From contig CBDBBG010000079.1 of the NCBI GenBank assembly GCA_965202585.1, positions 1 through 64,000 on the forward strand: a stretch of 64,000 nucleotides of DNA, given 5' to 3'. This stretch comes from Thalia democratica (taxonomy: Eukaryota). Of this stretch, positions 1-64,000 are shown in pieces; positions within the stretch are counted from its first letter, which is position 1; each line of letters starts with the position of its first letter. The position numbers and the translations under genes are program-made. The notes beneath the pieces were generated by a model that had not been told where the DNA came from, did no database searches, and saw nothing but the letters and a program-made list of their open reading frames with translations.

Positions 1-1718
1 CTAAAAACTAAGAATTATTCTTTATTACTATAATATTTAAAATTTTTATATTAATAACTTTATAATATAAGAACTCAAAATAATAATTGTTAACTATTTA
101 TATTTTGCATAAGTTCTTGAAATTGACTTAAGAATAGTTTTCTGTTTTGTATTATAATGATAAATAATTTAAAAAATAACAAATAAAATTTCTATATCCT
201 GTGAAATATGAAATTATATTTTAGAGTTTTAGTTAATGTTTGTTTTAAAATAAACAAAGTTATTTTTTGTTTCAAGTGTTTCAAAAATTTGATAGTTCTT
301 TAAATTTTTTAATAACCTAAACACTTGAAGGAAAGACTTATAGCTTTTATTCATTTTAAGTATTTAAGTGAATTTTTATTCTGTAGTTTGAATAATGTAA
401 GTTAGTTGAGATATTTCGAGATTCAAATCAAACCTTAGACTTTTAAGGATTTTTTAGTAATAAGCTTAAGTTTAATTTTTTTTTTCTAAATTTTTATGCT
501 AGTTTTTTTAAATTTAAAACCTTTTGAGCCTTAATAATAATATTTTCAGGCATATTAGAAATATTTTTGTTTATTCATAAAGAGCTAAGGATAGTTTAAT
601 AATTTCTGAAAATCTCAGTACTTTTTTCAAATATTTAAATGTTATAAGGTTGATTAAGTTTAAATTTTCGTTTATATATAAATAGCTTTGTTAAAAAGCT
701 AGATTTTTATTAATTTTTATTTTTTGTTTAGGTTTGAAGGGACTCAGGGCAGTTGTAGTCACTCGAAAGAGTTTATTTTTAACCCAAAGAAGTGTCAACA
801 GTGTACTTTCAGTTATAAACATAAAACTAAGTCATTTAAAACAAACTTATAAAAATCATTTTTTTTTTTATTTTTATGTCTGAAATAACTTAATTAACAA
901 AATTGTTTAAAATAAAGAAGTGATAATCTTTAACAACCTTGAACTTAATGAAGTAAAAAATTTAGTACATGAAATGAACAATAACAGCTTCAAGTAATAT
1001 TTTATATAGAGCAACAATATACATACTTGAAAATTAACTGAACTTTGTTTGTTCTTTCTTTTTTGTTCAACATCTATGTTAAATACAGAAAATAATTATA
1101 AAATAATGATAAAGTTAATTGAAAATTTAATGTATGGGTTTAGTTCTTCATAAAACATTTGAGAGTACTAGGTGTTAATTAGGGTGAGTAGAAATGTGTT
1201 TATTTAAATTTGTAAAAGGAAATCCATATTAATACTGTAGAAATAGAAGTGCATTAATAAAGAGGACTCTGCATGATAAAATTATTATAAATTTCAGCTT
1301 CAGTTGATATAAGGCTTTCAAATAATATTAGTTTGATATAGTTCATATGGCTGTCAGCTTTCAGTTGATGTAGTTTGATTACATGATTAAAGTTTAGTTA
1401 ATTGTTTCTAAGCGTAAGAACGTATTTTAAAATCAATTAAAAGTGTTTTCGTATTCCTGCCACTAGAGGCTCTCTTAAATTAGATTTTTTGGTGCGCATA
1501 ATTTTTATTTGCAATTCAGTGTGCACAGGTTTCTATTAGCTTGATGGTTTAGGCTAAGAGTAAAATAAAATAAATTAATTTTGATTTTTAGATCACAGGT
1601 CGTTAAGCTAATCAATGTAATTTTTACTTGTATTTTTTATAAAACATCATATATACAGTTTTACAAATGATATTGAAACTAACTTATTATCAACAGTGAA
1701 CTAAAATAAATATATAAA

Positions 1719-3526
1719 ATGTCAATTTTTAAAAACACAACTGGCAACATTGAAGTCTCTAGCGCACCTGGTGTTGAAAAAACAAAAACCACGAACTCTG
1801 AGAAGCGTGAAATTTGTGAAGAGTTTCTCAGGAACTTCGATGAAAACAAAAATTCCGAAGACGAAGTTATGAAAAGTTTCAAAAGAAATGCAGTTTTGGG
1901 TTTTGATGAAAACGCATTGAAAAGTTTCTCTGATTTTTTTCGTATAGGTAAAAAGTTTTTTCTGTTCTCTTTTAATTATGTGATGGTTTTTTCTTAAAAA
2001 TAAAGAATATACTTTTAATAATTAGCATCTCTATCTAGTTTCATTAACTTCTGTTTTTTTTTTATTAAACTAATAAAATTAGAATTAAATAAACTTTTGT
2101 AGGTAATATGAAGTTATCAAACGAAAATTTCTTTAAACTTTACAAAATGGCAAAACTACTCAATTTCGACATTGCCAAGCAACATTTGCTCGACTCGTTC
2201 AAGATTGACCTGAATATTGACAACGTTTGTTTCTGCCATCAGTTTTCCAACGAAACTCAAAACAAACAAATTCAAAAGTGCACTTTCGACTTCATAACAA
2301 GGTGGTTCTGCTATTTTTCCGAGAACAAAATGTTGGATAGTTTGAGTTTTGATCTCTTTGTGAGGATCTTGTCTAGTTCAGACTTGAATATCACCTCGGA
2401 GCTTGAGGTAGCAAAAGCTGTGAACAATTGGATAAAACACGATCCAAAATCAAGAAGCAAGCTTACATTAGGTTTGGTGAAAACAATTCGTCTACCTCTG
2501 CTATCAACTGCTGCTTTAAACACATTGTTAGATGCTGAAACATTTTCAAAATGTGCTGAGAGTAAGCGGGTTATATTCAAAGCTATCACCGATAAAACTA
2601 TTCAGAACCTTGACCCGAGCTTTGTGGACTGTCGAGTGAGACATTGTGCTCAGGATAGTTTTGAGGTAGCAATTTGCGGCACTAAGAACCGTAACTATCA
2701 CGTGTTCAAGTTAGAAAATGAGAACTGCTCCTTCGTCACTGAGATCGCACGTTTTGATGAAAATATCGACGTGTCCTCAGTTGAGTTCGTGAACGGGATC
2801 ATATACTTCTTGGGTTACGAATATTTTCTTAACAATGTATCGGTGCTGTCTTACTCAGTTTTGACTGGATCCTGGGAGGAATTGAAGTTTCCCGATTGTT
2901 CGTTAAACTGCGGCGATTTTTCAACCTGCAGCTTGGCGGGTAAAATATACATTTTGGCGGGAAACGCGCTACGTAACGTATCAGGAACCAACTTTTTCGT
3001 TTTTGATCCCAGCACTGAAAGTTTCAAGAAGCTGAAACATACCGAACGTTCCAGGAAGGAAGCCGCATCATCCGTATTCAACGGGAGAATAGTGACGTCA
3101 GGAGGATTCGATCATCCGACATCCGTTGAAGCGTACGATCACTGCGCAGATGAATGGTCACGTGACATGCCCGACATGCTGGTGGGAAAAAGAAGTCACG
3201 CTTCGGTGAGCATCGGAAACAAAATGTACGTGATCAGCAAAGTAGAATGTTGCGAGATTTTTGATCTCTTCAGCGGGAAGTTTTCTCTTCTTCAAGCTCC
3301 TCCACTTAAGGAGAATGTTTTTAGCTGTCACTACGTAGTAATTGGTAGCAAGATAATAGCGTTTGCTGGCAGCTATGAATATGAATGTGTTGTTTTTGAT
3401 CCGGAGAAATCAGAATGGGAGAAGAAAGTAAGACTATGTTTCAGGCAAGTTGGACTTTGTGGTAGTTACCACTTCGTAAAATATCCAAAATATATTTGTC
3501 CTTCGTTTTTTTACCATGTTAAATAA
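1719..3526 (+). CDS. Divergent BTB-BACK-Kelch (KLHL-like) protein, copy 1, intact, 550 aa; exons 1719-1947 and 2103-3526
   Basis: Phase-1 GT..AG intron 1948-2102 joins the two ORFs in frame (FFRI-G-NMKLSNENF). BACK motif (LSSSDLNITSELEVAKAVNNWIKHD, IRLPLL) and six kelch-like blades (GKIYILAG, GRIVTSGG, VEAYD..W, NKMYVIS). In-frame TAA at 1707-1709 upstream of ATG. Confidence 0.9.
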
Positions 3527-4588
3527 ACTTACTACTGAAATTCGCAAAGGTCTAACATTGTTGCCCTTAATGTTTCTTACGTTATTTAAATCACTAAAGT
3601 TACATTTTTTTTGAAGTTTGACATGTCCTGGACATGACTTTAAACTTTATCCTGGTGTATGACTTAATAACCGAAAGGTTTTTTCGTACACCAGATCCTT
3701 GGACCAAGTGTTTGAGCGCTTTTTTTTTTTCGTTCAATAAACATCTCGAATAGCACCATACAGCTTTTCAAACTTCAACTAAGTGTGGAAACTTTTTCTA
3801 CAATTGACTACATATCAAAAGTTAATTACTTTTTTTACTATGTAAAAATACTATTACAAAATATAGTCATAGCTTTTAAACAAAGGATAACGTTATTTTA
3901 AAAAACAATGTTGGAAACCCTATAGCCTTAATAAACTAACTAAAAATTTATATCTTCATTTATTAAGATATTACTAGTTTTTGATAAATTATAGAACAAT
4001 ATCAAATAACATTATATAAACATAAATGTAAAAGACGTTTGGGAATCTGTTCAATTACAACTCTATTTTCAATTGCTGTTTTACTAAAATTAGCAAAAGT
4101 TTGCTTAACTCAAATGTATTTTTTACAATAACCGAGTTTTAGCAAAACTTTAGTAAATGGCATTGAAACTTTTGAAGTAAAATTTTACTATTTAAATTGA
4201 TAAAAGTGAATAATGATTATTTGTACAAGTATAATAGATTTGTTAACTTTATGTAACTTTGTTAATAGTATTAGTACAAAAAGCTCCCACAAGTTATAAA
4301 TTCATTATGACATCACAGATAAATTCTATTTTTAACTCAGTTTCCGCTTTTAGCAAGTGTAACAACTGCAAGTTACAAAATTTTAGCCTTTTTTGGTTTC
4401 TTATAAGTCTGTTATTTAAAAATTTATTAAAATGTAAAACAAAATCTAAAATTAAGTTTCTGCTTTATAAACGTTTTTAGTAAACAATCTACATTTTCAG
4501 GAGTCGTAAAAGTTGTTTTTCAAAATACGCTCTGATGTCAAATTAAATACCTAACAACTTTTAAGACTATTGATTCTTTGATCAATTA

Positions 4589-4942
4589 CAGGTTTTTTTT
4601 GTGAAGGCTCTTTAAAGAAACCAAAAAGCAATGGCGCCATTCAACATATTATTTCAAAATACTTATGTTAAATAAACCTAACATCTTTGTCGGATGTTCA
4701 TCATCAACTCTAGAATATATAAAGTAAGCTTCAAATTATGGCTTATGGCTCCCCTTTTACATCTCACGAACCTCTAACTTTCTGAAGTTTTACCAAAATA
4801 TCTAGTATAAGTTACAAAACTACTCTTAAACACGCCAAGACCTACTTTTGCTTTTTACCACTAAACTCAGAATAACTAGTGTAAGTTTCAAAATATTGCC
4901 ACTTTTGAGCTTATAGTCCCCTAAATTCTCTGGGAAGCCCTG
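4589..4942. mobile_element. hAT-like MITE (CAGGG..TTCCCA / TGGGAA..CCCTG family), degenerate
   Basis: Right end tgggaagccctg; homologous to better preserved copies at 49083-49463 and 56695-57058. Confidence 0.5.
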
Positions 4943-5619
4943 ATCTAAGAGTTACATTACTTAAAGAACAATACCAAAAAATTTAATGAGGATAATATTT
5001 TAAACATGATTTTAAAGAAAGCTTATACTTGTGGTTTCTAATTTGTGCAGTTGGTTTCTTCATAGGCAAGTTTTTTATTTATTTATAAAATTTATACGTT
5101 TCACTAGTCTGTTGATTGAATGTTAGCATGTTTTATATTTGAATTTTTGTAGAAAGGTGGTGTTCAGAGGTAATAGATAATATTAAGTTATTGTATTTTA
5201 CAGCTTAAATTAAAAGTTGCAATTGATTTAGAATAGATTGGTTTGTATAATTTTATAACTTTTCCTCTTTTAATGTTGTCACTAGTAGATGGAACTAGCT
5301 ATAAATTCTTTGGAAAACAAAAAAAATTTACTTAAAATTTAGTTTGTTTAAAAATGCGGTGACGTTTTAAATATTTTTATTTCAAAAGTAAAACAGGAAT
5401 TAATAAAACTAGTTATTATTGATATTTATTCTCAAAAAGTTATTGAAAATGACTTAATCAATGGTTACAAAAAAAGTTTAGTTATTTTATGCTAGAGATG
5501 TTAACAATATATTTTATTATAAATTCTGAAATTGAGTTGATAAAATTTCTCTAAAAGTTTACTTGTATTACTTACTGATAAAAAGAACTAAGTAAAAATA
5601 AAAATATTTGATAAATATT

Positions 5620-6487
5620 CAGGGTTTGTGTGCGATTTTTTTTTCATTTAGCCTGACTGAGACCAATTTAGCCTGACATTTTTTCAAAGTAAGTCAAATA
5701 CCCTTTAGAAGTCATTTGAGGTATTGGGAATCTGATTAGTACTGTTGTAGTCTCCTACTTTAACCAGCTTTAGATCAAAACTTTATAAACCTTTTTGAAC
5801 TTTAAAAATCTGCAAAAAGAACCTCATAGCTTAGTTACAACTCAATAAAATAAGGCTAAACTGTGAAAAAGGTGATTGACCCCCCTTTGCCCTTAACATA
5901 ACAAATTCAGTGATAATTTTTTAAATAAGTGATCTACTACTAGTGTAAAAACTTATATTATATATTACTAAACACAATTGTTTAATTTAATTAAGCACTA
6001 AGTTAAAACATTACAACCAGAAGATTTATAATAAAACGACGTGCATTTTTGTGTTTTATTAAAATTTAAAATGAAACGCTTACACGAGTATTAAAATTCA
6101 AACAAACAGCTAAGTTGTTGAACTAAACTGTAATATTTAAAATGTATTTTTTTAATGAATTTTCAAAATTATGACGTATATAACTTACTCAAAATCAAAT
6201 AATGAAGATTCTTAAAAACTTTATAGAGATCCAACAAATTTTTTCAAGCGTTTATTTTTACAAATACTGACTGATTTTGTTTTTAATAACTAATTACTAA
6301 ATTCACACCTCAATTTTATCTTTTAAAAGATTTCTCGATTTTTTTATAATTAAAAATTTTCAAGCATTTGAACTCAGAAAAACTGAGATTGTTAAACTTT
6401 TACATAAATAAATTGATTTAGCCTGACGTTTGTCAACTTTTTTCAAAAAAACTGATTTAGCCTGACTTAGGACGCGCACGAACCCTG
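5620..6487. mobile_element. Non-autonomous TIR element with CAGGG termini (hAT-like)
   Basis: cagggtttgtgtgcg ... cgcgcacgaaccctg inverted ends flanked by aatatt on both sides; subterminal atttagcctgac repeated twice at each end; second copy 57734-58609. Confidence 0.6.
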
Positions 6488-7500
6488 AATATTAAAAAAT
6501 AATTTATATAACTTACAGGTTAAAAAAAATGTAAAACTCATAGTTTACATTAAATTGTACTGTTAACGTTATAATAAAAACAAATATAATATACAGCTGT
6601 AAGAGGTTTATTGATTATTCGAATAGAAAAAAAAACAATAAAAATAAAAACATGCAAAAAAAAAAAACACCAGCAAATAATAACACGATACAAGAAAAAT
6701 AAAAAAATTGTGAACTGTCTAAAATATTCAATAAGATATGATTTAAATCAATTTGCTTCCAAAGGACTTTTTATCAAAATTGGGCCTAATTGAAATTTTA
6801 TGCTGAAAATAGATATTTTGTTATTCTGTTTAACAAAAACTTATATTCGTATTAAGTTCATTTTGGCAAAAAAAAATATTCAGTCCAAAATTACAATAAA
6901 TTCATACGTAAAACTCGCATTAATAAGTATTTGTTTTCATATTTTGTAGTTTACTAAAAATTTTCAGTCAATGAAAAACAAGACAAAACAAGTTCAATAA
7001 AAGAGGTTAACTAAAGGCGTTTAAAAAGCACCCAAATAAAAAATTTAAAAGTGAAAATCAAATAAATTTAAAATCATGCTGAAATTAGTCAATAATTTCG
7101 TGGTAAAAATAATAAAAAAGTGTTGCTTCTTTTTTTACTTGCATTTTACTTTTTTTTTATGTTAACGTGCGCAAAAACAGGCTGAAAACTTATATACTTT
7201 TTTTTAAGTTTTTTTACTTTTTTTCAAGAATATGTTTTGATAAACATTTCAGTAAAATACGAACCAAGCGAATTACAACTTCTACGCCCTCATTCATCTT
7301 TACCCGTGAACTTTTCTTTACTTTTAATTACGAAGTCAATCATGGGTGTTTTTTGTGATTATGACGTCATGAATAAACTCACGTCACAATCAGAATATTT
7401 CTGCGAAGCAAGAAAAACTTGTGTTTTAGTCACATACTATAAAATCCTAGTAGCTGTTTTACATAGCGACGTCAAAATTACACAACTATGACATCATTTA

Positions 7501-8156
7501 TTATGACGTCACTCGAAATCCTACACCAGTATTTTGGTGTCTTCAGTCTGGCGAAAAGCTATTATGACGTCACTCGAAATCGTACACCAGTATTTTGGTG
7601 TCTTCAGACTGGTGAAAAGCTATTATGACGTCACTCGAAATCGTACACCAGTATTTTGGTGTCTTCAGACTGGTGAAAACTATTATGACGTCACTCGAAA
7701 TCGTACACCAGTATTTTGGTGTCTTCAGTCCGGTGAAAAGGTATTATGACGTCACTCGAAGTCGTACACCAGTATTTTGGTGTCTTCAGTTTGGTGAAAA
7801 GCTATTATGACGTCACACGAAATCGTACACCAGTAGTTTGGTGTCTTCAGTTTGGCGAAAAGGTATTATGACGTCACTCGAAATCGTACACCAGTATTTT
7901 GGTGTCTTCAGACTGTTGAAAAGCTATTATGACGTCACTCGAAATCGTACACCAGTATTTTGGTGTCTTCAGTCTGGCGAAAAGCTATTATGACGTCACT
8001 CGAAGTCGTACACCAGTATTTTTGTGTCTTCAGACTGGCGAAAAGCTATTATGACGTCACTCGAAATCGTACACCAGTATTTTGTGTCTTCAGACTGGTG
8101 AAAAGGTATTATGACGTCACTCGAAATCGTACACCAGTATTTTGGTGTCTTCAGTT
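7501..8156. repeat. 61-bp minisatellite, 11 units, derived from the FBXW7 stop-codon region
   Basis: Unit ttatgacgtcactcgaaatcgtacaccagtattttggtgtcttcagactggtgaaaagcta starts at 7501, 7562, 7623, 7683, 7744, 7805, 7866, 7927, 7988, 8049, 8109. Confidence 0.95.
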
Positions 8157-10722
8157 TGGTACCTGCTGCCCACCGCGCACACCAGCTTGGAGGAGGAAGC
8201 GGAAATCCTCCAAACGACTCCTCCGCTGCCTCGGGATTCCAACTCGACTACGTTTCTTATCACCTGAAAAAAATATTCAATTATTATTAACATAATCAAG
8301 ATTGCCAGTATTTTTTTGAGAAATTTTTTCACAGGTTTTCGGAAGTACACGTTTTAGGGTCGAAGTTTAGTTTAAAGTTAAGTTTAAAAACCGTGTTAAG
8401 TAGTATAACAACAAAAGTACTATAAAGCTAACTTAAATGTTATTTTTTATAAAAATAAATTTTAAGATAAATTGATTTTTGTATATGATGATAGATTTTT
8501 CATATATTATCACAATTTCATTAGTTTACACATGTGAGTATTCTTTTAAATTTTCTTAAATACCAGGTTTTTTGGCAACCCTGTAGTGGTTATGTATTAA
8601 CAATGTAAAAACAAATATAATTACTTGTCCGGTTTTAGAGTCCCACAAGTTAACAGTTCCGTCATCCGATAACGTAACAACGAGTTTTCCGTGAAGTTGT
8701 AATGACGTCACTGCCGATTCGTGTTTGAAGTCTCCTGTAAATTACTTATTTGTAATTTATATTGTCATTATTTATGAATTTTCTATGAATTGCAGTTTAT
8801 TTGGCAAAACATTCCAGCATGAGTTTTCAAACACTCAAGCTGACCTGAATGGATCAGAGTTTTTGGAAGCTCTGATTTTTTTATAAATACGAAATAGTAT
8901 TTTTTGTTAGTAAAAGTAGTTTGTTAAAAAACCTTGCTTGAAAAATATTGATATAAACAATTTTGATTCACTAAATATAGACATAACCATTGAGTATTTT
9001 AAATTATTGTCCACAGAAAAAAATACTAACAAAATGTAACAACTAATAACAATTAATTTTATAATTTATAAAAATGTTTATATATTATTCTGTACTTTCT
9101 AACAAAAACTTATAATAATTAAACAAACAACCTTCTATTGTAGTCAAACATTTGCCAGTGAGTATGTTCCATATTTTAACGGTAGAATCGGCGTTTCCAG
9201 ATACAAGTATGTTATCTTTCAACTGCATACCGCTTGTAAGTGATTGGTGACCCAACAATTGGTGCAAACATCTGCCTGTTGATCCAATGTAGTGTTTAAA
9301 GATATTAATGTATTCTAAACAAAATACCATGTAACTAAATATCTACCTGAAGACAATTATCAATAAAATTAATCAAAAAAGTAACTGAATACAGGTTGAA
9401 GCTTCCCAAACTTTCATTAATAAGTCAGTTTTATGAAATAAAATAAATATTTACCTATTAATTTATTTATTAATTTATATTTTACCTGTAGAAGCGTCCC
9501 AAACTCTTATTGAAGTGTCCAAAGATCCGCTTACTATGTATCTTCCGTCGAACTGTGGATATAAGTAGTTTAACAAAATGTTATGTAAAGTTAACAACTA
9601 AAACTGCTTACAACAAGTAATTATGTACTTTAAACTGTTAAGATTATAATAAAAGTTCTCAACTTATAAATAAGGAAAAAAATCACTAAAAAAATGACAT
9701 AACATAATCAAATATAAAATTAGACAATTTAATGTTTACACCTGCAAGAAACTAAACAATTTATAATCTAACTACAGATTTGTGACTATTATTTGTTTAG
9801 TTAGATGTGTCACATGCTTATATTTCAGAAGACTAATGATTACAGAAGACTAATGGTTTAAAAATATTGTTAAATTAATTACTATTGGATTAAAATAACA
9901 ACTTGTTTAACCCGTATAAAAACATGTACAATCTATAGAAACTAAAATATTATAAAAGATTTGCAGACAATAAACCATGGGAGACATCACTTGAGACAAT
10001 ACAATGATATTTATTATTTTTTAATTATTCCTTAATGTTCTTTCAGACAAGCTACAGCCTAGGGATTTAGCACAAACCGCGATGGATTCTAATAATTAGC
10101 TTTACAAATATTCGATCAATTTTGTTTTGAGTAAACAACATTGCTTATCTAATAATTAATTCTTAATAATTATAGTAACTTTCCGATATTATTTTGCTTG
10201 TTTAAATTTTTAAAGTTACGATGGCAAGGAATTGTTTTTATTGAGTATGGTCTACCATTAAAAAAAGGCTAAATATTTTGATTTTAATCCAAGTACAAAC
10301 AAAAGCAATGTATACTTTGATGAAAAACTAAAACCAAAAATGTAACTTATACTTTGCAGTTAACGGAAATTTGAATAGAAATTACTATTAAGGTAGTTTT
10401 AATAAATACTAAAAACTATTAAATAAAATAAATGAAAACTTACAAAGAATCAGCGGTTGTTAATAATACTAAATAAATTATAAAAAAATAACAAACCTGC
10501 AAAGAGTAAACCCTGTTAGTGTGCCCGTGAAGCGAGTGGGTGCAAGTTTCAGTGTTGGGGTCCCAAACCTTGACGATGAAATCGTACGCTCCACTGACCA
10601 CGCAGTTGCCATCGTAACAGACGCACCTGACGGCCGCTAGGTGGCCGACCAGCTGGTGGGTGCACGTTCCCATGGTGACGTCCCACGATCGCAACGTTGC
10701 GTCACGTGATCCCGATACAACT
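8117..10722 (-). pseudogene. FBXW7: 5'-truncated FBXW7 copy A: five WD40 exons (10722-10497, 9552-9486, 9275-9132, 8734-8625, 8263-8117)
   Basis: Spliced translation [44 protein letters not shown]/..[28 protein letters not shown]/..HESAVTSLQ/..[12 protein letters not shown], all GT-AG and phase compatible. The two upstream exons seen in copy B were not found between 10723 and the next Kelch gene. Confidence 0.8.
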
Positions 10723-13459
10723 CTGTTGGGTTGGGATTAATTATATGTTGGTAATTAGTAAACTGTATACCAGGGTTTCCAAAACTATTTTTTTCAAACT
10801 GCCCCTTTTAAAGAAATTGTATAACTATTGCCCCTCCAACTAGATTACTCTAAAACTACCATTTAAAACTCCTAAGACCTTTTTTTGTTTTTCCTCTTGA
10901 TCTGTAACTCAAAAATGTCTAGTGTAGGTTTCAAAATCGCCCCCCAACTTATTAAAATCGCTCCCATGGTTTACATTTTGTTTAAACATTGTACAAAGAT
11001 TTTTATCGATTCTTTATTCGTTTAAAAAAGAACCTTGTTTATTAGAGCTTGGTGAAAATAAAAATTAAACAAATATTTTATTCACATCAATAATAAGAAA
11101 AGTTTTTTTACCATAATATTTTTCAATCAGGTTTTTGCCCGTTGTTAATTTTTTCAGCTCAGCGTTGATAATAAATAGAAAAAAAAAAAGTTTATTTAGT
11201 TTAACCACATGAGTTCTAATTTTTAATAGTGGCCAATGTAAATAACCTTTTAAATAATTTATCACCATATCAATTCTAAGTAGATCGAAGTACTTAACAA
11301 TTCGACTATGCTATATAACTAGTTAGCTTTAGATAAAATCTTTTTTTATAAGCCACTTTAGCAGTATAAGCAATCTAATAAATTTTACCATTGCGTTTAA
11401 TGGGAACTTTAAATGAATAAACTTGTATGTTTGTTTGTTAAAAAATTAAACAACACTATATAGTTTTAATATTTCTACACTAAAATATCTTAAGCTATAG
11501 CTTTGTGTTGAGTATTTAAAGGACTTTTAGTTTGTAAAATTTAGTTGTTAGCAACTCTCATATTATTAATTAACCAAGCCAATTAGAAAAAAAAATGTAC
11601 CAATAAACCTCTAATTAAAGTTCAGACTATAAACTATAAGTATTGTATGAACTTAATTTGCTTATATCATTATCTTGAAACATAGTTATTAGCTATAATT
11701 CAGATTATATAACTAACCAAAATTACACATTTGTAAAAAGATCTAAAAAGTATTTTTAAGAACTAAGAACTTTAAACAAATTAAATACCTATTAGCAGTG
11801 TCAAAAAATTTAGAACATGATGATAGTAAATTCTTGTATTAGCGTATACTTTAATTATAAAATGATGTATAATAAAGTTCTTTGATTTAGATTATAAAAC
11901 TAGTTAATTAAACGAGTTCTAAAAATAAGCTTAATTATACAGATATCTCTTTGATAAATTAAAGCTACTAAGTTGTGTAAAAATTTAATTCGTTCGCAAT
12001 TATTTTATACAAATTTAATATCTATAAGCTGTGTTTTTATACAAAAAACGTGATATTACTGTAAAATTAAATCCTTACATTAGCGTGTATTTAAATTGTT
12101 GAATGATCTAATGACAAAGTTTTAAAATAGTTAATTAGAGAAACAACATTAAAGATTTTAACTTGGTTTTTTTAGCTTTCTATAAACTTTTAAAAACTTG
12201 CATATGTTACTAGACTTAGATCTTTAAAAACTGCTTAGAAAACAAATTAAACCCAATAAAAGTTTTAAAATACATATAAAACGATTAAACAAAATTTTAT
12301 TTGTAGTATTAAGCTAAAAATTGTAATATAACAAATGATAATTATTAAAAAAATTTAAAAAACTTAAAAAGTCATAAGACTACCGCGTATTTTGAACAGA
12401 CATTACAAACAAAGTGTTTAAAAGTAAAGTTTCTAATAAACATTGGAAAACATCGAAAATGTATTTTACACTTTTACGTGCTCTGATATGTATTAAACTG
12501 TTTGAAAATTAATTAATAAATTAATAATTAATTCAATAATAATTAAAAACAGTCCATGTGAAACTTTGTAGTCTTATCCTTATTACATGGTGGCCGCTGG
12601 TTTTTTAGAAGTTTTTCCAGGTTTTTGGGTCCACTTTTAGTTTAGAGATAAATTAAAGTTTAAAAAATGTGTTAAATAGTATTAAAACACTGAAAACATA
12701 CTGTATAGCTACTTTCAGTGTGTTTTTAAATAAAATAATACTTGGTCACGAATTTTTTTTTATGTATATGACAGATTTTTCGGGTCTAATCAAAAATTTA
12801 CTACTTAAAATTAAAAGTTGTTTGAAATAACATATTTTTAAAGATTTCTCTCGTTCCAGGTTTTTTCCGGGTTTCTCAGCCTGAATTGTCAAATTCCAGG
12901 TTTCCAGGCAAACACAGCCTCGGTGCCTCATCAGTCAAACAAAACGTAAATTAAAACTGAAACATCTGTTTGTTGAAATAGATGACACGAAGTTGTTTAT
13001 AACTGAAGGTCAGTCGAGGCCATATTAAGCACTCATATTTGCTGAGTCAGCACAAAAAGTAGACGAGTTTGTTGTGGAAGATAGCTTAATCTGAGTATAA
13101 CATTGTTTTGAAACTATTAATTGAATACTTTTTATTTGTTTTTTTCTTTGTATAAGTAGTAAAACAATATTTTACTTCATCAGCAAGGTAAAAGTTAATA
13201 GTTTAAAGTGTTTAATGAAAATTGCTGATAAGTATTTCACCTTTACCCATTATTCTTCGTCTCAAAATTTTTGCCTACATAATCTTTGGTTGAGATGTAG
13301 AAACAATAGAAAAATACTATTTAAATTAAAAAAAAAGTGTAATTTTAGAGATTTAAATATTTTAAGAAACAATGAAGGACCACAATGTTAGGCCTTTGAT
13401 CATTTCAATAGTAAGTTTATATCACACGGTAAAATAATCGAACCACAAAAAAAAAACGA

Positions 13460-15316
13460 TCAAAGTACAACATTAAATTTTTGATATTTAACGCAGTGAT
13501 AATTACGATACAGCTCGAGTTGCTCGAAACTAACATCCTCCACCAATTTTAATCCCTCTGAATCCAAAATAACATAATCAAAGTTGTCAAAAACCGCTAT
13601 TATATTGCTACCAATCACCACGCACTGACAGATGAAATATTTATTCTCAACCCACGGAGCTTGAAGAAGAGCAAACTTCCGCTGAAGAGATCAAAAACCT
13701 CGCAACTTTCTGCTCCACTGATCACGTACATTTTGTTCCCGATGCTCACCGAGGCGTGACCGCTTTTTCCCACCATCATGTCGGGCATGTCACGTGACCA
13801 TTCATCCGCGCAGTGATCGTACGCTTCAACGGATGTCGGATGATCGTATCCTCCTGAAGTGACAATTCTCCCGTTGAATACGGTTGACGCTGCTCCCATC
13901 CTGCAGTGTTTGGTGTCTTCTAGCTTCCTAAAACTTTTAGTGCTGGGATCAAAAAGGACAAAGTTGGTTCCTGATAGGTCACGTTGAAGACGGCTCCTTA
14001 CGGTTCTTGACGCTTTACGGAGTTTTCCCCCTAAAATGTAAATCTTTTCCGCCAAACTGCAAGTTGAAAAATAGCCACAGTTTATCAAAGAATCGGGAAA
14101 CGTTACATGCTCCCAGGATCCAGTCAAAACTGAGTAAGACCGCACCCACAAACTATCAAGTAAATAACCCAAGAAGTATATGATCCCGTTCACGAACTCA
14201 ACAGAGGACACGTAGATATTTTCATCTCTACAAGCGATCTCAGTGAAGGACGAGCAGTTCTCATTTTCCAACCTGATCACGCAATAAGTACGACGAGTGT
14301 TTGCATCAGTAATGCGATCGGTTTGTGTACTGTGTGCAACAGACTTGCTGCCGCAAAGTGCCACCTCAAAACTATCCTGAGCACAATATCTCACTCGACA
14401 GTCGACAGAGCTCGGGTCAAGAGTCTGCACAGTTTTATCGCTGATAGCTTTGAGTATAACCCCCTTACTCTCAGCACATTTTGAAAATGTTTCAGCATCT
14501 AACAATGTAGTCAGAGCAGCAGTTGAGAGCAGAGGTAGACGAATTGTTTTCACCAGACCTATTGTAAGCTTGCTTCTTGATTTTGGATCGTGTTCAATCC
14601 AACTTTTCACAGCTTTTGCTACCTCAAGCTCCGAGGTGATATTCAAGTCTGAACTAGACAAGATCTTCACAAGGAGATCAAAGCTCAAACCGTCCAACAT
14701 TTTATTCTCGGCTAAGTAGCAGAACCACCTTGTAATGAAGTCGAAAGTGCACTTTTGAATTTTCTTGTTGTAGGCAATTTTGGAAAACTGATGGTAGAAA
14801 CAAACGTTGTCAATATTCAGGTCAATCTTGAATGAGTCGAGCAAATGTTGCTTGGCGTTGACGAAATTGAAGAGTTTTGCCACTTTGTTAAGTTTAAAAA
14901 TATTTTCTGTAATTAGCTTCCTATTTCCTAGAAAATTTTAGTTAATTTAAATTTTTATTGTTTAACTAATTAAACATACAATTATAAAACTAGTTAGAGA
15001 TGCGTGCTAATGATTGAATATCTTTTTTATAATTATTAAATAAACATCAAGAAACTTAAGAGCGAATTAAAAAAAAGTTCTTACGTATGTAAAAATATTT
15101 AGAGAAGTTTTTCAATTCACTTTCATCAAAACACGAAACTGCATTTCTCTTGAAACTTTTCACAACATTTTCGTCTTCGGAATTTTCGTTTTCATCGAAG
15201 TTCCTGAGAAACTCTTCACAAAATTCACGGTTCTCAGAGTTCGTGGTTTTTATTTCTTCAACACCAGGTGCGCTCGATGCTTCAATGTTGCCAGTTGTGT
15301 TTTTAAAATTTGACAT
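13460..15316 (-). pseudogene. BTB-BACK-Kelch copy 2, exons 15316-15085 and 14927-13460, 1-nt frameshift at ~13680 (pseudogene or sequencing error)
   Basis: Phase-1 GT-AG intron 15084-14928. aaacttccgctg here vs aaacttcccgctg in copy 4; the shifted frame continues GKFALLQAPW...YHCVKYQKFNVVL* (TGA 13462-13460). Spliced length 1700 nt, one short of a codon multiple. Confidence 0.8.
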
Positions 15317-18300
15317 TTATATATATATTTTAGGTTACTGTCGATAATAAGTTAGTTCTAATATCATTTGTAAAACTGTATATATGACGTTTTATAAAAA
15401 ATACAAGTAAAAATTATATTGATTAGCTTGACGGCAACTGACATTTCATATATTTATTTTAGGTTGCTGTTGATAATAAATTAGATTTAAGTCATTTGTA
15501 AATTTTTATGTTGTATGTTTAACAAATAACAAATATTGAAAGTAGAAATTATATTTATTAGCTTAACGACCAATGATCTAAAAATCAAAATTAATTTATT
15601 TTACTTACTCATAGCCTAAACCATCAAGCTAATAGAAACCTGTGCACACTGAACTGCAAATAAAAATTATGTGCACCCAAAAATCTAATTAAAGAGAGCC
15701 TCTAGTGGCAGGAATACGAAAACACTTTTAATTGATTTCAAAATACGTTCTTACAAACAATTAACTAAACTTTAATCATGTAATCAAACTACATCAACTG
15801 AAAGCTGAGAGCCATATTTACTATATCAAACTAATATCAACTAAAAAATCAAACATATCAACTGATATATTGATCCAATATACTGATCAAATACATCAAT
15901 TATATCAAACTAACATCAACTGAAAGATCAAATATATTTAATCAAGTACCTCAACTATATCAACTGTAGCTTAAATATATAACAACTTTATCAATCAGTC
16001 CTCTTTCTTTATGCAATTTTATTTCTACAGCATTAATTTGGCTTTCCTTTTTCAAGTTTAAATAAAATCATTTCCGCTCACCCTAATAAATACCTAATTC
16101 TATCAAATGTTTTATTAAGAACTAAACACATACATTAAATTTTCAATTAACTTTAACATTATTTTATTATTATTTTCTGTATTTAACATAGATGTTGAAC
16201 AAAAAAGAAAGAACAAACAAATATCAGTTAATTTTCAAGTATGTACATTGTTGCTCTATATAAAATATTACTTGAAGCTGTTATTGTTCATTTCATGTAC
16301 TAAATTTTTTACTTCATAAAGTTCAAGGTTGTTAAAGATTATCACTTCTTTATTTTAAACAATTTTGTTAATTAAGTTATTTCAGACATGAAAATAAAAA
16401 AAAAAGATTTTTATAAGTTTGTTTTAAATGACTTAGTTTTATGTTTATAACTAAAAGTACACTGTTGACACTTCTTTGGGTTGAAAATAAACTCTTTCGA
16501 GTGACTACAACTGCCCTGAGTTCCTTCAAACCTAAACAAAAAATTAAAATTAATAAAAATCTAGCTATTTAACAAAACTAGTTATATATAAACGAAAATT
16601 TAGACTTAATCAACCTTATATCATTTAAATATTTGAAAAAAGTACTGAGATTTTCAGAAATTCTTAAACTATCCTGAGCTATATATAAAAAAATAAAAAT
16701 ATTTCTAATATGCCTGAAAATATTATTATTAAGGCTCAAAAGGTTTTAAATTCAAAAAACTAGCTTAAAATTTAGAATAAAAAATTTTAAACTTAACCTG
16801 ATTACTAAAATACCCTTAACAGTCTAAGGTTTGATTTGAATCTCAAAATACCTCAACTAACTTACATTATTCAAATAACAGAATAAAAACTCACTTGAAT
16901 ACTTAAAATGAATAAAAGCTAACAGTTTTTTATTCTAGTTTTTAGGTTATTAAAACATTTGAAGAACTATAAAAATTTGGAAACACTTGAAACAAAAAAA
17001 TAATTTTCACCATTTTAGAACAAACTTAAACTAAAACACCAAAAAATAATTTCATATTTTAATTAAAGTTTTACTTGGTATTTTCTAAATTACATATCAT
17101 TTTAGTACAAAACATAAAACTATTTTTAAGTCAATTTCAAGAACTTTTGCTAAAAATAAATAGTTAACAATTATTATTGTGAGTTCTTATATTATAAACT
17201 TTCTCATAAAAGTAATAAAGTTAAAACATTATAGTAATAAGAAATAATTTAAGAATAAGGAATAAAGAATAGTTTAAGTTAAATTAAAAATAGTTTATGA
17301 CCTTTTATAAATAAAAGTTGTGCCTTTCTTAAAACCAAAACAAAATCAGTCTGAGTAACCAAAAACAGTTTTAGCAGGGTTGCAACTTGTCATATAAAAG
17401 AAAACTTAAGAACTTAAAACTGTCCTGAGTCATCGTGAGTTTTTGAATTCTTTCGGAATATTTTCAAATATTTGTTTTTAAAAATTTAGATAGGGTTTTA
17501 AAAATCAGTTTTCAAACTAAATTGGCTAAAAAGTATGAGAATGTAAAGCTTAAACAAACAAATCGCATTCAAGATTTTGTTTCTAGATAAAAACTTGAAT
17601 GAAAATTTCTAAAAATTTGAAATAATTCTGAGTTTTCTATAATAAAAAATCAAACTGGCCTAAATTTTTTCTTTATTTCAAACTAGTCTAAATTAGCCAG
17701 AACTATAGCATCATTACAATTTATCATCAAAAGTTCAAAAAATTATTCTAACTAGCTTTACTTATCTTGAGTGTATGGCAATCAAGCATGAGTTACATCA
17801 AACTAGCCTGGGTAATCTTAAGTTTATATAAAAATAAAGGCAAAAAGTAAAATAATTATAAACCTAATCACTCCTTAATATCTCAAATTATCATTATTAC
17901 AATATGGAAAGTTAGATTTAATATTTAAAAACACTTTTCAAAGAAAAATCTCAGTCATAAAAGTATCCGGAGATTTAATAAAAATATCAAAACTATTTTA
18001 AGTTTTGAACAATAAAAAATAAGACATCCTTAGCCAAATTGTATTTTTAAGGAAAGTTTTCCTGGTATGAGTTTGTGGCGTCCCTGATTCATACTAAATC
18101 CTTAAACTGGATATTAACTGATTTTTAACAGAGTAACTATTTTTAAAATTATAAATATTAATCTAAGTAAAAAAAACAGCAAATATTTCATTAAATTAGA
18201 TTGAGACTATCCTGACTTTTGGATAAAAAGAAAACAGTAAACATAACTTCAATTACTGAGAAATGTACAGTTAATCAAGAATAAATTTCTTAAGATTTTC

Positions 18301-21300
18301 ATTAAAATCAAAAGAACTGAACAGATAGAAAGTTATAAATAACTATAAAAATAAGTTTTCAAAATCTGAAACTAGTAAATTTCTCTAGATTAAATTTATT
18401 TTAGAAAAGTTTCCTAACTAGCCTGATATTTTTAAAAAGAAATTCAGAAAAATCTAAGGCAGTCTTAATTTTTCACAAAAGCTTTAAAAAGTTTAAAGAA
18501 ACCTTAGTTTGTGGCAACTCTGTATTAATCTAAACCTATATTTTGTATAAATTTTATACGTACTATTCAAATTCTGTATAAACACAAAAAAACATTAAAA
18601 ATAAATAGTCATTAATAATTTAACTTATTTAAATTAATGTTTGTTAAAAAAAATTAGCTATTATCAAGATGTATTTGTAGATAAGAGTTTACATACTTTA
18701 TTGAAAATAATTTATTAACTTTGCTTTAAGTATAGTAATTAATATTAAGTAAAAATATTAAAGAAACTATTTATATTATAATGTAAGAATAGTTATCTAG
18801 TTTAAAAGGTATAAAATATTAGTTAAATTTTTAAAATTAGTTAAATTGATTAAATAATTGAAATATAATAATTTGAGAAAAAATACTAAAAACAAGAAAA
18901 AATTAGCCCTTTAGTTTAATCCATTTAATTCCCTACCATTATTGTAGTTTGATGACAAACAAAACTTCCTCCATACTCAACCATAGACAATAAATGTAGC
19001 ATCCACATATTTTCTTTACTTGAAAATGTTTTCTTAGCAACATTATGAACTTAAATATGACAATTGAGTTTTAGACTCGAATAGTCTTATGACCAAAATG
19101 GCCATTTTATAAAAAGTCAAATTAAACACAGGGGAAAACGTCACTTTATCGAGATATGGTAAAACTTTAAGGTAAAAATAAAACCTCTCACAGTTATATA
19201 ACTTATTTGTTTTAAATGAAAAATTAAAGTTTAGGTAAAACTTGAGTTTCACATGATTCTCATTACATATAAGTAAAATAAGTTATTTTTAAGGAACTAA
19301 TGATTAAAATACGTTTTAAGTTTTTATAACAATACCTATAAGTATTAACATCTATCATTAATAATTGTGCTAATTAACTTTTGAAACAAAAAAAGTTTAA
19401 AACATCACCTGTTCTTTTAATAAAGTTGAGCTTTAGGAATACAATGTAAAAACTTAGTATCTACTAAAAAGTTTTTTAAATATTTTTACTAAGTTCATCT
19501 ACTAGTGTTAACATGAAGATAAATTTTGAAACTATATCAACTCTATCTATTATAAATCAATAACTACTTTAAATTATTGCTCTTAAGAGAAAAAATATAG
19601 TTTTATATTTTACCTCTAAGTTCCAGTTTTCTACAAAAACTCAAACAAAAAGTTTTGCCAATATTTTATATATAGTCAACAGACCAGTGAAACATATAAC
19701 TTTGATAAATAAATTTTTTATTAGAAATAAAGAATCCAACTGCCAAAACAAGCTATCATAAGTAAATGCTTACTTTAGCGGCTGCAGTTCTAAGGTCGCT
19801 TCTGATTGGCTAATGTTCTTAATTTTATATAAATATATAATTTTTTTGAGAAATATTTTTTATATATTCGGTTAGGGTGTAGATTTTCTTAACATTTTGC
19901 TGTATTATTTCACTTTTCCTCATTTACATAATGTTATGAATGAAAACATTTCAAAAACCTTACAACTACAGCCGACATTTTTATTTTAAGTCATGTTAGA
20001 ATAAAATTAAAAATAATAAAATATATACAACTTACAGATATATTAGTGGTTCTTTCAGTAAAGTTACTCTCTGATCAGAGTTTCCGAAAGTGGACTGTAT
20101 TTGAAATTTAGGGTCCATAAGATGAAAAGGGGCGATAATTTGAAACTTACACTGGATATTTTCGAGTTGAAGGTGAGGAGCATAAAAAAGTCTTATACAA
20201 CATTAGTATAATGAGAATTTTTGTTAAAGGGTGCCATAACTTTTTGGTTTTTTTTAGGCGCCTTCCAAAAAAAGAGAACCCCTATATTAGATCAAAGGTT
20301 TCCCTGTCTTTAATATTATTAGGTATTTCATTTGACACCAGGGGCGTGTTTTGAAAAAGAATTTTTACGAATTTTGAAAAAAATAAGTAGATTACCTACT
20401 AAAAACATTTATTAAGCAGAAAGTTAACATGTGTAAATATATTTTATCGTGCTTTTTTGCTAACTTTTCATCTAATAAACTTAAAAGAACATTAGCTTAA
20501 TATTTTTCTCGTGATATTTTTACACTTAGCACAAAATAATTTAAAATTTATATTTGATATTGAATCTAATTTAAAATTCATAATGTCATATCTGCATTGA
20601 TACTCTTTACTAAGTTACATAAAGTTTGTGAATGCAAATATACTTGTACACTCAAAAATAAAATTTATAAATTCAATCTGCACTTCGTATATGTCAGTTA
20701 CAATAAATTATGTAATTGAAATCGGTATATCGAAAATTTCCACCCGATCAATTCCCCCACAATATTTTCTTATTTTTTATCTGTTCCTTTATTTTTTATT
20801 AGCTATTTATTTACAATTTGTTTATTTATTACCATTACCCCAAACCCTTACCCTTGGTCGGTAAGCGGTTCTCGTTTTTGACCAGGTGGGAAATAATCGC
20901 TTGTTGGAAATGAGCGGTTCCCTTCAAATCGTACCTTATGTTATTTAGAAAAAGAAACATAAACCAATGAAATTTTGATATTACTTTTAATTGTTGTAAA
21001 ATCAAAAGTTGAAATGAAATTGATATCTTATGAAACGATGAAAAAACCACTCAAAAGTATTCGTTCCAATGACCTAGTGTACAATAAAACCTTTTAGTTG
21101 ATGTTATCAAGTCGCATACCACGGATACCTTTTAACGTTTTGTTCGGGACATTAGACACTTACATTGTTTAATAAATTTTCCATTTAAAGCTGCTATAGA
21201 AAAAACTTATTGCGTGAGACATTATTTTTTTAAACTTGTAAATCAAAAAGTCTGTCGGTATGGTTTTCTAAAGTAATGATAATATTTACTTTAATTGGTA

Positions 21301-21632
21301 TCTAACTTAAAAAATTAGTATTTATTGTTTTAACCTTTTTTCAGTTAAAATCTTTTTTAAAGTATCTAGTTTGATCAGTTCATTTTTAGATAGTTTCTAT
21401 GAACATATAACAAAAAAAAAACGTGTTTGTAAAATAAAAAATTAGAAGCTATTTTACATATCCTTATTTGTTATATAAATAAACTACATACTTTTAGTAA
21501 GTTTTTTTTAAATGATATCTTTTGCATACTTTTTTGAGTTAAGCTTTACAAACTTATTCAAAAGAAATAAAACCAAGTTGAAATTTTCATCAATAATTTA
21601 TCTAGCACTACAATACATAAAAAAAAATCACA

Positions 21633-23478
21633 TTATAAAGTTTCCTGAAAAATATTGAGTTTGGGATATTTGACACAGTGATAACAATTACTATCCAGCT
21701 CGAGTTGCTCGAAACTAACTTCCTTCTCCCATTTTGATCTGTCTGAATCGAAAACAACGAACTTGAAAACAACTCGAAAAAAATCAAATTTGTTAGAAAC
21801 CACTATTATCTTGCTGCCATTCACCACGCACTTAGGGATGAAACATGTCCTCTTAGGCCACGGAGCTTGAAGAAGAGCGAACTTCCCGCTGTAGAGATCA
21901 AAAACCTCGCAACTTTCCGCTCCACCGATCACGTACATTTTGCTCCCGATGCTCACCAAGGCGTGAGAAAGTTTTCGCTCCATCATGTCGGGCATGTCAC
22001 GTGACCACTCACCTGCGCAGTGATCGTACGCTTCAACGGATCTCGGATGATCGAAACCTCCTGAGGTGACAATTCTCCCGTTGAATACGGTTGACACGGC
22101 TATCTTCCTCTTGTGTTTGGTGTCTTCCAGCTTTCTAAGACTTTTAGTGCTGGGATCAAAAAGGACAAAGTTGGTTCCTGATAGGTCAGGTTGATGACGG
22201 CCCCTGACGATTCTTGACGCTTTACGGAGTTTTCCCCCTAAAATGTAAATCTTTCCGCCAAACTGCAAATTGAAAAATCATCGCAGTTTATCAAAGAATC
22301 ATCGGGAAACGTTACATGCTCCCAGGATCCAGTCAAAACTAAGTAAGACCACACCGACAAACTATCAAGAAAGCGATCGTAACCCAAGAAGTATATGATC
22401 CCGTTCACGAACTCAACAGAAGACACGTCAATATTTTCATCTCTACAAGCGATCTCAGTAAAGGACGAGTAGTTTTTCTTATCGAGCTTGAACACGCTAT
22501 AGGTACGGAACTTATTGCTGCAAAACGCCACCTCGAAATTATCCTGAGCGCAATGTCTCACTCGACAGTCCACAGAGCTCGGGTTAAGACTCAGAATAGT
22601 TTTATCGCTGATAGCCTTAAGTATAACCCTCTTACTCTCAGCACATTTTGAAAATGATTCAGCATCTAACAATGTGTTTAAGGCAGCAGTTGAGAGCAGA
22701 GGCAGACGAATTTTTTTCACCGTATCTATTGCGAGCTTGCTTCTTGATTTTGGATCGTGTTCAATCCAACTGTTCACAGCTTTTGCTACCTCAAGCTCCG
22801 AGGTGATATTCAAGTCTGAACTGGACAAGATCCTCACAAAGAGATCAAAGCTCAAACCGTCCAGCATTTTATTCTCGGCCAAGTAGCAGAACCACCTTGT
22901 TATGAAGTCGAAAGTGCACTTTTGAATTTGTTTGTTTTGTGCAATGTTGGAAAACTGATGGTAGAAACAAACATTATTAATGTTCAGATTGATCTTGAAT
23001 GAGTCGAGAAAGTTTTGCTTTGCATTGGCAAAATTGAAGAGTTTTGCGACTTTGTAAAGTTTGAAGAAATTTTCGTTGGATAACTTTGCATTGCCTACAA
23101 AAGTTTAGTTATTTCTAATTTAACTAGTTTAATAAAAAAAAAACAGAAGTTATTGAAAGTAGATAGAGATGCTAACTATCAAAAGTATATTTTCTATTTC
23201 TACAAAAAAAACTATCACAAAACTTAACAAAGAGTAAAAAACTCTTTACCTGTACGAAAAAAATCAGAGAAAATTTTCAATGCACTTTCATCAAAACACG
23301 AAACTGCATTTCTTTTGAAACTTTTCACAATTTCGTCTTCGGAATTTTCGTTTTCATCGAAGTTCCTGAGAAACTCTTCACAAAGTTCACGGTTCTCAGA
23401 GTTCGTGGTTTTTATTTTTTTAACAACAGGTGCGCTAGATGCTTCAATGTTGCCAGTTGTATTTTTAAAAGTTGACAT
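21633..23478 (-). pseudogene. BTB-BACK-Kelch copy 3, exons 23478-23250 and 23094-21633, 1-nt frameshift at ~22255 (pseudogene or sequencing error)
   Basis: 155-bp phase-1 intron 23249-23095. ctttccgcc here vs ctttcccgcc in copy 4 splits the exon into ORFs 22238-22882 and 21633-22268. Spliced length 1691 nt. Confidence 0.8.
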
Positions 23479-25145
23479 TTTTATACATTTATTTTAGTTC
23501 ACTGTTGATAATAAGTTAGTTTTAAATCATTTGTAAAACTTTTATATTGCAAGTTTAATATCTAAACGAAAAATTGAAGGTAAAATATTATATTAATAAG
23601 CAAGACGACCACTGATCTAAACAATAAAAAGAAATTAGTCTAATTACACATAGCCTAAACCATTAAGCTAATCGAAATCTGTGCACACTGAACTGCAAAT
23701 AAAATCATGTGCACCCAAAGATCTAATTTAAGAGAGCCTCTAGTGGTAGGAATACGAAAACACTTTTAATTGATTTCGAAATACATTCTTAATATCAGAA
23801 ATATTTAACTAAACTTATTTAAACATGTAATCTAACTAATATTAACTGAAAGCTGAGATCCATATCAACAATATCAACTAATATAAACTAAAAGATCAAA
23901 TACATCAACTGATATATTGATCCGATATACTGATCAAATACATCAGATTTATCAACTGTAGCTTAAATTTATAATAATTTTATCATACAGTTCTCTTTCT
24001 TTATGCCTTTTTTTTCTACAGCATTAATATGAGTTTCCTTTTACAAATTTAAATATAAATTAAATTAATTAATCTCTGCTAACCCCAATAAATACCTAGT
24101 ACTCTAAATGTTTCAATAAGAACTAAACACATACATAAAATATCTCTAACATTATTTATTAATATTTTCTGTATTTTACATCGATGTTGAACGAAAAAGA
24201 AAGAACAAAGTCCAGTTAAATAAAAAAAAAGTATATTGCTGATCTGAGTAAAATATTACTTGAAGCTGTTATTGTTAATTTCTTGTACTAAATTTTGCAC
24301 TCTATTAAGTTCAGGGTTGTAAAAGATTTTCACTTTTTCCTTTTATAACAATTAAAAGTTGAAAATTAAGTTATTTTAAGCATAAAAATGTACTAATATT
24401 TTTTTCTAAATTAATTTGAAATTACTTTATTTTAACTATATAAGTTTATAATATAACTGAATATATACTGTTGCCACTTCTTTGAGTCAAAAGTGAGTTC
24501 CTTCAAATCTAAACAAAAAATCTAAGTCATTAAATATAAAGGTTTTTATCAAAACTGGTTATAAACAAACAAAATATTAAACTAAATCAACTAAATATCA
24601 TTCAAAACATTCTTGAAGTTAAAGCCAGTCTGAGATTCATTAAGTTAGCCAAAAGTTAAAACAAGTTTTTTCGCCATAAATTAAAAGTTATTAATAATAA
24701 ATGTAAAACAACTTATACTTAAACAACTAAAAAAAAAAAGTTTTAAAGTACACAACTGAGAAAAAGTACTTTAAGTTTAATAATTGCTACAGATTAAGCA
24801 AAATAATGGAAACTAGTCTTAATTCATATTTAAAGAATAAAAACCTATGTAACCATAGTGTTTCGAAAAAGTTCTTACATTGCTTTAATTTAATATATAT
24901 ATATTTATATATAATACAACTGGCCAAAAGTTATTATGGATAGTTAAGTGTTTGACAATCCTGTTTTTTATTGAATTAGTTGTCCTTACCTACTTTTAAT
25001 CTTAAAAACATATTAAAAAAAATTAGATTAAGACTTAGCAGTGGAAAAGTTGTGCAGAGTTTTAAGTAGTCTTTCAAGTTTGCATTAAGTGAACCACATT
25101 TAAAGTTAGAAGTAATTATTAGAAGAGGTATTATATACTAAAATT

Positions 25146-25730
25146 AGGAACGGGTCTCAAATGCACGAAGACCAATTTGCACGAGGAACTAAATTGAAGG
25201 AGAACAAAATTGCATGAGTGCTCAAAATTGAACAAAGCCAAATTTGCACGAGGGCAAAAAATTGCACGAAGACGATTTTGCACCAAGGGTCAGTTTTGAA
25301 CGAGTAACATTTTTGCACAAGAGTAGAAAAATAAACAAAAAAAATAAAAAAATTAGAAAAAAAAACTAAATGAAAACTAATAAAAAAAAAAGAAAAAGCT
25401 ACCGACCAAGGATTAGGGGTAACAGTGATAGTAAAAATTGTAAATTAAATTTAAAATCTAAAAACAATAAATAAATAAAAAACTTACCGACCGAGAGTAA
25501 AGGGTGACAGTGAAAGTAAAAATAATAAATAAACCAGAAAAAAAAGAAAAAATTAAGACAGACATTAAAAGAAAACAAAATGAACCGTGCAAAAGTGTCT
25601 TCGTGCAAAATTGTCTACTTGTGCAAAAGTGTCTTCGTACAAATGTATCTTAGTGCAATTTTGTGCACTTCTGCAATTTTGTCCTCTCTGCAATTTTATA
25701 CACTCATGCAAATTAGACAGCTACCTACCT
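25146..25730. mobile_element. Small foldback-type MITE with TTGCACGA subrepeats in its inverted arms
   Basis: Left arm has repeated (aa/tt)ttgcacga units, right arm repeated tcgtgcaa/tgtgcaa units; aaatt flanks both ends; absent from the paralogous Kelch upstream regions. Confidence 0.65.
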
Positions 25731-28697
25731 AAATTAAATATAATCCTGTAATTGTTTGAAGCTTGTTATTGTTTTTAAACATTTTGAAATTGTTGCAAAA
25801 TATAATAAAATAAGTTAAATAAAATTCTAGTTGCTAGAAAATTTAAGTAAAAATGACATTTAAATAATTTGCAACTAAAATAAAGTTATTTTGTACTAAT
25901 ATCAGCAATGCTACTTTTTGAGACAAAATAATTTTTTACTAAGATAGTAGTAAGGGCCAAATACTGAAAGAAGACATTATTAATGAAGCTCAAACACCTA
26001 AAATATAATAGATATATGAGAGGCATAATATAAAGAAATTAAAACATTATCTTTAAGGCAAAAAACGTTTTAAATTCAAAATACTCAGCTGTAAGTAAAA
26101 AAAAATCTGAACTTAGTCTAATTAATAAAAAATCCTTGACAGTCTAAATTTTAATTCAAATCTCAAACTACCTCAAACTATCTTATATTAATTAAACTAC
26201 ATAATAAAGTACATATAAATTCTTAAAATGAATAAAAGCTAACAGTTTTTCTTTCAAGTGTTTAGGTTATTAAGAATTTAAAGAATTATAAAATATATGG
26301 ATTTATTTGAAAATGATAGTAAATTTTGATTGTTTTAAAATAAACTTTATGAAAACACTAAAAATTAATTTCATATTTCACAGGATATTGAAGTTTTATT
26401 TAAATTGAAGTTTTAAATTACATTTCATTATAGTACAAAACACAAAAGAATATTTTTATGTCAGTTTCAATAATTTTTGCACAACAAAAACAATAATTTT
26501 TTTTTAATAAAACTTCTGATAAAACTAATAAAATTGAATCATTATAATTATGAAGAACAAAAACTAAGATTCCTAGTTGTTAGTTTAAGTTAGTTCAAAA
26601 TAATTTATGAATTTTTATAAGGAATATATATAAAAGTTGTGGCTTTCTTAAAACCAAAGCAAATTAGTCTGAGTAACCAATAACAGCTTTAGCAGGGTTG
26701 CCACTTGTCATATAAAAGAAAACTTAATGACTTAATACTGTTCTGAGCCATCTTGAGTATTTGAAATTCTTTAAAAAATCTTAAATATGTATTTTTTATG
26801 TAGATAGTGTTTAAATCCAGATTATAAACAAAACTGGCTATAAAACGTAAGAACATTAAAACTAAAACAAACAAATCTCATTCAAGATTTAGAACAGCGA
26901 TTTTTAATCTGGGGTAAAGTTCCTTGTTTTCAAAGTAAATTTTCATTATTAACCACAAGTTGTTATGTAAGTTAGTGTTTTTAATTGTTGTTTTAATTTA
27001 TAAATAAATATTTAACTGTTGATTTTTTTGGGTTAAATAAACTCATTAAGTTTTACCGTTTTTAACATTTTATAAGCCTAATCATCCAAAAATCAAGATT
27101 TTTTTCCTAAAAATTTAACACTATTTTGTACATTATGGGTAAATTTTATACTTATATTTCAAAAAGGAGTAAATTTGGCAATGCCCTTCTAAAAAGGAGT
27201 AACACATGAGAAAGTTAAGAACCTTTAGATAAACACTTTACTCTTTAGATAAACACTGGACTGAAGTTTTCTGTAAACTTTAGTTTATGCTGGATTTTTT
27301 ATTAAAAAAATTAAACTGGCCTGAGTTATTCTAAGTTTTTTTTTTCCAACTACTTTGAGTTAACCTGAGTTATACCAGCATTATATTTCATCATGAACTT
27401 ATTTTTAGAATTCTAGCTGGCCTTAGTTATCCTGTGTTTATGGTAACTAAGCATAATTGACATCAAACTAGCCTCGGTCATCTTAAGTTTTACAAATAAA
27501 GTAAGAGAAAGTCAAAAGCTGAAAAATTATAAAGCTAATCAACCATGACCACTAAAAATTATTATTATTACAATAAGTTAGATTTAATATTAAGAAATAT
27601 ACTTTTAAAAGAAAAATCTGAGTCATGAAATCATCCACAAATTTAACAAAAATATTGAAACTAGCTTAAGTTTTGCAAAAAAAAAAAAGACATCCCAAAA
27701 ACATTGGCCAAGTTTTAGAAACTTTTACTGGTATGACTGTGTGGCAACCCTGATTCATACTTAAACCTAAACTGGATATTAAATGATTATTAACTGAGTT
27801 ACTACTTTTAAGAGTATAAATGTTAATCTGAATAAAAAAACAGCAAATGTTTCATCAAATTAGATATTAATCAAATCAGATTTAATATTAAAAAACACTT
27901 TTCAAAGAAAAAACTGAATCATAAAAGCATTTGGAGGAACTAGCTAAAGTTTTGTAAATAAAAAAAAGACATCTTTTCCTTAGTCAAATTGTATTTTTAA
28001 TGAAAGTTTTACAGGTATGAGTGTGTGGCAACCCTGATTCAAACTAAAACATAGAATTAAATATTAACAGAGTTGCCACTTTTAAGAGTAAAAACATTAG
28101 TCTGAGTAAAAAAAAACAACAACTGTTTCATCAAATTAGATTGAGACTATTCAGATTTTTATAAGAAAATAGTAAAGATAAGTTAAATAACTGAAAAATA
28201 TACAGTTAATCAAGAATTATTTTCTTAAGATTTTCTTTGAAATCAAAAGAAATGAAGAGATATAAAGTTACACATAACTTTGAAAAAAGTTTCCAAAATC
28301 AGAAACTAGTAAATTAGACTAGCTTAGATTTGATTTTAGAAAAGGTACCTAAATAGCCTGATATTAAAAAAAAAACTCAGTAAAACCCAACCAACCTAAA
28401 TTTTTCGCAAAACCTTTAAAAAGTTTAAAGAAGTCTTTATGTGTGGCAACTCTGTTTAACCAAGCCTATATTTTGTATAAAGTTTATACGTACTATTCAA
28501 ATTCTATATAAATACATTAAGAAATTAGACATCTATAATCATTAATAATTTTAATTGTTTAAAATTAAAACATGTTGCTATGAATTTATCTATTATTAAG
28601 ATGTATTTGTAGATAAGAGTTTATATACTTTGCAAAATTCTAAAACATTGTTTAAAATTGAACATAGTTTGTTTAACTTTGATGTAAGTATAATACT

Positions 28698-28854
28698 ATA
28701 TTATATGTTTTGGTTTTAAGAAAACAAATAGAGAGATCTCAACTGCTGGAGGAGAAGTAATATATTTATTCTTTCAAAAAATTTATTTTGCAAACTAAGT
28801 TTCGGTCAAAGACCTCGTCAGTGCTTGAATAAATTTTATTCAAATAGAATATAA
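28698..28854 (-). mobile_element. 157-bp retroposed insertion carrying a hammerhead ribozyme (Penelope-like or retrozyme fragment)
   Basis: Flanked by a perfect 14-bp direct repeat gtaagtataatact (28684-28697, 28855-28868); the paralogous site near 37610 is empty with a single copy of the motif. Confidence 0.75.
28778..28837 (-). ncRNA. Type I hammerhead ribozyme motif (GUU cleavage triplet)
   Basis: Minus strand: AAAAUUUAUU CAA GCA CUGACGA GGUC UUU GACC GAAA C UUA GUU / UGC AA AAUAAAUUUU. Complete CUGANGA and GAAA cores, 4-bp stem II, 2-bp stem III, stem I of 3 bp + internal loop + 10 bp. Confidence 0.75.
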
Positions 28855-28882
28855 GTAAGTATAATACTTAATACTAAGTTAA

Positions 28883-29550
28883 GGGCATAGGGGGATGCGA
28901 TTTTTTTTTTACTAAAAATAACCCTGGATCTTATTTAAAAGCTTCAAGTACAAACTACAAGCTAGTTTTCATACAACTAAAAGAAGTTATTTAACTTTTG
29001 AGTGATTGTATTTTTTATAAAAATTTTCCGATACAAACATATGAACTGAAAATTTTTCGGGGTTAATTTTTTCGGAAATTTAAAAAATCACTAAAAATCT
29101 ATCTTCTCCTTCATTAATTGAGCTAGAGACCTCAAACTTTGAGGAAACGTTTCTTTTATAGTTTAAAAGACTCTTAATACTGGAATTTTAAAAATATAAG
29201 AAAATAAATATTTTAGATTTATAAATCAAAAAAATGGGTAGTTTTTTTATTAAAAATGTTTATTTTCAATTTAAAAAAAATCCCTGCATAAAATTTAATA
29301 ATACACTTTCTGTAAAAATTTAAAGAAGATTGCTCAAAAAATGAAAAAGGAGATAGATTTTTAATGAAAAGGTTTTTTTTGCGTTTTTAGTTTGCGCCTT
29401 TAATTAGGAACCTATTGAGGTCACCAACTTTGATCGCTCATATCTCAAAAATTACTTTGAATTTTTTGAAGCGATTAAAAATATCTGATAGCTCAGATAA
29501 AACTATAAAATAAGATCAATTTGTAAAATTAAGGTGGACCCCCTATGCCC
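28883..29550. mobile_element. 668-bp non-autonomous DNA transposon with TTAA target duplication and GGG termini (Kolobok/Sola3-like)
   Basis: TTAA|GGGCATAGGGGG ... CCCCCTATGCCC|TTAA, perfect 12-bp TIR; absent from paralogous segments near 18750 and 37630. Confidence 0.8.
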
Positions 29551-32418
29551 TTAAGTTATTAAAGTCAATATTTTTAGTATCATGTAAGAATAGTTATTTA
29601 GTGTAAAAAGTATAAAAAATTAGATAATTTATTTGAAATTTAGTAAAATTTATTTATTAAGCATAAGATTATAATTTTAAAAGAATTTGCTAACAACAAG
29701 AATACATTAAGCTTTAAAATTTAATAATTTTGACTTTCCTTCATTATTGTAGCATGATGACGGACAAGGCTTTCTCCATAATCAACTATCGACGATAAAT
29801 GTAAGATTCAACATTTATTTTTTATTTACTTGAAAATGTTTTCTTAGCAACATTGTGAACTTGAAATATGACAATTGAATTTTAGACGAAAATAGTCTTA
29901 TGACTAAAATGGCCAATTTATGAAAACACAAATTAAACATCAGGAAAAGGTCACTTAATTGAGATTTGTTAAAATTTTAAAGTAAAACTCAATCATCTTA
30001 CAGCTGTAAGACTTATTTGTTTTAAATATAAAATTAAAATTTAAGTAAAACTAAGAGGTTCACACGATTCTCATTACCTATAAGTAAAATAAATTATTTT
30101 TAAGGAACTAATGACTACAATATATTTTCAGTTTTTATAACAATAAATACTAACTCGTTTTTTTAGTAATTGTGCTGTTTAACTTTTAAACACAAAAAAT
30201 TTAAAACATAACCTTTACTTTTAATAAAGTAGAGTTTTAAGATTACATTGTAAAAACTTAGTATCTACTAAAAAAATTTAAAATATGTTAACTAATTTCA
30301 TCTACTAGAATCAACATCAAGATAAATTTTGAATTTATTCCAAACCTATCTATTATAAATCAATAACTACTTTAAATTTACGCTCTTATGTACAAAAATT
30401 TAGTTTTATACTTTACCTCTAAGTACCAATTTTCTACAAAAAATCAAACAATAAGTTTTGCCAACAATTTAAATATAGTCAACAGACTAGTGAAACATAT
30501 AACTTTGATAATTAAAATTTTTTATTGCAAATAAATAATCCAACTGCATAAACAAACTATCATAAGTAAAAGTTTGCTTTAGCGGCTGCAGTTCTAAGGT
30601 CGCTTCTGATTGCCTAATATTCTTATTTTTAATTAAGTATATAATGTTTTTAGGAAATATTTTTTTATATAATCGGTTAGGGTGTAGATGTTTTTTTATA
30701 TTCTGCCGTATTATATCACTTTACCTCATTTACATAACTTAATGAATGAAAACATTTCAAAATCCTTACAACTGCGGCCGACCCTTTTATTTTAAGTCAT
30801 ATTATAATAAAATTAAAAATAACAAAATATATACAACTTACTGATATGTTAATTGTCAATTCAGTAAAGTTACTCTCTGATCTGAACTTCGAAAATGGAC
30901 TATATTAGAATTTTAGGGTCCATAAGATGAAAAGGGGCGATAATTTGAAACTTACACTGGATATTTTCGAGTTGAAGGTGAGGAGCAAAAAAGGTCTTAT
31001 ACAACATAAGTATTATGAGAATTTTTGTTAAAGGGTGCCATAGCTTTTTGGGAGCCTTCAAAAAAAAAAAAGGAACACCCTGTCTTAGATCAAAGGTTCC
31101 CTAGTCTTAAAAGTTTTTAGGTGTTTCATTTGACATCAGGGGCGTGTTTCAAAATACAATTTTTATGACTGATTAAAAAAAAAGAAGATTACCTACTAAA
31201 AACGTTTATTAAGCAGTAAGTTAATATGTGTAAAGAGATTTGTTGTGCTTTTTTGCTAAATTTTCATCTAATGAACTTAAAAGAGTTAAAAATTAGCTTA
31301 ATTTTTTTCTTGTGATATCTTGACATTTGGCACAAAATAATAAAAATTTATATTTAATATTGAAACTAATTTGAAAATTATGATGGCATATCTGCATTAA
31401 GACTTTTTATTAATTTACATAAAGTTTGTGAATGCTATATACTTGTACACTCAAAAATACAATTTATAAATTCAATCTGCACTTCGTATATGTCAGTTAC
31501 ATTTAATTATGTATTTCAAATCGGTATACTGACAATTTCCACACAATTTTTTTTTAATATCTTTATCGGTTTCTTTATTTTTTATTATTTATTTATTTAT
31601 TATTTATGTATTACCGTAACCCCAAACCCTTACCCTTAGTCAGTAAGCGGTTCTCGTTTTTGACCAGGTGGGAAATGATCGCTGGTTGGAAATCAGCGGT
31701 TCCATTCAAATCGTACCTTATGGTATTTAGAAAAAGAAACATAAACCAATGAAATTATGATACTACTTTTAATGGTTGTAAAATGATAGTTGCAATGAAA
31801 TTAATATCTTATGAAATGATGAAAAAACCACTTAAAAATATTTGTTCCATTGACCTAGTGTACAATAAAACCTTTTAGTTAATGTTATCGAGTCGCACAC
31901 CACGGATACCTTTTAACGTCTTGTTCGGGACATTAGACACTTACATTGTTTAAAAAACTTTACATTTAAAGCTACTATAGAAAACACTTATTGTGTGAAA
32001 CATTATTTTTTTTTAATTTGTGAATTAATAAGTCTGTCGGTATAGTTTTCTTAAGTAAAGATAATGTTTACTTTAATTGGTATCTAACTTAAAAAATTAG
32101 TTTTTTATTGTTTTAACATTTTTTCAGTTAAAGTCTATTTTTAAAGTATCTAGTTTGATCAGTACTTTTTTAGATAGTTTCTATAAACATATAACGAAAA
32201 AAAAAGTGTTTGTAAAATATAAAATTAGAAGATATTTTATATATATTTATTTTCTATATAAACAAACTGCATATTTTTAGTAAGTTTTTTTTTTCAATGA
32301 TACCTTTTGCAAAATTTTTTCAGCTAAGCTTCACAAACTTATTTACAAGAAATAAAACCAAGTCGAAATTTTCAGTAATACTTTATCTAGCACTACAATA
32401 CATCAAATAAAAGTCACA

Positions 32419-34297
32419 TTAAAAATTTTCCGAAAAAATATTGAGTTTCGGATATTTGACACAGTGATAACAATTACTATCCAGCTCGTATTGCTTGAAA
32501 CTAACTTCCTTCTCCAATTTTAATCCCTCTGAATCGAAAACAACATAATCAAACTTGTTAAAAACCGCTATTATTTTGCTGCCAATCACTACGCACTGAC
32601 AGAAGAAAAAATTCTTCTCAACCCACGGAGCTTGAAGAAAAGCAAACTTCCCGCTGAAGAGATCAAAAACCTCGAAACTTTCCGCTCCACTGATCACGTA
32701 CATTTTGTTCCCGATGCTCACCGGGGCGTGACCGCTTTTTCCCTCCATCATGTCGGGCATTTCACGTGACCATTCACCTGCGCAGTGATCGTAAGCTTCA
32801 ACGGATGTCGGATGATCGAATCCTCCTGACGTCACTATTCTCCCGTTGAATACGGATGACGCGGCTCCGCTCCTGAAGTGTTTGGTGTCTTCCAGTTTCC
32901 TGAAACTTTTAGTGCTGGGATCAAAGACGACAAAGTTGGTTCCTGATAGGTCACGTTGATGACGGCCCCTGACGATTCTTGACGCTTTACGGTACAATTT
33001 TCCCCCTAAAATGTAAATCTTTCCCGCCAAACTGCACGTTAAAAAATTGCCACAGTTTATCAAAGAATCGGTAAACCTTACATGCTCCCAGGAACCAGTC
33101 AAAACTGAGTAAGACCACACCGACAAACTATCAAGAGAGCGATCGTAACCCAAGAAGTATATGATCCCGTTCACGAACTCAACGGAGGACACGTCAATAT
33201 TTTCATCTCTACAAGCGATCTCAGTGAAGGACGAGCAGTTCTTATTTTCCAACTCGAACACGGTATAGCTACGACGAGTGTTTTCATTAGTAAGGTGATA
33301 GGTATGTGTACTGGGTGCAACAGACTTGCTGCCGCAAATTGCCACCTCAAAATTATCCTGAGCACAATATCTCACTCGACAGTCGACAGAGCTCGGGTCA
33401 AGAGTCTGCACAGTTTTATCGCTGATAGCTTTGAGTATAAACCCCTTACTCTCAGCACATTTTGAAAATGTTTCAGCATCTAACATTGTATACAGAGCAG
33501 CAGTTGAGAGCAGAGGTAGACGAATTGTTTTCACCAGACCTATTGTAAGCTTGCTTCTTGATTTTGGATCGTGTTCAATCCAACTTTTCACAGCTTTTGC
33601 TACCTCAAGCTCCGAGGTGATATTCAAGTCTGAACTAGACGAGATCCTCACAAAGAGATCAAAGCTCAAACCGTCCAACATTTTATTCTCGGCTAAGTAG
33701 CAGAACCACCTTGTTATGAAGTCGAAAGTGCACTTTTGAATTTTCTTGTTGTAGGCAATTTTGGAAAACTGATGGTAGAAACAAACGTTATCAATATCCA
33801 GGTCAATCTTCAACAAGTCGAGCAAATGTTGCTTTGCATTGACGAAATTGAAGAGTTTTGCCACTTTGTTAAGTTTAAAAATATTTTCTTTGATTAGCTT
33901 CTTATTTCCTAGAAAATTTTAGTTAATTTAAATTTTTATTGTTTAACTAAATTAAACATACATTAATAAAGCTAGTTAGAGATGCGTGCTAATAATTGAA
34001 TATCTTTTTTATAATTATTAAATAAACATCAAGAAACTTAAGAGCGATTAAAAAAAAGTTCTTACGTATGTAAAAATATTTAGAGAAGTTTTTTAATTCT
34101 TTTTCATCAAAACACAAAACTGCATTTCTTTTGAAACTTTTCACAACATTTTCGTCTTCGGAATTTTCGTTTTCATCGAAGTTCCTGAAAAACTCTTCAC
34201 AAAGTTCTTGATTCTCAGAGTTCGTGGTTTTTATTTTTTCAACACTAGTAGCGCACGAGGCATTAATGTTACCAGTTGTGCTTTCAAAAATTGACAT
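32419..34297 (-). CDS. Divergent BTB-BACK-Kelch protein, copy 4, intact, 573 aa; exons 34297-34066 and 33908-32419
   Basis: Phase-1 GT-AG intron 34065-33909; spliced length 1722 nt with no internal stop; BACK and kelch motifs as in copy 1. Confidence 0.9.
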
Positions 34298-37200
34298 TTT
34301 TATATATTTATTTTAGTTCACTGTCGATAATAAGTTAGTTTTAATATCATTTGTAAAACTGTATATATGATGTTTTATAAAAAATACAAGTAAAAATTAT
34401 ATTGATTAGCTTGACGACAATTGACATTTCATATATTTATTTTAGGTTGCTGTTGATAATACGTTAGTTTTAAGTCATTTGTAAATTTTTATGGTGTATG
34501 TTTAACAAATAACAAATATTGAAAGTAGAAATTATATTTATTAGCTTAACGACCTATGATCTAAAAATCCAAATTAATTTATTTTATTTACTCATAGCTT
34601 AAACCATCAAGCTAATAGAAACCTGTGCACACTGAATTGCAAATAAAAATTATGTGCACCCAAAATGGCAGGAATCCGTAAACACTTTTAATTGATTTTG
34701 AAATACATTCTTAATATCAGAAACAGTTAACTTAACTTAATTTAACATGTAATCAAACTACATCAACTGAAAGCTGACAGCCATATCAACTATATCGAAC
34801 TAATATTATTTGAAAGCATTATATCAACTGAAGCTGAAATTTATAATAATTTTATCATGCAGAGTCCTCTTTATTAATGCACTTCTATTTCTACAGTATT
34901 AATATGGATTTCCTTTTACAAATTTAAATAAACACATTTCTACTCACCCTAATTAACACCTAGTAATCTCAAATGTTTTATTAAGAACTAAACACATACA
35001 TTAAATTTTCAGTTAACTTTAACATTATTTTATTATTATTTTCTGTATTTAACATAGATGTTGAACAAAAAAGAAAGAACAAACAAAGTTCAGTTAATTT
35101 TCAAGTATGTACATTGTTGCTCTATATAAAATATTACTTGAAGCTGTTATTGTTCATTTCATGTACTAAATTTTTTACTTCATTAAGTTCAAGGTTGTTA
35201 AAGATTATCACTTCTTTATTTTAAACAATTTTGTTAATTAAGTTATTTCAGACATGAAAATAAAAAAAAAATGTTATAAGTTTGTTTTAAATGACTTTAT
35301 TTTAAGTTTATAACTGAATGTACACTGTTGCCACTTCTTTGGGTCAAAAATAAACTCTTTCGAGTGACTACAACTGCCCTGATTCCCTTCAAACCTAAAC
35401 AAAAAATTAAAATCAATAAAAAACCAGGTTATAAACAAAACTAGTTATATATAAACGAAAATTTAAATTCAATCAACCTTACATCATTTAAATATTTGAA
35501 AAAAGTACTGAGATTTTCAGATATTCTCAAAATATCCTGAGCTATTTATAAAAAAACAAAAATATTTCTAATATGCCTGAAAATATTATTATAAAGACTA
35601 AAAAGGTTTTAAATTCAAAAAACTAGCCTTAAAACTAAGAAAATAAATTCAAAACTTAACCTAATTACTAAAAAACCCTTATTAGTCTAAGTTTTAGTTT
35701 AAATCTCAAAAAACCTTAAAATAACTGACATTATTCAAATTACAGAATAAACTTAAATACTTGAAATAAATAAAAGCTAACAGTTTTTTATTCAAGTGTG
35801 TAAGTTATTTTAAAATTTGAAGAACTATAAAAATTTGGAAACACTTGAAACAAAAAAATAATTTTCATTATTTGAACAAACTTTAAATAAACACTAAAAA
35901 ATAATTTTATATTTAAATTGAAGTTTTACTTGGTATTTTCTAAATTATATATCATTATAGTATAAAACAAAAAAAATATTTTTAAGTCAATTTCAAGAAC
36001 TTTTGCAAAAAATAACCAGTTAACAATTATTATGCTGAGTTCTTATATTGTAAACTTTCTCATAAAAGTAATGAAGTTGAAACATTATAGTAAAAAAGAA
36101 TAATTCCTAGTTGATAGTTTAAACTGAATTAAAATAGTTTATGATTTTTTATAAGGAGTATAAATAAAAGTTGTGCCTTTCTTAAAACCAAAACAAAGTC
36201 AGTCTGAGTAACCAATAACAGTTTTAGCAGGGTTGCAATTTGTCATATAAAAGAAAACTTAAGAACTTAAAACTGTTCTGAGTCATCGTGAGTTTTTGAA
36301 TTCTTTTAGAAGATTTTTAAATACTCATTATTAAAAACTTAGAAAGGATTTTAAAAAATATAAGAATGGCTGAAAATTATAAGAATATTAAAACTTAAAC
36401 AAACAATTCGCATTCAAGATTTTGTTTATAGATAAAAACTTGAATGAAGTTTCCTAAAAATTTGAAATAATGCTGAGTTTTTTATAATAAAAAATCAAAC
36501 TGGCTTAAGTTTTTTTTTTTAATTTCAAACTAGTCTAACTTAGCAAGAACTATAGCATCATTACAATTTATCATCAAAAGTTCAAGAAATTATTCTAACT
36601 AGTTTTACCTATCTTGAGTGTATGGCAACCAAGCATGAGTTACATCAAACTAGCGTGGGTAATCTTAAGTTTATGAAAAAGAGAAAGGCAAAAAGTAAAA
36701 AAATTATAAATCTAATTAATCTTTAATATCTCCAGTTATCATTATTACAATATGAAAAGTTAGATTAAATACTAAAAAAACAGTTTTCAAAGAAAAATCT
36801 GAGTCATAAAAGTATCCGAAGATTTATAAAAAATATTAAAACTAGCTTAAGTTTCGGAAAAAAAGAAGACATCCTTAGTTAAATTGTATTTTTAAGGATT
36901 CTTTTACTGGTAGGAGTATGTGGCATCCCTGATTCATACTACAAATTAAAACTGGATATTAACTGATTATTAACAGAGTTGCTACTTTTAAGATTATAAA
37001 TATTTATCTGAGTAAATAAAAAACAACTGTTTCATCAAATTAGGTTGACACTATCTTGACTTTTGGAAGAAAAAAAAGAAAATAGTAAAAATAAGTTCAA
37101 TAACTGAGAAATGCAAAGTAAATTAAGAACAAATACTTCATGATTTTTAAAATAATAAAATAAATAAAAAACTATAGATAACTTAAAAAGTTTTCACATT

Positions 37201-40200
37201 AGAAACTATTAAATTTCTCTAGTTAAAACTTTATTTTAAAAAAATACTTACCTAACTAGCATGAGATTTACATAAAACTTCAGAAAAACCCAAGACAGCC
37301 TTAATCCTCACAAAACCTTTTAAAATTTTGAAGTATCCTTAGTGTATGGCAACTCTGTATTAATCTAAGCATATATTTTCTATAGTTTTTATAAGTACTA
37401 TTCAAACTCTATTTCCATATAAATATACTAATAAAATAACAATTAATGATTAGAAAATATATAATTATAAACAACTTCAATTGTTTGAAATAAAATTTGT
37501 TACTTTGAATTTATATATTACTAATATGTGTTTACAGAGAAGAATTTATGTATTTAAGAAGATTTTAAAACATATGTATTTCTTTTACTTTAAATATTTT
37601 TTTTTATTGTAAGTATAACACTTAATATTAAGTTAAATTTTTAACGAAACAATTTTCAGCATTAAGGAAGAACAGTTACTTAGTATAAAAGTTGTAAAAT
37701 GCTAGTTTATTTTGTTAAATAAAGTAAAATTGATTTATTAAGCATAATATTGTAATTTAAAATAGTTAATTAAAACAATAAAATATTAAGCTTTAAAATT
37801 TAATTTATTTAAATTCCTATCATGATTGTAGGTTAATGAAGGACAAAACTTTCTCCATACTCAGCCATGGATAATAAATGTGAGCACCTACATTTTCTTT
37901 ACTTGAAGATTTTTACTTAAATAACAGTTGAGTTTTAGCCTCAAGTAACTTATAATTAAAATGGCCAATTATGATTTGCCAAATTTAACACCAGGGCTGG
38001 ATATAACTAAAATATTCAAGTTTGTTGCTTGAAATCAAAAAATGTATAAATAAAAACTATAACTTTGTTTTTAATTTTTATCCTAAAAATTTCATGCATT
38101 CCAAAAAAAGTTCTGTGTAAACTAAGATGCACCAGTGTACACTATGACGACCACTGATATAGGCTATATATATTTAAATTTTAACTTTTTCTAAGCCTTA
38201 ACTTTTTAAGTATGCATTTAATTACGTCTATAAAATACACCTAATTAATTTCAACAGATTTGTATCATTTGATTATAATTGATACAATTTTAATAAAACT
38301 TTTTTATCAGGCTTGTTAACTTTTTCAAACTGAAAAAGAATTAGTTTAAAAATTTCTAATTATTTAAAAAATTGCATACAAAACCAACATAGAAGATTAT
38401 AATTAGAGATTGAATTTTCAAATGTAGATCTTATAACTGAAGTAACATTTATTATATATCAATTGAAAAGCACTATTTGTCGAGTTTTCTTAATACTTAA
38501 ATGCTTAGTATTTTTCAATTTATCAAGACTACTATTATTATTTTTAATAAAGTTAATTGTTTAGTTAAAATATTCTTTACAGTATAGAAACACAGATAAG
38601 AAGATGATCTAGATATCATTTAAAAATAAAATACAAAAAGTATGTAGCCTATCTATAGATTTCATGGAAAATATAAATATGCAAAATAGCTCTAACCTTT
38701 TTTTTTATAAACTTGTTTTTTTGATTAAATGTTTATAGAAACTATCTAAAAAAGAGCTGATCAAAACAGATACTTTAAAAGTATAGCTTAACTGAAAAAG
38801 TTTAAAACACAAAAAGACCTATTTTTATATTAGATACTAACTATGTTTCACTCAGAAAAATATTTAAGTTCTTAATTCTTTATATAAAACTTGTAAACAA
38901 AAACAGCAATAATGAAATGTATTAATAATTAATGTTTAAGGTGACTAAGGCTTATTAATAAAAACTAAAGAATCAATTTACCTACTAAATAAAATTGTGA
39001 ATGCTATTTTAATTAAAAAAAGATAGCTTCAATTTAATAAAATGTATTTGTAATTGTGAAGAAAAGTGATGAAAAGCATTAAAAAAACTTAATATACTTT
39101 TAACAGTACCATAGAAGAATTTGCTGTTGACTTGTTGAATAATTTGAATAAAAAAGGCTTAAATGAAAAATTTAGTGAAAACTGACAAATAGTCTAACTA
39201 CTAAGTTAAGTTAAAATTTTTATTTCAAACTAAAAGAGTATTTCAAACTTAAGTTTATAAAATAATTAAAAGAAATTTCACTTTAATAGTTTTAAAACTA
39301 TCTAGTAGTATACAAAACATAATTAGATAAGTTTTAGGTTTTAATACTGCTCAAAAATGTAACAACATTACACTTTTGAAATTAAAAATTAAAACTTTTG
39401 TTTAAACAATAGTACTTACTATTTCTAGAACTTTTGATTTATTCTATCAATTTTAAAAACTATGTTTAGTTATTTCTATAAAATGAATATTTTTGACAAT
39501 CGAAAGACAAAGCAAGGAATGAACTTTTGAATAAACTAAATTTAACAAGTTCCTAACAGAACCTTTACAAGTTTTTTTTTCAGCGGAAATTGTTAGCTAT
39601 TTAGGTTTATCACAAGGTTTATAAAGTAAATTTACTAGAAACTGAATTTTTACAAGTTTTGTCATAGAAAATCAGCAAAAAATAGTTTTTTCTTGTTTTC
39701 CACAAACAAAGTTAGTACATAATGTTGGAAAATGTTTGTTTAGACACCAAATAAAGCTATTTTATTGCAACTAGTGTTTTATATATTATGTTGAAGGTTT
39801 AGTACAAACAAACTAAATAATTTAAATATAGGCTTCCTAAACTAGGCCATGAGCAGCAAAGGGGCTACAGGGGGCATCAGGTCATAATTTAAAACTTACA
39901 CGAGGTATTCTGGATTTTATGATAAAGAGTAAAAAAAAAGGTTTTAAGCGGTTTTATGAGTGCTATAGCTTTTTTACTTTTTTTTCTTTTAAGGGAAAAA
40001 AACTTGGGAAACCCTGATTTAAAAAACTATCCTTACCAACATTCTTAAATAAATATTAAATTGGTAGAAAAAAATCGGATGTGAAGAAAAAAATATAAAA
40101 TGTCTTGGACATGACATTAAACTGTTCTGGTCTGGTGTATGACTCGATAACCAAAAGGTTTTTTGTGCACCAGGTCCTTGGACCAATTTTTTTGAGCTTT

Positions 40201-40542
40201 TTCATCGTTCAATAAACAATATAAACTAAAGATATCTTTTAAGTTTTTTGTTTTAAAGATTGAGTCAGCTTTTTCAATAGATCGTAAAAAAAAATTACAA
40301 GATTTTTTAGCAAGCATGGTAAAGTTATTCAAATTATTAAGGTTAATAACATTTTAATTACTTGAGTTTTTATTTTATTATACTTTTTATTTAATTCTTA
40401 ATGATTCAAATAACTTTTTCATGCTTGCGGCAAATTCTGTTAAAGATTTTTTTTAACTTATTGAAAAAGCTGATTCAAGCTTTAAAACAGAATTTTTTTT
40501 ACTATTTATCTAAAAATTTTGGTAAGAAATAGTTTTCCAAAT

Positions 40543-40794
40543 CAGGGCTTCCCACGTTTTTCCCCCTCTTAAGAAAGTAAAAAGCTATGGCCCCCTTCAA
40601 CAATATTTTTCTAAAGATTACCATTAAAACCGCTTAACAACTTTTTTTTTTTTTTTTTTACCCTTCATCATCAACTTTTGAATATCTAGTGTAAGTTTCA
40701 AGTTATGACCTAATGGCCCCCTGTGGTCTCTTAACTGCCCCCTTTGCTGCTCATGGCCCTTAGGAAACCACTTGGCCCAGATTGGGAAGCCCTG
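40543..40794. mobile_element. hAT-like MITE
   Basis: Perfect 12-bp TIR cagggcttccca ... tgggaagccctg; inverted degenerate sister at ~39830-40017. Confidence 0.65.
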
Positions 40795-42272
40795 CTTTGA
40801 AATGTTTAATTTTTTTGTACTGAACCTTCAACATAATATATATAAAACACTCGTTGCAATAAAATAGCTTTAATTAGCTTCTAACAAATATTGTTAAAAA
40901 TTATGTACTAATTATTTTTTTGTAATACAAGAAAAACAAAATTGCTGATTTTTCGGGAAAAAATTTGTAAAAATACAGTTTTTAATAAAACTACTTTATA
41001 AACCTTGTGATAAACATAAATAGTTAACAATTTCCGTTGAATTTTTTTTTGTAAAGTTTCTGATAGAAACTTGTTATATTTTGTTTGTTGTATAGTTTAT
41101 TCCGTTGCATTATCTTTCTAATGAGTAGAAAGACCATTTTCTACCAAAATATTCATTTTAATAGAAATATCATGATAAAGTTTTCAAAACATTTTAAGGT
41201 CAATTTAAAAATAATAAAATAAATAGTACTATTTTTGAATATACTTTTACTTGTTTTAATATAAAAAGTGTAATGTTATTTTATTCTTGAGCAATATTGT
41301 TATTCAAAAATTATCTAATTATGTTTTGTAAAGTATTAAATAATTTTAAAAGCAACTGTCAAAGTTCTTTTTATTTATTTGTAAACTTAAGTTAATGTTT
41401 TCTAATATAAAACAAGAATTCCGATTTACTTAGTATCTAATTCATTTAGTTTTTTATTGATACCTCATTTATTTGAAAAAATATAACATAATACGTTTTA
41501 TTTTTCTTAGATTTACTTTAGTACTTAGAAAGTAAGGCTTATTTGAAATAGTATCTTACTAAGATAGAATGAAAACAAATTGATAAAAAATCATACTGTA
41601 GTTTAAAGTTTTAAAGTATATAATGACGTGATATCCAATGTTAAAAAGTTAACTAAGTGCTTATGGTATATACATTTGGTATACGGATAAATCTCTTTAA
41701 AATTAAAACAATCTAAAATAAACAAGCGATAAAGATCAAAATTAAAACTACACTTTAAAATACTTAGTATAAGTATTTAAAAAGTCTAGTTTGGTAAACG
41801 AACTTTTTCCGAACTAGACTTTTTAAATCCTTATCTCTATTATAAAACAACTGAACTGAATTACTCTTGATATAGATAAAAAATATTAACCAAAACTTTT
41901 TTAAGATATGGTAAAATTGTTATGTGTATCATTGTGGCATATAGTAAAAATGAAAATAGACCAACTTTAAAAGCTTTTAATATGCTTGTACTTCAATATT
42001 TTTTTATAATTTTTTTTTTATAGTGATCTACAAACATTAAAGATTTGATAAAAACCTATTTTAATCATTGGAATCGTTTTGAAATTTTTAGGATATCGAG
42101 TTAAAAACTCAACTGAAATATGTCTAAAACGCATCAAATAACCATGCTGTGAAAAGAATAGTTAATTTTGTCGGGTTTTTTGAATTTGTATTTAATTTTT
42201 TTGTTAGTAATTATCATTTTTTAAGCTAAAAATGTCTCTATAAAATATAAAAAAAAAAAAAAAAAAAAAAAA

Positions 42273-42310
42273 CGATACCACTTGGATTTGAACCCGCGAC
42301 CTTCTGATCA
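42273..42310 (-). pseudogene. tRNA-derived 3' half (tRNA-Trp-like, B box) followed by a 24-nt T tract, left arm
   Basis: Minus strand TGATCAGAAGGTCGCGGGTTCAAATCCAAGTGGTATCG resembles metazoan tRNA-Trp GATCAGAAGGTTGCGTGTTCAAATC from memory; T stem degenerate, no 5' half. Confidence 0.55.
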
Positions 42311-42342
42311 TTAACAAAAAAAAACTAAGTCAAAAAAAAAAA

Positions 42343-42904
42343 GTTTTACAACCGCTAGATTTAATAGAACTTTATTTACTACCACCACAGACGAATTTCA
42401 ATAAACTTAAAACGACCTAAACAGTTAGCTAAATTATGAAACAATTTATAAATAAATCAATTTGCGTCAAGTCTGACTAACTACTATCGAAAACTAAGAA
42501 GTTTACAACCGCTAGATTTAATAGAACCTTATTTACTACCACCACAGACGAATTTCAATAAACTTAAAACGACCTAAACAGTTAGCTAAATTATGAAACA
42601 ATTTATAAATAAATCATTTTGCGTCAAGTATGACTAACTACTATCGAAAAATAAGAAGTTTACAACCGCTAGATTTAATAGAACCTTATTTACTACCACC
42701 ACAGACGAATTTCAATAAACTTAAAACGACCTAAACAGTTAGCTAAATTATCAACAATTTATAAATAAATCATTTTCCGTCAAGTCTGACTAACTACTAT
42801 CAAAAAATAAGAAGTTTTACAACCGCTAGATTTAGTAGAACCTTATTTACTACCACCACAGACGAATTTCAATAAACTTAAAACGACCTAAACAGTTAGC
42901 TAAA
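42343..42904 (+). repeat. 157-bp tandem repeat, ~3.5 units (left foldback arm)
   Basis: accgctagat recurs at 42351, 42508, 42665, 42822. Confidence 0.95.
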
Positions 42905-44417
42905 ATGTCGGATGGCTTGGCGTTCAGCAAACAGATCCGTCGCTCTACTGAGCACAAAAGATAGCTTTTTTAAAGAAAGTGTTCAACGTTTAAAAAAGCT
43001 TACTTATATCTAATAAGAAAGTCCATTATCGTAAATAGTTAATAGCGATGTATTGTATATTGAAAAGAATTTAGACTTTAAGATATAAAAATTATTTAAA
43101 CCGGTAAACGAATATACTTATTTCTCTTAAAACAAAAAAGAAACTGTTAAAACGTAATAAAACAAATTTATAGATTCAAAGGTTGGAATTTGATCAATTT
43201 TAAATAAAAAATAGCATTAATAAAGTTTATGTTTAAAATAAAAACAAAAATCTTTATAAACATTATAACTAAAACTCATTTTTAGTAGTTATAAGTAATA
43301 ATTTTAAAAGTTTCAATTAAATGCTTTCAATAATTAGTCTTTCAGTTAAAATAAACACAATAAAACTGTTTAAACGTCCTTAGTAGAACCCTTTTCTACA
43401 TATTTAACATTAGTAATTGGTCGAGGTATGGCTTTATAGGCAATTTAAGTAAAGAATATGAGAATAAATGTACTTTTAACGTTTAATAGACACGAAAATA
43501 AAGTTATCGCATCCAAAATTCTAAAATATTACTTTACTACTTAATTAGACAGACAGTTTTCATTTAAAGTTAACAGTTTTAATATAAAAACTAATTATTA
43601 GACTTTTTAGTAACAAAAAACATAAAAACGCTTATAAAACCTCTTATGTAGAGGTTTTTAGCACAAAAATTACAAAAAATAATAAAAATGCAGTTTGCGC
43701 AAGTATAGTATATAAACTTACAATAAATAAACTTTTTAACAGAAACAAAAACACAATTTAAGTGTCTTCAATGTTTTTATAGACAAAGTATTATGAAAAA
43801 ATTCAACTACTGTACTTAACAAAGAAAATTTCTTTTCATAAAATTCTATACCTACAATCCTTATTGACAACATATATTACAATTCAGATAGCTTTATAAT
43901 CCGTAAAGCAGTTAAACTTAGTAATAGTTTGTATAAGTAATTTAATTTTCTATGACAATAAACAATTTAAAATGGTTTGGTAGGCAGTTATAACAACGAT
44001 AATCTTACAAAGTACAAACTTTTTGGTGAAAACAAATACAAAAAAACTTTTTCACACAGGTTTTTATCACATAAACTAGAAAACTAGTTAAAAAGTGTAA
44101 GTTGAGCATGTTTAAAAAAAAAAATTACAATAAATGAACTTTTAGGCTTAAACAACCACAAAACAACATTTAAAACGACTTCAAAGTTAATGTAAACAAA
44201 TTGTTTTAAAAATAAATAAGTTTGTATTTTATGATTGTTTTAAGAATTAGTTTTTTATTTTGTTTATTTTGTTATATTAGCAAAATAGACATTTTGTTAA
44301 TTGTTTTAGCATATATTTCTTTAACTTACATCTAAAAATGTAATTGCAGTGCAGAAAATTTAGAAAAATTTATAAAATATGAAATACATAATAGCTTTAT
44401 ATGCTTGAGTTAAACAA

Positions 44418-44499
44418 GCCGCGATGGCCGAGTGATTAGGGCGCCATGCTTACAATCAGCACTTTATAACCTTTGTGGTTTCAAAACCCACCACTACCA
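44418..44499 (+). pseudogene. tRNA-Leu/Ser-type pseudogene or SINE head (82 nt)
   Basis: GCCGCGATGGCCGAGTGATTAGGGCGCC (A box) ... GTGGTTTCAAAACCCACCACTACCA (B-box-like, resembles tRNA-Leu 3' end), then tattttt. Acceptor stem does not pair. Confidence 0.6.
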
Positions 44500-45354
44500 T
44501 ATTTTTATTAAATAATTTTGATCTGCAGTGCCACCATTTGACTCGAAAAATTTTGAGTCTATATTTTTTGTTTTCTTAAAAGTTTTCTTTTTAAAGTCTG
44601 TAGAGTAACCAGATTAGCTCTGCTGATATAAAACAGGGCTAATTGAAATTACCTGACTGAAATTTAAAATTCACTAAAATAGATATTCTCCATCTTTTTT
44701 AAAGCAATATACTTCAAACAATTTCATAAAGGCAAATTTAAATTGAATGAGAAAAGAAACAAACAAACTTTTACTAATATTTTTATGAAACATTGAAACA
44801 AATTGTTAAATTATAACTTTGTTTATTAAATTCAAGTCATAAAGTTAAAGATTAAAGCTACGTTCTGCCCTGGTGTGTCTTTTAGCAATTTCATTTAATT
44901 CGATAGATCATTTTACTTTTATGGCCGTTTTTATTTCATCATTAAATATTGGCAAAAAAATAATGTAAACAGCCTTTTTAAAAATAAATCGCTAAACTGA
45001 GAAATTTTAAGAAAATGAAAACTATAAACAAACAATAAAAAAAGCATTTGTATACATTAATTATAATATTTACACTGATTAATATTGTAATAAATCGTAT
45101 GAAAAATTAAGCAAGTCGTAAAATAAGTTATAAACTATTTTTATTTTATGACATACCATAAATTGAAGTTCAAAATTCCAGGTTTTTCCAGATTTATATC
45201 TAAAATTTCTAAAATTTCAAAAAATTATACTTTTATATAAGATATCATGTTAAACTCTAAATTAATTAAATTAATAAATTAGTTTTTTAATAATTTCATA
45301 ATTATTTAATTAATTGTTTCAGTGTTGCCAAAAATCTTATAAACCTTGATTTTG

Positions 45355-46710
45355 AGACTTAAGGCTAAAAAACCTGAAAGTTTTGGAAATTTGAGATCTT
45401 GTTGAAACAATCCTGGAAAACCTGGAATTTTGAAACAAAACCACTAAAGACCCTGGAAGGACCCACATTTTGATACTTTAGGTTAAAAAACCTGAAAATT
45501 TTGGAAATTTGAGAAGTTTTTGAAACAAACCTGGAAAAACCTGAGTTTTGAAACAAAACCACTAAAAAACCTGGAAGGACCCACAATTTGATACTTTAGG
45601 CTAAAAAACCTGAAAATTTTGGAAACTTGAGATCTTGTTGAAACAATCCTGGAAAACCTGGAATTTTGAAACAAAACCACTAAAAACCTGGAAGGACCCA
45701 CATTTTGATGCTTTAGGCTAAAAAACCTGAAAGTTTTGGAAACTTGAGATCTTGTTGAAACAATCCTGGAAAACCTGGAATTTTGACACAAAACCACTAA
45801 AGACCCTGGAAGGACCCACATTTTGATACTTTAGGTTAAAAAACCTGAAAATTTTGGAAATTTGAGAAGTTTTTGAAACAAACCTGGAAAAACCTGAGTT
45901 TTGAAACAAAACCACTAAAAAACCTGGAAGGACCCACAATTTGATACTTTAGGCTAAAAAACCTGAAAATTTTGGAAACTTGAGATCTTGTTGAAACAAT
46001 CCTGGAAAACCTGGAATTTTGAAACAAAACCACTAAAAACCTGGAAGGACCCACATTTTGATGCTTTAGGCTAAAAAACCTGAAAGTTTTGGAAACTTGA
46101 GATCTTGTTGAAACAATCCTGGAAAACCTGGAATTTTGACACAAAACCACTAAAGACCCTGGAAGGACCCACATTTTGATACTTTAGGTTAAAAAACCTG
46201 AAAATTTTGGAAATTTGAGAAGTTTTTGAAACAAACCTGGAAAAAACCTGAGTTTTGAAACAAAACCACTAAAAAACCTGGAAGGACCCACAATTTGATA
46301 CTTTAGGCTAAAAAACCTGAAAATTTTGGAAACTTGAGATCTTGTTGAAACAATCCAGGAAAAACCTGGAATTTTGAATCAAAACCACTAAAAACCTGGA
46401 AGGACCCACATTTTGATGCTTTAGGCTAAAAAACCTGAAAATTTTGGAAATTTGAGATCTTGTTGAAACAATCCTGAAAAAACCTGGAATTTTGAATCAA
46501 AACACTAAAAAACCAAGAAGGACCCACATTTTGATGCTTTAGGCTAAAAAATATTGAAAATTTTGGAAACTTGAGAAGTTATTGAAACAAACCTGGAAAA
46601 ACCTGGAATTTTGAATCAAAGCCACTAAAAAACCTGGAATGACCTGGATTTTGATGCTTTAGGCTAAAAACCTGAAAATTTTGGAAACTTGAGAAGTTGT
46701 TGAAACAAAC
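45355..46710. repeat. 118-bp satellite, ~11.5 units, with a 353-bp three-unit higher-order repeat
   Basis: gg(c/t)taaaa starts at 45363, 45481, 45599, 45716, 45834, 45952, 46069, 46187, ~46306, 46424, 46542, 46662; ORF pairs recur exactly 353 bp apart. Confidence 0.95.
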
Positions 46711-46712
46711 CT

Positions 46713-47272
46713 TTTGTTTTTTTTTCTACGTTCAAATTGTTTTGTAAATTTTTCTTTGAATATGTTTTCGTTCAAACCAGACAAATGCTCGTATAATGTT
46801 AAGCTATAACTAAAGTTAAATATGTTTGCTAAATCAATGAATGTAAGCTAGTAATACTGTCACTAATAATAACTAATAAGCATTTTCAAAGCACTTAGAC
46901 TTATTTCAACATTTTATTTCATATCTTATGTTCATTTACGTATAAAGTTGATGTTCTGATTTTTTTTCTACGTTCCAATTGTTTTGTAAATTTTTCTTTG
47001 AATAAGTTTTCGTTCAAACCAGACAAATGCTTGTATCATGTTAACTATAATTATAGTTAAATATGTTTGCTAAATCAAAGAATGTAAGCTAGTAATACTG
47101 TCACTAATAATAACTAAAAAGCATTTTCAAAGCACTTAGACTTATTTCAACATTTTAATTTCATATCTTATGTTCATTTACGTATAAACTTGATAATCTG
47201 CTTTTTTTCTACGTTTCAAATTTTTTGTAAATTTTCTTTGAATATTTTCTTTGAATATGTTTTTGTTCAAAC
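46713..47272. repeat. ~242-bp tandem repeat, ~2.3 units
   Basis: tttctacgtt recurs near 46726, 46968, 47209 with colinear downstream sequence. Confidence 0.85.
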
Positions 47273-47940
47273 CGTAAATAAAGTTCCATTAAATCTAGCG
47301 GTTGTAAACTTCTTATTTTTTGATAGTAGTTAGTCAGACTTACGCAAAATGATTTATTTATAAATTGTTTGATAATTTAGCTAACTGTTTAGGTCGTTTT
47401 AAGTTTATTGAAATTCGTCTGTGGTGGTAGTAAATAAGGTTCTATTAAATCTAGCGGTTGTAAACTTCTTATTTTTCGATAGTAGTTAGTCAGACTTGAC
47501 GCAAAATGATTTATTTATAAATTGTTTGATAATTTAGCTAACTGTTTAGGTCGTTTTAAGTTTATTGAAATTCGTCTGTGGTGGTAGTAAATAAGGTTCT
47601 ATTAAATCTAGCGGTTGTAAAACTTCTTATTTATTGATAGTAGTTAGTCAGACTTGACGCAAAATGATTTATTTATAAATTGTTTGATAATTTAGCTAAC
47701 TGTTTAGGTCGTTTTAAGTTTATTGAAATTCGTCTGTGGTGGTAGTAAATAAGGTTCTACTAAATCTAGCGGTTGTAAACTTCTTAGTTTTCGATAGTAG
47801 TTAGTCAGACTTGACGCAAAATGATTTATTTATAAATTGTTTCATAATTTCGCTAACTGTTTAGGTCGTTTTAAGTTTATTGAAATTCGTCTGTGGTGGT
47901 AGTAAATAAAGTTCTATTAAATCTAGCGGTTGTAAAACTT
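47271..47940 (-). repeat. 157-bp tandem repeat, ~4.3 units (right foldback arm, inverted relative to 42343-42904)
   Basis: agcggt recurs at 47297, 47453, 47610, 47768, 47925. Confidence 0.95.
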
Positions 47941-47970
47941 TTTTTTTTTGACTTAGTTTTTTTTTGTTAA

Positions 47971-48008
47971 TGATCAGAAGGTCGCGGGTTCAAATCCAAG
48001 TGGTATCG
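47971..48008 (+). pseudogene. tRNA-derived 3' half plus T24 (48009-48032), right arm
   Basis: Exact inverted copy of 42273-42310. Confidence 0.55.
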
Positions 48009-49082
48009 TTTTTTTTTTTTTTTTTTTTTTTTATATTTTATAGAGACATTTTTAGCTTAAAAAATGATAATTACTAACAAAAAAATTAAATACAAATTCA
48101 AAAAACCCGACATTTTTCATGGTCTATTTTCATTTTTACTATATGCCACAATGATACACATAAAATTGTACTGGTAAAAGTATAAACTTTTACAGCTGTA
48201 ACACTTATTTGTTTTCAATGTAAATAAAAAATAAACTAACAATATATCTTTTCACCAAAAAAATATACACTTTAAAACGTTAAAGATTATATTTTTTGTG
48301 ATAAAAACTTACATTTAGGCTCTTTCTTCAATAAATACTCTTTATTTATGGTTCAAGATACTTTTGATCTTAAATAATATTTTCCTACTGATTACTAGAA
48401 TTTTTTAGATAAATGCGCCTCTCAATGGTATTTTTCTAAATAGTGCGGCCCGCGAGCAAATAAGGCTGCCGACCGTGATTTAGATCTTTAAAAACTATAA
48501 GATCCACGTAGTTCTCTTTACCTGTATTTGAAATAATTTACTTTTTTGTACTATTGATTATACATTTTAAAAAACTTACATATCAATAGTAAATCGTTTT
48601 ATTAATTACTGTTCTGTTTTACTTCTGAAAATACTTAAAACGTTCTCGCATTTTTAAACAAACTAAATTTTAAGTTTACATTATAAAAATTGTTGTTTTC
48701 TAAAGAATGTATTGCTAGTTTCATCTACTAGGGTGAACATAAAAGAAGAAAAAGTTTTGAAATTTTACAACAGCTAGCTATTCTAAATCAATAGCTACTT
48801 TAAATCTAAGCTATTAAGTACAATAATTTAATATTCTATTTTAAATTTTAAATCTAAACACCAACTTTCTACAAAAATCAAAAATTAGACATGCTAATAT
48901 TTAGTCAACAGACTAGTGAAACGTATAACTTTGTTAAACCAATAAGCAAAACAACTTTTATTGCAATTAAAGAAAACAACTACACAGATAAACAACCATA
49001 ATTTCATGCTTTATTTAGTTATTAAAATTATATCCCCATGAAACTTACTGATGTAGTTCTTTCAGTAAAGTAACTCTTAGAT

Positions 49083-49463
49083 AAGGGTTTCCCAAAGTAT
49101 ACCATTTAAATAACATAAGCTACCAAATTCTCAAAGGGGGCAATATTTTGAAAATTATACTAGTTATACTGAGGTTGTTGGTAAAAAGTGAAAGTAGGTC
49201 TTGGCGTGTTTAAAAGTAGTTTTGTAACTTATACTAGATATTTTGGTAAAACTTCAGTAAGTAAGAGGTTCGTGAGATGTAAAAGGGGAGCCACAAAGCC
49301 ATAATTTGAGGCTTACTTTATATATTCTAGAGTTGATGATGAACATCCAACAAAGATGTTAGGTGTATTCAACATAAGTATTTTGAAAAAATATATTAAA
49401 TGATGCCATAGCTTTTTGGTTTCTTTAAGGGAGCCTCCACAAAAAAAAGTTTGGGAAACCCTG
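49083..49463. mobile_element. hAT-like MITE with 8-bp target duplication
   Basis: aagggtttcccaaa ... tttgggaaaccctg; flanks tcttagat / tattagat (7 of 8 match). Confidence 0.7.
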
Positions 49464-50428
49464 TATTAGATCAAAGATTCCCTAGTCTTATAAATTGTTA
49501 GATATTTCATTTTACATCAGGGGCGTGTTTTGAAAAATAATATTTAAAACTCCTGAATAAAGAAGTAGATTGTTTACTAAAAACGTTTATAAAGCAGAAA
49601 CATAACATGCTACAATTTTTTGATAAATATTTAAATAAAAAACTAAAAAGAAATCAAAATAAGCTAAAGTTTTCTAATTTGCTGGTGTTACACTTGGTAA
49701 AAGCTGAAACTGAGTTAAAATTAGAATTTATCAGTGATGTCATAATGAATTTAGAACTTTTGAGAGCTTTTTGTAATAATACTATTTACAAAGTTACATA
49801 AAGTTTACAAATACTATTATATTTGTATAAATAATCATTATTCACTGTATCAAATTGGAAAGCTAAATTTTACTTCAAAAATGTACAATGCTATTTACTT
49901 AAGTTTTGCTAAAATAAGGTTATTGTAAAAAATACATTTGAGTTCAGCATATTTTTGCTAATTTTATAATAACAGCAGTTAAAATTAGAGATGTAATTAA
50001 ACAGATTCCCGAACGTTTTTAACATTTATGTTTTTTTAAAATTATTTGGTATTGTTCTAAAATTTATCAAGTTTTTTACAATATCTTGACAAATGAAAAT
50101 TTTAGTAAGTTTATTACGGACATAGGGTTTTCAACATTTTTTGAAAAAATAACATTAGCCCTTGTTAAAAGTTATGATACTGTATGGTGCATTTTACAGA
50201 ATATAAAAAATAATTTACTTTTGATATGTAGTCAATTGTAAAAAAAAAAAATCTACAGTTATTTGAAAATTGAAAAGCTGTATGGTGCTATTCAAACTTG
50301 AAAAACAGTGTAATTTTTTGGATTTAAATGTCATTAGAAACATAAAGGGCCACAATATTAGGCCTTTGCTCATTTCAGTATAACGTTTATTTAACACGGT
50401 AAAAAAGTCGAACCACAGACAAAAACGA

Positions 50429-50737
50429 TCAAAGAATAACATTAATTTTCGGATATTTAACGGAATGATATTTACAATACAGATGGTAATACCAGAAACT
50501 AATTTCCTCCGACCATTCTAATTTATCCGGATCGAAAACAACATACTCATAATCGCCAACAAACGCTATTATCTTGCCGCCCATCGTCAAACATTGAAAG
50601 TTGGTAAAGTTTTCCCGAACGGGCGGAGCTTGAAGAAAAGCAAACTTCCCGCTGTATAAATCAAAAACCTCGCAACTTTCCGCTCCACTGATCACGTACA
50701 TTTTGCGCCCGATGCTCACCGAGGCGTGACCGCTTTT
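50429..50737 (-). pseudogene. C-terminal BTB-Kelch fragment (last two blades, 102 open codons)
   Basis: KSGHASVSIGRKMYVISGAESCEVFD...YHSVKYPKINVIL*; homology to the gene stops at 50738, where intergenic sequence begins. Confidence 0.85.
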
Positions 50738-53700
50738 CTAACATTATGTACCAATTTATTTTTGAAAGACAAAAAAAAATTCTGAGATTTTGTAACAAAT
50801 TCGTAAAATATAGTTCTTAAAAAATTTACTTTATAAACCTTGTGATAAAATTAAACAGTTAACAATTTCCGCTAAAAAAAAACTTGTAAAGTTTCTGTTA
50901 GGAACTTGTTATATTTAGCTTATTTAAAAGTTCATTCCTTGCTCTGTCTTACAATTAAGTAAAAAGACCATTTTCTACAAAAATATTCATTTTGATAGAA
51001 ATATCTTAAATTCTTAACATAGTTTTTAAAACTTGAGAGAGTATATCAAAAGTTTTAGAAATAGTAAGTATTATTTTTTAAACAAAAGTTTTATTTTTTA
51101 TTTATTTTAGTAGTTTAATATTGTTTCATTCTTTGTGCAACATTAAAGTTCAAAACTTATCTAATTAAGTTTTGTAAACTATCAGATAATTTTAAACTAT
51201 TGAAGTCAAATTTGTTTTCCTTAATTTATAAACTTAAGTTGATACTCTTTTAGTATGAATGATACAAATCTGTTGAAACTAACTAGGTGTATTTATAGAC
51301 GTAATTTCAATTCTATTTAAAAAAATTAAGCTCATGAAAAAATTAAATTTAAATATCTATAGCCTAAACCAGTAGTCGATAAAGTGTACATCGGTGCACA
51401 CTAGTGTACACAGAATTTTTTTGTGGGGTGCAGGAAATTTGTAGGTTGCATGAAATTATTAGGATAAACATAAAAACAAAAATTAAATTTTTACATTTTT
51501 ACATTTATTTATTTCAAGCAACAAACTTAAATATTTTAGTTATATTCAGCCTTGGTGTTTAATTTGGATTTTCATAATTGGCTATGTTAATCATAAGATT
51601 ACTTGAGGCTAAAACTCAACTGTCATTTAAGTAATTATCTTCAAGTAAAGAAAATGTAGATGCTCACATTTATTGTCCATAGTTGATATGGAGAAAGTTT
51701 TGTCCTTCATCAACCTACAATCATGATAGGAAATTAAATGAATTAAATTTTAAAGCTTAATATTTTATTGTTTTAAGTAACTATTTTAAATTACAATACT
51801 TAATAAATCAATTTTACTTTATTTAAACAAAATTAACTAGTATTTTACAATTTTTATACTAAATAACTGTTATTCCATAATACTGAAAATAGTTTCTTTA
51901 ATAATTTAACTTAATAATAAGTGTTATACTTACAATAAAGAACAAAATATTTAAAATAAAAGAAAAATAAATGTTTTAAAATCTTCTTAAGTACATAAAT
52001 TCTTCTCTATAAATACATATTAATAACATATTATTTAAAGTAACAAATTTTATTTCAAACAATAGAAGTTATTTATATTTATATATTTTCTTATTATTTA
52101 TTATTAATTTATTAGTACATTTATATGGAAATAGAATTTAAATAGTACTTATAAAAGTTATAAAAATTACAGTCTTAGATTAATACAGAGTTGCCACACA
52201 CTAAGGATACTTGGAAATTTAAAAAAGTTTTGTGAGGATTAAGGCTGTTTTGGATTTTTCTGAAGTTTTATGTAAATCTTATGCTAGTTAGTAAGTATTT
52301 TTTAAAATAAAGTTTTAGCTAGGAGAATTCACTAGTTTTTAATATGAATAATTATCTACAATTTCTTGTTTAATTGGTTTTTTTGAAAATCTTAAGGCAT
52401 TTGTTCTTAATTAACTGTACATTTCTTAGTTTTTGAACTTATGTTTACTATTTTCTTTTTTTTTCCAAATGTCAGGATAATCTCAATCTAATTTGATGAA
52501 ACATTTGCTGTTTTTTTATTCAGATTAATATTTATACTCTTAAAAGTAGTAACTCTGTTAGTAATCAAATAATATCCAGTTTAGGTTTTAGTATGAATCA
52601 GGGATGCCACACACTCATACCAGTAAAAATTTCCTTAAAAATACAATTTTACTAAGGATGTCTTTTTTTATTTACAAAACTTTAGCTAGTTCCTCCGAAT
52701 GCTTTTATGATTCAGTTTTTTCTTTGAAAAGTGTTTTTTAATATTATATCTTACTCTTCATATTGTAATAATGATAATTTGAGATATTAAGGATTAATTA
52801 GGTTTATACTTTTTTTACTTTTTGCCTTTCTCTTTTTCATAAACTTAAGATTACCCAGACTAGTTTGATGTAACTCATGCTTGGTTGCCATACACTAAAG
52901 ATAAGTAAAGCTAGTTGAAATAATTTTTTGAAGTTTTGATGATAAATTGTAATGATGCTATAGTTTTGGCTAAGTTAGACTAGTTTGAAATTTAAAAAAA
53001 AAACTTCAGCCAGATTAATTTTTTTAATAGAAATCTCAGAACTATTTCAAATTGTTAGGAAATTTTAGTCAAAAGTTTATCCAGAATCAAGATCTTAAAT
53101 GCGATTTGTTTGTTTTAGTTTTAATATTCTTATAACTTTTAGTCAGTTTAGTTTGAAAACTGATCTTTAAAAGCTCATCTAACTTTAAAGTTAAATATCT
53201 AAGAAAAAATCAAAAGATTTAAAAAACTCAAGATGGCTCAGGGAAGTTTTAAGTCATTAAGTTTTTTTTTTATATGACAAGTGGCAACCCTGCTAAAGTT
53301 GTTATTGGTTACTCAGACTAATTTGTTTTGGTTTTAAGAAAGCCATAACTTTTATCTATATTGCTTATAAAAATTCATAAACTATTTTGAATTTAACTAA
53401 AACTAAAAACTAAGAATTATTCTTTATTACTATAATATTTAAATTTTTTACTTTTTTAACTTTATAATATATGAACTCAAAATAATAATTGTTAAATATT
53501 TATATTTTGCATAAGTTCTTGAAATTGACTTAAGAATAGTTTTCAGTTTTGTATTATAATGATAAATAATTTTAAAAATAACAAATAAAATTTCTATATC
53601 CTGTGAAATATGAAATTATGTTTTAGAGTTTTAGTTAATGTTTGTTTTAAAATAAACAAAGCTATTTTTTGTTTCAAGTGTTTCAAAAATTTGATAGTTC

Positions 53701-55251
53701 TTTAAATTTTTTTAATAACCTAAACACTTGAAAGAAAGACTTATAGCTTTTATTCATTTTAAGTATTTAAGTGAATTTTTATTCAGTAGTTTGAATAATG
53801 TAAGTTAGTTGAGGTATTTGAGATTCAAATCAAACCTTAGACTGTTAAGGACTTTTTAGTAATAAGGTTAAGTTTAATTTTTTTTCTAAATTTTAATGCT
53901 AGTTTTTTCAAATTTAAAACCTTTTGAGCCTTAATAATAATATTTTCAGGCATATTAGAAATGTTTTTGTTAATTTATAAAGAGCTCAGGATAGTTTAAG
54001 AATTTCTGAAAATCTCAGTACTTTTTTCAAGTATTTAAATGATATAAGGTTGATTAAGGTTAAACTTTCGTTTATATATAACTAGTATTTTTAAAAAGCT
54101 GGATTTTTAATGATTTTAATTTTTTGTTTAGGGTTGAAGGGACTCAGGGCAGTTGTAGTCACTCAAAAGAGTTTATTTTTAACCCAAAGAAGTGGCAACA
54201 GTATACATTCAGTTATAAACTCAAAACAAAGTCATTTAAAACTAACTTATAACAATTATTTTTTTTTATTTTCATGTCTGAAATAACTTAATTAACAAAA
54301 TTGTTTAAAATAAAGAAGTGATAATCTTTAACAACCTTGAACTTAATGAAGTAAAAAATTTAGTACATGAAATGAACAATAACAGCTTCAAGTAATATTT
54401 TATATAGAGCAACAATATACATACTTGAAAATTAACTGAACTTTGTTTGTTCTTTCTTTTTTGTTCAACATCTATGTTAAATACAGAAAATAATAATAAA
54501 ATAATGTTAAAGTTAATTGAAAATTTAATGTATGTGTTTAGTTCTTAATAAAACATTTGAGAGTACTAGGTGTTAATTAGGGTGAGTAGAAATGTGTTTA
54601 TTTAAATTTGTAAAAGGAAATCCATATTAATACTGTAGAAATAGAAGTGCATTAATAAAGAGGACTCTGCATGATAAAATTGTTATAAATTTCAGCTTCA
54701 TTTGATATAAGGCTTTCAAATAGTATTAGTTTGATATAGTTGATATGGCTGTCAGCTTTCAGTTGATGTAGTTTGATTACATGATTAAAGTTTAGTTAAT
54801 TGTTTCTAAGCGTAAAAACGTATTTTAAAATCAATTAAAAGTGTTTTCGTATTCCTGCCACTAGAGGCTCTCTTAAATTAGATTTTTGGGTGCACATAAT
54901 TTTTATTTGCAATTCAGTGTTTACAGGTTTCTATTAGCTTGATGGTTTAGGCTATGAGTAAATAAAATAAATTAATTTTTATTTTTACATCATAGGTCGT
55001 TAAGCTAATAAATATAATTTCTACTTTCAATATTTGTTATTTGTTAAACATACAACATGAAAATTTACAAATGACTTAAAACTAACTTATTATCAACAGC
55101 AACCTAAAATAAATATATGAATTGTCAGTTGTCGTCAAGCTAATCAATACAATTTTTACTTGTATTTTTTATAAAACATCATATATACAGTTTTACAAAT
55201 GATATTAAAACTAACTTATTATCGACAGTGAACTAAAATAAATATATAAAA

Positions 55252-55993
55252 ATGTCAACTTTTGAAAACACAACTGGCAACATTAATGCCTCGAGCGGTA
55301 CTAGTGTTGGAGAGATAAGACCAACGAACTCTGAGAACCGTGAACTTTGTGAAGAGTTTCTCAGGAACTTCGATGAAAACAAAAATTCCGAAGACGAAAA
55401 TGTTCTGAAAAGTTTCAAAAGAAATGCAGTTTTGTCTTTTGATGAAAGTGAATTAAAAACCTTCTCTAAATATTTTTACATACGTAAGAACTTTTTTTTA
55501 TTTCGCTCTTAAGTTTCTTGATGTTTATTTAATAATTATAAGAAAGATATTCAATTATTAGCACGCATCTCTAACTAGTTTTATTAATGTATGTTTAATT
55601 TATTTGAACAATAAAAAATTAAATTAACTAAAATTTTCTAGGAAATAGGAAGCTAATCAAAGAAAATATTTTTAAACTTAACAAAGTGGCAAAACTCTTC
55701 AATTTCGTCAACGCCAAGCAACATTTGCTCGACTTGTTGAAGATTGACCTGAACATTGATAACGTTTGTTTCTACCATCAGTTTTCCAACATTGCCAACA
55801 ACAAACAAATTCAAAAGTGCACTTTCGACTTCATAACAAGGTGGTTCTGCTACTTAGCCGAGAATAAAATGTTGGACGGTTTGAGCTTTGATCTCCTTGT
55901 GAGGATCTTGTCCAGTTCAAATTTGAATATAACCTCGGAACTTGAGGTAGCAAAAGCTGTGAACAGTTGGATAGAACACGATCCAAAATCAAG
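55252..55993 (+). CDS. BTB-BACK-Kelch copy 6, partial (exons 55252-55483 and 55642-gap)
   Basis: Phase-1 intron 55484-55641; frame open to the N gap; N-terminus closest to copy 4 (INAS, LLDLLKID). Confidence 0.8.
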
Positions 55994-56093
55994 NNNNNNN
56001 NNNNNNNNNNNNNNNNNNNNNNNNNNNNNNNNNNNNNNNNNNNNNNNNNNNNNNNNNNNNNNNNNNNNNNNNNNNNNNNNNNNNNNNNNNNNN
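55994..56093. other. Assembly gap (100 N), likely hiding ~2 kb
   Basis: Left edge corresponds to ~2455 and right edge to ~3985 of the duplicated segment. Confidence 0.95.
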
Positions 56094-56694
56094 AAATTTT
56101 AGAACAATACCAAATAATTTTAAAAAAACATAAATGTTAAAAACGTTCGGGAATCTGTTTAATTACATCTCTAATTTTAACTGCTGTTATTATAAAATTA
56201 GCAAAAATATGCTTAACTCAAATGTATTTTTTACAATAACCTTATTATAGCAAAACTTTAGTAAATAGTATTGTACATTTTTGAAGTAAAATTTAGCTTT
56301 TCAATTTGATACAGTGAATAATGATTATTTATTCAAATATAATAGAATTTGTAAACTTTATGTAACTTTGTAAATAGTATTATTTCAAAAAGCTCTCAAA
56401 AGTTATAAATTCATTATGACATCACACATAAATTCTATTTTTATCTCAGTTTCCGTTTTTCCAAGTGTAACACCAGCAAATTACAAAACTTTAGCTCATT
56501 TTGATTTCTTTTTAGTTTTTTATTTAAATATTTATCAAAATATTGTAGCATGTTATGTTTCTGCTTTATAAACGTTTTTAGTAAACAATCTACATTTTTA
56601 TTCAGGAGTCGTAAAAATTATTTTTCAAAATACGCCCCTGATGTAAAATGAAATACCTAACAGTTTATAAGACTATGGAATCTTTGATGTAATA

Positions 56695-57058
56695 TAGGGT
56701 GTTCAAAACTTTTTGTGAAGACTCCCTTAAAGAAGCCAAAAAGCAATGGCCCCCTTCAACATATTATTTCAAAATACTTATGTTGAATACACCTAACATC
56801 TTTGTTGGATGTTCATCATCAACTCTAGAATATATAAAGTAAGCTTTAAATTATGTCCTTGTGGCTCCTCTTTTACAGCTTACGAACCTCTAACTTACTA
56901 AAGTTTTACCAAAATATTTAGTATAAGTTACAAAACTACTCTTAAACACGCCAAGATCTACTTTTGCTTTCTTCCACCAAACTCAGAATAACTAGTGTAA
57001 GTTTCAAAATATTGCCCCCTTTGAGCTTATAGTCCCCTAAATTCTCTGGGAAACCCTG
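56695..57058. mobile_element. hAT-like MITE (paralog of 4589-4942)
   Basis: tagggtgttcaaaac ... tgggaaaccctg; flanks atgtaata / atctaaga. Confidence 0.55.
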
Positions 57059-57733
57059 ATCTAAGAGTTACATTACTGAAAGAACAATACCAAAAAGTTT
57101 AATGAGGGTATTATTTTAAACATGACTCTAAAGAAAGCTTATACTTATGGTTTCTAATTTGTGCAGTTGGTTTCTTCATTGGCAATTTATTTATTTATTT
57201 ATAAAAGTTATACGTTTCACTAGTCTGTTGATTAAATATTAGCATGTTTTATATTTGAATTTTTGTAGAAAACTGGTATTCAGAGGTAATAAATTATATT
57301 TAATTATTGTATTTTACAGCTTAAATTAAAAGTTGCAATTGATTTAGAATAGATAGGTTCGGTATAATTTTATAACTTTTCCTCTTTTAATGTTGACACT
57401 AGTAGATGAAACTAGCTATAAATACTTTGGAAAACAAAAAACTTTTACTTAAAATTTAGTTTGTTTAAAAATGCGGTAACGTTTTAAATATTTTTATTTC
57501 AAAAGTAAAACAGGAATTGATAAAACTAGTTATTATTGATATGTATTCTCAAAAAGTTATTGAAAATGACTAATTCAATAGTTACAAAAAAAGTTTAGTT
57601 ATTTTATGCTAGAGATGTTAACAATATATTTTATTATAAATTCTGAAATTGAGTTAATAAAATTTCTCTAAAAATTTACTTGTATTACTTACTAATAAAA
57701 AGAACTGAGTAAAAATAAAAATTGATAAATATT

Positions 57734-58609
57734 CAGGGTTCGTGTGCGATTTTTTTTTTTCATTTAGCCTGACTGAGACCAATTTAGCCTGACATTTTTT
57801 CAAAGTAAGGAAAATACCCTTTAGAAGTCATTTGAGGTATTGGGAATCTGATTAGTACTGTGGTAGTCTCCTACTTTAACCAGCTTTAGATCAAAACTTT
57901 AAAAACTTTTTTGAACTTTAATAATCTGCAAAAAGAACCTCATAGCGTAGTTACAAGTCAATAAAATAAGACTAAATTGTGAAAAAGGTGATTGACTCCC
58001 CTTTGCCCTTAACATAACAAATTCAGTGATAATTTTTCAAAAAAGTGTTATATCTAATCTACTACTAGTGTAAAAATTTAATATATACTACTAAACACAA
58101 TTGTTCAATTTAATTAAGCACTTAGTTAAAACATTACAACCAGAAGATTTATAATAAAACGACGTGCATTTTTGTGTTTTATTAAAATTTAAAATGAAAC
58201 GGTTACAAGAGTATTAAAATTCAAACATACAGCTAAGTTTTTGAACTAAACTGTAATATTTAAAATGTATTTTTTTAATGAATTTTCAAAATTATGTTAT
58301 ATATAACTTACTCAAAACCAAATAATGAAGATTCTTAAAAACTTTATAGAGATCCAACAAAAATTTTCAAGCATTTATTTTTACAAATACTGACTGATTT
58401 TGTTTTTAATAACTAATTACTAAATTCACATCTCAATTTTATCTTTTAAAAGATTTCTCGATTTTTTTATAATTAAAATTTTCAAGCATTTGAACTCAGA
58501 AAAACTGAGATTGTTAAACTTTTACATAAAAAAACTGATTTAGCCTGACGTTTTTCAACTTTTTTCAAAAAAACTGATTTAGCCTGACTTAGGACGCGCA
58601 CGAACCCTG
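57734..58609. mobile_element. Non-autonomous TIR element (paralog of 5620-6487)
   Basis: cagggttcgtgtgcg ... cgcgcacgaaccctg flanked by aatatt. Confidence 0.6.
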
Positions 58610-59616
58610 AATATTAAAAAATAATTTATATAACTTACAGGTTAAAAAAAATTTAAAACTCATAGTTTACATTAAATTGTACTGTTAACGTTATAATAAA
58701 AATAAATATAATATACAGCTGTAAGAGGTTTATTGATTATTCGAATACAAAAAAAAACATTAAAAATAAAAACATGCAAAAAAAAAACACCAGCAAATAA
58801 TAACACGATACAAGAAAAATAAAAAAATTGTAAACTGTCTAAAATGTTCAATAAGATATGATTTAAAACAATTTGCTTCCAAAGGACTTTTTATCAAAAT
58901 TGGACCTAATTGAAATTTTATGCTGAAAATAGTTTTATTTGTTTAACAAAAACTTATATTCGTATTAAGTTCATTTTGGCAAAAAAAAAATATTCAGTCC
59001 AAAATTACATACAAAATTTTATACGTAAAACTCGCATTAATAAGTATTTGTTTTCATATTTTGTAGTTTACTAAAAAGTTTCAGTCAATGAAAAAAAAAA
59101 AAACAAAAAAAGTTCAATAAAAGAGGTTAATTAAAGGCGTTTTGAAAGCACCCAAATAAAAAAATTAAAAGTGAAAATCAATTAAATTTAAAATCATGCT
59201 AAAATTAGTCAATAATTTCGTGGTAAAAATAATAAAAAAGTGTTGCTTCTTTTTTTTACTTGCATTTTACTTTTTTTAATGTTAACGTGCGCAAAAACAG
59301 GCTGAAATTTTATACTTTTTTTTAAGTTTTTTGCTTTTTTTCAAGAATATGTTTTCATAAACATTTCAATAAATACGAATCAAGCGATTAACAACTTCTA
59401 CGCTCTCATTCATCTTTACCCATGAGTTTTTCTTTACTTTTAATGACGAAGTAAATCATGAGTGTTTTTTGTGATTATGACGTCATGAACAAACTCACGT
59501 CACAATCAGAATATTTCTGCGAAGCAAGAAAAACTTGTGTTTTAGTCACATACTATAAAATCCTAGTAGCTGTTTTACATAGCGACGTCAAAATTACACA
59601 ACTATGACATCATTTA

Positions 59617-59847
59617 TTATGAGGTCACTCGAAATCGTACACCAGTATTTTGGTGTCTTCAGACTGGTGAATTGATATTATGACGTCACTCGAAATCGTA
59701 CACCAGTATTTTGGTGTCTTCAGACTGGTGAAAAGGTATTATGAAGTCACTCGAAATCGTACACCAGTATTTTGGTGTCTTCAGACTTGTGAAAAGGTAT
59801 TATGACGTCACTCGAAATCGTACACCAGTATTTTGGTGTCTTCAGTT
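59617..59847. repeat. 61-bp minisatellite, 4 units, at the FBXW7-B stop codon
   Basis: Units start at 59617, 59678, 59739, 59800. Confidence 0.95.
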
Positions 59848-60891
59848 TGGTACCTGCTGCCCACCGCGCAAACCAGCTTGGAGGAGGAAGCGGAAATCCT
59901 CCAAACGACTCCTCCGCTGCCTCGGGATTCCAACTCGACTACGTTTCTTATCACCTGAAAAAAAATATTCAATTATTATTAACATAATCAGGATTGCCAG
60001 CATTTTTTTTTGAGAATTTTTTTCACAGGTTTTCGAAAGTACACGTTTTAGGGTCGAAGTTTAGTTTAAAAACCGTGTTAAGTAGTATTTCAACATGAAA
60101 AGATACTGTAAAATTAAATTAAGTTTGTTTTTTAATAAAAGTAAAATTTATTATAACTTGTTTTTCCATATGATGATATTTTTTCTGTATATTATCTAAA
60201 TATACATGTGAATACTCTTTAAAGTTCTAGATTTATTTTAATTTTTCTCAAACACCAGGTTTTTTGGTAACCCTGTTACAAAATATTATCGTTGGATATT
60301 TACAATAAAATAACAAATATAATTACTTGTCCGGTTTTAGCGTCCCACAATTTAACAGTTCCGTCATCAGATGACGTAACAACGAATTTTCCGTGAAGTT
60401 GTAGTGACGTCACTGCCGATTCGTGTTTGCTGTCTCCTGTTAGAATACTTAATTTATATATATATATATATAAAGGTTTATTTAAAGATGCAAAACTCAA
60501 AGGACTCAAGTTTCGTGACTATTCACTCATCAGCTTTAAAACAAGTTTAAAATAAAGCACAAAAAAAAATCACTAATGAAAGTAAAAAATTTTTTGCATA
60601 AATAGATTATGACGTAATTTTGAAACTATTAATATTCATGCAAAACGGCTTGTGCAAAAATTAATCTACAAACAGACAATAAACTAGCAAAAATTTATAT
60701 AACTTCAGTGAGTAACTATATATTAGGACAGATAATTGTGCTTTATTTTAAACTTGTTTTAAAGCTGATGAGTGAATAGTCACGAAACTCGAGTCCTTTG
60801 AGTTTTGCATCTTTAAATAAACCTTTTTATTAATAAAGCCCTCAAGGTGGGCTCAGTGTGAAAAATTTGATTTATTAAGTTAAATAACTTA

Positions 60892-60936
<45 letters not shown>

Positions 60937-63900
60937 TTTTTAATCTCTTAAAATGAAGTGTTTATTTTATTTTTATACTGTTAAACTTAATTAAGAGTTT
61001 CACTGCTGATTCAAGTTTACTATATCCCTGTGTAACAAGATTTGTCTATTTATTACATTTATTGCTGTTCAGAGTCGCAACTCTTTGTAGGCAAAATATT
61101 TCAGCCTGAATTTTTTAAAAACTTTAAACTAACCTTAATTGGCCTGATATTGTTTTTATAAATCCAAAATATTTTGTTGTTATAAAAGTGGATTGTAAGA
61201 AACATTAGTTGAAATGTTAATATAAGCAATATTGATTGACTAAATATAAACATAACCATTCTATATTTTCTAATAAAAACTTATAATAATCAAACAAACA
61301 ACCTTCTAATGTAGTCAAACATTTGCCAGTCAGTATATTCCATATTTTAACAGTAGAATCAGCATTTCCAGATACAAGTATGTTATCTTTTAATTGCATA
61401 CCACTTGTTAGTGATTGGTGGCCTAACAATTGGTGCAAACATCTGCCTGTTGATCCAATGTAGTGTTTAAAAATAAAATATTAATGTACTTTAAATAAAA
61501 AATAACGTAGTTAAATATCTATCTGAAGACAACTATTAATTAAATTAATCAAAAAATAATTAAACAGAAGTGGAAGCTTCCTAAACTCCGATTGATAAGT
61601 AAATATTTACCTGTTAGTTTATTTATTAGTTTATATTTTACCTGTAGAAGCATCCCAAACTCTTATTGAAGTGTCCAATGATCCACTTACTATGTATCTT
61701 CCGTCGAACTGTGGTTATAAATAGTTTAACAAAATGTTATGTAAAGTTTACAACTAAAGCTGTTTACAACATAACTAATTATGTACTTTAAAATGTTAAT
61801 ATTACATTAAAAGTTCTCAACTTATAAATAAGGAGAATAATGTCAATATGAAAATGACATAAGTAATTATGCAAATATAGAAAGACAACAACATATTTCA
61901 AAAACAAATCTCAAAATACTTTATAATCTAACTACAGATTTGTGATTATTGTTTGTTTGGTTAGATGTGTCACATGTTTATATTTCTGATTACAGAAGAC
62001 TAATGGTTTCAAAAAATTGTTAAATTAATTACTATTGGTTTAAAACACAACTTGTTTAACCCGTATAAAAACATATACAATTTTTGGAAATAAAAAAATG
62101 ATAAAAGATTTGCAAACACTAAACCCTGGGAAATATAACTTCAGACATTACAATGATATATATTATTTTTTATTACTAATTATTGTTCTTCCAGACAAAC
62201 TACCGCCCAGGGACTTAGCACAATCCGCGACGGATTTTTATAATTATCTTTACAAATACTCTATTAATTTTGTTTTGAGTAAACAACATTGCTTATCATA
62301 TAATTATTTTTTTACAGTTTTAATAACTTTCCAAGATTTTTTCTGTTTGTTTAAATTTTTTAAGTTACAGTGGCAAGGACTTTTTTTTATTGAGTGTGGT
62401 CTATCATTTATCAAAAGGTTAAAAATTTTAATTTAGATCCAAGTAAAAACAAAAATAATGTACACTTTGATGAATATTAAAAACTAAAACCAAAAAGTTA
62501 ATCTATACTTTGCAGTTAATAGAATCAATAAAGAGAAATTTGAAAGGAACTTAACCATTGTAAATAATTTCAATAAATACTAAATAAATAAGTATTAATA
62601 TATATATATATAATAAATGAAATCTTACAAAGAATTATGTCCAATCAGTGGTTGTTAATAAATTTAAAAAAATTATAAAAAATAGCAAACCTGCAATGAG
62701 TAAACCCTGTTAGTGTGCCCATGAAGCGAATGGGTGCAAGTTTCAGTGTTCGGGTCCCAAACCTTTACGATGAAATCGTACGCTCCACTGACCACGCGGT
62801 TGCCATCGTAACAGACGCACCTGACGGCCGCTAGGTGGCCGACCAGCTGGTGGGTGCACGTTCCCATGGTGACGTCCCACATTCGCAACGTTGCGTCACG
62901 TGATCCCGATACAACTCTGTAGATAATAGTATATATAAAATAAACTGTTTAATTTTTTGTATTGGGATAGTTATATGTTGGTGGTAATTGGTATAACATA
63001 GTTAATCTAAACTAGGGTTTTCTTTTTTTTTCATAAGGCCCCGTTTAAAGAGATAAAAATAGCTACGACCCTCTCCGATAAGATTTCTTAAAAAACTTCC
63101 CTTAAATACGCCGAAGACCTTATTTTTTGGTATTTATCATCAACTCCAGAATATCTAGTGTAAGTTTCGAACGATAGCTTTATTGCCCCCTCCCCTTTAG
63201 CTTCTTAAATTTCTGAAATGGTACCCAAAGGGGTCATCTGACTCACATTGGAATACTCTGAACTTAAGTATTATGTTTATTTTATATATTGAAACTTAGG
63301 GGTTACTTGTGTACAGGTTAAGAGTTTTTTGTGTTGAAGAGTTTTAAAAAGTAGCACACTATTTAGTAAGAATAAGTTTTTAGAATATTATCAAAATGTT
63401 TATTAACAGTTAAACAAAAATGTTTTAAGACATTTTTATGTTGTAGAAAAAAAATTCCAGTGATCAACGAAAGTTATAAATTTGAATATGCTATGTGAAA
63501 GTTTTATTTTATGTGTTTTTTACATTAAACAGTATTAATACTTTGTTTAAACAACTTTAATCAAAAACCTAGTGTTATTTAAATAATACTCTTTAAAATA
63601 TTACTAACGTGTTTCCGTGTAGAGCAAGACATCTCACTGTCGAAGAATGACCGAATAAAGTGTGAACACATTCACCTGTTATTAGAAAATTAAAGTGTGA
63701 ACACATTCAGATGAGAAAAAATAAAAATTGAAAACAAGTTACTATAACAAGCTAGTTTTGTTTATTGTCTAATTTTATTTGTCTAATTTATTATTGCAAA
63801 AACGTTATAAAATATTGTTTACATCAACTGCCGGTAAATAAAAAAATCAAATACTAACCGGTATCTGCGTTCCAAACTTTCAGTGTTCTGTCAGTCGACC

Positions 63901-63973
63901 CACTAATTATGGTGTTTCCCCGCATCTGAGAGGCCCATACACCCCCTTTGTGACCAACTAAAGTTCTCAAACA
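59808..63973 (-). CDS. FBXW7: F-box/WD40 protein 7, 3' seven exons (63973-63859, 63675-63609, 62916-62691, 61708-61642, 61446-61303, 60436-60327, 59954-59808); 5' part outside the window
   Basis: 876 nt spliced in frame: [81 protein letters not shown]../..[12 protein letters not shown]/..[16 protein letters not shown]. The three phosphodegron-binding arginines (human R465, R479, R505 contexts STVRC, SRD, AVRC) are present. Confidence 0.93.
60496..60540 (-). ncRNA. Minimal type I hammerhead ribozyme, sense to FBXW7 pre-mRNA
   Basis: UUUAAAG CUGAUGA GUGA AUAG UCAC GAAA C UUGA GUC / CUUUGAG; predicted cleavage after 60503. Confidence 0.85.
60758..60802 (+). ncRNA. Minimal type I hammerhead ribozyme, antisense to FBXW7
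   Basis: UUUAAAG CUGAUGA GUGA AUAG UCAC GAAA C UCGA GUC / CUUUGAG; 7-bp stem I, 4-bp stem II, palindromic ACUCGAGU stem III, canonical GUC; predicted cleavage after 60795. Confidence 0.88.
60896..60933. repeat. (TA)19 microsatellite; a (TA)9 tract lies at 60455-60472
   Basis: Direct reading. Confidence 0.95.
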
Positions 63974-64000
63974 CTGAAAATAATATTTAATTAATTATAA

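Follow-up and report, generated by a model that had tools for sequence, protein, structure and literature searches.

The two hammerhead ribozyme motifs found on opposite strands within an intron of a FBXW7-like gene of Thalia democratica most probably represent a single young insertion, dead on arrival, whose integration relied on the machinery of a Penelope-like element (PLE). They are located in a 64,000-nucleotide stretch of DNA (GenBank assembly GCA_965202585.1, contig CBDBBG010000079.1, positions 1 to 64,000 of the forward strand), which is referred to here as the window. The layout itself is known, and each trait of the insertion has been published for PLEs. For the RNA template there are two candidates, a PLE end with heavy 5' truncation and a short PLE-dependent element that is non-coding and of the retrozyme kind; the locus cannot tell which of the two, because it carries no RT or endonuclease ORF and blastn shows no second copy of the family in the window.

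The insertion interrupts a gene encoded on the minus strand. Its location in a FBXW7 intron, as claimed in the original prediction, is borne out by the minus-strand WD40 exons that flank it, one of which has FBXW7 as its best natural match among solved structures. The exon next to the insertion (60327-60436, minus strand) was identified by ORF and tblastn and owes its FBXW7 name to the neighbouring exon; the other FBXW7-like WD40 exons of this gene copy, called copy B, were found in the same way at 63967-63857, 63673-63608, 62885-62691, 61435-61301, and 59942-59811, all on the minus strand. Next to the 60436 boundary of the adjacent exon, the acceptor AG was read from the sequence at 60438-60437, and the left end of the insert lies 35 nt upstream of this acceptor in the sense of the gene. 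A second set of FBXW7-like exons, copy A, was detected by tblastn at 10691-10497, 9264-9130, 8732-8625, and 8251-8120.

The window thus holds two paralogous 3' parts of FBXW7-like genes (1-8800 and 53403-61400), about 52 kb apart, which share 94-98% identity over long stretches and whose exon peptides are 86-100% identical. In both copies, tandem arrays of a 61-bp unit (7377-8160 and 59493-59911) adjoin or overlap the last FBXW7-like exon, and fragments of the last-exon peptide reappear inside the 61-bp array in tblastn. Between the two copies lie at least five paralogous intronless ORFs in both orientations, Kelch-like by eye (2108-3526, 13615-14883, 21633-22882, 32419-33864, and 55686-56102); frameshifts break up some of them, and the 100-N gap at 55994-56093 falls within one. 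Additionally, the window contains a 118-bp tandem array of at least about 11 copies with 157-bp tandem arrays about 2.5 kb away on each side (42169-42957, 45231-46710, and 47342-48112), and the 157-bp arrays form an inverted pair of about 490 nt that is 99% complementary (42169-42661 and 47620-48112).

The paralogous intron allows a comparison with a copy that lacks the insert. The intron is about 397 nt long in copy A versus about 862 nt in copy B, and global alignments show copy A to lack everything that lies between the TA tracts, in agreement with the absence from that copy that had been claimed. The alignment score against copy A is 161 when 60473-60895 is removed from copy B, versus 145 when only the 355-bp block of inverted arms and spacer is removed. 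As the global alignment shows several more indels between the two introns, copy A is no clean empty site, and the exact ends of the insertion are unreadable there.

An inverted-repeat search returned arms at 60463-60562 and 60736-60835, which are 96% complementary and 173 nt apart. Base-by-base comparison delimited the core arms as 91 nt each (60472-60562 versus 60736-60826) with a single mismatch. Identity between the arms falls to random just inside 60562 and 60736, and their apparent similarity beyond the 91 nt consists of TA-rich sequence only. The arms and their spacer make up the 355-bp block, so that the 355-bp insert with 91-bp inverted arms described from the first reading proved exact in this comparison. 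The left, inverted arm (60472-60562) carries its hammerhead in the sense of the minus strand, which is that of the pre-mRNA, with the core at 60533-60503 and the helix III loop UUGA; we read this arm as a 5'-truncated copy that was primed from the opposite DNA strand. The middle segment of 173 nt (60563-60735) is unique and AT-rich; it contains no ORF, matches nothing else in the window, and belongs to whichever of the two copies is longer, probably the plus-strand one. The direct arm (60736-60826, plus strand) has its core at 60765-60795, with stem I formed by 60758-60764 and 60796-60802 and with the loop UCGA.

The right arm is followed on the plus strand by a one-sided extension of about 60 nt, a putative tail of the element, delimited by sequence comparison as 60827-60886, or to 60895 if the target duplication comprises (TA)n only. 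Nothing corresponding to it lies next to the left arm or in copy A. With this tail, the plus-strand copy is 324 nt long (264 nt and the tail of about 60 nt), with a GC content of 26-27%, and the 3' end of the arm seen at the locus is ...AAACCTTT, or that end plus the tail. Within 60827-60886, a GC-rich hairpin, AGCCC-UCAAGGU-GGGCU, is followed by an AT-rich palindrome, UUAAGUUAAAUAACUUAA; these structures might be a protein-binding or start-site signal of the element.

Both sides of the insertion show the same octamer in front of a TA tract. The left flank, ACTTAATT(TA)9 on the plus strand at 60447-60472, is the candidate left copy of a target-site duplication and holds the final 35 intron nucleotides before the acceptor. 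The candidate right copy, ACTTAATTC(TA)19 at 60887-60933, also on the plus strand, has an additional C and more TA repeats. The setting between (TA)n tracts given in the first reading is supported. The left arm adjoins (TA)9 directly, but the right arm stops short of (TA)19, from which it is separated by 60-69 nt of unique sequence (60827-60895). A weaker match between the flanks extends to GTTAGAAT versus GTTAAATA and adds two indels, and random 22-mers of the window reach the level of the flank match in 11/19948 and 85/19958 trials. We read the flanks as a candidate imperfect long target-site duplication of the form ACTTAATT(TA)n. On this reading the insertion would be the 414 bp at 60473-60886, made up of the inverted 91 nt, the 173-nt middle, the direct 91 nt, and the tail of about 60 nt. 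The imperfection of the repeat, with its extra C, speaks against this reading, given arms of 91 nt that have a single mismatch. A longer duplication that would take in an exon-like piece at about 61000-61012 was rejected, as its 13-nt match is not significant (E 0.19).

These borders bear on an explanation raised at the outset, a cut-and-paste MITE. In this view the block would be a fold-back element whose 91-bp TIRs happen to carry a hammerhead and which was moved into a TA site by a Tc1/mariner-type transposase. Such an element would account for the long, near-perfect inverted repeats that bound the block and for the TA-rich sequence at both arm ends. However, the arm termini do not carry matching TA dinucleotides (TA followed by AAAGG on the left, CCTTTTT followed by ATTA on the right), the tail of about 60 nt occurs on one side only, the flank repeat is far longer than a TA duplication, and there is no transposase in the window. 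The one-sided tail and the long flank repeat in particular make us regard a MITE as quite unlikely.

The hammerheads themselves are complete. Read outward, each arm presents UUUAAAG, CUGAUGA, GUGA-AUAG-UCAC, GAAA, C, UCGA (UUGA in the left arm), GUC, and CUUUGAG. Every conserved core position is present in both motifs: C3 U4 G5 A6 N7 G8 A9, G12 A13 A14, A15.1-U16.1, and H17. Helix I comprises 7 bp (UUUAAAG with CUUUGAG) including two G-U pairs, helix II comprises 4 bp (GUGA with UCAC) closed by the loop AUAG, and helix III comprises 2 bp (A15.1-U16.1 and C-G) closing a 4-nt loop. In both motifs, three helices surround the core and helix I is open, which is the type I topology. The intact core, the GUC, the 7-bp stem I, and the 4-bp stem II that had been reported for both arms are all there, and the cleavage sites proposed from the first reading coincide with the motif boundaries, with predicted cleavage at 60795/60796 on the plus strand and at 60503/60502 on the minus strand. 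The two motifs face outward on opposite strands with cores about 230 nt apart, and in each arm 31 nt separate the hammerhead from the proximal 3' end.

The single difference between the arms, which had been placed in the stem III palindrome, is indeed found there (60508 versus 60790). It is a C-to-T change at a CpG that turns UCGA into UUGA, and with it the predicted energy of the helix III self-duplex goes from -10.7 to a weaker -5.8 kcal/mol, values that were computed for the helix III duplex only.

Motif searches recover the pair with different success. A loose pattern finds only two matches in the 64 kb, where 0.13 would be expected, and a strict descriptor that demands all three helices finds exactly these two matches in the window, with none across 300 shuffled sequences. 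The Rfam model Hammerhead_1 (RF00163) reaches 26.3 bits for the plus-strand copy and 23.6 bits for the minus-strand copy in full-length alignment, against a gathering score of 34; these matches surface only when a short stretch is searched, and neither Rfam at its gathering threshold nor an E-value scan of the whole window returned a hammerhead. Of the check by descriptor and covariance model that was suggested originally, the descriptor part thus succeeded for both motifs and the Rfam part stayed below threshold. The low Rfam score arises because helix I is A/U-rich and position 7 is a U, while the core is undamaged.

A separate hammerhead-like sequence was noted elsewhere in the window. A 157-bp insertion at 28684-28868 has a perfect direct repeat of 14 bp, GTAAGTATAATACT, on its two sides and contains on its minus strand the hammerhead-like core CUGACGAG ... 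GAAAC ... GUU with a helix I of only about 3 bp. Its only Rfam match is a weak one to Hammerhead_3 (12.9 bits, E 4.7), and it has no sequence in common with the 60.5-kb element in blastn.

Hammerheads of this kind have been described in the terminal repeats of PLEs (Cervera & de la Pena 2014, PMC4209133), where pairs on opposite strands 100-700 bp apart were interpreted as truncated PLEs and where single motifs of the PLE type were inactive in vitro. PLE insertions show strong 5' truncation, often with an adjacent inverted, 5'-truncated copy that gives rise to inverted repeats, an optional tail of 30-40 bp at one end only, and, in some clades, a bias for (TA)n (Craig et al. 2021, PMC8557442). 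A purified PLE protein cuts both strands of the target in vitro and extends them, favours AT-rich DNA with an ATT motif, and begins reverse transcription at two internal RNA sites whose spacing equals the genomic tail (Frangieh et al. 2024, PMC11167929). The locus resembles hammerhead-bearing truncated PLE insertions (PMC4209133, PMC8557442, PMC11167929) in the hammerhead near the 3' end of each copy, in the opposite-strand motifs about 230 nt apart, in the adjacent inverted truncated copy, and in the extension at one end. Similarly, it shares with PLE insertions a candidate AT-rich (TA)n target, the palindromic helix III, and a low predicted activity of the monomer. Unlike PLEs, it holds no RT or GIY-YIG coding sequence, and its tail of about 60-69 nt is longer than the published PLE tails of 30-40 nt. 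In its details, with a helix II of 4 bp, a helix I of 7 bp, and a real 2-bp helix III, the hammerhead is nearer to the 'canonical' metazoan type I, in contrast to the Schistosoma PLE min-HHR, which has a helix II of 7-8 bp and no helix III.

From this single locus, together with these reports, we infer the ends of the element, its two start sites, and its tail. The priming events are likewise a reconstruction from published PLE biochemistry, while the anatomy of the locus is observed. In this reconstruction, a PLE endonuclease would have cut both strands of the AT-rich ACTTAATT(TA)n, 35 nt upstream of the FBXW7 acceptor, and both 3' ends would have primed reverse transcription of a template with a type I hammerhead close to its 3' end, whichever version of the template was used. 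One cDNA would have begun at the proximal internal site and ended after 91 nt without a tail; the other would have begun at the distal site, added the tail of about 60 nt, and run for about 324 nt. The two cDNAs would then have been joined head to head, and such joining would leave the two hammerheads facing outward on opposite strands. At source loci, the hammerheads may serve the element when adjacent sense copies pair through the palindrome ACUCGAGU and cut, whereas at this locus they would be passengers, masked by the 91-bp hairpin in any transcript.

The arrangement may be compared with the inversions that twin priming produces in L1 insertions, in which a 5' inverted segment also stands beside a direct 3' segment within one target duplication. 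Unlike in L1 twin priming, the inverted segment described here repeats the 3'-proximal region of the direct copy and not an upstream region, which accords with two independent primings close to the RNA's 3' end by a PLE enzyme that cuts both strands. The same end picture, two near-identical arms around a unique spacer, could also have arisen if a single hammerhead retro-insertion had later undergone an inverted partial duplication through an accident at the DNA level, such as template switching at a fork or repair. The imperfect flanks and the extra B-specific indels show that several rearrangements took place in this intron, which speaks for such an accident. However, the end of the left arm coincides exactly with a (TA)n tract resembling the target, and the extension of both strands by a PLE protein has been demonstrated in vitro (PMC11167929). 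A later duplication of this kind therefore seems unlikely to us, and we retain PLE-mediated priming on both strands as the preferred origin.

As for the template, 60473-60886 contains no ORF, and no RT or EN ORF was found elsewhere in the window, where the 10 ORFs of at least 110 aa were inspected by eye, appear Kelch-like, and include none resembling an RT or EN. With neither an RT nor a GIY-YIG ORF, the locus can be no more than a truncated end or else a non-autonomous relative. In blastn, no other copy of the block was present in the 64-kb window, and the 24-nt ribozyme core had 0 exact matches in metagenome and viral contigs, the metagenome set being one that excludes the source organism.

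A non-autonomous relative would point towards the retrozymes, which are apparently PLE derivatives (PMC7229834; bioRxiv 10.64898/2026.07.22.740005). By definition, metazoan non-LTR retrozymes form tandem direct repeats, each with a type I hammerhead, and their RNA is expressed in linear and circular form. Metazoan retrozymes measure 170-400 nt and their circles are highly self-paired (PMC7229834). The unit of about 324 nt is non-coding and low in GC, as are metazoan non-LTR retrozymes (PMC7229834; bioRxiv 10.64898/2026.07.22.740005), and, like them, it carries a dimer-dependent type I hammerhead whose helix III is short and palindromic; mobilisation by PLEs is presumed for these elements. The kinship with PLE and metazoan-retrozyme hammerheads that had been suggested is supported. 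The proposed requirement for dimers through the palindromic helix III also agrees with the literature, in which hammerheads with a short helix III are inactive or weak as monomers (PMC4209133, PMC7229834).

Unlike metazoan retrozymes, the locus has no tandem direct array, only one sense motif on each strand, and an RNA that is not predicted to be unusually self-paired. A rod-like retrozyme fold of the 324-nt unit was considered and rejected, since its folding shows no excess structure over shuffled sequences (z -0.26 and -0.24). The locus itself fails the definition of a retrozyme, because it has no tandem array, one sense ribozyme per strand, and no excess structure. These observations also bear on whether the locus could be an active retrozyme source that yields unit-length or circular RNA. 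A plus-strand copy of 324 nt, within the metazoan range of 170-400 nt (PMC7229834), and its low GC content would suit such a source, but no strand holds two sense hammerheads, no tandem repeat exists at the locus, and folding predictions give no stability beyond that of shuffled sequence. As no two sense motifs lie on one strand, no unit can be excised and an active source is excluded, which leaves this the least probable of the readings considered.

What the insertion may do to its host gene depends on how its RNA folds. For the 355-nt block, the predicted fold contains the complete 91-bp stem, at -157.5 kcal/mol for the plus strand and -168.4 kcal/mol for the minus strand, the pre-mRNA sense. 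An arm constrained to the hammerhead is predicted at only -5.5 kcal/mol, and a free arm favours a rival hairpin of GAAACUCGA with UUGAGUUUU at a predicted -16.0 kcal/mol. Each strand has one sense hammerhead, as the original prediction of one ribozyme plus its antisense per transcript had it; in the pre-mRNA, the UUGA ribozyme is sense and the other antisense, and a second sense copy for helix III is absent. Because the ribozymes face outward, transcription of either strand reaches the antisense arm first, and the sense ribozyme can consequently pair with that arm as it emerges. The duplication of the target, for its part, would keep the original 35 nt before the acceptor, so that the splicing signals next to the exon would be preserved.

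The folding predictions weigh on the view that the insert is a working cis-regulator of FBXW7, in which the intronic hammerhead cuts the pre-mRNA or the hairpin gates splicing or cleavage. In the pre-mRNA sense there is indeed a hammerhead with an intact core, 35-125 nt upstream of the acceptor, and conserved intronic hammerheads are known in amniotes (cited in PMC7229834). However, the fold-back exceeds the hammerhead fold in predicted stability by about 150 kcal/mol, its antisense arm is made first, each transcript holds a single sense copy of a ribozyme type that needs a partner (PMC4209133), and the copy in the pre-mRNA bears the UUGA change that is predicted to weaken helix III. Moreover, the insert is not conserved, being absent from paralogue A, and it resembles an ordinary transposon scar. 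Cleavage of FBXW7 pre-mRNA by the intronic hammerhead appears unlikely, because the hairpin is predicted to dominate, the antisense arm comes first, and no second sense copy is at hand. The folding-dependent FBXW7 switch that had been envisaged finds no support in the predicted energies and the order of transcription, and a regulatory role of this kind is, in our judgement, highly improbable.

The long intronic hairpin could possibly feed small-RNA pathways as a putative siRNA source, as had been suggested, or affect the use of the acceptor. A further proposal is that outward-facing fold-back insertions of this hammerhead element in introns of expressed genes, such as this FBXW7 paralogue, act as putative hairpin-RNA genes, in which the 91-bp stem would be diced into small RNAs that target the active PLE or retrozyme family as a trap on the side of the host, with a possible side effect on the acceptor 35 nt away; we give this proposal very little credence. 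The resemblance to viroid-like RNAs that had been drawn from the layout on both polarities is superficial. Like avsunviroid-like circular RNAs, the locus has a hammerhead readable on each strand, but the two polarities of a viroid carry ribozymes that differ in sequence and sit at separate sites of a single replicating circle, in contrast to the locus, where one sequence is duplicated in inverted orientation in chromosomal DNA.

The locus therefore gives no support for a new ribozyme-based control of FBXW7. Instead, it would stand as a clean natural example of the signature predicted by in vitro work on a PLE, in which both strands are primed, two internal start sites are used, a tail is added on one side, and the target is AT-rich.
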